The notes beneath the pieces are model-generated. The model had not been told where the DNA came from, searched no databases, and worked only from the letters and a program-made list of their open reading frames with translations. Of a DNA stretch of 64,000 bases, positions 1 to 64,000 are shown one piece after another. Positions within the stretch are counted from its first letter, which is position 1; each line of letters starts with the position of its first letter. The translations under genes were made by a program, and so were the position numbers. This DNA comes from Amphiscolops sp. MND2022. Lineage: Eukaryota. The stretch covers positions 71,178,001-71,242,000 of the forward strand of contig OZ076409.1 in assembly GCA_964187785.1 (NCBI GenBank). The letters run 5' to 3'.

Positions 1-1129
1 GAAAGGTCTGGTACTGGGCTTTCATTTTGGTCAGGTGAGCCCCTGTCGTCGCGCGCCCTCTCTTTCAGAATTTCAGTTTCTTTTTCGGTACTGCCGCCAC
101 GCGGCCATTCAGCAGTTCGGGGCTTGCAGTAATAACAAACAGGACATTATTGAGGTTTGTTGCACACGGACGTGTTGTGGAAGCGTATGTGGTATAATGC
201 TTAGGCCTTTCAAATCAATCTAAGTACCAATTAATTGTTGAAAAAAAAACTGTGCTAGAGAATATGGGCTACTGGCAGAAGGAATCCGAAAGTGAAAAAT
301 AGGTAGGCTGCTTCAAAGTACCACTAGGGTCATTAGGGTTAATGACTATCAACTTGTTTCTTGAAACCTTTCTTATTATAGGTTTTTATGAAATGCTGAA
401 AAAGATATAAACTGCAATGGTGAACAAAAGGAGTAGCATATTCAACGATAGCCCAAGACGACACCTTTCAGTGCCAATTTCATTGCGGTCCTTAGTCATG
501 AAAATTGAATGTTTTGAAAGACATTTGATGTTACTTTTATTCATTTTAGAGGCAAAAATAGAAAAGGTGTAATTACCCCTGTGACGGTTTGCTCTTCTGG
601 TATTCTGATTGCTTGGATTTGTCTGTTCAAGTGAGCTTCGAAAGTGATATTTTTAACATGGAAGGGTCCAGTGATATACACTGGGAAACCACAAATATTT
701 TATAGCTCCTTTTTTCTTAGCTCCTTCGTACCTTGATCCCTTCGACTAGAGGTATTCAATTCTTACAAGGAGCTACGTGGAGTTATTTATTAACAGTTGA
801 AGATATCAAGTAAGCTATTGTCTAGTATAAGTAGTAGGAAGCGTTTGCTATCGTGACTTGTCATTCAGTTCATTTGTGTAACTTGCAATTTATCATTAGG
901 TTATAATTCTTGGCCTAAAAAACTAGGCTTTGCACTACAATAGGGTAGAAAGTTTTTTTTTAATTTTTGGAAAATTTACTTGGAATGTTTCATGAATTGA
1001 CAGTTGTAGAATATTAGCGAGCGGCGAAAGACCCATGGGTCTGCTGCCATGTGTCACTTGTCTAATCAAATTCAAGTTAGAAACTTTTCCCTTCCAACGG
1101 TATGATCCCTCTTGTACTTTTGATACTTT

Positions 1130-1408
1130 TTAAACGCTTCTCAAGCACTCTTGGCTCTGAAATTTGCAACCATGCCTTATCCATTCAACTACCATCACGT
1201 CTCCAGAACCACTGCATGTTTTCCCACCGTGGAACCCCTCAAAACATTTCGGGGGCAAATGTCGTTGCCAGTAATTTAGCCTCTGAAGCTCCTCGAAAGG
1301 TTCCTCATTTATCCATTGACCGTCAACCCTCTTCCCGTTTATGCGACATAAGTTGAGAAATTCACCGTCGTCTTGTATACTTTTGGAAGTTCCTTGTTGA
1401 TTTAGCAT
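1130..1408 (-). pseudogene. Possible degraded C-type-lectin-like exon fragment
   Basis: The ORF contains INGKRVDGQW...LNYW..LP..C, loosely resembling the W-x-G...W...NW...P pattern of C-type lectin domains. Flanking frames contain stops. Pattern recognition only. Confidence 0.25.
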
Positions 1409-1562
1409 ACATTTCGTTCGATATTATCTCGATAGACTCTACCAGTCCATCTCGCCTAGTTGGGCCTCTAGAATTTTCTGATCTCATTTTCTTGAGATGA
1501 ATTGCTTCTATTTATCAGCCACTCTGAGTCCCATAGCCTGGGCCATTTATAACAACCTCTTA

Positions 1563-1578
1563 CTCTCTCTCTCTCTCT
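1563..1578. repeat. (CT)n microsatellite
   Basis: ctctctctctctctct run. Confidence 0.85.
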
Positions 1579-1960
1579 AGAGTTTGAAATTCCTTCTCCC
1601 AACAATATATCCATGTTACCGTAATCAGACATGTTATCCATTTCTCTAGACTTCTTTCTCTAGACCTCTAATTGAAGCCATAGAAAAGGTTAAAATGACC
1701 TGACCGACTAACAGCCCCGTTAGGCTTTTCAATGGACAAGGACAGGGGTTGGTATTGAATGTAAAATATCAGTTAAGGTATATAGTTAGGTCACTAGCTA
1801 GCACAGTCACTCCAAAGGGGCATCATTTTAATGTATAATTCCAAGTACATGTTATTTTTCATCAACAAATTATAGTAGACTAAATACCAACACCGACTAA
1901 TTGAATATTTGGACTAGACCATTCCAGCTTTTTATCTATGTAGCATCGCAACAATGAATA

Positions 1961-2467
1961 AACAAGACGGGAACGTCCAAAGTCGGCGCCATATATAAGG
2001 CTCATAAAGCGCAAGACTTCTTTTGAAAGCAAAACTTGAAAATTTTGATTTTTTTTTTTCAGAAAATGTCGCATAGTGCCAAAAAATGTAAAAGGGGGGA
2101 CCCTTTGGGGTTTATTAACATATATTCTGTTGGAAAATATAAAAAAACTCGAAAGGGGGACTGTTTTGAGACATTGAAAAATTTTCGAAAAAAGTCGCAC
2201 AATGCCGAAAAAAAACCAAAGAGGGGACCCTTGAGGCACGTCCGGTTTTGTAGGTTACGTTAAAAAAGTAAAAAATAAAAGGGGGGGACCCTTTTGCACT
2301 AATTTCTGCTGACCGGACTTGGCCTTATGGTAGTAGTTTTAGTAGTTTCGATTGTAAGAAAAGTGGACCAATCAGAGTTAGATTGTAGTCTGACGAAAAA
2401 AAAAGGAATTAAAAAAAACTAGCCACTGTAATAGTCGGGCACTTTTCACTGGGAAAGCGCCGACTAA
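1961..2467 (-). mobile_element. Non-autonomous Helentron/HINE (DINE-1-like) element
   Basis: Subterminal inverted repeats agtcggcgc (1981-1989) / gcgccgact (2457-2465). Hairpin tagtcgg...ccgacta at one end (2432-2466) and small stem-loop gacg-ggaa-cgtc next to aacaa at the other. Internal subrepeats gtcgca..(a/g)tgcc and gggggaccc. A similar terminus (aacaagacgggaacgtc) recurs at ~3472-3489. Confidence 0.55.
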
Positions 2468-2999
2468 ATAATGAATAAAGATCAAGCCGTCATTGACTAC
2501 AATGCCACTGACAGCTACGCTAGCTATCCTGAACAGGCAGATATTTGACGGCGCCTGTCTGCCTGTGAGTATAGTTGTCTTATCAAATAATGATTGATGC
2601 ATTTATACAAAAAATTTTACAGGTTTGAAAAAGCAAATTATACAACTGTTTTGAAAACTTTAGTTTGTAGTAAAGGAATGGTTCTGGGTAAGGCAGTGTG
2701 TCTTGCTTTGTCTATCGTGTTGGGGTCGCCATCACATGCGGCAGCCTGCGACAGATACAGCGCCAACGGTTGGAATAAAGCGAATTTTCGATCGAAACAA
2801 AAACAGCGAATTCGAGAAGTGTGTTATCATGATTCAAATTGAAAGAATCCGATTTTTGGCACTTGTTAGATGCGAACACTCGCTCTGTAGGACAATTTGG
2901 TTGCAGTTGTTCACGTTGAAAAGAATGGTTGTGTGACACCCTCGGAGCAAGAGCCGAACTTTGGGTACAGGTCTTTCAGACTTGGCAATAGATTATCGC

Positions 3000-3414
3000 T
3001 ATACTTGCAATAAGTGGAAGTTAGTCAAAGTTTTGACTAACTTACACCATGTTTATATGCATTCAAAACTCAGTGTTCATTTTAATTCCAATTCATACCA
3101 CAGCATCGTAAACCAGTCAAAGTAAACAATGATTCAATAAATAATTAGTTATTACTGAGCTCTACCGTGCATAGTACGTATAAACTGCATTCAATGCAAG
3201 TTGCACACGTGAACACGTGTGTTTCATCCACGCATTTACGTGCAAATAAAATACCTTGTAGCTTCTAATTAGTACAATTGATTGATCTGTCAACAGGTTT
3301 CCTATTTTAACAAAACATAATTTCAAAGCAGCCCTCATTAATAGTTGCCTAACATTTATTTTGGTCCCTGTCGTGAGCACAGTCACCGGAATGATTGGAT
3401 AACTTGTTATTTTG
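3000..3414 (+). repeat. Left arm of a ~420-bp inverted repeat pair
   Basis: Near-identical reverse complement of 8576-9003, e.g. ggtccctgtcgtgagcacagtcaccggaatgattggataacttgttattttg vs caaaataacaagttatccaatcattccggtgactgtgctcacgacagggacc. Confidence 0.9.
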
Positions 3415-6056
3415 TGTTCATTATTTATCAAGTGTAGACGCACTACACGCGACCCTGGCTCTACAGTAAAACAACAAGACGGGAACGTCTCGAATCGGTG
3501 CCCCGCTGAAAGCGCAGCAATGTATTTTTAAAATGCTCGGAGTCTGTGAAGTAGTCTCATTTCTGTAGCTGCTGTAATGAAAATAAGCCATTTTGTTGGT
3601 ATTTTTAGCTGAACAGAAACTACCTTTTAGCGTTTTAAAAATATATAAAGCGTTTTAAAAATCGAAATTTATGTTGATACAGCAAATATTGATATGTTGT
3701 CAATGGTTCTCGAGCAAAAATTGTTGATCAGTCTTTCTAACGAAAACGCATCAAACATGTTCTGCATTATCACTAATGAAACCTTTTCAACAAACGCTCA
3801 CCCAAAAACTGAAATCACCCAACTTTACTGTATTTCAACAGTAATGAAGATTCTATTGCATGCAACATCTCTAGATTTTTAAATCTTTATAGAGATGATA
3901 TAATCCGGGACAGCTGAAAACGTAAACTATTCTCTAATAAGATTGCACCATTACATAAAACATCTCAACAAACATTAAAAATTAAGAACCCGAGCTCTCC
4001 AATCAAGACACAAAACCAGCTAAATTGAGAAGCTTTCAAACGAAGTAAACTTCCTAAGCAAAATGCGAGTTGCAAATGGAATTCTAAAACTTTTATAAGA
4101 CTGATGTAAAACTGAGAAAACTTGGGAATACTGTTCTAAAAACAATCCAGGAACGGGCCAAGTTGGCACCCCGCTGAAGGCTCAGAAAAAGCGATACCAT
4201 TTGAATGAGCTCGAGTTCAATCATTGAAAAAAAATGTTTGTCAATCTCACAGTGACAAAAGCACCTTATGGGCACCCATGAGATTCGAAAAACACTTTTC
4301 ATTAAATAAAGACATTTTGAAGTTGTCAAAAGTCGCAGTGCCAAAAAAAACGAAAAAACCTTTGACCTAGTCTAATTTTCCAAACAACAAAAATCTTTTA
4401 GTTCCGCTCGAGATTCAAAACCCACAACCAGATTCTAGGTTGCGAAGCAGGCAGCCTAACCACGAGGCTTGGCCGTAAAGAAAGCCTCACAATCAAGGAA
4501 TTTTTATGGAATTATAAAATTTATAGAAAGTGGTCGCTACAGTTACAGCTAAAGAACAAACTTGCAACTATTTTGTGTAAGAATCTTGCATTTTCCAAAA
4601 AGCGCCTATTGAAAACGTTTAGTACCGCATACTTCAGTCTTTTCCTTCATTTCCAATATTTTTCTAGCGCAAAGTAGTTCGAACAATTAAAGCAACGAGT
4701 GTCAGAGCAAACGCTGATTCCTTTATCCAGGCTCCTAATTTCAGCGTTAAACTGCAAGCTGAGTGACAATTTTTGCTAATTTCTAGTTTTGCATTTCGAC
4801 TTAATAAAGGGTTAATTTTTGCTCCACAGATACTCCAAGCTTTTTCAACACACTCTGCAAGTAGTTAAGTAGTTCCAAAAGAAAACTCAAAATTGTCTGA
4901 CCAGCAAGCTATTTCATTAGATTCCAGGACTAAACTAGTACAATTACAAATATTGAAAGTTCAATCCCTTACAAAATTTAGAAGTTCCAGGAGTTGAAAA
5001 CTGAATGTATCTCTATCAGGTCAAAATCTCTTTTATGAGTGAAAATAGGAGTATTCTCTTAACCGCATTACTCAGAACCAGGGTTGTAACAAAAAACAGC
5101 TGCGCTTTTAAGCTTGACTCCAAATTAGTTCAAAATTAGTTTTGAACTGGAAGGAAAGTAGAATTCATTTCTCAAAGGAAAATTTCTGTCCAAATTTTGC
5201 TACTTCGTTTTTAGTATGTTATCGATTGTGTAAATCGACAAAAAGCGCCCCCATTCTATAGTCATAAGCGCCTCGCTAAGTTTTGAACTGCTTTCATCGT
5301 CTCTAATTAAATCTAATTGAAGATGTTCAAACAAAATAATTCACTGGTAATGCCATGTTTAACATTTTCACATTTAACGAATTCCAATTGAAATCGACTT
5401 GAATCGTTAATATTGGCAAATCTGTCAATAAAATGTAAATTATTTTCCGTCCATATTTCATATGGGAAAGAAAAAAATGAATCAGCCGATTTTTTCCCCA
5501 TAATTTTCCCCAAATGTTCGAAATTTATACCTAACTGAAGGGTTTTACCCATAGAATTCAACGTAAAAACCGTTCAACAAGTGAAACATTCGTTGTCCAG
5601 TAGTAGGCTCTTCGAAAGAGATAAATGCAATTTTTCAATTTAAAAAAGCTTCAAATCGACACCCGAAAAGCATAAAAACTTTTACAAACAAAAAACACAA
5701 ACTTTTACAAATTTTAGCGATTTTATGCAATTTGTCAAACATTCCAAAAATTTGGTGAATTAAAACGTTTAAACGAATTCGTTGTCCAATAGGCTTTTTG
5801 GGGATATAAAAGCAAATTCGTAACAGAAAATGGCAAAAAAGACCCAAAATAGTCGAAAAATTATTGTGAAAATATGAAAAAGTTAGTGACATAGTGCAAC
5901 AATTGAATTCGTTGTGGAGTAGGCTTTTTAATAGATGAATGCAGAAGTTTTCATTAAAAATATGCCTTAGTTTGACACCAAAAAAGTAGAAAAATTGAAA
6001 TTTTCTAAGCTTGAAAACATTCAAAGATGAAGAGACTAGCTATGCAGTGTTTTGTG

Positions 6057-6073
6057 GAGAGAGAGAGAGAGAG
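6057..6073. repeat. (GA)n microsatellite
   Basis: gagagagagagagagag run. Confidence 0.8.
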
Positions 6074-8195
6074 TTGCTGTTTTGCTTCAAATACATTTCA
6101 ATGACTTCAATGAGTGGAGTAAAAATTATTTTCAACGTTTTTATGCAATTCTTGTGGAAAAATTTGAATCGTTTTGATCATAATCTGAAAAGGTGTTCAA
6201 AACAATAGCAGTCGACATCCACTTGTTTTTTTGAAGACATATTTGCAAATCGGTGTTTGAAAAGAAAACTCAAATGACCTAAAAATTGTCAAAACATCGA
6301 AATTTTCGTTTTCGACAATTTCAGTGATTGTTTGTGGAAAGCTTCTTGAGTTTAACGGTTTTAAAAGTACAGAATACTTATCAAAGTATTCAATACGCCT
6401 TCAAAAGGAAAACTTGATAGCTTTCTAGGTAGAACAATATCTCAATGGCCCCAATCCCAAATGTTTTTCGAATTTCGTGTAATTTTAGAACTTTGCGAAA
6501 TTTCGTATGCTAGAAGAATGAAAACTTTCAACAGCAAACAACTTCGTTGTACAGTAGGCTTTTTGGAACTGAATCGCAGTCTCGCGCTAGAAAAGACACA
6601 AAATAATCTCATAAAATTTTTCCAATCTTATGGACACTTTCAAATATAAATAAGAGAAATTGTGTATTTGAGAAATTTCAAAAAGGTGTAAACGATATAA
6701 TTGGGTGTGCATTAAATTTTCAAAAAACTGATTTTGCAGTTTTGTATGTAGAAAAGTACCTCAGAATGACCATAAGTGATTGAAAAATCCAAAAGTTTTA
6801 GACGTTTTTTGCGAAGTTTGGTGAAATTTTTGAGCTACTTAATAGATTAGATTTTAGATTGGTGTAAAGATTCAATTTTTTCCTTTATAAAAATTTTTTC
6901 ACTTGAAACTTCTTGACATTTTCATCGCTACTCTTGAGACTCGTAATTATGTCGTTGCTAGAACAGTTCGGACGGAAAATATCCCGCTGGTCAGCGGGCG
7001 CCTTGTTTCTTAAAGCAGCTATTAGTGAATACGCTGTTTTAAAATGGACACTTGTTTTATTCAACTGGAGTTAGGAACTGGAGTCAGCAAGTTGGCGGAG
7101 GAAAAGAATGAGCAACTTCCATGTAGCCTTTGATAGGGGCGCTTCTGACTGTGTATTTTGGGCGCCTTTGACTAGGGCGCTTTTGTCTGGTAACTGTTAT
7201 TGATGTATCCATGGAGCGTTCCTGTAAGTTATTATTCTAGTAAAGAGGTCATTTCTATTGATATCTATTCTCATCAGAAACTACGGACTGCAAAACAAAA
7301 TCAAACCTTCCATTCATACTGACAATGTTGAGTTTTGCATGTTTCGGTTAAATTCGACAGTATTATTACCGAAAGTAAAAATATTTTATATTGCTAAAAC
7401 AATTTTGAACCAGTTTGATTCAACTGTCGCGGCATTTCAGATTCGAAATTTTAATTTGCGAAATTACTTCGGAAGAAATTCTAACAATGTTCCGGTGCCT
7501 CTTGCTTGGGGTTGATAAATTGCGCAATTTTACTGAGAGTGGTTTCTTTAGCGTTATCGCCTTCAATTCCTTTGGCCCATCGAGCGATGGTGTTTGAATT
7601 TCATATGACAGGCCACAAGTTGACCAACAGTGGATTAGCTGTTTACAGAAACATAGAAACCTTTTCATGCTTGAAACTATGTATGATTCACCCGCAATGC
7701 ATTTCCATAAATTGGAACCGAAAAGGATTTTGTCAGCTAAACTCTCAGGATAATTATTCGTTTAAGAGTATTCTCCAAATCGATCCCAATTTCAACTTTT
7801 CTGGAATTTCTATTCTATTGCACACAACATTCTAACACGGCATAAATGTAAAAAAACTACAAAAAGTCTCTAAATTAACATGTGAATGAAGTTTTACAGA
7901 ATTTACGGCTAGTATCGTCACCACAATAAATTTTTAAAAATGTAATCATAAGGTTAGCTATAAAAAGTTTGTTAGTTTTCAATGTTAATTTGTTCCATCA
8001 TTTGATCAACGTGTATAATGTCTCCTCTGTCGTGCTGGGGTTCATGTAAAACAGTATAAGACCTAGTATCGTCGTTAATTTTTTCTCCAAACAACTGCTT
8101 CCACGAAAAGTTGATACTTCTGCATTATGGGAATAAAAATTCAACAGCTGACGTTTAAAATTTTTTCATGATTTTATATCCAGATGTTACAATTT

Positions 8196-8483
8196 TCAGG
8201 TTTGGCTGATATCACAAATTGAACAGCGATTTCTGTTTATGACTGGACTGTTGCGCAATCGCCCGACAGGGCAATAATTTATCAAAACTTTTTGATCCCT
8301 TTCTGCGTTTGGGAACTTTGGAGCCCATAGTGATTCTGGGAAGACAACTTTCTCTTCTCGCAAATTCTCCCATTTTGAAGTAGAACTGGAGCCCTGTGGC
8401 TTTTTAATACCGAGCCAGCTTCGCTCGCAATTAGGTATTTTCTCACAAAGCAGCTTCAACTGAATGTTACTAAGGTTGTACAA
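8196..8483 (-). CDS. C-type-lectin-like domain fragment (C-terminal half; probable exon or pseudo-exon)
   Basis: The translation SWLGIKK...KWENL...LWAPKFPN...LINY...CSICDI* follows the CTLD order WIG / W / W-x-x-x-x-PN / terminal IC. No ATG start, so it is likely a partial exon. Confidence 0.45.
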   Translation of the reverse strand: MYNLSNIQLKLLCEKIPNCERSWLGIKKPQGSSSTSKWENLREEKVVFPESLWAPKFPNAERDQKVLINYCPVGRLRNSPVINRNRCSICDISQT

Positions 8484-8575
8484 CCGTTAGACTATTTGTT
8501 ACAACTTTTCTTGATGTGCTCACGACAGGGATCAAAATAGATCCTTGCCAATACCCTGGCTCAAAATACCCAGAC

Positions 8576-9003
8576 CAAAATAACAAGTTATCCAATCATT
8601 CCGGTGACTGTGCTCACGACAGGGACCAAAATTAAAATTAGTTAGGCAACTCAGGCTATTAATGAGGACTGCTTTGAAATTATGTTTTGTCAAAATAGGA
8701 AACCTGTTGACAGATCAATCAATTGTACTAATTAGAAGCTACAAGGTATTTTATTTGCACGTAAATGCGTGGATGAAACACACGTGTTCACGTGTGCAAC
8801 TTGCATGGAATGCAGTTTATACGTACTATGCACGGTAGAGCTCAGTAATGATAACTAATTATTTATTGAATCATTGTTTACTTTGACTGGTTTATGATGC
8901 TGTGGTATGAATTAGAATTAAAATGAACACTGAGTTTTGAATGCATATAAACATGGTGTAAGTTAGTCAAAACTTTGACCACATTCCACTTTTCGGAAGT
9001 ATA
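8576..9003 (-). repeat. Right arm of the ~420-bp inverted repeat pair
   Basis: Reverse complement of 3000-3414; ends ...ggaagta-ta. Confidence 0.9.
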
Positions 9004-9014
9004 GGAGTCCCTCA

Positions 9015-9245
9015 ATTTGCAAAAAGTGGAAGTTAGTCAACGTTTTGACTGACTTACGAAAAAGAGTATTTTTGGACTAACTTCCGCTTTTTTCTAATTA
9101 CGTGTTTTGACTAACTTACACAATTTTCCATTACGCGCGTTGATTTTGCTACACCGTTGAAGCATAGACCGTCTTGACTAACTTACGCTGAATGACCATT
9201 TTACCATTTTACTCAGATTACGCAGCTTGACTGACAGCAGCTTAC
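9015..9245 (+). repeat. Cluster of ttgact(a/g)acttac subrepeats related to the inverted-repeat terminus
   Basis: ttgcaaaaagtggaagttagtcaacgttttgactgacttac matches 3005-3045 in direct orientation, followed by further (t/g)gactaactt(a/c)c copies at ~9075, 9108 and 9175. Confidence 0.7.
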
Positions 9246-9264
9246 CGGTACGTGTATCGTAATG

Positions 9265-10968
9265 TAACTTTTTTCCTGTTGGTTTAAAACTTTAGGACCC
9301 TGCTAAAAGTTTCTTGACCATGTTGCAGGGGCTCCGGAGGTCCAAACCAAATTTTTCTAGCTTGAAGCTATCTCCAAGTACCCCCCCGCCCAAAACGTTA
9401 TTTTTCCGGAAACGCAGGTTTTTGACCCGGAAGGAGTCGTCTGAGCGCGGGGTCGTTAGGTGATGTTTTGGGGACGGCCTTGAGACGAAGTGGGGGACAT
9501 GTAGTTTGTCAACCTCAGTTTACCCCCCGGACAGGAAATGACCGTTATATGAGCGGGAAAATTGCCCCCCTCCACGTTTTACCGCTATTTCCGGTGTGAA
9601 GGAGTGGGAGTAGCGCGTCGGGTGCCATATATCAAAAGTAGGTTCAGACAAGGACCTATCGGAAACATGTGGTTTGGGACCCCCTGGGCCAACCCGTTAG
9701 CGGGAAATGGGGCTTCCGCCTCCTTTTTTTACTGCTAAAACCGTAAAATGGGCATTGAGGGGTAAATATCTCGTGAACGCGTGGAGCAATCGTGTCCATC
9801 ACTACTACAAGGTTTCATACCCATGATATGGTGCCTTCAGGGGGGCAAACAGATTTCCGCTATCTATCACCGTTACCGACTTGGCCCCCCAGCCTAACCG
9901 CTATGTGACCGGAAATGTCACTTTTTGAGCCCAAAGGGTCGGTCCCAGCCGGGGAACGTTAGGTAACTTATTGTAGTACTCAATGAGACGAGTTGGGGGA
10001 TATAGTTTCAGTCACCCCCCGTTACCCCTTGGGACCGGAAATGACCGTTATGTGGGTAAAATTGCAATTTTTATACTTTTTCAAGTGTATTTAGGTGCGG
10101 AAGGCGTGGTAATAGGTGCTTGGACACTATATGAGGTAAGGGAGGACGTGAGGCGAGCATTCGGAAATAACCGTTATGTTGACCCTAAAGTCCCCCTGGT
10201 ACCGTAAACGACCGGAAATGGTCAAATTTTGTGTCTATTGGGTACAAATGTTTAGTATTTTGTAGATAAAAGTATCTATTAGGTGTTTCGACGGTCTGCA
10301 ATAGTGAACATAGTCATGGAACTTTGTAGGGGGTAACGGGGTATATAGCACCGGAAGTCCAAACCGTTGGACACAGGATAGGTTTTTGGTTTGAAAATGT
10401 CTTTCGGCGTACTTTTGTCGACTATTATGGACTATTATTAAAAATTAAAGTTCTTCCATATAGTTTCAGAGACTCCGAAACCTCAACCAACATAACCGTT
10501 ACATTTTGATAGCCTTTCAAGTTGGCCTGGTGTCAACTTGGAAGCGCTATCCTTCTGAAATCGTTAATCAAGTGTGTTTTTGAGAATGTTTGTATTACTT
10601 TAGAATCAATTAGAGCTTCAAGAAAAGTTTGCCAACGACAAAAACTATGTCGTGATGATTCCATTATTAGAATATTAGTTAACAAAATGTTGATAAAGTT
10701 GATTTTTTACATTTCAAAAGTGTCCCAAATGCCAGAAAACCTCTTTACCAAACAAATGGTATTGATTGGATTGTATATAACAGCTAATAAAAGTTCAAAT
10801 TGAATATTACGTTTATTATGCAAGCTGAAATATCATATTATAGTTTCATTAACGTCAACGCCACATACTTTACATCAACGCCCACCGTCTGTGGGCATGC
10901 CGAGGCATGCCCTTCGACGACGTATACCAAATTCTTCCAACACAACACCCCCGAGCGCGTTAGCCTAG
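9265..10968 (+). repeat. Family A cassette, 5'-truncated by ~270 bp (first unit of the array)
   Basis: Starts at taacttttttcctgttggtttaaaac, which lies at offset ~270 in the full unit 18535-20509. Confidence 0.9.
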
Positions 10969-10971
10969 GTG
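10855..10971 (+). other. Conserved cassette 3' end (example copy): TCAACGCC direct repeats, GGGCATGC-CGAG-GCATGCCC stem-loop, tail, CTAG^GTG junction
   Basis: Hairpin at 10893-10912, junction at 10965-10971; an equivalent block closes every unit. Confidence 0.9.
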
Positions 10972-12962
10972 CGGGGGGGTAACCCCAACTTTTTTCTTGG
11001 AGGAATCGGGTAGGGTCCTGATTCCGAGTTCAGTGCCGCCAGCTATCGTTAAAAACCTATACCTTTTAAACCCGATCTCGAGAACTAACCACGCCCCTTC
11101 TTTAATTTTTTGGCCCCCACTCACTTTTTGATAGTAGATCGCCCCCCACTGGGTTCCAAGTTGGGCAAAAATGGAGGTCATGGGTAACGGGGACCGTTAA
11201 GGGGTAACTCAGGGGGTAAAATTTATTTTTTGCGTCATATCTTTTCCCCCCGTGGATTTAGCGCTTCCGGTCAGCAGACAAAACCTCATGTACGTGATAC
11301 GGGGCCTCCATAGGTCCAAACAAAATTTTTCTATCATGCACCGTTACGGACTTGGCCCCCCGGCCCAACCGTTATTTTACCGGAAATTGCACTTTTTGAC
11401 CGGGAAGGAGTCGTCTGAGCACGGAGTCGTTTGGTAATGTTTTGTAGTGTATCTGGAGACGTGTTGGGGGACATGTAGTTTGCCGGCCCCAGTTTACCCC
11501 CCGGACGGGAAATGACCGTTATGTGAGTTTTAAAATTACCCCCCTTCAATTTTCCCCGTTATTTCCGGTGTGAAGGAGTGGGAGTAGCGCGTCGGGTGCC
11601 ATATATCAAAAGTAGGTTTAGACGAGGACCAACCGGAAACATGTGGTTTGGGACCCCCTGACCCAACCCGTTAGCCGTTATAAGGGTGATCGCCTCCTTT
11701 TTTTACACTCAAAACCGGAAAACGGGTATTGAGGGGTAAATATCTCGTGAACGCGTGGAGCAATCGTGTCCATCACTACTACAAGGTTTCATACCCATGA
11801 TATGGTGCCTTCAGGGGGGCAAACAGATTACCGCTATCTATCACCGTTACGGACTTGGCCCCCCAGCCCAACCGCTATGTGACCGGAAATGTCACTTTTT
11901 GAGCCCAAAGGGTCGGTCCCAGCCTGGGAACGTTAGGTAACTTATTGTAGTACTCATTGAGACGAGTTGGGGGACATAGTTTCAGTCACCCCCCGTTACC
12001 CCTTAGGACCGGAAATGACCGTTATGTGGGTAAATTGCCATTTTTGTACAATTTGGAGGGCATTTAGATGCGGAAGGAGTGGTAATAGGTGCTTGGACAC
12101 TATATGATGTAGAAGAGGACGTGATGCGAGCATTCGAAACTAACCGTTATGTTGACCCCTAAGTCCCCCTGGTACCGTAAATGACCGGAAATGGTCTAAT
12201 TTTGTGTTTATTGGGTACAAATGTTTGGTATTTTATGGATTAAAGTACATGGAAGGTGTTTCAAAGGCCTCCAGAAGTGAACATCGTCATGAAACCTTGT
12301 GGGGGGTAACGGTATATAACACCGGAAGTCCAAACTGTTGGCCACAGAATAGGTTTTTTGGTTTCAAAATGTCTTTAGGCGTAGTTTTATGGGTTGAATC
12401 GTCATAATATCAACTATTACGGACTTTTTTCGGAAATAAAATTTTTTCACATTAGTTTCAGAGACCTCCAATGCTTCAGTCAACATAACCGTTACATTTT
12501 GATAGCCTTTCAAGTTGGCCTGGTGTCAACTTGGAAGGGCTATCCTTCTAAAATCGTTAATCAAGAGTGTTTTTGGGTAGGTATATGTTGCATTAGTACC
12601 AATTAGAGCTTCATCAACAGTTTGCCAACGGCAAAAACGATGTCGTGATAATTCCGTTATAAGAATATTAATTAACAAATTGTTTACAAAGTTGATTTTT
12701 TCCATTCGAAATGTGTCCTAATGCCACCAAATTGAATAAAATAATAAATGGTATTGACTAAAACTAAATAACATTGAAAAAGAAGATCAACATTTTTAAT
12801 AGGTCTCATTATGGAAGCTGAAACCTCACGTTTTAACTTAATTAACGTCAACGCCACATATTTTTCATCAACGTCCACCGTCTGTGGGCATGCCGAGGCA
12901 TGCCCTTCGACGACGTATACCAAACAAACTCCATATCTACTCCCGATTGCGGTAGCAGCTAG
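10969..12962 (+). repeat. Family A' cassette (1994 bp)
   Basis: Starts GTGCGGGGGGGTAACCCC; body near-identical to 56031-58025. Confidence 0.9.
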
Positions 12963-14955
12963 GTGGGCGGTAGGTTTCCCGTAGTCAAAAAAAAATTGCA
13001 GGCCGGGGTAGGGGCCCTGGCCGAGGCAAAATACCATAGAAAAGGTACCAAATTATGTGAGTTTAGAAAATTGAGCCATACAAATTCTCTGAAAATTGCT
13101 GTGTGTACCCTATCGCCCAATCTAAGAACTTTGTCCTGCTGACGTTTTGCTCTCCAAATGTTACTAATATGACTTTTTGAAAAATTTATCTCTGGTTTTT
13201 CATCAAAAATAGTGATTTTGGCAATTTTTGTGAAATATCTCTGATTGCATTAATTTTTGGACGTTGACTGTGAAACAAGCTCGGAACCATCATTTCGTGA
13301 CCATGGCAATGCACTAAACACAAAAGATGTAGAGTTTTTAAATTTTTTGAAAATTTGACATTTTTAAATTTTTTTCACTACTATCAGTACCATATATGTC
13401 AAAATAACCTCAGAAAAATTTTTTTATTTTATTTAATTTAGAATCCTTGCTATCCATGGTTTCTGTTAGTATCTACTCGCTCCCAGAGACTCAACAGTTA
13501 GCATCGAATCTGAAATTAAAAATTTTTTCGAGGTCATAGGTGTTTCACAAGGATTTCACAACATAGTCTCGTTTTACAAATAGGTCATTTACAACATCAT
13601 ATTTTCATCGAGGCATGTCGGATATAGTCTTATTGCTCACGAACGGTCCTACTGGCAACGTAATAACCATTTATTGAAATATAAAGTTTTAAAAAAATCT
13701 TTTCACATGTTCTTCAAACATTTTTCAGACATTCGGAACTTAACTTAGAAAAATTTCGTCTCAAAAACCCATTTTTCGTCAGGTCGAAATTTGAAATTCA
13801 GCTTTTGAAGCACAAATATGCACTCTGACGTAACCAGTAGGGCCAATGATACTCAACAACACCATTGAGACTGGTATCAGTCGCTCCAAAAACATATGAG
13901 CCGTGATAAGACGTTTTTTCAACAATACTGTTCAATTGATGTAAACATCGCGGAAGCCTTGGATTACAGTGAAAGTTGATTTGAACAAAAATTTACTCTT
14001 TTTTGTCAATCACTATGTAGACAGAATGCGTAGGGTAAGTTTCAGCACTAATATGAAGATTTTGAAGGAATCGGGTTGCTCAAGGCGTGGTATGAGACAC
14101 TTTTTTCTCATATACTAGTGTTTTTCAAAACCTTTTCGTTAAATATCTCGAAAAGCAAACATTAAAAAATACTTTCTGATATCTAATTTAATTCCTAGAA
14201 TATAAATGAATCATGTGGTTGATCAGAAACTCTCTACTTTAATGTTTCAAGAAAAAAATCCCTTCCCATGTTTTATATCTGTAGCAGTAAAAAAAGTAGA
14301 CGCTAAAAAATACGCTATTTTGCTAAGATTGAATTGCAATTGTTTAGCTTTAAAACTCTTTTAATACTTCTAACGCCACCTTAAGGACTCAAGATGATTG
14401 AAAATGTCAATCACAATGCTGACATGTAGCCTTTCTACGATCCTGGCTGGACAGATTTTGGTTATTTTTCAAGTACCTGTTAACTGAATCTCGTGATAGC
14501 CTTCTAAGTTGACCTTCTGCGTCAACTTGAGAAGGCTATCACTAAAATAAACTAAATTCTGATTTGTTTGTTTGTTCCTAACGTCTTTTGGTACGATCGT
14601 CTTACGGTTAGTTGGTTAAACCAGGTCGCTTATACTTCCACAATTTTCGACCACCGTCCGTGTATTCGGTTCACACGACTTTACATTTTCAGTCGTTTGT
14701 TTTCGATAACTATCACAATGTACTGCCATTAGCGCCAAATTCATACTAGTACTTGGTTGGTTGAAATACTTAAACAACTGTTTCCATAGTTATTCGCGGT
14801 GATGGTACAATCCGCGCGCCTACATACCTACGGCGTCTTGTCACTACAACGCCACATAGGGAAACAACGCCCATAGTCCGTAGGCATGCCGAGGCATGCC
14901 TTTCGACGACGCGCGCCAAATCTATGCGCGCCCGCACTTGTGCGGTAGCTGCTAG
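12963..14955 (+). repeat. Family B cassette (1993 bp, singleton, AT-rich body)
   Basis: Starts GTGGGCGG. Unique body, but it has the 5' hairpin (13001-13022), the gatagcc hairpin (14493-14542) and a core hairpin variant (14882-14901). Confidence 0.85.
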
Positions 14956-16343
14956 GTGGTTGGGGCGGTCCCCAGAACGCACAAGGAGGCGCGGGGAGGG
15001 TCCTGCGCCGACGTAGAATAATTTCATATAATACTAGTATCCTACATGGGTGTTTTAGAGGCGATTTTGGAATCTAACCGTAGGATTTGGATAATTTTTT
15101 GCATGCGGCCATAACTCAAAATTCTAAGAACTTTTTCCTACTGTCATTTTCCCCGCAAATTGTTTTTTGTTGACTTATGGCCGAAAAACCGGAAATAACG
15201 TCCTTTTTAGACGTTATATCCGAAGTGTCGTCATAACTTTTTTCCAGGGCATGCTAGCGTTCTCGTTCACTTTTACACTTAGTTGCAGCATCTCAAAATA
15301 CAACTGGTGGAAAATTTTGGTTGCATTCGGATCACCCCCCACCGAGATAGAAGGGTTCCCCCCTCCAGTTTTACCCCCCAAATTTGCGAAAAAGCCAATT
15401 TTGAGCATGAAGACGAGGATTTAGCGTACCCGCACTCTTCTGATGTTTTGTTGTACGTATTGAGGTCAATCTGACCACAAGTGTGGTTTTCACCCCCAAC
15501 CCCCCCTGGGACCGGAAATGACACTTTTTTGTGTTTTTTGGCAGAATTTAGCCTTTTTCATTATTAGGCAGTCGTTTTAGGGACTCCTAGCAGGATATCG
15601 AAATTGAAATACAACCTGATCACAACCCAGTGACAACATGTTGGCCACTTGGAGGTATCATCATGACCGGAAGTGGGGTCAACCCCCCTTTTTGTGACCG
15701 CTTTTTGACCTTGTGCACCAAAATGCCAACATCTTGAGGCCTAATGAGGCATTCAAATCTGTACAAAGATAAAATGTTAGACAACCGAAGTCCCGGAAGA
15801 TCTTTAGCATATACCGGAAGTTACCCCCCATGACCGGAAGTTACCCAATGTGACCGGAAATGGTCCAAAAATTAATGTAAAGTTGAATTTTTCACTATTC
15901 CAAGACCACTTAATTGAAACTTTTCAATCTCAAAACTAGCGTACTGGCTTGTTTTGCTGAATTTATGGAAATTGATGAGCTCTATTACCCCCGATAGCCT
16001 TCGAAGTTGACCTTGCGTCAACTTTGGAGGCTATCGATACTGAAAATGAACAAGAAAGTACATTGTTGCCCTCGGTTTTTTCCCGTTGTTTTTCCTCAAA
16101 CTTTCTTGAGACATATACATGGCCGTTAGTTGAAATCAATATTTAGCCCATGTTATAGCTGGAGCAGCGAAGCGTTACACAGACTAGTGTGGTTTTGAAA
16201 TTACATTATTTAAATTAACAACTGACCGTCTTAGTCAACTCCACACATTCATACCAACGCCCACCGTCTGTGGGCATGCCGAGGCATGCCCTTCGACGAC
16301 GTATGACGAATCCACTCCAACGACACCCGCAGTCCTCAGCTAG
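14956..16343 (+). repeat. Family C cassette (1388 bp)
   Basis: Starts GTGGTTGGGGCGG; near-identical to 59429-60817, including the tail. Confidence 0.9.
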
Positions 16344-18534
16344 GTGGAGGTTATTTTATAATAATTAAAGTGTTTTTTTCCGGAGTTTGTGGCTTTGGAA
16401 AAAACAAAAGGCGAGAAATTGGGCACTCCGGGCTGAACCGTATACACTCAAAATTCGCCCAATATTTATACGATCTCGAAACCCAGCCGTACGATTTGGC
16501 TGAAAATTTGCATGCGGCTAAAGAATCAGATTCTAAGAATTATTTCCTGCTGACAATTTTTTGAAATTTTTGTGTACGTTTCCCCCCCGCCCCCTAAAGG
16601 GGTCAATTTTCCCCAATTTTGCACTTATGAGTCAAATTCTCAAAACTGGTGGATCTGAGCGCATTCCCGACGGGGACAACTTTTAACAATCGCTCTTCAG
16701 TAGACCATTTTGAATTTTTACTTTGGTGGTACGTTCACCCCCCAAGGAGGAAATGGCGTTTTTGTGACTTCCGGTCGAGACTTTTTTCACCCAAAAAATA
16801 GAAATAAGCCAGTTTTGAGCAGGAAGGAGTGGATTTAAAGTGTCTGTACCCTGCTAAAAATTTGTTGGGCTTGTAGCGATATATCTCATACCAAGTCTGG
16901 TTTTCACCCCCAAACCCCCCTCGAGACCAAAATTCACCCAAACGTTTTACCTCTATTTGTGGTTTTTTCACAAAATGTCGTCATTTCCATCGGCAAAGAT
17001 TTGAATTAGGGGCTCCTAATAGGGTACCAAAGTTCAAGTACACTTGGAGTGCAACTAAGTGACCCTTTTTGGGCCTCTCGTGTGTTCGGCAATGACCGGA
17101 AGTGGTATTAACCCCCCTTTTTTGACGTTTGTTGACCTTGAGACTCGTGCTTAGATGACGTTTATGTCGCGCAAATCCTACAAACCAGTATTAGGATGAC
17201 ATGCTAGCCAACTAGAGAGCAATAAGGGAAACTATACTATACCGGAAGTAACCCCCTCTTGACCGGAAGTTGTCATTTTTGACCGGAAATGGTCCAAAAC
17301 CTAGCGTGAAAGCAGTTTTTCATTGCTTTTAAAGTCAACTTATTACTTTTTTCACTCTGCGCGAGCTTGCCTTCAGGTTCGTTAGTGTTGCCCGTGCACA
17401 CTGCAACAAATATACATCTGTAACATTTTCGCTATAATATCGTCGGAGAGAGAAATAACGGGTTTTTGGGATTTTTTTCAAAAATATTAGTCTTTATCTG
17501 TCATTTTTACCCAACGTCGTTATTGAACAGTAGAACCATAGGGGTTAGTCTTTGCCCAAATATATGCCTAACACAAGCACTTGTCCCATTGGTTGCAGTT
17601 TGAGCGTTCTAGCTTTGCCTGGTCACAAGTTAGGGGACTTGAAAAACTTTCAAAATCATTTCCGAAATTTTTTTCTATACGTCACGTCTCCCAAAGTTAA
17701 GAAACTTCCTCACAACTAGGACTGCAAGTGAAAGCATGTGGTAAGACCTATAAATGGAGAGAAAAACTCCGTTTAGAACGTCTCTTTATCGTAACGTGAC
17801 GTTAAGAGATGTTGCTTTGAATGTGAGTTTGATAATGCGTCGAGAAGTAAAAGTGTGAAAATGGAACCTTTGTCTCGATAAATACTCATCGCAATACTTG
17901 CGATGAACCCCAATTACCCTCAGTTTCAGTTGCTTAGTACATCAACGTCCTCCAAGGACCTTTATCTATTTTGAAAAGTGTCGAAATCATTATTAAAATC
18001 AGTTATCAAGAAACACTTGAGTACATTCTCATCTCTCCCCATCGGGTGAGATGAGAATGTTCTTGCTAAAAGCCAGGTACTACGGCCCCCTTTTGTTTTG
18101 ATGCGATGCATTCTCTGCTTTAGCACATAGATATTTTATTTCGCCTCATTGTTTGTATACTCTCTGACTTGTTGTTATAAATCTCTCGTCATTACTTTAC
18201 ATAAATATACAACCGAAAATCATCATCGTCACGCCACATACATTTAGACGCCCACCATTCCGTAGGTATGTCGAGGCATACCTTTCGATTACGAATGTCA
18301 AAACGCAAACGCGATAAAAAGTGATGAATGTCTGAAACAGTGACAAACACTTTTGACTATTTGACATATGGTAGGTTTTAATATGGGAGTTACACATCAC
18401 TGACATTTCACATCATTCCAGCTGACGCCCACATACCAACAACAACGCCCACCGTCCGTGGGCATGCCGAGGCATGCCCTTCGACGACGTATGCCAATTT
18501 CTGTAAATCTACACCCAATTGCGGTAGCGGCTAG
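16344..18534 (+). repeat. Family D cassette (2191 bp, composite, duplicated core hairpin)
   Basis: Starts GTGGAGGTTAT; similar to 20510-22686 at both ends. Confidence 0.85.
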
Positions 18535-20509
18535 GTGCGGGGGGGTAACCCCTACAAAGATATTGGAGGATTCGGGTAGGGTCCTGAATCCGAGTTCAGT
18601 GCTGCCAGCTATCGTTAAGGGATTTTAGAAAATTTTGCCGATCTCGTGATCTAACCGTAGGATTTTAAAGTTGGAGCGGCCCCCACCAGATTTTCCAAAG
18701 TTATTCGCCCCCCACCGGGTTCCAGCGTGATTGAAATATTTTGACGGGGTACACGGGCGACCGTTAGGGGTCATTTTGGGGGTAAAATTTATATCCGGTC
18801 GCATAACTTTTTTCCTGTTGGTTTAAAACTTTGGGACCCTGCTAAAAGTTTCTTGACCGTGTTGCAGTGGCTCCGGATGTCCAAACCAAATTTTTCTATC
18901 TTGAAGCTATCTCCAAGTACCCCCCCGCCCAAACCGTTATTTTTCCGGAAACGCAGGTTTTTGACCCGGAAGGAGTCGTCTGAGCGCGGGGTCGTTAGGT
19001 GATGTATTGGGGACGGCCTTGAGACGAAGCGGGGGACATGTAGTTTGCCGACCCCAGTTTACCCCCCGGACGGGAAATGACCGTTATTTGAGCGGGAAAA
19101 ATGCCCCCCTCCACGTTTTACCGCTATTTCCGGTGTGAAGGAGTGGGAGTAGCGCGTCGGGTGCCATATATCAAAAGTAGGTTTAGACAAGGACCTGTCA
19201 GAAACATGTGGTTTGGGACCCCCTGGTCCAACCCGTTAGCAGGAAATGGGGCTTCCGCCTCCTTTTTTTACTGCTAAAACCGTAAAATGTGCATTGAGGG
19301 GTAAATATCTCGTGAACGCGTGGAGCAATCGTGTCCATCACTACTACAAGGTTTCATACCCATGATATGGTGCCTTCAGGGGGGCAAACAGATTTCCGCT
19401 ATCTATCACCGTTACCGACTTGGCCCCCCAGCCTAACCGCTATGTGACCGGAAATGTCACTTTTTGAGCCCAAAGGGTCGGTCCCACCCAGGGAACGTTA
19501 GGTAACTTATTGTAGTACTCAATGAGACGAGTTGGGGGACATAGTTTCAGTCACCCTCCGTTACCCCTTGGGACCGGAAATGACCGTTATGTGGGTAAAT
19601 TTGCAAGTTTTATACTTTTTCAAGTGTATTTAGGTGCGGAAGGAGTGGTAATAGGTGCTTGGACACTATATGAAGGAAGGGAGGACGTGAGGCGAGCTTT
19701 CGAAAATAACCGTTATGTTGACCCCAAAGTCCCCCTGGTACCGGAAGTGACCCGTAATGGTCAAATGTCGTGTTTTTAGGGTACAAATGTTTGGTGTTTT
19801 ATGGATAACAGTGCCTATTAGGTGTTTCGACGGTCTGCAGTCGTGAACATAGTCATGAAACCTTGTGGGGGGTAACGGTATATAGCACCGGAAGTCCAAA
19901 CCGTTGGAGACTGGATAAGTTTTTTGGTTTTAAAATGTCTTTCGGCCTACTTTTGTCGACTATTGTGGACTATTTTTCGAAAATAAAGTTTTTCCATATA
20001 GTTTCAGAGACTCCGAAACCTCAACCAACATAACCGTTACTTTATGATAGCCTTTCAAGTTGGCCTGGTGTCAACTTGGAAGGGCTATCCTTCAAAAATC
20101 ATTAATCCAGTGTGTTTTTGAGTATGCTTGTTTTACTTTAGAATCAATTAGAGCTTCGAGAAAAGATTGCCAACGACAAAAACTATGTCGTGATGATTCC
20201 GTTATTAGAATAATAGTTACCAAAATGTTGATAAAGTTGATTTTTTACATTTCAAATATGTCCTAAATGCCAGAAAACCTCTTTACCAAACAAATGGTAT
20301 TGACTGAATTGTATATAGCAGCTAATAAAAGTTCAAATTGAATATTACGTTTCATTATGCAAGCTGAAATGTCATATTATAGTTTAATTACCGTCAACGC
20401 CACATACTTTACATCAACGCCCACCGTCCGTAGGCATGCCGAGGCATGCCTTTCGACGACGTATACCAAATTCCACCCACACAACACCCCCGAGCGCGGT
20501 AGCAGCTAG
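18535..20509 (+). repeat. Family A cassette (1975 bp)
   Basis: GTGCGGGGGGG start, A body, CTAG end. Confidence 0.9.
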
Positions 20510-22686
20510 GTGGAGGTTATTATATATCAATTAAAGTGTTTTTTTCCGGAGTTTGTGGCTTTGGAAAAAACAAAAGGCGAGAAATTGGGCACTCCAGGCT
20601 GAACCTAAAAACACCCTAAAATTGGCCCGATTTTTTTACGATCTCGAAACCCAGCCGTACGATTTGGCTGAAATTTTGCATGTGGCTCCTAATCAATGAG
20701 TAATGAAAAAGTGTAGGAGTGACTTTTCCTGAAAAAATTGTTTTTGTTGCACTTTTTGCGCAATTTTTGACCGATTGTTGCGTTTTTTATGTCACTTTTG
20801 ACTTTTCAGGCAAAAAACTCATGGATGCTTTGATCCTAGCGCATCAAGTGTTTCGACCAAAAAGTTGCAGCATGTTCTTTTACGTATGTTGAGAAAATTT
20901 GGTTGCCATCGTATTACCCCCCACTGAGATAGAGGGGAACTTCCGGTGGAATTTATGACCCTAAAAACGAGGACCTCCTAAATTTCAGCATGAAGCGGTA
21001 GTTTTAGCGTGCTCATACCCTGCTGAAACTTTGTTGGCCATAATGAGATAGTCATGATATCATGTGTTCAGTTCAACCCCCATCACCCCCTGGACCGGAA
21101 ATGAACTTTTTTGTGCACTATCATACCGGAAGTCTCCAATTTCACCGTTAAGCAGTCCTTGTACGAGCAACTACCAGGACATCAAAATTGAAAAACCACC
21201 TGAGGTCAACATAGTGACTACGTGTTGTCCAGTCATAGGTTCCGCTATGACCGGAAATGGGGTCAAAAGCCCCTATTTTGGTTGTTTTTTACAATTTTAC
21301 TAGTGTTTGGTCCACATTCAAGTCGCGTAAGTGAATTGAATCAGTGTGAGCAAAAACTGTATGTTCACTGCGTAGACGTAACTGACACTGGCAGATACCG
21401 GAAGTAACCCCCCGTGACCGGAAGTTGTCAGTTTCGACCGGAAATGGTCCAAAATGTAGCGTAAAACTAGTTTTTTACTGCTTTTTAAAGTCAACTTATT
21501 ACTTTTTCAATCTCCGCGAGCTTGTAATCAGGTTCGTTTTTGTTACCCGTGCACTTTGCAACAAATATACATCTGTAAAAGTTTCTCTATAATATCGTCG
21601 GATAGAGAAATAACGTGTTTTTGGGACTTTTTTTCAAAAATATTAGACTATATCTGTCATTTTTACTCAAAGTTTTTCAACTGTACAACCACAGTATTTA
21701 GTCTCTGCCCAAATTTTTGCCTAACAAAACTATTTGGCCCATTGGCTTTAGTTTGAGCGTTCCAGCTTTGCGTGATCATAAGCTAAAGGACTTGAAAAAT
21801 TTTCAAACTTTTTTCAAAAAAAACTTCTCACATTCATATCTCCCAAAGTGAAGAAACTTCCACACAATTAGGATTGCAAGTGGATGCACGTGGCAAGCCC
21901 TATAATTGAAGAGAAAAATGCCGCATAGAACGTCTCTTTATCGTAACTTGACGTTAACGTATGGTGCTTTGAATGAGAGCTTGATAAGAGGTCGAGAAGT
22001 CAAAGTGTGTAAATGGAACGTATTTCTCGTCGAAAACTCACCGGAATTCATGCAATGAACCCCAATTGTTCTAAATTGCAGTTGCCTACTGCAACAACGT
22101 CTTTCTGGTACATTTACCCATTTTCATAAGTGTCAAAATTATTTTTGAATTCAGTTAGCAAGAAACACTTGAGTACATTTTCATCTCTCCCAAGCGGGTG
22201 AGATGAGAATGTTCTTGCTAAAAGCCAGGTACTACGTCCCACTTTTGTTTTAATGCGACACATCCTCTGCTTTAGCACATAGATAGTTTATTTTGCCTGA
22301 TTTTTTGGATACTCTCTGACTTGTTATTATAAACTTCTCGTCATTACTTTACATGAATTTACAACCATAAAGCGTTATCGTCAACTGCACATACATTTAG
22401 ACGCCCACCATTCCGTAGGTATGTCGAGGCATACCTTTCGATTTCGTATGTCAAAACGCAAACGCGATAAAAAGTGCTGAAATTCTGAAACAGTGATAAA
22501 CAATTCTGACAATTTGACATATGGTAGGTTTTTATATGGAACTTAGACATCACTGACATTTCACAACATTCCAGCTGACGCCCACATACCAACATCAACG
22601 CCCACCGTCCGTGGGCATGCCGAGGCATGCCCTTCGACGACTTATGCCAGTTATTTATATCTACACCCAATTGCGGTAGCCGCTAG
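20510..22686 (+). repeat. Family D cassette (2177 bp)
   Basis: GTGGAGGTTAT start, E-like middle, duplicated core hairpin at 22417-22436. Confidence 0.85.
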
Positions 22687-25600
22687 GTGCGGGGGGGTAA
22701 CCCCAACAAAATTTTTGGAGGATTCGGGTAGGGTCCTGAATCCGATTTCAACTCTAATAGCTATCGATAGGAAATCTTGCAAAAATTTCGGGATCTCGTG
22801 ATCTAACCATAGGATTTTAAAGTTGGAGCGGCCCCCACCAGATTTTCCAAAGTTATTCGCCCCCCACCGGGTTCCAGCGTGATTGAAATATTTTGACGGG
22901 GTACACGGGCGACCGTTAGGGGTCATTTTGGGGGTAAAATTTATATCCGGTCGCATAACTTTTTTCCTGTTGGTTTAAAACTTTGGGACCCTGCTAAAAG
23001 TTTCTTGACTGTATTGCAAGGGCTCCGGAGGTCCAAACCAAATTTTTCTATCTTGAAGCTATCTCCAAGTACCCCCCCGCTCAAACCGTTATTTTTCCGG
23101 AAACGCAGGTTTTTGACCCGGAAGGAGTCGTCTGAGCGCGGGGTCGTTAGGTGATGTATTGGGGACGGCCTTGAGACGAAGTGGGGGACATGCAGTTTGC
23201 CAACCCCAGTTTACCCCCCGGACGGGAAATGACCGTTATATGAGCGGGAAAAATGCCCCCCTCCACGTTTTACCGCTATTTCCGGTGTGAAGGAGTGGGA
23301 GTAGCGCGTCGGGTGCCATATATCAAAAGTAGGTTTAGACAAGGATCTATCGGAAACATGTGGTTTGGGACCCCCTGGACCAACCCGTTAGCAGGAAATG
23401 GGGCTTCCGGCCCGTTTTTTTACGGTTAAAAACGGAAAATGGGCATTGAGGGGTAAATATCTCGTGAACGCGTGGAGCTACGGTGTCCTTCACTACTACA
23501 AGGTTTCATACCCATGATATGGTGCTTTCAGGGGGGCAAGCAGATTTCCGCTATCTATCACCGTTACGGACTTGGCCCCCCAGCCTAACCGCTAAGTGAC
23601 CGGAAATGTCACTTTTTGAGCCCAAAGGGTCGGTCCCAGGCAGGGAACGTTAGGTAACTTATTGTAATACTCATTGAGATGAGTTGGGGGACATAGTTTC
23701 AGTCACCCCCCGTTACCCCTTAGGACCGGAAATGACCGTTATGTGAGTAAAATTGCCATTTTTGTCCTATTTGAAGGGCATTTAGATGCGGAAGGAGTGG
23801 TAATAGGTGCTTGGACACTATATGAGGTAAGGGAGGATATGAGGCGAGCATTCGGAAATAACCGTTATGTTGACCCCAAAGTCCCCCTGGTACCGTAAAC
23901 GACCGGAAATGGTCAAATTTTCTGTTTATAGGGTACAAATGTTTGGTATTTTGTAGATAAAAGTATCTATTAGGTGTTTCGACGGTCTGCAGTAGTGAAC
24001 ATAGTCATGAAACCTTGTGGGGGGTAACGGTATATAGCACCGGAAGTCCAAACCGTTGGAGACAGGATAGGTTTTTTGGTTTTAAAATGTCTTTCGGCGT
24101 ACTTTTGTCGACTATTAAGGACTACTTTTAAAAATTAAAGTTTTTCCATATAGTTTTAGAGACTCCGAAACCTCAACCAACATAACCGTTACCTCATGAT
24201 AGCCTTTCAAGTTGGCCTGGTGTCAACTTGGAAGGGCTATCCTTCAAAAATCGTCAATCAAGTGTGTTTTTGGGTATGTTTGTATCATTTTAGAATCAAA
24301 TAGAGCTTCAAGAAAAGTTTGCCAACGACAAAAACTATGTCGTGATGATTCCGTTATTAGAATAATAGTTAGCAAATTGTTGAGAAAATTGATTTTTTCC
24401 ATATAAAATGTGTCCTAATTGCCAGGAAACTTATTTAACTAACAAATGGTGTTGATTGGAATGTATGTAACAGAGTTTTAAAAGCTCAAATTGATTATTA
24501 CGTTTCATTATGGAAGCTGAAACGTAATATTTTAGTTTAATTAACGTCAACGCCACACACTTTACATCAACGCCCACCGTCTGTGGGCATGCCGAGGCAT
24601 GCCCTTCGACGACGTATGGCAAATCCCTTCTAACGACGCCCGTACATCCCGGGCTAGGTGCGGGGGGGTAACCCCAACAAAGATATTGGAGGATTCGGGT
24701 AGGGTCCTGAATCCGATCTTAGTACCGCCAGCTATCAGTAGAAAATTTCCCTCAAAAACCGGGATCTCGGGAACTAACCGTAGGATTTGAAAGTTGGAGC
24801 GGCCCCCGCCAGATTTTCCCGAATAGATCGCCCCCCACCGGGCTCCATACCCCGGAAAATTTTTTTTTGGCCACACGGGCGACAGTTAGGGGGTCATTTT
24901 AGGGGTAAAATTCATATTGGTCCATATAACTTTTTTCCTGTTGGTTTAAAAGTTTGGGAACCCTTCTAAAGGTTTTTCGACCATGTTGCAAGGGCTCCGG
25001 AGGTGCAAACCAAATTTTTCTATCTTGAAGCTATCTCCAAGTACCCCCCCGCTCAAACCGTTATTTTTCCGGAAACGCAGGTTTTTGACCCGGAAGGAGT
25101 CGTCTGAGCGCGGGGTAGTTAGGTGATGTTTTGGGGACGGCCTTGAGACAAAGTGGGGGACAAGTAGTTTGCCAACCTCAATTTACCCCCCGGACGGGAA
25201 ATGACCGTTATATGAGCGTGAAAAATGCCCCCCTCCACGTTTTACCGCTATTTCCGGTGTGAAGGTGTGGGAGTAGCGCGTCGGGTGCCATATATCAAAA
25301 GTAGGTTTAGACAAGGATCTATCAAAAACATGTGGTTTGGGACCCCCTGACCCAACCCGTTAGCGGGAAATGGGGCTTCCGCCTCCTTTTTTTTCGGTTA
25401 AAAACGGAAAATGGGCATTGAGGGGTAAATATCTCGTGAACGCGTGGAGCTACGGTGTCCTTCACTACTACAAGGTTTCATACCCATGATATGGTGCCTT
25501 CAGGGGGGCAAACAGATTTCCGCTATCTATCACCGTTACGGACTTGGCCCCCCAGCCTAACCGCTATGTGACCGGAAATGTCACTTTTTGAGCCCAAAGG

Positions 25601-28600
25601 GTCGGTCCCAGCCAGGGAACGTTAGATAACTTTTTGTAGTACTCATTGAGACGAGTTGGGGGACATAGTTTCAGTCACCCCCCGTTACCCCTTGTGACCG
25701 GAAATGACCGTTATGTGGGTAAAATTGGGATTTTTGTACTTTTTGAAGGGCAATTAGGTGCGGAAGGAGTGGTAATAGGTGCTTGGACACTATATGATGG
25801 AATGGAGGACGTGAGGCGAACATTCAGACATAACCGTTATGTTGACCCTAAAGTCCCCCTGGTACCGTAAACGACCGGAAATGGTCAAATTTTGTGTCTA
25901 TTGGGTACAAATGTTTGGTATTTTGTAAATAAAAGTATCTATTAGGTGTTTCGACGGTCTGCAGTAGTGAACATAGTCATGAAACCTTGTCGGGGGGTAA
26001 CGGTATATAGCACCGGAAGTCCAAAACGTTAGAGACGGGATAGGTTTTTCCGTTTTAAAATGTCTTTCGGCGTACTTTTGTCAACTAATATGGAATATTT
26101 TTTAAAATTAAAGTTTTTCCATATAGTTTCAGAGACTCCCAAACCTCAAACAACATAACCGTTACCTTATGATAGCCTTTCAAGTTGGCCTGGTGTCAAC
26201 TTGGAAGGGCTATCCTTCAAAAATCGTTGATCAAGTGTGTTTTTGGGTATGTTTGAATCATTTTAGAATCAATTAGAGCTTCAAGAAATGTTTGCCAACG
26301 ACAAAAACTATGTCGTGATGATTCCGTTATTAGAGTAATAGTTAACAAAATATTGATTTAGTTGATTTTTTACATTTCAAAAGTGTCCTAAAAGCCAGAA
26401 AACCTCTTTACCAAACAAATGGTATTGATTGGATTGTATATAACAGGTAATAAAAGTTCAAATTGATTATTACGTTTTATTATGTAAGCTGAAACGTCAT
26501 ATTATAGTTTAATTAACGTCAACGCCACATACTTTACATCAACGCCCACCGTCTGTGGGCATGCCGAGGCATGCCCTTCGACGACGTATAACAAACACCT
26601 TTAATATCTACACCCACCCGCGGTAGCAGCTAGGTGCGGGGGGGTAACCCCAACAAAGATATTGGAGGATTCGGGTAGGGTCCTGAATCCGATCTTAGTA
26701 CCGTCAGCTATCAGTAGAAAATTTCCCTCAAAAACCGGGATCTCGGGAACTAACCGTAGGATTTGAAAGTTGGAGCGGCCCCCACCAGATTTTCCCGAAT
26801 AGATTGCCCCCCACCGGGCTCCATACCCCGGAAAATTTTTTTTTGGCCACACGGGCGACAGTTAGGGGGTCATTTTGGGGGTAAAATTCATATTGGTCCA
26901 TATAACTTTTTTCCTGTTGGTTTAAAAGTTTGGGAACCCTTCTAAAGGTTTTTCGACCATGTTGCAAGGGCTCCGGAGGTGCAAACCAAATTTTTCTATC
27001 TTGAAGCTATCTCCAAGTACCCCCCCGCTCAAACCGTTATTTTTCCGGAAACGCAGGTTTTTGACCCGGAAGGAGTCGTCTGAGCGCGGGGTCGTTAGGT
27101 GATGTTTTGGGGACGGCCTTGAGACAAAGTGGGGGACAAGTAGTTTGCCAACCTCAATTTACCCCCCGGACGGGAAATGACCGTTATATGAGCGTGAAAA
27201 ATGCCCCCCTCCACGTTTTACCGCTATTTCCGGTGTGAAGGTGTGGGAGTAGCGCGTCGGGTGCCATATATCAAAAGTAGGTTTAGACAAGGATCTATCA
27301 AAAACATGTGGTTTGGGACCCCCTGACCCAACCCGTTAGCGGGAAATGGGGCTTCCGCCTCCTTTTTTTTCGGTTAAAAACGGAAAATGGGCATTGAGGG
27401 GTAAATATCTCGTGAACGCGTGGAGCTACGGTGTCCTTCACTACTACAAGGTTTCATACCCATGATAAGGTGCCTTCAGGGGGGCAAACAGATTTCCGCT
27501 ATCTATCACCGTTACGGACTTGGCCCCCCAGCCTAACCGCTATGTGACCGGAAATGTCACTTTTTGAGCCCAAAGGGTCGGTCCCAGCCAGGGAACGTTA
27601 GATAACTTTTTGAAGTACTCATTGAGACGAGTTGGGGGACATAGTTTCAGTCACCCCCCGTTACCCCTTGTGACCGGAAATGACCGTTATGTGGGTAAAA
27701 TTGGGATTTTTGTTCTTTTTGAAGGGCAATTAGGTGCGGAAGGAGTGGTAATAGGTGCTTGGACACTATATGATGGAATGGAGGACGTGAGGCGAACATT
27801 CAGACATAACCGTTATGTTGACCCTAAAGTCCCCCTGGTACCGTAAACGACCGGAAATGGTCAAATTTTGTGTCTATTGGGTACAAATGTTTGGTATTTT
27901 GTAAATAAAAGTATCTATTAGGTGTTTCGACGGTCTGCAGTAGTGAACATAGTCATGAAACCTTGTGGGGGGTAACGGTATATAGCACCGGAAGTCCAAA
28001 ACATTAGAGACGGGATAGGTTTTTCCGTTTTAAAATGTCTTTCGGCGTACTTTTGTCAACTAATATGGAATATTTTTTAAAATTAAAGTTTTTCCATATA
28101 GTTTCAGAGACTCCCAAACCTCAAACAACATAACCGTTACTTTATGATAGCCTTTCAAGTTGGCCTGGTGTCAACTTGGAAGGGCTATCCTTCAAAAATC
28201 GTTGATCAAGTGTGTTTTTGGGTATGTTTGAATCATTTTAGAATCAATTAGAGCTTCAAGAAATGTTTGCCAACGACAAAAACTATGTCGTGATGATTCC
28301 GTTATTAGAGTAATAGTTAACAAAATATTGATTAAGTTGATTTTTTACATTTCAAAAGTGTCCTAAAAGCCAGAAAACCTCTTTACCAAACAAATGGTAT
28401 TGATTGGATTGTATATAACAGGTAATAAAAGTTCAAATTGATTATTACGTTTTATTATGTAAGCTGAAACGTCATATTATAGTTTAATTAACGTCAACGC
28501 CACATACTTTACACCAACGCCCACCGTCTGTGGGCATGCCGAGGCATGCCCTTCGACGACGTATACCAAATACATTTCATATCTACACCCACCCGCGGTA

Positions 28601-28608
28601 GCAGCTAG
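22687..28608 (+). repeat. Three family A cassettes (1971, 1976, 1975 bp)
   Basis: Internal junctions at 24657/24658 and 26633/26634. Confidence 0.9.
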
Positions 28609-31388
28609 GTGGTCGGGTATTTTTTTTACTCGTAGATGGCGTTTGCGAGGCTTTGGGGAGGGCCCCGTGCCGAGCCTGTACCGAAATTTACCACATACCA
28701 GAAGTGTCCGATTTAATCGAGATCTCAAAAACTAACCGTTAGAAATCTCTGAAATTTTGCATGTGGCCCCTAATCAATGAGTAATGAAAAAGTGTAGGAG
28801 TGACGGTTGCTGAAAAACTTGTCTTTGTTGCACTTTTTGCGCAATTTTTGTCGCATTGTTGCGTTTTTTATGTCATTTTCGACTTTTCAAGCAAAAAACT
28901 CATAGATACTTTGTTCCTAGCGTATCAAGTGTGGAGCACGAAAAGTTGCAGCATCTTCCATTACGTATGCTGAGAAAATTTGGTTGCCCTCGGATTACCC
29001 CCCACAGAGATAGAGGGGTGCATCCGGGTATTTTTGACCCCTGAATTTGGGAAATTGCTAATTTTCGTAATAAAGCCGTAGATTTAGCGCGTGCACACCC
29101 TGCTGACGATTTGTTAGGCATTTTGAGATAGATCCGATGACATGCGTTGAGTTCACCCCCATCACCCCCTTCACCGGAAATGAACGTTTTTGTGCACTTT
29201 CAGACCGGAAGTCTCCATTTTCACTGGTAAGGAGGCATTGTACGAGCAACTAGCAGGAACTCAAAAGTGAAGTATAACCTGGGGTCAACTTGATGACCAC
29301 GTGTTGTCCAGTCATGGGTTTCGCTATGACCGGAAATGGGCTTAAAACCCCCTTTTGGTAGTATTTTTATCAATTTTCCTTGTGTTTGGTCAACATTCAA
29401 GTTGCGTAAGTCAGTTGAACCAGTGAGAGCATAAAATATATATTCACTGCGTAGTCGTAACTGACACTGCCAGATACCGGAAGTAACCCCCTGTGACCGG
29501 AAGAGGTCAATTTTGACCGGAAATGGTCCAAAAAGTAGCGTAAATGCAGTTTTCAATGCTTTTTAAGGTCAAGTTATTAGTATTTTTCAATTTGAATGCT
29601 TTTTTCCACGCAAAAAGCTAACATCGTTGCATGTTTTGCTGAAGATCGGAAAAGTGATCACCATTATCACCCCCGATAGCCTTTCAAGTTGACCTTTGGT
29701 CAATCTTGAAGGCTATCTGTTCTGAAAACAAAAAATAGTGGAATTTTGTTTCCTCCTTTCTCTTGATATTTTTCCTTCAAGTCAATTTGTCAAAAGAAAG
29801 ACATTTGTTCAACTGAGTGATCTGAATCCTGTCCAGAGGTGTCACCCGGACGAATACCATTTCAAGCTGAAGTACACAAATCAGGGTAGTATTAGACATC
29901 ACACACTCCTACCAACTCCCACCGTCTGTGGGCATGCCGAGGCATGCCCTTCGACGACGTATGCCAAATAGGGCTACAGGGCGCCCACACTTTTGCTAGG
30001 TGGTCGGGTATTTTTTTTACTCGTAGATGGCGTTTGCGAGGCTTTGGGGAGGGCCCCGTGCCGAGCCTGTACCGAAATTTACCACATACCAGAAGTGTCC
30101 GATTTAATCGAGATCTCAAAAACTAACCGTTAGAATTCTCTGAAATTTTGCATGTGGCCCCTAATCAATGAGTAATGAAAAAGTGTAGGAGAGACGGTTG
30201 TTGAAAAACTTGTCTTTGTTGCACTTTTTGCGCAATTTTTGTCGCATTGTTGCGTTTTTTATGTCATTTTCGACTTTTCAAGCAAAAAACTCATAGATGC
30301 TTTGTTCCTAGCGTATCAAGTGTGGAGCACGAAAAGTTGCAGCATCTTCCATTACGTATGTTGAGAAAATTTGGTTGCCCTCGGATTACCCCCCACAGAG
30401 ATAGAGGGGTGCATCCGGGTTTTTTTGACCCCTAAATTTGGGAAAATGCTAATTTTCGTAATAAAGCCGTAGATTTAGCGCGTACACACCCTGCTGAAGA
30501 TTTGTTAGGCATTTTGAGATAGATCCGATGACATGCGTTGAGTTCACCCCCATCACCCCCTTGACCGGAAATGAACGTTTTTGTGCACTTTCAGACCGGA
30601 AGTCTCCATTTTCACCGGTAAGCAGTCCTTGAACGAGCAACTAGCAGAACATCAAAAGTGAAGTATAACCTGGGGTCAACACTAATGACCACGTGTTGTC
30701 CAGTCATGGGTTTCGCTATGACCGGAAATGGGCTTAAAACCCCCTTTTGGTAGTATTTTCATCAATTTTCCTTGTGCTTGGTCCACATTCAAGTTGCGTA
30801 AGTCAGTTGAACCAGTGAGAGCATAAAATATATATTCACTGCGTAGTCGTAACTGACACTGCCAGATACCGGAAGTAACCCCCTGTGACCGGAAGAGGTC
30901 AATTTTGACCGGAAATGGTCCAAAAAGTAGCGTAAATGCAGTTTTCAATGCTTTTTAAGGTCAAGTTATTAGTATTTTTCAATTTGAATGCTTTTTTCTA
31001 CGCAAAAAGCAACATCGTTGCATGTTTTGCTGAAGATCGGAAAAGTGATCACCATTATCACCCCCGATAGCCTTTCAAGTTGACCTTTGGTCAATCTTGA
31101 AGGCTATCTGTTCTGAAAACGAAAAATAGTGGAATTTTGTTTCCTCCTTTCTCTTGATATTTTTCCTTCAAGTCAATTTGTCAAAAGAAAGACATTTGTT
31201 CAACTGAGTTATCTGAATCCTGTCCAGAGGTGTCACCCGGACGAATACCATTTCAAGCTGAAGTACACAAATCAGGGTAGTATTAGACATCACACACTCC
31301 TACCAACTCCCACCGTCTGTGGGCATGCCGAGGCATGCCCTTCGACGACGTATGCCAAATAGCGCTACAGGGCGCCCACATTTGCTAG
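28609..31388 (+). repeat. Two family E cassettes (1391, 1389 bp)
   Basis: Start GTGGTCGGGTAT; junction at 29999/30000; near-identical tandem pair. Confidence 0.9.
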
Positions 31389-32660
31389 GTGGCCGGAAAT
31401 TTTTTTTTTCATCAAAATCTTTGCCATTGGGGGAGGGGCCCCGGATGGCCAGTAGTACGGGATAGCTTCCTACCAAATCCAGGCGGAAAAAACGTGATTT
31501 CGGAAACTAGCCGTCAGAATTTGCTCAAAATTTGCATACGGCTTCCTATAACAATCCTAAGAACTAATCCCTACTGGCATTTTGCCCGAAAAACGCAAAA
31601 AGTTGGTCAAAATCTTAGTTTTTTGGTCAAAAAATGGCGTTTTTTCGAAAAAAAATTTTTTCAGAGACAATTACTCGTAACTGGTTCACCCAGCGCAAAA
31701 ACGCCTAGCTGATTTATTGTTGGGCACTTCATGAGGAGTACGTATACAAATTTTCGTCCAAATCGAATAAAAATTGGTTGAGAAATAACTGAAAATTTGA
31801 GGCATTTTTTTGGAAATTTTTGAAATCCCAGTCTATCTCTGCCGTTTTTTGCCCAGATTTTTTTCCAGACACTCTCCTAAAGACCTCCCCTGGCCGGTTT
31901 ACCTCCCAGCAAAACCATTTGGCCCTAAATACGGAGTTTCAGCATTCCAGCAAACCCCGGGTAAAAGATTAATGACTTAGAATTTTTTCGAAAATTTTTC
32001 AAAATTTTTTTTTTCAAATTCAGGCCTCCTAAAGTCAAGAAACTTCCACACAACTAGGATTGCAAGTGATAGCATGTGGAAAGTGCTTAAATAGACGAGA
32101 AAAATGAGCTATTATACGACTCTGTAGCTTAACCTGACATTGACTTATGATAATTTTAGTGTGAGCTTCGTATGTGCTGAAAAAATCAAAGAAACCTAAA
32201 AGTCTTTTAAAAGTAATCAGAATACGTCCAATCAACCACAGAGCTGTTAAATTGCCGTTGTGCAGTGGAGCAACACCATTTAGAGTGTTTTGACCCATTT
32301 TGATAAGTTTTGATACCGTCTTGTTCATCCAATAGCTTAAAACAGTTGAGTACATTCCATCTCCCCCCTTGTGGGGGAGATGAGAATGTACTCGCTAAAA
32401 GTCAGGTACTATAGCACCCATTTTGTTTTATTCGACGCTAGTGATGCTATTGCACACGAATACAATAGTTTTGTCAAATCATGTTTAACATGATGAATCT
32501 TACTATACCTTTAGTGTACGTTAACCTACTACTACAACATCGCATCCGTAACGTCAACGCCACATACTCGCATCAACGCCCACCGTCCGTGGGCATGCCG
32601 AGGCATGCCCTTCGACGACGTATGCCAAATAGCGCCACAGGGCGCAAACTTGTCCGCTAG
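31389..32660 (+). repeat. Family F-type cassette (1272 bp, divergent)
   Basis: Starts GTGGCCGGAA; gagtacatt hairpin at 32348-32393; shares the ctcctaaagacctcccctggccgg block with F. Confidence 0.8.
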
Positions 32661-34633
32661 GTGCGGGGGGGAAACCCCAACAAAATTTTTGGAGGATTCG
32701 GGTAGGGTCCTGAATCCGAGTTCAGTGCTGCCAGCTTTCGTTAAGAAAATTTGGATAGGATTCGGGATCTCGTGATCTAACCATAGGATTTTAAAGTTGG
32801 AGCGGCCCCCACCAGATTTTCCGAAAATTAGCGCCCCCCACCGGGTTCCATACCCCGGGAAATTTTTTTCTGGCCACACGGGCGACCGTTAGGGGGTCAT
32901 TTTAGGGGTAAAATTCATATTGGGCCACATAACTTTTTTTCTGTTGATTTAAAACTTTGGGACCCTGCTAAAAGTTTCTTGACCGTGTTGCAGGGGCCCC
33001 GGAGGTCCAAACAAAATTTTTCTATCTTGAAGCTATCTCCAAGTACCCCCCCGCCCAAAACGTTATTTTTCCGGAAACGCAGGTTTTTGACCCGGAAGGA
33101 GTCGTCGGAGCGCGGGGTCGTTAGGTGATGTATTGGGGACGGCCTTGAGACGAAGTGGGGGACATGCAGTTTGCCAACCCCAGTTTACCCCCCGGACGGG
33201 AAGTGACCGTTATATGAGCGGGAAAAATGCCCCCCTCCACGTTTTACCGCTATTTCCGGTGTGAAGGAGTGGGATTAGCGCGTCGGGTGCCATATATCAA
33301 AAGTAGGTTTAGACAAGCATCTATCGGAAACATGTGGTTTGGGACCCCCTGGACCAACCCGTTAGCGGGAAATGGGGCTTCCGCCTCCTCTTTTTACGGT
33401 TAAAAACGGAAAATGGGCATTGAGGGGTAAATATCTCGTGAACGCGTGGAGCTACGGTGTCCTTCACTACTACAAGGTTTCATACCCATGATATGGTGCC
33501 TTCAGGGGGGCAAACAGATTTCCGCTATCTATCACCGTTACGGACTTGGCCCCCCAGCCTAACCGTTAAGTGACCGGAAATGTCATATTTTGAGCCCAAA
33601 GGGTCGGTCTCAGCCAGGGAACGTTAGGTAACTTATTGTAGTACTCATTGAGACGAGTTGGGGGACATAGTTTCAGTCACCCCCCGTTACCCCTTAGGAC
33701 CGGAAATGACCGTTATGTGAGTAAAATTGCCATTTTTGTCCTATTTGAAGGGCATTCAGATGCGGAAGGAGTGGTAATAGGTGCTTGGACACTATATTAG
33801 GTAAGAGAGGACGTAAGGCAAGCATTCGGACATAACCGTTATGTTGACCCTAAAGTCCCCCTGGTACCGTAAACAACCGGAAATGGTCAAATTTTGTGTC
33901 TATTGGGTACAAATGTTTGGTATTTTGTAAATAAAAGTATCTATTAGGTGTTTCGACGGTCTGCAGTAGTGAACACAGTCATGAAACCTTGTGGGGGGGT
34001 AACGGTATATAGCACCGGAAATCCGAACAGTTGGAGACAGGATAGGTTTTTTGGTTTTAAAATGTCTTTCGGCGTACTTTTGTCGACTATTATGGACTAT
34101 TTTTAAAAAATAAAGTTTTTCCATATAGTTTCAGAGACTCCGAAACCTCAACCAACATAACCGTTACCTTATGATAGCCTTTCAAGTTGGCCTGGTGTCA
34201 ACTTGGAAGGGCTATCCTTCAAAAATCGTTATTCAAGTGTGTTTTTGGGCATGTTTGTATCATTTTAGAATCAATTAGAGCTTCAAGAAAAGTTTGCCAA
34301 CGACAAAAACTATGTCGTGATGATTCCGTTATTAAAATGATGGTTAACAAAATGTTGATAAAGTTGATTTTTTACATTTCAAATGTGTCCTAAAAGCCAG
34401 AAAACCTCTTTGCCAAAAAAATGGTATTGATTGAATTGTATATAACAGGTAATAAAAGTTCAAATTGATTATTACGTTTCATTATTCAAGCTAAAACTTC
34501 ATAACATAGTTTAATTAACGTCAACGCCACACACTTTACATCAACGCCCACCGTCTGTGGGCATGCCGAGGCATGCCCTTCGACGACGTATACCAAATAC
34601 ATACCCAAACGACGCCCGTACATCCCGGGCTAG
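32661..34633 (+). repeat. Family A cassette (1973 bp)
   Basis: GTGCGGGGGGG start, A body. Confidence 0.9.
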
Positions 34634-37600
34634 GTGCCGGGATTTCTATTCGTTCGAGTATGTGGCGCGTGTGGGTAGGGCCCCTGGCGCGCTCTTGTGT
34701 TTCGGGTTTTCCTACTCCTAAACCGCGTTCAGATTTTCGGGATCTCGTAAACTAGCCATACGATTTGGCTGAAATTTGGCACACAGCTCCGTTGGAACAT
34801 TGTAAGAACAAATCCCTACTGACGTTTTGCCCGCTAAACATTTTTTGTTGGTCAAAAATGCGATTTTCCGACAAAATTTTTGACTTTTTTTCACTTTTCA
34901 GTCTATATCTCGCCACAGGGTTACGCTAGCTACCCTAAACCCTGCTAATTATAATTTGCAATCTGTCTCAGGAATGCGGTGTGAAATTTTCAGGTCAATC
35001 GGACTTAAACTCAGCGAGTTAGAGCGATTTTTTAGGTGCATTTTTTGACATTTTTTGCATTTGCCGATTTATCTCTGCCGTTTTTTGCCAAAATTTTTTT
35101 TGAGACACTCTCCTAAAGACCTCCCCTGGCCGGTTTACCTCCCAGCAAAACCATTTGGCCCTAAATACGAAGTTTTAGCGTTCTAGCATTCCCGGGCGAA
35201 AAGTTGTGGAACTTAGAATAATTTTTTGGAAACGCAAAATGTGTAAAGTCAACTTCAGGCCTCCCAAAGTCAAGGAACTTCCACACAACTAGGATTGCAA
35301 GTGGATGCATGTGGAAAGTACTGGGATAGACGAGAAAAATGAGCTATAGAACAACTCTGTAGCTTAACCTGACGTTGACTTATGATGTTTTGAATGTGTG
35401 CTTGCTAAGGGGTCCGAAATTGAAAATTTTTAAAGAAAATTAATATCGTCAAAAATTCATCGGAATGCCTGCAATATACAGTAGAGCGTGTTCAATTGTA
35501 GCTGACTAATGCATCAACGCTGTTCAAGGTCTTTTAACTCAGTTTCAAAATTTTTTACACTGTATTATCCATCCGAGAGTTCGAAACAGTTGAGTACATT
35601 CCATCTCCCTCCCGAGGGAGATGAGAATGTACTCGCTAAAGTCCAGATACCACAACCCATATTTGTTTCTCTGCGACGCAAATCTTAGATAGTGCACGTA
35701 ACTACCGGTCTTTTGACTGAAATTTGTATTTACATTGACGTGACATATGCTGAACGTTCGGTTCTTACAACATACGCATGACTAACGTCAACGCCACATA
35801 CTGTTACCAACGCCCACCGTCCGTGGGCATGCCGAGGCATGCCCTTCGACGACGTATGCCAAATACCTTTGAACGACGCGCACTCTCCCGCTAGGTGCCG
35901 GGATTTCCATTCGATAAGGAATTCTGCGCGTGTGGGTAGGGCCCCTGGCGCGCTCCTGTGTTTTCGGTTTTCCTACTCCAAATTCACACCCCAGTTATCT
36001 CCGATCTCGTAAACTATCCATACGATTTGGCTGAAATTTGGCACACGTACCCCCCTCGGCACGGTGAAGATGATTTCCTACTGACGTTTTTCCCGCTAAA
36101 CATTTTTTGTTGACCAAAATAACGGTTTTTGGTGGAAAATTTTCAACTTTTTTTAAATTTCCTCTTATATCTCGCCCCAGGTTTACGCTAGCGCTTCAAA
36201 ACCTTGCTGACGAAAGTTTGCAAACTGTCTCAGGAATGCGGTGTGAAATTTTCAGCTCAATCGGACTCAAACTCGAGGAGATATAGCGTTTTTCCGGAGC
36301 GGGGGGGTTTCATTTTTCTAACGGTCCAGCGTATCTTTGCCATTTTTTCGAAAATGCACTCGCCTAAAGGCCTCCCCTGGCCGGTTTTACTCCCAAAAAA
36401 ACCATTTGGCCTTAAATACGGGGTTTCAGCGTTCTAGCATTTTCGGGCGAAAAGTTGTGGGACTTAGAAAATTTCAAAAATTTTCAAAAATTTTTTTTCC
36501 GTTATTTGGGCCCCCAATGTGGGGGAAAGGACCCCCCAACCAGTATTTTGAGTGAATGCATGTGCAAAGCGCTTGTTTAGAGGAGAAAAATGTCGTTTAG
36601 AACGTCTTTTTATCTTTACTCAACGTTGACTTATGACGTTTTGAAGGTGATGTAAAGAGGTGTGAAGCACGTGAAAAGTAAACGTTATGAGTATTTATTT
36701 GATCTGAAAGCCATTCAGATGCAATCTGATTTGCCCAAAACGTAATTCATTTCAGTTTGGCAGTCAATCAACACCCTTTGTTGTCGTTTGACATTTTTTT
36801 TTGTTGATATAATAAAAAATTTTGTGTAATTATTTATTTTTTTCTCATCAAATAACTTGAAACAGTTGAGTACATTCCATCTCCCTTCCCGGGGGAGATG
36901 AGAATGTACTCGCAAAAAGCCTCGAACTATGGCCCTTACCTTCCCGAGCTACGCAGTATAAAGATTGCATATTGGTTTCGACATTTTGATAGAGTTATAT
37001 CTTGGTAATCTGTCTGGATATGCAGAAAAATCAGCACGTGCCTTTTTATACCAAGTTGCTCACAACGACAATTATTTTATATCAACGCCCCCATATTTAT
37101 CAACGCCCCCCGTCCGTGGGCATGCCGAGGCATGCCCTTCGACGACGTGCACCAAGATATACCCCAAGCGCGGTAGCCGCTAGGTGCCGGGATTTCTATT
37201 CGATAAAGTATGTGGCGCGTGTGGGTAGGGTCCCTGGCGCGCTCTTGGGTATGATGTTCACCAGCTAGGAAATAGGGGTCGATTTTTCGGGATCTCCTAA
37301 ACTAGCCACACGATTTGGCTGAAATTTGGCACACGTACTCCCCTCGGCACGGTGAAGATGATTTCCTACTGACGTTTTTCCCGCAAAATTTTTTTTGTTG
37401 TCCAAAATAACGGTTTTTGGGGTAAAATTTTGAACTTTTTTTAAATTTCATCTTATATCTCGCCACGGGTTTACGCTAGCGCTTCAAAACCCTGCTAAAG
37501 AAAGCTTGCAAACTGTCTCAGGAATGAGGTGTGAAATTTTCAGCTCAATCGGACTCAAACTCGGGGAGATATAGCGTTTTTCCGGAGCGGGGGGGTTTCA

Positions 37601-38472
37601 TTTTTCTAACGGTCCAGCTTATCTTTGCCATTTTTTCGAAAATGCACTCGCCTAAAGGCCTCCCCTGGCCGGTTTTATTCCCAGCAAAACCATTTGGCCC
37701 TAAATACGGAGTTTCAGCGTTCCAGCATTCCCGGGCGAAAAGTTGTGGGACTTAGAAAAATTCAAAAATTTTCAAAAAAAAATTTTCCGTTATTTGGGCC
37801 CCCAAAGTGGGGGAAAAGACCCCCCAACCAGTAAAGCAAGTAAATGCATGTGGAAAGCCCTTGTTTAGAGGAGAAAAATGGCGTTTAGAACGTCTTTTTA
37901 TCTTGGCTCAACGTTGACTTATGACGTTTTGAAGGTGATGTTTGGAGGTGTAAAGCACGAGAATAGTAAACGTTATGAGTATTTATCTGATCTGAAAGCC
38001 ATTGAGATGCAATATGGTTTGCTCAAAACGTAATTCATTGCAGTTTGGCAGTCAATCATCACCCTTTGTTGTCGTTTGACATACTTTTTTGTTGTTATAA
38101 TAAAAAATTTTGTGTATTTATTCATTTTTTTCTCATCAAATAACTTGAAACAGTTGAGTACATTCCATCCCCCCCTTCCGGGGGAGATGAGAATGTACTC
38201 GCAAAAAGCCCCGAACTACGGCCCTTACCTTCCCGAGCTACGCAGTATAAGGATTACATATTGGTTCCGACATTTTCATAGAGTTATATCTTGGTAATCT
38301 GTCTGGATATGCACAAAAATCAGCACGTGCCTTTTAATACCAAGTTGCTCATAACGACAATTATTTTATATCAACGCCCCCATATTTATCAACGCCCCCC
38401 GTCCGTGGGCATGCCGAGGCATGCCCTTCGACGACCCGCACCAAAATATACGTCGAGCGCGGTAGCAGCTAG
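34634..38472 (+). repeat. Three family F cassettes (1261, 1289, 1289 bp)
   Basis: Start GTGCCGGGATTT; junctions at 35894/35895 and 37183/37184. Confidence 0.9.
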
Positions 38473-39741
38473 GTGGCCGTGTCTTTTCGACGTGCTTTTG
38501 CATTGAGGAGTGGGTAGGGCCCCGCGACGACCTAGAAGAATTGGATGCTCACCGAAACGTGCAGAATTCTACGAGATCTCATAGTTTGAGCCATACGATT
38601 TTTCTGAAATTTGGCATGTGGCCTGGAATTGGTGAGTAGGTAAAACGTGTAGGAGGTGATTTTTCCCAAATTCCACTGTGAGAGGAGATATGGGCAAATA
38701 ACGGACCCAAAAATGGCAAAAATGCACATTTTTCAACTTTGTCAGCCAATATCTCGTTCCCAGGTGCCCGGAGCGGGACGCGTTAAGCTGATTATAAACT
38801 CTAGGGTGTTGAGGCTGTACGGGGAAGTCAGGCCCGTTCCGATCGGACTTGTAGTCTTGGAGAAATAACGGTATTTTTGGGGAACCTTTTCTAACGGTCC
38901 AGCTTATCTTTGCCATTTTTTCGAAAATGTACTCGCCTAAAGGCCTCCCCCTGGCCGAATTTACTCCCAGCAAAACCATTTGGCCCTAAATACGGAGTTT
39001 CAGCGTTCCAGCATTCCCGGGCGAAAAGTTGTGGGACTTGGAAAATTTTCAAAAATTTTCAAAAAATTTTTTTTTCGTTTTCCAGGCCCCCAATGAAGGG
39101 GAAACGACCCCCCAACCAGTATTTTGAGTGAATTCATGTGGAAAGCCCTTGTTTTGACGAGAAAAATACCGTTTAGAACATCTTTTTATCTTGACTCAAC
39201 GTTGACTTATGACGTTTTGAATGTGATGTAAGGATGTAGGAGGCATGTGAAAAGTTGATGTTTTGAGTCTTTATCTCATATGAAAGCGGTTGAGATGCAA
39301 GCTGTCCTGCTCAAAACGTCTTTCGTTGTAATTTTCCAGTGCACCAATACCCTTTGGTGTCATATAAACATACTTTTCGTCGATATATTAACAATTTTAA
39401 TGTATTTATTCCCATTTTTATTATCTTATAACTCAAAACAGTTGAGTACATTTCATCTCCCTTTCGGGGGAGATGAGAATGTACTCGCTAAAGACCTAGC
39501 GCCATGACCAAAAGTTTGAAACCCGCGTTTTTTATCTTCTTACAGACTTGTTTTTGTATTTTTTCGGAATTTTTTAAAAATTAATATACTTGAAATACAT
39601 TACTTGACTTTACTACTACAATCCACCTCCAACGTCAACGCCCCCCTGCTTGCATCAACGCCCACCGTCCGTGGGCATGCCGAGGCATGCCCTTCGACGA
39701 CGTATGCCAAATGCCCAGTGCCACGCAGTCATTATCGCTAG
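38473..39741 (+). repeat. Family G cassette (1269 bp)
   Basis: Starts GTGGCCGTGTC; similar to 60818-62088. Confidence 0.9.
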
Positions 39742-42700
39742 GTGCCGGTGTTTTTTTACACAATGGGGGAAGTTGCGCGGTTGGGGAGGGTCCCTGACGC
39801 GCTTCCGTGGTATCGGGTTTTTCAACTAGTGAAATCGACAAAGAAAATTGAGATCTCGTAAACTAGCCATACGATTTGGCTGAAATTTGGCACACGTACC
39901 CCCCTCGGCACGGTGAAGATGATTCCCTACTGACGTTTTGCTCGCTAAACATTTTTTGTTGACCAAAATAACGGTTTTTGGGGTAAAATTTTCAACTTTT
40001 TTTAAATTTCATCTTATATCTCGCCACGGGTTTACGCTAGCGCTTCCAAATCCTGCTGACGAAACCTTGCAAACTGTCTCAGGAATGCGGTGTGAAATTT
40101 TCAGCTCAATCGGACTCAAACTCGGGGAGATATAGCGTTTTTCCGGAGCGGGGGGGTTTCATTTTTCTAACGGTCCAGCTTATCTTAGCCATTTTTTCGA
40201 AAATGTACTCGCCTAAAGACCTCCCCTGGCCGGTTTTATTCCCAGCAAAACCATTTGGCCCTAAATACGGAGTTTCAGCGTTCCAGCATTCCCGGGCGAA
40301 AAGTTGTGGGACTTAGAAAATTTCAAAAATTTTCAAAATTTTTTTTTTCGGTTTTCCGCCCTCCCCCCCGAGGGGAAAAGACCCCCCAACCAGTAATTTG
40401 AGTGAATTCATGTGAAAAGGCCATGTTTAGAGGAGAAAAATCCCGTTTAGATCGTCTTTTTATCTTTATTCAACGTTGACTTATGACGTTTTGAAGGTGA
40501 TGTTTGGAGGTGTAAAGCACGTGAATAGTAAACGTTATGAGTATTTATCTGATCTGAAAGCCATTGAGATGCAATATGGTTTGCTCAAAACGTAATTCAT
40601 TGCAGTTTGGCAATCAATCAACACCCTTTGTTGTCGTTTGACATACTTTTTTGTTGTTATAATAAAAAATTTTGTGTATTTATTCATTTTTTTCTCTTCA
40701 TATAGCTTGAAACAGTTGAGTACATTCCATCCCCCCCTTCCGGGGGAGATGAGAATGTACTCGCAAAAAGCACCGAACTACGGCCCTTACCTTCCCGAGC
40801 TACGCAGTATAAGGATTACATATTGGTTCCGACATTTTCATAGAGTTAAATCTTGGTAATCTGTCTGGATATGCAGAAAAATCAGCACGTGCCTTTCAAT
40901 ACCAAGTTGCTTACAACGACAATTATTTTACATCAACGCCCCCATATTTATCAACGCCCCCCGTCCGTGGGCATGCCGAGGCATGCCCTTCGACGACGTA
41001 TACCAAGATATGTTCGAGCGCGTTAGCCTAGGTGCCGGGATTTTCTATTCGACAAGTTTGCGCGCCTTGGGGAGGGTCCCTTTGCGCGCTTTAAGATCCA
41101 GGTGTTTCCAACTCCTAAACGGGCATGTGATTTCGACGATCTCCTAAACTAGCCATACGATTTGGCTGAAATTTGGCACACGTACCCCCCTCGGCACGGT
41201 GAAGATGATTTCCTACTGACGTTTTTCCCGCTAAACATTTTTTGTTGACCAAAATAACGGTTTTTGGGGTAAAATTTTCAACTTTTTTTCAAATTTCATC
41301 TTATATCTCGCCACGGGTACACGCTAGCGCTTCCAAACCTTGCTGACGAAAGTTTGCAAACTGTCTCAGGAATGCTGTGTGAAATTTGCAGCTCAATCGG
41401 ACTCAAACTCGAGGAGATATAGCGTTTTTCCGGAGCGGGGGGGTTTCATTTTTCTAACGGTCCAGCTTATCTTTGCCATTTTTTCGAAAATGCACTCGCC
41501 TAAAGGCCTCCCCTGGCCGGTTTTATTCCCAGCAAAACCATTTGGCCCTAAATACGGAGTTTCAGCGTTCCAGCATTCCCGGGCGAAAAGTTGTGGGACT
41601 TAGAAAAGTTCAAAAATTTTCAAAAAAATTTTTTTTCCGTTATTTGGGCCCCCAAAGTGGGGGAAAAGACCCCCCAACCAGTAAAGCAAGTGAATGCATG
41701 TGCAAAGCCCTTAGTTAGATGAGAAAAATGTCGTTTAGAACGTCTTTTTATCTTAACTTGACATTGACTTTTGTCGTTTTGAAGGTGACCGTTAGATACG
41801 GAATATTGATGTTTTGAGTATTTATCCCATCTGAAAGCCATTGAGATACAACATGTTTTGCTCAAAACGTGTTTCATTGCAGTTTCGCTGTCCATTATCA
41901 CCCTTTGGTGCCTTTTCACGTAATTTTCGTTTCTATAATAACAATTTTTTTGTGTATTTATTCATTTTTTTCTCATCAAATAACTTGAAACAGTTGAGTA
42001 CATTCCATCTCCCTTCCCGGGGGAGATGAGAATGTACTCGCTAAAGGTCAGGAACTACGGTCTATATCTTCCACAACACAAAAGGGATTGCAAATGGTTT
42101 CAGTTTGTCGCAGAAAACTTCTTTTTGCCCTCTGTGACTCGACAAAATGAACGTTTCTTACTTACTTTGAAACTCAGCATACCACAACTCATCTCTAACG
42201 TCAGCGCCCCCCTAATTGCATCAACGCCCTCCGTCCGTGGGCATGCCGAGGCATGCCCTTCGACGACGTATACCAAGATATACCTGGAGCGCGGTAGCCG
42301 CTAGGTGCCGGGATTTCTATTCGATAAAGTATGTGGCGCGTGTGGGTAGGGTCCCTGGCGCGCTCTTGGGTATGGTGTTCACCAGCTAGGAAATAGGGGT
42401 CGATTTTTCGGGATCTCCTAAACTAGCCACACGATTTGGCTGAAATTTGGCACACGTACCCCCCTCGTCACGGTGAAGATGATTTCCTTCTGACGTTTTT
42501 CCCGCAAAATTTTTTTTGTTGTCCAAAATAACGGTTTTTGGGGTAAAATTTTGAACTTTTTTTAAATTTCATCTTATATCTCGCCACCGGTTTACGCTAG
42601 CGCTTCAAAATCCTGCTAAAGAAAGCTTGCAAACTGTCTCAGGAATGCGGTGTGAAATTTTCAGCTCAATCGGACTCAAACTCGGGGAGATATAGCGTTT

Positions 42701-44877
42701 TTCCGGAGCGGGGGGGTTTCATTTTTCTAACGGTCCAGCTTATCTTAGCCATTTTTTCGAAAATGTACTCGCCTAAAGACCTCCCCTGGCCGGTTTAATT
42801 CCCAGCAAAACCATTTGGCCCTAAATACGGAGTTTCAGCGTTCCAGCATTCTCGGGCGAAAAGTTGTGGGACTAAGAAAAATTTCAAAAATTTTCAAAAA
42901 ATTTTTTTTTCGTTTTCCGCCCTCCCCCCCTAGGGGAAAAGACCCCCCAACCAGTAATTTGAGTGAATTCATGTGGAAAGGCCATGTTTAGAGGAGAAAA
43001 ATGCCGTTTAGAACGTCTTTTTATCTTGGCTCAACGTTGACTTATGACGTTTTGAAGGTGATGTTTGGAGGTGTGAAGCACGTGAATAGTAAACGTTATG
43101 AGTATTTTTCTGATCTGAAAGCCATTGAGATGCAATCTGTTTTGCTCAAAACGTAATTCATATCCGTTTGGTAGTCAATCAACACCCTTTGTTGTCATTT
43201 GACATCTTTTTTTGTTGATATAAGAAAAAATTTCGTGTATTTATTAATTTTTTTCTCATCAAATAACTTGAAATAGTTGAGTACATTCCATCCCCCCTTC
43301 ACGGGGGAGATGAGAATGTACTCGCAAAAAGCCCCAAACTACGGCCCTTACCTTCCTGAGCTACGCAGTATAAAGATTGCATATTGGTTCCGACATTTTG
43401 ATAGAGTTATATCTTGGTAATCTGTCTGGATATGCAGAAAAACCAGCACGTGCTTTTTTATACCAAGTTGCTCACAACGGCATTTATTTTATATCAACGC
43501 CCCCATATTTATCAACGCCCCCCGTCCGTGGGCATGCCGAGGCATGCCCTTCGACGACGTATACCAAGATATGTTCGAGCGCGTTAGCCTAGGTGCCCGG
43601 ATTTCTATTCATTAAAGTATGTTGCGCGTGTGGGTAGGGCCCCTGGCGCGCTCTTGTGTCCCTGTTCTCATAACTGCAATTTCCGGCAGCATTCTGAGCG
43701 ATTTTCTAAACTATCCATACGATTCGGCTGAAATTTGGCACACGTACCCCCCTCGGCACGGTGAAGATGATTTCCTACTGACGTTTTTCCCGCAAAATTT
43801 TTTTTGTTGTCCAAAATAACGGTTTTTGGGGTAAAATTTTGAATTTTTTTTAAATTTTATCTTATATCTCGCCACGGGTTTACGCTAGCGCTTCAAAACC
43901 CTTCTAAAGAAAGCTTGCAAACTGTCTCAGGAATGCTGTGTGAAATTTTCAGCTCAATCGGACTCAAACTCGGGGAGATATAGCGTTTTTCCGGAGCGGG
44001 GGGGTTTCATTTTTCTAACGGTCCAGCTTATCTTAGCCATTTTTTCGAAAATGTACTCGCCTAAAGACCTCCCCTGGCCGGTTTTATTCCCAGCAAAACC
44101 ATTTGGCCCTAAATACGGAGTTTCAGCGTTCCAGCATTCCCGGGCGAAAAGTTGTGGGACTTAGAAAATTTCAAAAATTTTCAAAAATTTTTTTTTCCGT
44201 TTTCCGCCCTCCCCCCTAGGGGAAAAGACCCCCCAACCAGTAATTTGAGTGAATTCATGTGGAAAGGCCATGTTTAGAGGAGAAAAATGCCGTTTAGAAC
44301 GTCTTTTTATCTTGGCTCAACGTTGACTTATGACGTTTTGAAGGTGGTGTTTGGAGGTGTAAAGCACGCGAATAGTAAACGTTATGAGTATTTATCTGAT
44401 CTGAAAGCCATTGAGATGAATATGGTTTGCTCAAAACGTAATTCATGGCAGTTTGGCAATCAATCAACACCCTTTGTTGTCGTTTGACATACTTTTTTGT
44501 TGTTATAATAAAAAATTTTGTGTATTTATTCATTTTTTTCTCATCAAATAACTTGAAACAGTTGAGTACATTCCATCCCCCCCTTCCGGGGGAGATGAGA
44601 ATGTACTCGCAAAAAGCACCGAACTACGGCCCTAACCTTCCCGAGCTACGCAGTATAAAGATTACATATTGGTTCCGACATTTTCATAGAGTTAAATCTT
44701 GGTAATCTGTCTGGATATGCAGAAAAACCAGCACGTGCTTTTTTATACCAAGTTGCTTACAACGACAATTATTTTATATCAACGCCCCCATATTTATCAA
44801 CGCCCCCCGTCCGTGGGCATGCCGAGGCATGCCCTTCGACGACGTATACCAAGATATTCCCGAGCGCGTTAGCCTAG
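39742..44877 (+). repeat. Four family F cassettes (1290, 1273, 1288, 1285 bp)
   Basis: Internal junctions after 41031, 42304 and 43592. Confidence 0.9.
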
Positions 44878-47800
44878 GTGCGGGGGGGGTAACCCCAACA
44901 AATATATTGGAGGATTCGGGTAGGGTCCTGAATCCGATTTTAACTCTAATAGCTATCGATAGGAAATCTTGCAAAAATTTCGGGATCTCGTGATCTAACC
45001 ATAGGATTTTAAAGTTGGAGCGGCCCCCACCAGATTTTCCGAAAATTAGCGCCCCCCACCGGGTTCCAGCGTGATTGAAATATTTTGACGGGGTACACGG
45101 GCGACCGTTAGGGGTCATTTTGGGGGTAAAATTTATAAAAGTTCGCATAACTTTTTTTCTGTTGATTTAAAACTTTGGAACCCTGCTAAAAGTTTCTTGA
45201 CCGTGTTGCAGGGGCCCCGAAGGTCCAAACCAAATTTTTCTATCTTGAAGCTATCTCCAAGTACCCCCCCGCTCAAACCGTTATTTTACCGGAAACGCAG
45301 GTTTTTGACCCGGAAGGAGTCGTCTGAGCGCGGGGTCGTTAGGTGATGTATTGGGGACGGCCTTGAGACGAAGTGGGGGACAAGTAGTTTGCCAACCTCA
45401 ATTTACCCCCCGGACGGGAAATGACCGTTATATGAGCGTGAAAAATGCCCCCCTCCACGTTTTACCGCTATTTCCGGTGTGAAGGAGTGGGAGTAGCGCG
45501 TCGGGTGTTATATAACAAAAGTAGGTTTAGACAAGGACCTATCGGAAACATGTAGTTTGGGACCCCCTGGACCAACCCGTTAGCGGGAAACGGGGCTTCC
45601 GCCTCCTTTTTTTAGTGCTAAAACCGTAAAATGGGCATTGAGGGGTAAATATCTCGTGAACGCGTGGAGCAATCGTGTCCATCACTACTACAAGGTTTCA
45701 TACCCATGATATGGTGCCTTCAGGGGGGCAAACAGATTTCCGCTATCTATCACCGTTACCGACTTGGCCCCCCAGCCTAACCGCTATGTGACCGGAAATG
45801 TCACTTTTTGAGCCCAAAGGGTCGGTCCCAGCCGGGGAACGTTAGGTAACTTATTGTAGTACTCATTGAGACGAGTTGGGGGATATAGTTTCAGTCACCC
45901 CCCGTTACCCCTTGGGACCGGAAATGACCGTTATGTGGGTAAAATTGCAATTTTTATACTTTTTCAAGTGTATTTAGGTGCGGAAGGAGTGGTAATAGGT
46001 GCTTGGACACTATATGATGATGGGGAGGACGTGAGGCGAGCATTCGGAAATAACCGTTATGTTGACCCTAAAGTCCCCCTGGAACCAGAAGTGACTGGAA
46101 ATTGTCAAATTTTGTGTTTTTAGGGTACAAATGTTTGGTGTTTTCTGGATTAAAGTACAGGTTAGGTGTTTTCACGGTCTGCAGTAGTGAACATAGTCAT
46201 GAAACCTTGTGGGGGGTTACGGTATATAGCACCGGAAGTCCAAAACGTTGGAGACAGGTTAGGTTTTTTGGCTTTAAAATGTTTTTCGGCGTACTTTTGT
46301 CCAATATTATGAACTATTTTTAAAAATTAAAGTTTTTCCATATAGTTTCAGAGACCCCCAAACCTCAACCAACATAACCGTTACATTTTGATAGCCTTTC
46401 AAGTTGGCCTGGTGTCAACTTGGAAGGGCTATCCTTCTAAAATCGTTAATCAAGTGTGTTTTTGGGTATGTTTTTATCATTGTAGAATCAATTAAAGCTC
46501 CAAGAAAAGTTTGCCAACGACAAAAACTATGTCGTGATGATTCCGTTATTAGAATGATGGTTAACAAAATGTTGATAAAGTTAATTTTTTACATTTCAAA
46601 TGTGTCCTAAAAGCCAGAAATCCTCTTTACCAAAAAAATGGTATTGATTGAATTGTATATAACAGGTAATAAAAGTTCAAATTGATTATTACGTTTCATT
46701 ATTCAAGCTAAAACTTCATAACATAGTTTAATTAACGTCAACGCCACACACTTTACATCAACGCCCACCGTCTGTGGGCATGCCGAGGCATGCCCTTCGA
46801 CGACGTATACCAAATACATACCTAACGACGCCCGTACATCCCGGGCTAGGTGCGGGGGGGTAACCCCAACAAAAATTTTGGAGGATTCGGGTAGGGTCCT
46901 GAATCCGATTTTAACTCTAATAGCTATCGATAGGAAATCTTGCAAAAATTTCGGGATCTCGTGATCTAACCATAGGATTTTAAAGTTGGAGCGGCCCCCA
47001 CCAGATTTTCCGAAAATTAGCGCCCCCCACCGGGTTCCATACCCCGGAAAATTTTTTTCTGGCCACACGGGCGACCGTTAGGGGGTCATTTTAGGGGTAA
47101 AATTCATATTGGTCCATATAACTTTTTTCCTGTTGATTTAAAAGTTTGGGAACCCTACTAAAGGTTTTTTGACCATGTTGCAAGGGCTCCGGAGGTGCAA
47201 ACCAAATTTTTCTACCTTGAAGCTATCTCCAAGTACCCCCCCGCTCAAACCGTTATTTTTCCGGAAACGCCGGTTTTTGACCCGGAAGGAGTCGTCTGAG
47301 CGCGGGGTCGTTAGGTGATGTATTGGGGACGGCCTTGAGACGAATTGGGGGACAAGTAGTTTGCCAACCTCAATTTACCCCCCGGACGGGAAATGACCGT
47401 TATAGGAGCGTGAAAATTGCCCCCCTCCACGTTTTACCGCTATTTCCGGTGTGAAGGAGTGGGAGTAGCGCGTCGGGTGCCATATATCAAAAGTAGGTTT
47501 AGACAAGGATCTATCAAAAACATGTGGTTTGGGACCCCCTGACCCAACCCGTTAGCGGGAAATGGGGCTTCCGCCTCCTTTTTTTACGGTTAAAACCGGA
47601 AAATGGACATTGAGGGGTAAATATCTCTTGAACGCGTGGAGCTACGGTGTCCATCACTACTACAAGGTTTCATACCCATGACATGGTGCCTTCAGGGGGG
47701 CAAACAGATTTCCGCTATCTATCACCGTTACGGACTTGGCCCCCCAGCCTAACCGCTATGTGACCGGAAATGTCACTTTTTGAGCCCAAAGGGTCGGTCC

Positions 47801-50800
47801 CAGCCGGGGAACGTTAGGTAACTTATTGTAGTACTCAATGAGACGAGTTGGGGGATATAGTTTCAGTCACCCCCCGTTACCCCTTGTGACCGGAAATGAC
47901 CGTTATGTGGGTAAATTTGCAATTTTTATACTCTTTGAAGTGCATTTATTTGCGGAAGGAGTGGTAATAGGTGCTTGGACACTATATGAGGTAAGGGAGG
48001 ACGTGAGGCGAGCATTCGAAAATAACCGTTATGTTGACCCCAAAGTCCCCCTGGTACCGGAAGTGACCGGAAATTGTCAAATTTTGTGTTTTTAGGGTAC
48101 AAATGTTTAGTGTTTTATGGATTAAAGTACAGGTTAGGTGTTTTCACGGTCTGCAGTAGTGAACATAGTCATGAAACATTGTGGGGGGTTACGGTATATA
48201 GCACCGGAAGACAAAAACGTTGGAGACATGTTAGGTTTTTTGGTTTTAAAATGTCTTTCGGCGTACTTTTGTCCACTATTATGAACTATTTTTGAAAATT
48301 AAAGTTTTTCCAAATAGTTTCAGAGACTCCCAAACCTCAACCAACATAACCGTTACATTTTGATAGCCTTTCAAGTTGGCCTGGTGTCAACTTGGAAGGG
48401 CTATCCTTCAAAATTCGTTAATCAAGTGTGTTTTTGGGTATGTTTGTATCATTTTAGAATCAATTAGAGCTTCAAGAAAAGTTTGCCAACGACAAAAACT
48501 ATGTCGTGATGATTCCCTTATTAGAATAAAAGTTAGCAAATTGTTAACCAAACTGATTTTTTTCCATTTAAAATGAGTCCTAAATGCCAGGAAACCTATT
48601 TACTTAAAAAATGGTATTGATTGGAATGTATGTAACAGATTTATAAAAGTTCAAATTGATTATTACGTTTCATTATGGAAACTGAAACGTAATATTTTAG
48701 TTTAATTAACGTCAACGCCACATACTTTACATCAACGCCCACCGTCTGTGGGCATGCCGAGGCATGCCCTTCGACGACGTATACCAAATACATACCTAAC
48801 GACGCCCGTACATCCCGGGCTAGGTGCGGGGGGGAAACCCCAACAAAATTTTTGGAGGATTCGGGTAGGGTCCTGAATCCGAGTTCAGTGCTGCCAGCTT
48901 TCGTTAAGAAAATTTGGATAGGATTCGGGATCTCGTGATCTAACCATAGGATTTTAAAGTTGGAGCGGCCCCCACCAGATTTTCCGAAAATTAGCGCCCC
49001 CCACCGGGTTCCAGCGTGATTGAAATATTTTGACGGGGTACACGGGCGACCGTTAGGGGGTCATTTTAGGGGTAAAATTCATATTGGGCCACATAACTTT
49101 TTTTCTGTTGATTTAAAACTTTGGGACCCTGCTAAAAGTTTCTTGACCGTGTTGCAAGGGCTCCGGAGGTCCAAACCAAATTTTTCTAGCTTGAAGCTAT
49201 CTCCAAGTACCCCCCGCCCAAAACGTTATTTTTCCGGAAACGCAGGTTTTTGACCCGGAAGGAGTCGTCTGAGCGCGGGGTCGTTAGGTGATGTATTGGG
49301 GACGGCCTTGAGACGAAGCGGGGGACATGTAGTTTGCCGACCCCAGTTTACCCCCCGGACAGGAAATGACCGTTATATGAGCGGGAAAAATGCCCCCCTC
49401 CACGTTTTACCGCTATTTCCGGTGTGAAGGAGTGGAAGTAGCGCGTCGGGTGCCATATATCAAAAGTAGGTTTAGACAAGGACCTATCGGAAACATGTGG
49501 TTTGGGACCCCCTGGACCAACCCGTTAGCGGGAAATGGGGCTTCCGCCTCCTTTTTTTACTGCTAAAACCGTAAAATGGGCATTGAGGGGTAAATATCTC
49601 GTGAACGCGTGGAGCTACAGTGTCCATCACTACTACAAGGTTTCATACCCATGATATGGTGCCTTCAGGGGGGCAAACAGATTTCCGCTATCTATCACCG
49701 TTACCGACTTGGCCCCCCAGCCTAACCGCTATGTGACCGGAAATGTCACTTTTTGAGCCCAAAGGGTCGGTCCCAGCCGGGGAACGTTAGGTAACTTATT
49801 GTAGTACTCATTGAGACGAGTTGGGGGATATAGTTTCAGTCAACCCCCGTTACCCCTTGAGACCGGAAATGACCGTTATGTGGGTAAATTTGCAATTTTT
49901 ATACTCTTTGAAGTGCATTTAGGTGCGGAAGGAGTGGTAATAGGTGCTTGGACACTATATGAAGGAAGGGAGGACGTGAGGCGAGCATTTGGAAATAACC
50001 GTTATGTTGACCCTAAAGTCCCCCTGGTACCGGAAGTGACCCGTAATGGTCAAATTTTGTGTTCAAAGGGTACAAATGTTTGGCATTTTGTAGATAAAAG
50101 TATCTATTAGGTGTTTCGACGGTCTGCAGTCGTGAACATAGTCATGAAAACTTGTGGGGGGTAACGGTATATAGCACCGGAAGTCCAAACCTTTGGAGAC
50201 AGGATAAGTTTTTTGGTTTTAAAATGTCTTTCGGCCTACTTTTGTCGACTATTATGGTCTATTTTTCAAAAATAGAGTTTTTCCATATAGTTTCAGAGAC
50301 TCCGAAACCTCAACCAACATAACCGTTACCTTATGATAGCCTTTCAAGTTGGCCTGGTGTCAACTTGGAAGGGCTATCCTTCAAAAATCATTAATCAAGT
50401 GTTTTTTTGAGTATGTTTGTATTACTTTAGAATCAGTTAGAGCTTCAAGAAAAGTTTGCCAACGACAAAAACTATGTCGTGATGATTCCGTTATTAGAAT
50501 AATGACTAAGAAAATGTTGATAAATTTGATTTTTTACATTTCAAATGTGTCCTAAATGCCAGAAAACCTCTTTACCAATTAAATGGTATTGAGTGAATTG
50601 TATATAACAGCTAATAAAAGTTCAAATTGAATATTACGTTTCATTTTGGAAGCTGAAACGTCATATTGAAGTTTAATTAACGTCAACGCCACATACTTTA
50701 CATCAACGCCCACCGTCCGTAGGCATGCCGAGGCATGCCTTTCGACGACGTATACCAAATTCCACCCACACAACACCCCCGAGCGCGGTAGCAGCTAGGT

Positions 50801-53800
50801 GCGGGGGGGTAACCCCAACAAAGATATTGGAGGATTCGGGTAGGGTCCTGAATCCGATCTTAGTACCGTCAGCTATCAGTAGAAAATTTCCCTCAAAAAC
50901 CGGGATCTCGGGAACTAACCGTAGGATTTGAAAGTTGGAGCGGCCCCCACCAGATTTTCCCGAATAGATCGCCCCCCACCGGGCTCCATACCCCGGAAAA
51001 TTTTTTTTTGGCCACACGGGCGACAGTTAGGGGGTCATTTTAGGGGTAAAATTCATATTGGTCCATATAACTTTTTTCCTGTTGGTTTAAAAGTTTGGGA
51101 ACCCTTCTAAAGGTTTTTCGACCATGTTGCAAGGGCTCCGGAGGTGCAAACCAAATTTTTCTATCTTGAAGCTATCTCCAAGTACCCCCCCGCTCAAACC
51201 GTTATTTTTCCGGAAACGCCGGTTTTTGACCCGGAAGGAGTCGTCTGAGCGCGGGGTCGTTAGGTGATGTTTTGGGGACGGCCTTGAGACAAAGTGGGGG
51301 ACAAGTAGTTTGCCAACCTCAATTTACCCCCCGGACGGGAAATGACCGTTATATGAGCGTGAAAAATGCCCCCCTCCACGTTTTACCGCTATTTCCGGTG
51401 TGAAGGTGTGGGAGTAGCGCGTCGGGTGCCATATATCAAAAGTAGGTTTAGACAAGGATCTATCAAAAACATGTGGTTTGGGACCCCCTGACCCAACCCG
51501 TTAGCGGGAAATGGGGCTTCCGCCTCCTTTTTTTCGGTTAAAAACGGAAAATGGGCATTGAGGGGTAAATATCTCGTGAACGCGTGGAGCTACGGTGTCC
51601 TTCACTACTACAAGGTTTCATACCCATGATATGGTGCCTTCAGGGGGGCAAACAGATTTCCGCTATCTATCACCGTTACGGACTTGGCCCCCCAGCCTAA
51701 CCGTTAAGTGACCGGAAATGTCATATTTTGAGCCCAAAGGGTCGGTCCCAGCCAGGGAACGTTAGGTAACTTATTGTAGTACTCATTGAGACGAGTTGGG
51801 GGACATAGTTTCAGTCACCCCCCGTTACCCCTTGGGACCGGAAATGACCGTTATGTGAGTAAATTTGCCATTTTTGTACTATTTGAAGGGCATTTAGACG
51901 CGGAAGGAGTGGTAACAGGTGCTTGGACACTATATGAGGTAAGGGAGGACGTGAGGCGAGCATTCAGACATAACCGTTATGTTGACCCTAAAGTCCCCCT
52001 GGTACCGTAAACGACCGGAAATGGTCAAATTTTGTATTTTTAGGGTACAAATGTTTGGTATTTTATGGAATAAAGTACATGGAAGGTGTTTCAAAGGCAT
52101 CCAGAAATGAACATAGTCATGAAACCTTGAGGGGGGTAACGGTATATAACACCGGAAGTCCAAGCCGTTGGACACAGTATAGGTTTTTGGGTTTTAAAAT
52201 GCTTATGAACGTACATTTGTGGGTTGAATTGTTCTAATATTGACTATTTTCGATATTTTTTGACATTAAAGGTTTTTCCAATAGTTTCAGGGACCTCCAA
52301 AGCTTCAATCAACATAACCTTTACATTATGATAGCCTTTCAAGTTGGCCTGGTGTCAACTTGGAAGGGCTATCCTTCACAAATCGTATATCAAGTGTGTT
52401 TTTGAGTAGGTTTTTATCACTTTAGTATCAATTAGAGCTTAATCATTAGTTTGCCAACGACAAAAACCATGTCGTGATGATTCCGTTAGTAGAAGAATAG
52501 TTAACAACTTGTTGACAAAGTTGATTTTTTGCATTTAAAATGTTTCCTAAATGCCAAGAAAACGATTTACGTTATAAATGGTACTGATTGACCCAAATAA
52601 CAGTTAAAAAAAGTTAAACATTATTTTTTCGTTTCATTATAGAAGCTGAAACCTCACGTTTTAACTTAATTAACGTCAACGCCACATACTTTACATCATC
52701 GCCCACCGTCTGTGGGCATGCCGAGGCATGCCCTTCGACGACGTATACCAAAATCCAATATATCTACACCCTTTTGCGGTAGCAGCTAGGTGCGGGGGGG
52801 TAACCCCAACAAAGATATTGGAGGATTCGGGTAGGGTCCTGAATCCGATCTTAGTACCGTCAGCTATCAGTAGAAAATTTCCCTCAAAAACCGGGATCTC
52901 GGGAACTAACCGTAGGATTTGAAAGTTGGAGCGGCCCCCACCAGATTTTCCCAAATAGATCGCCCCCCACCGGGCTCCATACCCCGGAAAATTTTTTTTT
53001 GGCCACACGGGCGACTGTTAGGGGGTCATTTTAGGGGTAAAATTCATATTGGTCCATATAACTTTTTTTCTGTTGGTTTAAAAGTTTGGGAACCCTACTA
53101 AAGGTTTTTCGACCATGTTGCAAGGGCTCCGGAGGTGCAAACCAAATTTTTCTATCTTGAAGCTATCTCCAAGTACCCCCCCGCTCAAACCGTTATTTTT
53201 CCGGAAACGCAGGTTTTTGACCCGGAAGGAGTCGTCTGAGCGCGGGGTCGTTAGGTGATGTTTTGGGGACGGCCTTGAGACGAAGTGGGGGACATGTAGT
53301 TTGCCAACCTCAGTTTACCCCCCGGACGGGAAATGACCGTTATATGAGCGTGAAAAATGCCCCCCTCCACGTTTTACCGCTATTTCCGGTGTGAAGGAGT
53401 GGGAGTAGCGCGTCGGGTGCCATATATCAAAAGTAGGTTTAGACAAGGATCTATCAAAAACATGTGGTTTGGGACCCCCTGACCCAACCCGTTAGCGGGA
53501 AATGGGGCTTCCGCCTCCTTTTTTTACGGTTAAAAACGGAAAATGGGCATTGAGGGATAAATATCTCGTGAACGCGTGGAGCTACGGTGTCCTTCACTAC
53601 TACAAGGTTTCATACCCATGATATGGTGCCTTCAGGGGGGCAAACAGATTTCCGCTATCTATCACCGTTACGGACTTGGCCCCCCAGCCTAACCGCTATG
53701 TGACCGGAAATGTCACTTTTTGAGCCCAAAGGGTCGGTCCCAGCCAGGGAACGTTAGATAACTTTTTGTAGTACTCATTGAGACGAGTTGGGGGACATAG

Positions 53801-54764
53801 TTTCAGTCACCCCCCGTTACCCCTTGTGACCGGAAATGACCGTTATGTGGGTAAAATTGGGATTTTTGTACTTTTTGAAGGGCAATTAGGTGCGGAAGGA
53901 GTGGTAATAGGTGCTTGGACACTATATGATGGAATGGAGGACGTGAGGCGAACATTCAGACATAACTGTTATGTTGACCCTAAAGTCCCCCTGGTACCGT
54001 AAACGACCGGAAATGGTCAAATTTTGTGTCTATTGGGTACAAATGTTTGGTATTTTGTAAATAAAAGTATCTATTAGGTGTTTCGACGGTCTGCAGTAGT
54101 GAACATAGTCATGAAACCTTGTGGGGGGTAACGGTATATAGCACCGGAAGTCCAAAACGTTAGAGACGGGATAGGTTTTTCCGTTTTAAAATGTCTTTCG
54201 GCGTACTTTTGTCAACTAATATGGAATATTTTTTAAAATTAAAGTTTTTCCATATAGTTTCAGAGACTCCCAAACCTCAAACAACATAACCGTTACCTTA
54301 TGATAGCCTTTCAAGTTGGCCTGGTGTCAACTTGGAAGGGCTATCCTTCAAAAATCGTTGATCAAGTGTGTTTTTGGGTATGTTTGAATCATTTTAGAAT
54401 CAATTAGAGCTTCAAGAAATGTTTGCCAACGACAAAAACTATGTCGTGATGATTCCGTTATTAGAGTAATAGTTAACAAAATATTGATTAAGTTGATTTT
54501 TTACATTTCAAAAGTGTCCTAAAAGCCAGAAAACCTCTTTACCAAACAAATGGTATTGATTGGATTGTATATAACAGGTAATAAAAGTTCAAATTGATTA
54601 TTACGTTTTATTATGTAAGCTGAAACGTCATATTATAGTTTAATTAACGTCAACGCCACATACTTTACACCAACGCCCACCGTCTGTGGGCATGCCGAGG
54701 CATGCCCTTCGACGACGTATACCAAATACATTTCATATCTACACCCACCCGCGGTAGCAGCTAG
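44878..54764 (+). repeat. Five family A cassettes (1972, 1974, 1975, 1991, 1975 bp)
   Basis: Internal junctions after 46849, 48823, 50798 and 52789. Confidence 0.9.
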
Positions 54765-56030
54765 GTGCCGGGATTTCTATTCGTTCAAGGAAGTGGCGCG
54801 TGTGGGTAGGGCCCCTGGCGCGCTCTTTTATTTCGGGTACACCTACTCCAAATTCACGATGTGATTTCGACGATCTCGTAAACTAGCCACACGATTTGGC
54901 TGAAATTTGGCACACGGCTCCGTTGGAACATTGTGAGAACAAATCCCTACTGACGTTTTGCCCGCTAAACATTTTTTGTTGGTCAAAAATGCGATTTTCC
55001 GACAAAATTTTTGACTTTTTTTTCTTTTTCAACTCATATCTCGCCACAGGGCCACGCTAGCGCTTTGCAACCTATGATCCTTTTTTGTAGGGCATTGCAT
55101 GTAGAACACGTATGCCAAATTTGGTGGCGATCGGACTTAAACTCGAGGAGATATAACGATTTTTTAGGTGCATTTTTTGACATTTTTTGCATTTGCTGAT
55201 TTATCTTTGCCGTTTTTTGCCCAGATTTTTTTTGAGACACTCTCCTAAAGACCTCCCCTTGCCGGTTTACCTCCCAGCAAAACCATTTGGCCCTAAATAC
55301 GAAGTTTCAGCGTTCTAGCATTCCCGGGCGAAAAGTTGTGGGACTTAGAAAAATTTTTTGGAAACGCAAAATGTGTAAAGTCAACTTCAGGCCTCCCAAA
55401 GTCAAGGAACTTCCACACAAATAGGATTGCAAGTGGATGCATGTGGAAAGTACTGGGATAGACGAGAAAAATGAGCTTTAGAACGACTCTGTAGCTTAAC
55501 CTGACGTTGACTTATGATGTTTTGAGTGTGTGCTTGCTAAGGGGTCCGAAATTGAAAATTTTTAAAGAAAATTAATATCGTTAAAAATTCATCGGAATGC
55601 CTGCAATATACAGTAGAGCGTGTTCAATTGTAGCTGACTAATGCATCAACGATGTTCAAGGTCTTTTAACTCAGTTTCAAAATGTTTTACTTTGTATTAT
55701 CCATCCGAGAGATCGAAACAGTTGAGTACATTCCATCTCCCTCCCGGGGGAGATGAGAATGTACTCGCTAAAGTCCAGATACCACAGCCCATATTTGTTT
55801 CTCTGCAACGCCATCTATGCTACTGCACATAACTACTAATCTTAAGACTGAATTTTGCCTTCACTTTGACTTGACACATGCTGAAGGTTTGATCCTTTCA
55901 CACATCATCATTACCTGAACAAAACAACCCTAACATCAACGCTCCACACTCATATCAACGCCCACCGTCCGTGGGCATGCCGAGGCATGCCCTTCGACGA
56001 CGTATAGCAAACAAACGCGGTAGCCGCTAG
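54765..56030 (+). repeat. Family F cassette (1266 bp)
   Basis: Body closely similar to 34634-35894, with a different 3' end. Confidence 0.9.
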
Positions 56031-58025
56031 GTGCGGGGGGGTAACCCCAACTTTTTTCTTGGAGGAATCGGGTAGGGTCCTGATTCCGAGTTCAGTGCCG
56101 CCAGCTATCGTTAAAAACCTATACCTTTTAAACCCGATCTCGGGAACTAACCACGCCCCTTCTTTAATTTTTTGGCCCCCACTCACTTTTTGAGAGTAGA
56201 TCGCCCCCCATTGGGTTCGATGTTGGGCAAAAATGGAGATCATGGGTAACGGGGACCGTTAAGGGGTAACTCAGGGGGTAAAATTTATTTTTTGCGTCAT
56301 ATCTTTTCCCCCCGTGGATTTAGCGCTTCCGGTCAGCAGACAAAACCTCATGTACGTGATACGGGGCCTCCATAGGTCCAAACAAAATTTTTCTATCATG
56401 CACCGTTACGGACTTGGCCCCCCGGCCCAACCGTTATTTTACCGGAAATTGCACTTTTTGACCGGGAAGGAGTCGTCTGAGCACGGAGTCGTTTGGTAAT
56501 GTTTTGTAGTGCATCTGGAGACGTGTTGGGGGACATGTAGTTTGCCGGCCCCAGTTTACCCCCCGGACGGGAAATGACCGTTATGTGAGTTTTAAAACTA
56601 CCCCCCTTCAATTTTCCCCGTTATTTCCGGTGTGAAGGAGTGGGAGTAGCGCGTCGGGTGCCATATATCAAAAGTAGGTTTAGACAAGGACCAACCGGAA
56701 ACATGTGGTTTGGGACCCCCTGACCCAACCCGTTAGCCGTTATAAGGGTGATCGCCTCCTTTTTTTACACTCAAAACCGGAAAACGGGTATTGAGGGGTA
56801 AATATCTCGTGAACGCGTGGAGCAATCGTGTCCGTCACTACTACAAGGTTTCATACCCATGATATGGTGCCTTCAGGGGGGCAAACAGATTACCGCTATC
56901 TATCACCGTTACGGACTTGGCCCCCCAGCCCAACCGCTATGTGACCGGAAATGTCACTTTTTGAGCCCAAAGGGTCGGTCCCAGCCTGGGAACGTTAGGT
57001 AACTTATTGTAGTACTCATTGAGACGAGTTGGGGGACATAGTTTCAGTCACCCCCCGTTACCCCTTAGGACCGGAAATGACCGTTATGTGGGTAAATTGC
57101 CATTTTTGTACAATTTGGAGGGCATTTAGATGCGGAAGGAGTGGTAATAGGTGCTTGGACACTATATGATGTAAAAGAGGACGTGATGCGAGCATTCGAA
57201 ATTAACCGTTATGTTGACCCCTAAGTCCCCCTGGTACCGTAAATGACCGAAAATGGTCTAATTTTGTGTTTATTGGGTACAAATGTTAGGTATTTTATGG
57301 ATTAAAGTACATGGAAGGTGTTTCAAAGGCCTCCAGAAGTGAACATCGTCATGAAACCTTGTGGGGGGTAACGGTATATAGCACCGGAAGTCCAAACCGT
57401 TAGTCACAGAATAGATTTTTTGGTTTCAAAATGTCTTTAGGCGTAGTTTTGTGGGTTGAATCGTCATAATATCAACTATTACGGTTATTTTTCGGAAATA
57501 AAATTTTTTCACATTAGTTTCAGGGACCTCCAATGCTTCAGTCAACATAACCGTTACTTTTTGATAGCCTTTCAAGTTGGCCTGGTGTCAACTTGGAAGG
57601 GCTATCCTTCTAAAATCGTTAATCAAGAGTGTTTTTGGGTAGGTATATGTTGCATTAGTACCAATTAGAGCTTCATCAACAGTTTGCCAACGGCAAAAAC
57701 TATGTCGTGATAATTCCGTTATAAGAATATTAATTAACAAATTGTTTACAAAGTTGATTTTTTCCATTTAAAATGTGTCCTAATGCCACCAAATTGAATA
57801 AAATAATAAATGGTATTGACTAAAACTAAATAACATTGAAAAAGAAGATCAACATTTTTATTAGGTCTCATTATGGAAGCTGAAACCTCACGTTTTAACT
57901 TGATTAACGTCAACGCCACATACTTTACATCAACGCCCACCGTCTGTGGGCATGCCGAGGCATGCCCTTCGACGACGTATACCAAATTCCTTTAACACAA
58001 CACCCCCGAGCGCGGTAGCAGCTAG
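56031..58025 (+). repeat. Family A' cassette (1995 bp)
   Basis: Body near-identical to 10969-12962, with a different tail. Confidence 0.9.
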
Positions 58026-59428
58026 GTGGTCGGGTATTTTTTTTTACTCGTATATGACGTTTGCGAGGCTTTGGGGAGGGCCCCGTGCCGAGCCTGTTCC
58101 GAAAATCGCCACATGTAGAAATCTGGCACTAAAATGCGAGATCTCAAAAAGTAGCCGTTAGAATTCTCTGAAATTTTGCATGTGGCTCAGAATTAATGAG
58201 TATTGAAAAAGTGTAGGAGTGAAGGTCGCTGAAAAAATGGTCCTTGTTGCACTTTTTGCGCAATTTTTGTCTGATTGTTGCGTTTTTTATGTCATTTTCG
58301 ACTTTTCAAGCAAAAAACTCATGGATGCTTTGTTCCTAGCGCATCAAGTGTGGAGCACGAAAAGTTGCAGCATCTCCAAGTGCGTATGCTGAGAAAATTT
58401 GGTTGCCGTCGGGTTACCCCCCACAGAGCTAGAGGGGTACTTCCGGTTATTTTTGACCCCCTAAATTAGGTAAACTGCTAATTTTTGTAATGAAGCCGTA
58501 GATTTAGCGTGTCCGCACCCTGCTGAAGTTTTGTTAAACATTTTGAGAGAGACCCAATGACATGTGTTCAGTTCACCCCTCATCACCCCCTTGACCGGAA
58601 ATGAACGTTTTTGTGCACTTTCAGACCGGATGTCTCCATTTTCACCGGTAAGGAGGCCTTGTACGACCAACTAGCAGGATATCAAAATTGAAGTATAACC
58701 CAGGGTCAACTTAATGACCACGTGTTGTCCAGTCATGGGTTTCACTATGACCGGAAATGGGCTCAAAACCCCACTTTTAGTAGTTTTTTATCAATTTGAA
58801 TAGTGTTTGGTCCACATTCAGGTGGCGTAAGTCACTTGCACCAGTGTGAGTATTAACTGCATGTTCCCTGCGTAGACGTAACTGACACTGTCAGATACCG
58901 GAAGTAACCCCATGTGACCGGAAGTGGTCAATTTTGACCGGAAATGGTCCAAAAAGTAGCGTAAAAGCAGTTTTTCACTACTTTTTAGGGACAATTTTTT
59001 ACTTTTTTTCAATCTGAATGCCTCCTTTATACTACCAAAGCTAACATCGTTGCCTGTTTTGCTAAAGATTTGGCAATTGATTACCTTTATCAACCCCGAT
59101 AGCCTTCCAAGTTGACCTTGGGTCAATCTTGAAGGCTATCTATACTTAAAACGAAAAATCGAGATAAGTTGTTTCCTCCATTACGTTGATAATTTTTCTT
59201 TGATGTCAAATTGTTAAGCAAAGACTTTTAAGCAAATTAATGATCTGAATCTTGTTCAGAGGTCTCACCCTGAGGAAGATTATTTGAGATTGAAGTAAAC
59301 TGAGAATGAGGTTAGTATTTGTCAACATCAGAGAATCTTATCAACGCCCACCGTCTGTGGGCATGCCGAGGCATGCCCTTCGACGACGTATGCCAAATAG
59401 CGCCACAGGGCGCCCACACTTTTGCTAG
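58026..59428 (+). repeat. Family E cassette (1403 bp)
   Basis: GTGGTCGGGTAT start; diverged from 28609-29999. Confidence 0.88.
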
Positions 59429-60817
59429 GTGGTTGGGGCGGTCCCCAGAACGCACAAGGAGGCGCGGGGAGGGTCCTGCGCCGACGTAGAATAATTTCAT
59501 ATAATACTAGTATCCTACATGGGTGTTTTAGAGGCGATTTTGGAATCTAACCGTAGGATTTGGATAATTTTTTGCATGCGGCCATAACTCGAAATTCTAA
59601 GAACTTTTTCCTACTGTCATTTTCCCCGCAAATTGTTTTTTGTTGACTTATGGCCGAAAAACCGGAAATAACGTCCTTTTTAGACGTTATATCCGAAGTG
59701 TCGTCATAACTTTTTTCCAGGGCATGCTAGCGTTCTCGTTCACTTTTACACTTAGTTGCAGCATCTCAAAATACAACTGGTGGAAAATTTTGATTGCATT
59801 CGGATCACCCCCCACCGAGATAGAAGGGTTCCCCCCTCCAGTTTTACCCCCCAAATTTGCAAAATAGCCAAATTTGAGCATGAAGCCGAGGATTTAGCGT
59901 ACCCGCACCCTCCTGATGTTTTGTTGTACGTATTGGGGTCAATCTGACGACATGTGTGGTTTTCACCCCGAACCCCCCCTTGGACCGGAAATGACACTTT
60001 TTTGTGTTTTTTGGCAGAATTTAGCCTTTTTCATTATTAGGCAGTCGTTTTAGGAACTCCTAGCAGGATATCGAAATTGAAATACAACCTGATCACAACC
60101 CAGTGACAACATGTTGGCCACTTGGAGGTATCATCATGACCGGAAGTGGGGTCAACCCCCCTTTTTGTGACCGCTTTTTGACCTTGTGCACCAAAATGCC
60201 AACATCTTGAGGCCTAATGAGGCATTCAAATCTGTACAAAGATAAAATGTTAGACAACCGAAGTCCCGGAAGATCTTTAGCATATACCGGAAGTTACCCC
60301 CCATGACCGGAAGTTACCCAATGTGACCGGAAATGGTCCAAAAATTAATGTAAAGTTGAATTTTTCACTATTTCAAGACCACTTAATTGAAACTTTTCAA
60401 TCTCAAAACTAGCGTACTGGCTTGTTTTGCTGAATTTATGGAAATTGATGAGCTCTATCGCCCCCGATAGCCTTCGAAGTTGACCTTGCGTCAACTTTGG
60501 AGGCTATCGATAAAGAAAAATGAACAACAAAGTACATTGTTGCTCTCGTTTTTCTCCCGTTGTTTTTCCTCAAACATTCTTGAGACATATACATGGCCGT
60601 TAGTTGAAATCAATATTTAGCCCATGTTATAGCTGGAGCAGCGAAGCGTTACACAGACTAGTGTGGTTTTGAAATCACACTATTTATATTAACAAGTGAC
60701 CGTCTTAGTCAACTCCACACATTCATACCAACGCCCACCGTCTGTGGGCATGCCGAGGCATGCCCTTCGACGACGTATGACGAATCCACTCCAACGACAC
60801 CCGCAGTCCTCAGCTAG
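59429..60817 (+). repeat. Family C cassette (1389 bp)
   Basis: Near-identical to 14956-16343. Confidence 0.9.
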
Positions 60818-63371
60818 GTGGCCGTGTCTTTTCGACGTGCTTTTGCATCGAGGAGTGGGTAGGGCCCCGCGACGACCTAGAAGAATTGGATGCTCACCGA
60901 AACGTGCAGAATTCTACGAGATCTCATAGTTTGAGCCATACGATTTTTCTGAAATTTGGCATGTGGCCTGGAATTGGTGAGTAGGTAAAACGTGTAGGAG
61001 GTAATTTTTCCCAAATTCCATTGTGAGAGGAGATATGGGCAAATAACGGTCCCAAAAATGGCAAAATTGCACTTTTTTCAACTTTGTCAGCCCATATCTC
61101 GTTCCCAGGTGCCCGGAGCGGGACGCGTTAAGCTGATTATAAACTCTAGGGTGTTGAGGCGGTACGGTGAACTTGAGCCCGTTCCGATCGGACTTGTAGT
61201 CTTGGAGAAATAACGGTATTTTTGGGAATTTTTTTCTAACGGTCCAGCTTATCTTTGCCATTTTTTCGAAAATGTACTCGCCTAAAGGCCTCCCCCTGGC
61301 CGAATTTACTCCCAGCAAAACCATTTGGCCCTAAATACGGAGTTTCAGCGTTCCAGCATTCGCGGGCGAAAAGTTGTGGGACTTGGAAAAATTTCAAAAA
61401 TTTTCAAAATTTTTTTTTACGTTTTCCGGGCCCCCAATGAAGGGGAAACGACCCCCCAACCCTTATTTTGAGTGAATGCATGTGGAAAGGCCATGGTTAG
61501 AGGAGAAAAATGCCGTTTAGATTGTCTTTCTATTTTAACTTGACATTGACTTATGACGTTTTGAATGTGATGTTAGGATGTGTGAGGCATGTGAAAAGTT
61601 GATGTTTTGAGTCTTTATCTCATATGAAAGCAATTGAGATGCACGCTGTCCTGCTCAAAACGTCTTTCGTTGTAGTTTTCCAGTGCACCAGAACCCTTTG
61701 GTGTCATTTGAACATACTTTTCTTCGGTTTATTAACATTTTTAATGTATTTATTCCAATTTTTATTATCTTATAGCTCAAAACAGTTGAGTACATTTCAT
61801 CTCCCTTTCGGGGGAGATGAGAATGTACTCGCTAAAGACCTAGCGCCATGACCAAAATTTGAAGCGCACGTTTTGTATCTTCTTACAGACTTGTTTTTGT
61901 ATTTTTTCGGATTTTTCTAAAAAATAATAACATACTTGAAATACATTACTTGACTTTACTACTACATTCCACCTCCAACGTCAACGCCCCCTGCTTGCAT
62001 CAACGCCCCATCGTCCGTGGGCATGCCGAGGCATGCCCTTCGACGACGTATGCCAAATGCCCAGTGCCACGCAGTCTTTCCCCGCTAGGTGGCCGTGTCT
62101 TTTCGACGTGCTTTTGCATTGAGGAGTGGGTAGGGCCCCGCGACGACCTAGAAGAATTGGATGCTCACCGAAACGTGCAGAATTCTACGAGATCTCATAG
62201 TTTGAGCCATACGATTTTTCTGAAATTTGGCATGTGGCCTGGAATTGGTGAGTAGGTAAAACGTGTAGAAAGTAATTTTTCCCAAATTCCACTGTGAGAG
62301 GAGATATGGGCAAATAACGGACCCAAAAATGGCAAAAATGCACATTTTTCAACTTTGTCAGCCAATATCTCTTTTCCAGGTGCCCGTAGCGTTCCGCACG
62401 TGGACATCAATATTGCTCAGCGCTGTTGGAGGAGTGCGTGGACAAATTTTGGTTTAAATCGGACTTAAACTTGACGAGAAATTAACGGTTTTTTGGGCGT
62501 TTCCGGGGTAAATTTTTTAACGGTCCAGCTTATCTTTGCCATTTTTTCGAAAATGTACATGCCTAAAGGCCTCCCCCTGGCCGAATTTACTCCCAGCAAA
62601 CCCATTTGGCCCTAAATACGGAGTTTCAGCGTTCCAGCATTCCGGGGCGGAAAGTTGTGGGACTTGGAAAAATTTCAAAATTTTTTCAAAAATTTTTTTC
62701 CCGTTTTCCGGGCCCCCAATGAAGGGGAACGAGCCCCCAACCAGTATTTTGAGTGAATTCATGTGGAACGCCCATGTTTGGAGGAGAAAAATGCCGTTTA
62801 GAACATCTTTTTATCTTAACTTGACATTGACTTATGACGTTTTGAATGTGATGTTAGGATATATGAAGCATGTTAAAAGTTGAAGTTTTGAGTCTTTATC
62901 TCATCGGAAAACCATTGAGATACAAGCAGTTTTGCTAAAAACGATTTTCATTGTAGGTTAGCAGAGTATTAGTACACTTTGATGTCATTTGAGTATATTT
63001 TTCTTCTATATAATAACTGTTTTTATGTATTTATTCCAATTTATCTCATCTTTTAACATCAAGCAGTTGAGTACATTTCATCTCCCTTTCGGGGGAGATG
63101 AGAATGTACTCGCTAAAAACCTAATGCTATGGCGCCAATGTTTGAATGGGAAGTTTTCTATGCTTTGAAAAAAGTTATTTTTAATTACTTGATTTTTTAA
63201 AACAATAATTAACATGAAGTACATTACTTGCTCCTACTACTACCACCATACATCTCTAACGTCAACACGCCCCCTGCTTGCATCAACGCCCCATCGTCCG
63301 TGGGCATGCCGAGGCATGCCCTTCGACGACGTATGCCAAATGCCCAGTGCCACGCAGTCTTTCCCCGCTAG
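60818..63371 (+). repeat. Two family G cassettes (1271, 1283 bp)
   Basis: GTGGCCGTGTC starts; junction at 62088/62089; identical tails. Confidence 0.9.
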
Positions 63372-64000
63372 GTGCGGGGGGGAAACCCCATCCCTTATCT
63401 TGGAGGATTCGGGTAGGGTCCTGAATCCGAGTTCAGTGCCGCCAGCTCTCAGTAGAAATCTGGGCATTTTTTTGCGATCTCGTGATCTAACCATAGGATT
63501 TTAAAGTTGGAGCGGCCCCCACCAGATTTTCCAAAGTTATTCGCCCCCCACCGGGTTCCAGCGTGATTGAAATATTTTGACGGGGTACACGGGCGACCGT
63601 TAGGGGTCATTTTGGGGGTAAAATTTATAAAAGTTCGCATAACTTTTTTCCTGTTGGTTTAAAACTTTAGGACCCTGCTAAAAGTTTCTTGACCATGTTG
63701 CAGGGGCCCCGGAGGTCCAAACCAAATTTTTCTATCTTGAAGCTATCTCCAAGTACCCCCCCGCCCAAACCGTTATTTTTCCGGAAACGCCGGTTTTTGA
63801 CCCGGAAGGAGTCGTCTGAGCGCGGGGTCGTTAGGTGATGTATTGGGGACGGCCTTGAGACGAAGCGGGGGATATATAGTTTGCCGACCCCAGTTTACCC
63901 CCCGCACGGGAAATGACCGTTATATGAGCGGGAAAAATGCCCCCTCCACGTTTTACCGCTATTTCCGGTGTGAAGGAGTGGGAGTAGCGCGTCGGGTGTT
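63372..64000 (+). repeat. Family A cassette running off the window edge
   Basis: GTGCGGGGGGG start, A body. Confidence 0.9.

Follow-up and report, generated by a model that had tools for sequence, protein, structure and literature searches.

A stem-loop in the right-end module of mixed head-to-tail arrays, probably built by a divergent Helitron-like lineage

Features of the locus

The window, that is, the whole stretch of 64,000 nucleotides analysed here, corresponds to C1:71178001-71242000 in the genome of Amphiscolops sp. MND2022. To the right of an unrelated insertion it consists of short elements that follow one another head to tail (Table 1), and the array runs on in both directions within a region of about 6 Mb of contig C1. 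The units in the window contain no long open reading frame (the longest has 139 aa), and some of their body groups share no more than roughly 80 nt, at the right end. A tandem-repeat finder gave only four short arrays in the window, and a simple satellite was rejected accordingly. The unrelated insertion reaches its full length of about 12.2 kb together with C1:71175020-71178000 and harbours a pair of inverted repeats of about 400 bp, near 3015-3400 and 8560-8990. Between positions 9587 and 63969, almost entirely in array units and in copies that are not independent of one another, ACCGGAART, which we take to be an ETS-like motif, occurs 106 times compared to 1.7 expected, and ACCGTTA, presumably a Myb-like motif, 124 times compared to 10.

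Table 1. Positions of the features within the window (1 is the first nucleotide)
Feature	Position	Strand	Remarks
Right part of unrelated insertion of ~12.2 kb	1..9264	.	short terminal inverted repeats; splits first 2-kb unit at its nt 270
Mixed head-to-tail array of non-autonomous elements	9265..64000	+	32 complete units, 1.26-2.19 kb, four body groups
Right-end module, ~56 nt around hairpin	10876..10931	+	
Reported stem-loop (G..C allele)	10893..10912	+	core of right-end module; 19/20 match to p53 response-element consensus
Head-to-tail junction CTAG^GTG	10965..10971	+	right terminus of one element, left terminus of next
Example of 2-kb non-autonomous family	10969..12962	+	rich in ETS-like and Myb-like motifs
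Left-end hairpin	11002..11025	+	conserved loop region GGG(T/G)AGGG(T/C/A)CC; family-specific covarying stem
Hairpin, A..T allele	14882..14901 (also 20432, 50721)	+	
Relic copy AGGTATGT..GCATACCT, non-terminal	18264..18283	+	2.18-kb family
Second relic copy	22417..22436	+	2.18-kb family
Non-autonomous unit of 1.27 kb	31389..32660	+	left part 85% identical over 666 nt to RepHel element C1:24008187-23994513

Over the ~6 Mb of contig C1, more than 40 families are stacked in one orientation. All eight sampled stretches of 10 kb between 70.8 and 75.3 Mb show + strand junctions while those at 70.2, 76.6 and 77.0 Mb show none, which places the edges of the array near 70.45 and 76.5 Mb in a region that was sampled rather than read continuously. 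Further arrays are found at 3.5, 24, 29.5 and 38 Mb of the same contig and on contigs C2, C3, C5, C7, C8, C9 and C10. Inverted meeting points of arrays across assembly gaps, at C1041:30001-70000 and C1:23977198-23979717, may be assembly artefacts.

The right-end stem-loop

The sequence GGGCATGC-CGAG-GCATGCCC is indeed present where it had been reported, and the 20-mer hairpin has 35 plus-strand copies in the window: 30 of the G..C form, three of the A..T form and two of a form AGGTATGT..GCATACCT that is confined, in the window, to the two relic positions of Table 1. The 1.07-Gb genome holds about 4,950 copies in total; the exact 24-mer form is found 4,273 times compared to zero for a reversed control, and the hairpin folds better than its shuffled versions (z = -3.5). 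No family reached the gathering score when the window was scanned with Rfam. The original prediction had placed the hairpin about 35-60 nt upstream of CTAG. This applies to 33 of the 35 window copies, which lie 34-54 nt before CTAG^GTG (the caret marks the boundary), but not to the two AGGTATGT copies, found at a distance of about 246 nt; across right ends the hairpin lies 34-61 nt from the end. The suggestion that cgtc...gacg flanks might lengthen the stem is borne out by 70 distinct right ends, in which stem-extending GTC and GAC flanks are almost invariant.

The same 70 right ends are about 88% alike in the module, compared to 44% in the body upstream and 54% in the tip downstream. Since stem and loop are as nearly invariant as the flanks, the module is held as a sequence, with a single covarying pair. 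It had further been claimed that the hairpin is conserved in all families. In fact it is present at 197 of the 252 sampled junctions and absent from the other 55; the junctions without it include whole families that have no strong right-end hairpin, and one of the families without it is autonomous, with copies that encode identical proteins on three contigs. The right hairpin is thus dispensable. Many tips contain a second, family-specific hairpin some 6-12 nt before CTAG, the canonical Helitron distance (e.g., C1:3490757-3490790), and others have none. This closer hairpin could be the real terminator.

Both arms of the stem had been said to change together, which stands for the outer pair only. 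Genome-wide, terminal copies comprise 4,273 G-C (counted with a pattern that lacks the first base), 677 A-T, 10 G-T and a single A-C, whereas independence of the two positions predicts about 590 copies for either mixed form. The remaining pairs show no covariation in terminal copies, and five of the eight stem pairs are invariant in an alignment of 15 window copies. Flank-anchored capture in 864 kb of array DNA yielded 207 loci, 172 of them G..C and 26 A..T, the nine others being four singleton terminal variants and five relic copies. The G-T copies represent at least four haplotypes in six examined, and their wobbles place the structure on the + strand. At a site 14 nt downstream two states occur, each together with either allele (7, 6, 49 and 84 for the four combinations), which makes linkage alone a weak explanation. 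Alternative sources are palindrome-correcting template switching, which could account for the near-absence of A-C, and C-to-T damage on single strands, which could account for the excess of G-T.

The form AGGTATGT..GCATACCT, formerly regarded as a second compensated terminal form, turned out to be a decaying internal duplicate that sits about 197 nt upstream of a normal hairpin copy in one family of 2.18 kb. Its sister relics in this family are AGGTATGC..GTATGCCT with two G-T wobbles, AGGCAGAG..GCATGCTT with three broken stem pairs and AGACATGC..CCATGTTT with one. The CGAG loop, supposedly never changed, is altered in two of these relic copies.

Element ends and target site

The elements run from GTG to CT(A/G)G. 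All 33 junctions in the window read CTAG^GTG, the reverse-complement junction does not occur there, and the 252 sampled junctions divide into 235 with CTAG and 17 with CTGG; a few elements end in CTTG. The tip that precedes CTAG is linked more closely to its own element (MI of 3.72 bits; 2.0 when shuffled) than to the next one (2.52 bits; 1.96 when shuffled). An empty site in a SINE reads ...CTAGCTAG^ATCTG, and the filled site has GTG...CTAG at the same point, after the host CTAG. Target duplication is absent from this one empty/filled pair, in which the exact cut is ambiguous because 4-6 nt are common to element end and target. The reverse reading, with the element on the - strand as A^TC...CTAG, is not compatible with the empty site and was rejected.

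Host insertions are found at CT(A/T/G)G^(A/T/G)T. In 49 non-redundant cases, retrieved by searches that excluded G, the host flank after the right end was AT in 37 and TT in eight; GT also occurs. When host-flanked left ends were located from right ends or array edges, without requiring a motif, eight out of ten were preceded by CTAG or CTTG. Two host-flanked left ends without CT(A/T)G, L066 and L069, speak against this target model. Left ends preceded by CTTG were found 37 times, 18 of the 30 examined having no element upstream, and nine of 15 extended loci that start with CTTG are already mini-arrays, with another element directly after the first. Anything but G after a right end is rare, with 35, 16 and 19 matches to three patterns; the pattern from module to end followed by A or T has only 16 matches in the genome. 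Outside arrays many right ends have no matching left end, which bears on the question of which end is the origin. A solo element of 1.27 kb (L015, C1:37447611-37448870) lies inside an LTR retroelement with CTTG at both boundaries.

The left-end hairpin

Among 48 distinct left ends, chosen solely by the presence of the upstream module at the junction, 45 have a stem that holds the conserved loop region of Table 1 or something close to it, in most cases 37-47 nt from the left terminus. In 38 families the arms fold at -8.7 kcal/mol with their own partner, compared to -6.1 +/- 0.3 with swapped ones (0 of 20,000 permutations), in a test that removes kinship among families only in part. An ungapped column-pairing test of the left hairpin gave no signal since bulges shift the register, and arm swapping was used instead. 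The structure that truly covaries across families is the left hairpin, not the reported right one. It folds better on the + strand in 33 of 39 cases, with 36 G-T pairs on this strand and two on the other. This bias fits the + strand as the peeled strand and the left end as what Rep reads, although RNA folding would give the same bias. According to the portion of PMC10288648 considered here, reading of hairpins is general in HUH enzymes.

Autonomous elements and their proteins

A unit of 13.7 kb at C1:24008187-23994513 encodes a protein of 2,373 aa with Helitron_like_N, PIF1 and GIY-YIG matches. The left part of this element is the one related to a window unit (Table 1), and its right end has no hairpin; minisatellites of about 75 bp lie between its ORFs. 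The transposase matches PF14214 and PF05970 in Pfam and contains the HxH and YxxxY motifs, i.e., a Rep of the HUH type with two Tyr and a fused Pif1 helicase, as in the Helitron-like superfamily. More generally, autonomous array members encode a Rep-Pif1 transposase (RepHel) of 2,100-2,600 aa, often with a C-terminal GIY-YIG domain, as well as an RPA-like protein. The Rep region has 126 matches in the genome at 31-100% identity (best exon-sized matches); over 50 of them lie in open frames of more than 2,100 aa, and the 33 at C1:70.5-76.5 Mb are all on the + strand. Autonomous elements of several clades, some of them with the module and others lacking it, are flanked by CTAG^GTG junctions. An integron-like or tyrosine-recombinase system was dropped once RepHel genes had turned up between junctions. 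Several of those in arrays carry the right hairpin, and the module-bearing ones are scattered over a transposase tree that covers this lineage only.

The second, downstream ORF is conserved in 12 of 13 aligned frames, the remaining one being non-homologous and dropped. Its structural model (pLDDT 81) matches RPA, CST and RADX at E-values of 5e-6 to 1e-3 with low TM-scores, and Atlas leads agree with an RPA/CST OB-domain fold; the protein is predicted to fold like these OB domains. An autonomous element contains a third ORF of 222 aa (L008:7362-8027, - strand) that has no Pfam match and resembles an SGNH hydrolase by eye only.

Relatives of the transposase comprise 484 representative proteins at E <= 0.001, one of them from hagfish. 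GIY-YIG was detected in 14 of 20 long relatives scanned, and DUF6570 in none of 33 proteins scanned. The distance from EFQ to HxH (motif II) is seven or nine residues in 120 of the 121 long proteins with this pattern, near-duplicates included, while the canonical spacing is five. The match to Helraiser is limited to the helicase part (E 2.4e-6). Some members of the clade (P0016, P0024, P0030, P0042, P0044 and P0084) have an N-terminal OTU protease domain.

Assembly of the arrays and alternative explanations

Inside 194 short units the hexamer CTDG^DT occurs 231 times, about 1.2 per unit, and a single internal left end was found in 219 units; an internal insertion at CTAG or CTGG would appear as a unit of odd length, and unit lengths cluster at family sizes. 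Array junctions are thus used far more than the same hexamer within units, from which we infer that junctions are targeted, and their recognition seems the simplest reading of how the arrays are assembled. It is quite improbable that hexamer and local chromatin alone direct insertion and that arrays accumulate since insertions elsewhere are purged. CTAG^GT is a good target hexamer by itself, and both solo and nested insertions exist, as do insertions within units at CTTG (L224, for which the remainder was found, and L200, L202, L203, L206 and L209, without remainder). However, the near-disuse of internal hexamers is not what this explanation predicts, and the sampled host DNA is full of other repeats that are tolerated. 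We also consider it improbable that the arrays are satellite-like, i.e., rolling-circle concatemers with unequal exchange in which end swapping and gene conversion have spread the module as neutral sequence. Tandem Helitron arrays are described in the portions considered of PMC5876387 and PMC5148889, only two hairpin alleles exist with the module dispersed over the RepHel tree, and neighbours of the same family are in excess (53 of 219, compared to 39.7 +/- 4.2 in a within-array shuffle), indicating a contribution of tandem duplication or local bursts to the growth of arrays. Yet neighbours often share nothing but the ~80-nt end, the 252 junctions fall into 158 distinct types (with 44 left-end clusters) and few shared blocks, only three alignments having two junctions in common, and mixed mini-arrays are seen at fresh host sites. 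Moreover, the module is conserved while the co-inherited tip is not (88% and 54%). A search for block copying of three-unit mini-arrays gave no full-length second copy in 18 scored of 3,146 candidates, which is weak evidence.

Transposon-carried p53 response elements are known, and the 20-mer could be a candidate binding site, in double-stranded DNA, for a host protein of the p53 family. The hairpin would then be a by-product of the symmetry of two RRRCATGYYY half-sites without spacer, which the elements would use for activation linked to germline or damage or for tethering to the arrays. The host encodes a p53-family DNA-binding domain (139.5 bits) with intact NRRP and EVRICACPSRDR motifs, which we assume to contact DNA from the roles of the human residues. 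The 20-mer is invariant even though Rep regions are only 31-43% identical, as would suit one shared host protein, and the units are also rich in the ETS-like and Myb-like motifs. Both alleles agree at 19 of 20 positions with two RRRCWWGYYY half-sites, the consensus given in the part of PMC7498329 considered, and the background has one such window in 79 kb. Such a site, however, predicts neither that positions 1 and 20 are coupled nor that stem-extending GTC/GAC flanks are invariant; in one autonomous element a half-site core is damaged while pairing is kept as G-T, and in motif-less families of the arrays the best p53 match has two to five mismatches. Judged from sequence, a p53-type site is possible, if doubtful, and is the chief rival to a role in termination. 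The p53 family itself is represented by about 20 tandem, mostly stop-containing fragments of the DNA-binding domain at C2:2.33-2.36 Mb and by a second locus on C26.

A probable model and its significance

The stem-loop is probably the core of a right-end module shared by a divergent, Helitron-like rolling-circle lineage, the arrays likely arising by insertion at CTRG^GTG junctions and the hairpin likely serving as an optional + strand helper of termination. What survives of the original prediction is the non-canonical Helitron-type end, given the GTG...CTAG termini and the autonomous RepHel elements within arrays, and what falls is compensation in all families. Under the junction-insertion model, RepHel would nick CTRG^GTG and peel the + strand, which would be closed into a circle at the next CTRG and then joined to a target with CT(A/T/G)G at its end. 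The preferred landing site would be the left end of a resident element, with its GTG and hairpin, so that arrays would gain single units successively without change of orientation. The right hairpin likely folds on the displaced + strand, where it would offer optional help to termination; since it is kept in both sequence and shape, a protein likely reads it. The likeliest role of the reported hairpin, at about even odds, is that of such an optional + strand stem-loop, read by sequence and shape and aiding termination as in Helraiser. For Helraiser, the part of PMC5876387 considered describes the left end as essential and the right hairpin as a dispensable terminator. Roles as p53-type site and in termination can coexist.

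A bolder proposal, which we think rather unlikely, is that the elements constitute a third widespread Helitron-like superfamily (Rep-Pif1-GIY-YIG) whose own junction serves at the same time as origin, as terminator and as landing pad. One self-built cassette array would be shared by dozens of families and by several transposases that split deeply. The left hairpin of the neighbour would end replication and receive the next copy, and a p53-type site at the right end would couple the array to germline signalling of the host.

The right hairpin alone would be ordinary; the interest lies in the surrounding system. If junction targeting holds, this would be a eukaryotic HUH transposase directed to a defined and structured site rather than to almost any place. 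Such targeting would also explain how mobile elements build gene-free megabase domains, and could be of interest where DNA is to be integrated site-specifically. The lineage is widespread and fails the TC...CTRR and inverted-repeat rules of annotation tools.

Comparison with known systems

The features compared are those given in the portions of the cited papers considered here. HLE1 elements such as Helraiser have in common with the present ones a Rep and Pif1 transposase, a right end CTRR (matched by CTAG or CTGG at all 252 junctions), a subterminal hairpin that can be lost, a downstream RPA-like gene, absence of target duplication and head-to-tail junctions (PMC5876387, PMC11417382). HLE1 differs in its left end TC and A^T target, compared to GTG and CT(A/T/G)G^(A/T/G)T here, in which the present elements depart from the HLE1 definition (PMC11417382), and in its hairpin, located 10-12 nt from the right end compared to 34-61 nt for the reported one; some tips here have a nearer hairpin and others none. 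A near-universal left hairpin, a C-terminal GIY-YIG domain and megabase arrays of mixed families further distinguish our elements from Helraiser as described.

HLE2 (Helitron2, Helentron, proto-Helentron and Fusarium FoHeli) resembles them in hairpins at both ends with compensatory changes, the left-end hairpin being present here and some HLE2 groups having only this one, and in inserting behind a tetranucleotide, which in Chlamydomonas is TTTT; a single HLE2 family, from a moss, has been found with a GIY-YIG domain (PMC3627910, PMC5148889, PMC11417382). The asymmetric terminal inverted repeats described for HLE2 are absent here (219 units score 6.68 of 10 to their own right end and 6.73 to others), as are the T^T target, the DUF6570 marker (33 proteins) and an AP endonuclease.

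The third-clade Helitrons of Paramecium likewise fall outside HLE1 and HLE2 and have very long ORFs, target-specific and strictly oriented clusters, element ends made of target letters and compensatory right-end stem-loops (PMC13085455). Unlike ours, they target telomeric repeats and have CCAA ends, and the main text of that paper does not mention GIY. Of the systems compared, this clade comes closest to a precedent for such targeted and oriented clusters, a likeness in described features. IS91 and Replitrons, HUH elements too, insert in a specific orientation next to a short target (a tetranucleotide for IS91) and have a Rep that reads hairpins (PMC10288648); in contrast to the present elements both lack a fused helicase, Replitrons are Y1, and the portion considered describes no junction-targeted mixed arrays. 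The p53 response elements of transposons resemble the 20-mer in having two decamers as half-sites, each with a CATG core, that adjoin without a spacer (PMC7498329). A fixed subterminal position and paired outer bases are features of the present 20-mer, not of such sites.

In the main texts of the open-access literature we found no description of a GIY-YIG RepHel clade with GTG...CTRG ends or of junction-targeted mixed arrays, though Repbase or the unclassified clusters of HELIANO may hold this clade. The lineage works like a Helitron and is set apart by feature definitions, as given in the portions considered of PMC11417382 and PMC3627910, from HLE1 (left end, target) and from HLE2 (inverted repeats, target, DUF6570). 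What is new is thus a Helitron-like variant with a likely self-targeting mechanism.

Follow-up and report, generated by a model that had tools for sequence, protein, structure and literature searches.

A head-to-tail array of non-coding units joined at an invariant heptamer, with features of Helitron-like rolling-circle elements

Overview

From position 9265 to position 64000, the window (the whole 64,000-nt stretch of eukaryotic DNA that was analysed) is an unbroken head-to-tail array of non-coding units that fall into ten families by BLAST grouping. We put it at about an even chance that the units are non-autonomous Helitron-like (HUH) rolling-circle elements whose end junction doubles as their insertion target. 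There is reportedly a plant study on centromeric Helitron arrays, and the usual explanation for tandem Helitron arrays is that they are concatemers of one element. In this array, ten families follow one another in mixed order across 33 exact joints, an arrangement that would need insertion directed at the joint itself. Tandem arrays as such are known from the available parts of three sources (PMC12001565, PMC11934779, PMC5876387). In the accessible sections of the literature, subscription papers and Repbase aside, we found no account of numerous non-autonomous families linked through a single exact end junction.

If the Helitron-like reading is true, the array would be an example from nature of site-specific integration by an HUH enzyme in a eukaryote, with a target of 7 bp and a cargo of flexible length. 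It would also show how a transposon can hide in its own array and how mobile elements can turn directly into kilobase satellites. The conserved 55-nt right-end block together with the joint makes a precise probe for an autonomous partner and for circles, and it is the partner enzyme that decides whether the array is more than a variation on known elements.

Organization of the array

Units were delimited by cutting at each CTAGGTG. On the + strand of 9265–64000 this gives one 5'-truncated unit lacking about 270 nt of its start, 32 complete units of 1261–2191 nt, and one unit cut by the end of the window. All 32 inner units are full length, and neither poly(A) tails nor 5' truncations were found within the array. 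Eight of the ten families (F0–F9) can be aligned with one another over long stretches of the body at roughly 60–85% identity; F0 and F6 have little in common beyond the shared motifs. Unit lengths cluster in classes common to distant families (1261–1290, 1388–1403, 1971–1995 and 2177–2191 nt). Indels within families are mostly of 1 nt (99 of 127 gap runs in F0) although divergence ranges from 1 to 18%, and unit length seems to be under constraint. The F0 unit at 10969–12962 has an internal duplication, its positions 318–560 being 72% alike to 821–1063.

The window holds no stop-free frame longer than 139 amino acids. There are 29 of 100–139 amino acids, and the longest ATG frame within a unit encodes 136. 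No Rep, capsid, transposase or recombinase gene was recognized in the window, 17 of the 29 frames having been scanned for domains, and no autonomous copy of the units is present in it. Rfam gave no match at gathering score and five weak ones far below it. Because no transposase, solo copy or circle was seen, we infer both the enzyme and the circular forms discussed below.

The window is eukaryotic DNA, probably from an animal; its first 9 kb contain simple repeats, further interspersed repeats and a frame that carries a Pfam PAN domain. This stop-free frame (7485–7835, + strand) matches PAN_1 with an E value of 7e-06, above the curated cut-off, and is the one such match among the 17 frames scanned. 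It lies between inverted arms at 2999–3414 and 8576–9004, which are 94% alike with about 5.2 kb between them and no long frame, and it is a host exon or a captured fragment. Degenerate extra copies of the arm motif occupy 9005–9057, directly before the truncated first unit, and a foldback-type element probably cut the left end of the array. The same 16-nt start of a different interspersed repeat, unrelated to the array, is found at 1962 and 3474. The telomeric hexamer occurs 26 and 32 times on the two strands, in about equal numbers, and not at the joints.

The right-end block

All 33 right ends share a 55-nt block made up of a direct repeat, a linker, a hairpin and TTCGACGAC. In the first unit (U01, + strand), a first direct repeat, moderately conserved across families, lies at 10855–10862. 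The second, at 10875–10882, starts the block; the hairpin follows at 10893–10912, with a 9-bp stem, a 2-nt loop and the same palindromic 8-mer in each arm, 10 bp apart. TTCGACGAC (10913–10921) is invariant in 11 of 11 family rows and corresponds to what the preliminary description had called a third repeat; it may be the 3' arm of an outer stem formed with the linker. The right end of U16, an F1 unit, has the same layout on the + strand at 37082–37186, with its repeats at 37082 and 37100, hairpin at 37118–37137 and joint at 37180–37186. The 20-nt hairpin occurs 33 times in the window.

The repeats reported earlier are borne out: TCAACGCC is found at 10855, 10875, 37082 and 37100, and the degenerate third copy downstream of the hairpin is 10/14 identical, as claimed. 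The window contains 44 exact copies of TCAACGCC, all on the + strand, against 1.70 expected from shuffles (largest shuffle count 6). Both upstream repeats match at 7/8 or better in 27 of 33 units (U32 counted with a 1-nt shift), the first being weak in U05, U07, U11, U12, U30 and U33, and the second repeat and the hairpin keep a constant spacing in 31 of 33. The proposed fourth copies in the tails fared less well. With the repeat itself as query, they are not clearly above chance (48 versus 44.1, p 0.057), whereas a looser pattern, fitted after inspection, is found in 17 of 33 units and in 4 of 10 representatives versus 0.65 expected (p 0.003). Fourth copies are therefore doubtful.

Across families, conservation of the block far exceeds that of upstream DNA (0.91–1.00 versus 0.46, ungapped). 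Column agreement was calculated over 11 rows, the ten family representatives plus contig L001 (described below), with the two relic rows of alignment A1 left out. Agreement is low ahead of the first repeat (0.45), rises to 0.77 within it and 0.82 over the five columns that follow, and drops to 0.51 in the spacer. It is high again in the second repeat (0.93), linker (0.95), hairpin (0.98) and TTCGACGAC (1.00), then falls to 0.87 over nine further columns and to 0.53 in the tail. The first repeat scores 6.2/7 in the ten representatives, compared with 3.37 in 310 upstream windows, and it stands out from its surroundings. The second is no better kept than the linker, the hairpin and TTCGACGAC, and is therefore, like the third, part of one continuous 55-nt block. 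On the Helitron-like reading, the direct repeats are likely subterminal sites at which a transposase binds the right end.

All 13 rows pair at 100% in the main hairpin, where two pairs have changed in both partners (6 cells, 0/500 shuffles), a covariation count that is inflated by related rows. In 11 of 11 working ends the linker and the third repeat could form an outer stem, and its sequence does not vary. The hairpin sequence is more invariant than pairing alone requires, the core folds better on the opposite strand in 10 of 10 cases, and the region 10850–11040 folded as a whole is no better than shuffles (z −0.78). A p53 response element consists of two RRRCWWGYYY decamers with a spacer of 0–13 (PMC3485254, in the part available). 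Taken as two such decamers without spacer, the hairpin matches the consensus at 19 of 20 positions in all 33 units, and both of its stem-end variants retain the match; the next best site in the window has two mismatches and occurs once. Binding by a p53-family protein, as predicted from this match, could be compatible with the Helitron-like reading.

The joint and the unit boundary

CTAGGTG occurs 33 times in the window, always on the + strand and once after each hairpin. The joint consensus is S-CTAG-GTG-S-N-N-G, its specified letters being fixed in 33 of 33. After U01 the joint lies at 10965–10971 (+), preceded by a variable tail at 10931–10964 (+) between block and joint. The boundary falls within the heptamer and is drawn after CTAG by analogy with Helitron ends, which is also where the nick would be placed. 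No unit begins with TC (0/33), GTG follows CTAG in all 33, and the 32 complete units all have GT...AG ends. The hairpin-to-joint distance varies from 38 to 58 nt, taking 13 values without helical phase (resultant 0.16), which fits a tracking or single-strand reaction.

What fixes the boundary is the behavior of the tail. Tails resemble each other where the units' own upstream bodies do (Mantel r 0.42, p 0.0005) and show no relation to the heads that follow them (Mantel r −0.02, p 0.62); a single tail end precedes six different heads. The tail thus travels with its own unit, and the units are therefore cut and joined inside CTAGGTG and not at the hairpin or conserved block. The origin location proposed in the preliminary description has to be moved accordingly, since the cut-and-join point lies 38–58 nt past the hairpin, outside the interval to which the origin had been assigned.

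Mini-hairpins in the tails reach z below −2 in 4 of 27 distinct tails, with two more at −2.0. A circle-origin stem-loop, formed by a tail with its own head and carrying the joint in its loop, looks good in some F0 copies and was rejected as a general feature: only 5 or 6 of 27 tails pair best with their own head, and permuting at the family level yields p values of 0.21 and 0.53. GC skew flips around every joint, from −0.21 in the 60 nt before it to +0.30 in the 60 nt after it.

The left end, internal hairpins and relic ends

Each unit starts with GTG and continues with a left-end hairpin at about 30–65, shared motifs near 108 and 183, an A/T-phased body (AA/TT peaks at 10, 20 and 30 nt) and one of two long internal hairpins, before the repeats, hairpin, TTCGACGAC, tail and CTAG of the right end. 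The left-end hairpin of U02 is at 11002–11025 (+); its loop motif is kept and its stem sequence varies between families. The loop motif is present in eight of ten families and in L001, F7 and F8 having a different hairpin there as judged by eye, and the F3 stem is weak (z +1.2). Among 100 positions in ten distinct stems, 65 are Watson–Crick, 11 G–T, 1 A–C and 23 other, the G–T excess being partly expected from a G-rich strand (GC skew +0.30), and U02 and U06 differ by a two-sided swap. Stems that are specific to a family suggest single-stranded DNA. The 3' palindrome is not repeated at the 5' end.

One internal long hairpin, at 12506–12538 (+), typifies F0, F2, F4 and F6; the other, at 36868–36911 (+), typifies F1, F3, F5, F7, F8, F9 and L001. 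NANTATTAC is found at 10802, 20340, 24493 and in seven more F0 copies, in or beside a variable F0-specific hairpin and not in its loop.

F7 and F8 carry a relic second hairpin (18264–18283 and 22417–22436, both +). In F7 it lies 195 nt upstream of the working one, has one pair changed on both sides and is not followed by CTAG. This older end is colinear with F9, and its tail reaches GTG 37 nt after the hairpin without CTAG. The arrangement looks like an old end that lost its CTAG and was replaced by a new end 195 nt further on, resembling the 3'-end bypass of Helraiser. A piece of the left-end loop motif lies 50 nt past the GTG beyond each relic end (18321 and 22474), and the last 213 nt of F7 and F8 may be an internally deleted mini-unit.

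Unit order and exchange between units

Copies that are 98–99% alike lie 25–45 kb apart with different neighbors (U02/U29, U04/U31, U10/U27). Same-family neighbors are commoner than chance (13/33 versus 6.7, p 0.002); only 2 of 12 compared same-family neighbor pairs are at least 98% alike, and the array is therefore not a set of fresh concatemers. U02 and U29 are 98% alike but their tails differ, so exchange has also taken place within or before the core. Four-gamete conflicts rise with distance, from 275/4500 near (6%) to 9619/49899 far (19%) in F0 and from 110/374 near (29%) to 1438/2031 far (71%) in F1, which means that units also recombine internally and are mosaics.

Matches outside the window

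The core pattern has one match in metagenomes, the 1172-nt contig L001, which represents an eleventh family. Its block is 100% identical over 51 nt, and the body resembles F1 at about 70%. The joint, 52 nt past the hairpin, reads CGAG|GTG, and the left end beyond it carries the same loop motif. An independent record thus shows both the design and the tandem joint, and the T of CTAG is not strictly required. No match was found in viral contigs, plasmids or prokaryote genomes. The sole match to a joint-plus-left-hairpin pattern, a viral locus (L002), was dismissed as chance, with no BLAST match to any unit. Among assembled contigs of the one sequencing run listed as sharing sequence words (X1; 0.16 of words) compared with 10800–18600, 28 fit in part, 11 of them less than 90% alike, with parts of the stretch uncovered; the pieces listed include no unit end joined to outside DNA over the parts they cover.

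A Helitron-like model

In the proposed mechanism, each element would run from GTG to CTAG on the + strand. A transposase presumably encoded elsewhere in the genome would bind the conserved block, repeats and hairpin, as the mark of the right end and would nick at the next CTAG|G, 38–58 nt downstream of the block's hairpin. A nick at one joint and a stop at the next would release one unit as a circle, whose own end-to-start joint would have the same sequence as an array joint. On such a circle, the right-end repeats would also form the upstream half of the origin. Because the joint is the putative nick site of the enzyme, a chromosomal joint would be the preferred acceptor; resembling the circle junction, it could serve as start and stop for release and as acceptor for a new unit. 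Each insertion would recreate two joints, so that families pile up in mixed order and single orientation, and later recombination between units would produce mosaics and swapped tails. The mechanism as a whole would account for the exactness of the joints, the uniform orientation, the mixed order and full length of the units, the variable distance between hairpin and end, and the relic in F7/F8.

Precedents exist for the separate steps. The available text on Helraiser describes a hairpin and CTAG end, exact end-to-start circle junctions and end bypass that gains a new end (PMC4778049), and its transposase cleaves the plus-strand junction precisely (PMC5876387, in part). An HUH relaxase can insert incoming DNA at a copy of its nick site that is already resident (PMC3264647, in part). 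Combining these facts into a mechanism for the array is our inference by analogy. Several observations weigh against the model. No transposase or autonomous copy lies within the window, the asymmetric inverted repeat beats shuffles in only one of ten families, and the pairing of tails with their own heads is not family-specific. L001 ends in CGAG, not CTRR, units do not begin with TC, and the hairpin stands 38–58 nt and not about 11 nt from the end. The invariance of the hairpin goes beyond pairing, with the better fold on the other strand, and both the differing tails of U02 and U29 and the excess of same-family neighbors count on the same side. Described Helitrons, as far as the available sources go, target AT, TT or telomeric repeats and not their own joints.

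A bolder version, to which we assign a minor share of probability, is that the units belong to an undescribed eukaryotic rolling-circle group, distinct from HLE1, HLE2 and Replitrons, that integrates only at its own end junction. Its non-coding families would be stored as a cassette array from which any unit could be released as a circle, the p53-like site tying release or silencing to a host DNA-damage or germline factor.

Competing explanations

The units could instead be cassettes, excised and reinserted as double-stranded circles by a tyrosine (Crypton-like) or serine (IS607-like) recombinase that crosses over in CTAGGTG, with the direct repeats as arm-type binding sites. The size of the invariant core, 7 bp, agrees with the overlap used by tyrosine recombinases (6–8 bp) and with the short direct repeats at the ends of Cryptons (PMC3212892, in part), and the core holds GG, the crossover site of IS607 (PMC10711439, in part). 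Single orientation and joint regeneration are explained, and unit order equally well. We nevertheless regard this as unlikely: no 11–13 bp inverted repeats flank the core, the block-to-core distance is unphased and without fixed geometry, the family-specific stems point to single strands, and the window contains no recombinase gene. Animal Cryptons, according to the available text, lack terminal repeats, so that an element of this kind is still conceivable (PMC3212892). A Fanzor/IS607 origin was rejected; mollusc Fanzor2 elements, as the accessible part of PMC10711439 describes them, have inverted repeats and target duplications, which are absent here. The preliminary description had taken the hairpin and its flanking iterons for the origin of integrated CRESS-virus-like or plasmid-like replicons or satellites, which we consider very improbable. 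Its origin-like layout holds up, in that the block is conserved far above upstream DNA, repeat-to-hairpin spacing is fixed and units are modular. As in gemini- and nanovirus origins, so far as their available descriptions go, repeats lie on both sides of a stem-loop at a fixed distance from the stem; in addition, the block is common to all families, sizes fall in few classes, and NANTATTAC lies 91–92 nt before the hairpin in 10 of 13 F0 copies. As a CRESS-type nick site, the hairpin finds no support. CRESS-DNA origins are nicked in a nonanucleotide loop and have short repeats beside the stem-loop at fixed spacing (PMC10653810, in part), whereas here the loop is of 2 nt and NANTATTAC is confined to F0, in a stem arm or unpaired DNA, with 13 matches on the + strand versus 7.8 expected. 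The boundary is not at the hairpin, the window has no Rep or capsid frame, and viral contigs, plasmids and prokaryote genomes gave no match. The likeness to multipartite segments falls away too, since the units carry no Rep or other gene and eight of ten families align in their bodies, unlike the gene-bearing segments of a multipartite virus. The CRESS model thus fails on the position of the nick, and the general idea of an origin survives.

The array could also be a complex satellite. An old amplified element would have diverged into families and been shuffled by ordinary unequal crossing-over, its block kept by binding of a host protein, a candidate being a p53-family tetramer. The p53-consensus hairpin in every unit agrees with this, as do the mosaic units, the 10-bp AA/TT periodicity and the clustering of like families. 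It is still quite unlikely in our judgment: homologous exchange should take place in the 55-nt core sooner than in a 7-bp word, but tails stay with their own units; a degenerate consensus would tolerate changes among the 18 inner bases, all of which are fixed; all 32 inner units are full length; and the invariant joint and left-end hairpin are left unexplained. The GT...AG ends of 32 of 32 complete units and their structured ends would suit intron-like or spliced-leader-related units spread via an RNA step, which we consider very improbable. Measured against the splice donor consensus, position +4 is C or G and never A, and +5 is G in 14 of 33; L001 ends in GAG; no Rfam match reaches gathering score; and poly(A) tails and 5' truncations are missing inside the array. 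If a gene lay across the joint, tails and the heads after them should be correlated, and they are not; a spliced-leader gene spanning the joint was rejected on this independence, as was a ribozyme or small RNA gene on the negative Rfam result.

Relation to known mobile elements

The Helitron-like reading places the units near two described groups. HLE1 elements are recognized by a 5'-TC and a hairpin near the end, and HLE2 elements by asymmetric inverted repeats and a TT target, according to the available parts of PMC11417382, PMC4067079 and PMC5148889. Of the HLE1 features, the units have the 3' CTRR (CTAG in 33/33, the exact cut inside the heptamer being assumed) and lack the 5'-TC and a hairpin 10–12 nt from the 3' end; of the HLE2 features, they have hairpins at both ends and lack asymmetric terminal inverted repeats, T-rich termini and a TT target. 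The comparisons that follow extend as far as the accessible text of the sources. Canonical Helitrons (HLE1, e.g., Helraiser) likewise have a 3' CTAG after a GC-rich hairpin, no terminal inverted repeats, a more variable left end and new ends gained by bypass, with head-to-tail junctions and tandem arrays reported. Unlike them, the present units have no 5'-TC, a hairpin whose distance from the end is 38–58 nt and not about 11 nt, direct repeats upstream of that hairpin, mixed-family arrays with exact joints and no visible AT target. Helitron2/Helentron and HINE/DINE-1 elements (HLE2) share a hairpin near each end and a palindromic subterminal element 38–60 nt from the 3' end, and self-insertion is discussed for FoHeli of Fusarium (HLE2). 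They differ from the present units, which end in CTAG, lack a 5' counterpart of the 3' palindrome and have neither T-rich ends nor a TT target.

Non-canonical, target-specific Helitrons exist as well (PMC13085455, in part). Those at Paramecium chromosome ends are similar in their non-canonical ends, sequence-specific target, single orientation and several alternative right ends; there, CCAA ends are flanked by telomeric repeats, whereas the joints described here have no spacer at all. [quoted passage not shown] The shared heptamer, one per joint, could be such a terminal repeat, and membership of the units in this group is conceivable. They are reported from algae, plants and protists, and the available text does not contain the word "metazoa" or describe mixed arrays (PMC10288648). 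Cryptons and IS607-type elements resemble the units in a short shared crossover word and a proposed circular intermediate, and differ in that flanking inverted binding sites, fixed geometry and a recombinase are absent here. The CRESS-DNA origins of gemini- and nanoviruses have comparable iterated short repeats beside a stem-loop at fixed spacing; their nick lies in a nonanucleotide loop, unlike the 2-nt loop, distant boundary and gene-free units seen here. On the favored reading, the units work like a Helitron and are members of neither group, mixing the CTAG of HLE1 with the two-ended hairpins of HLE2 and a palindrome 38–60 nt from the end.
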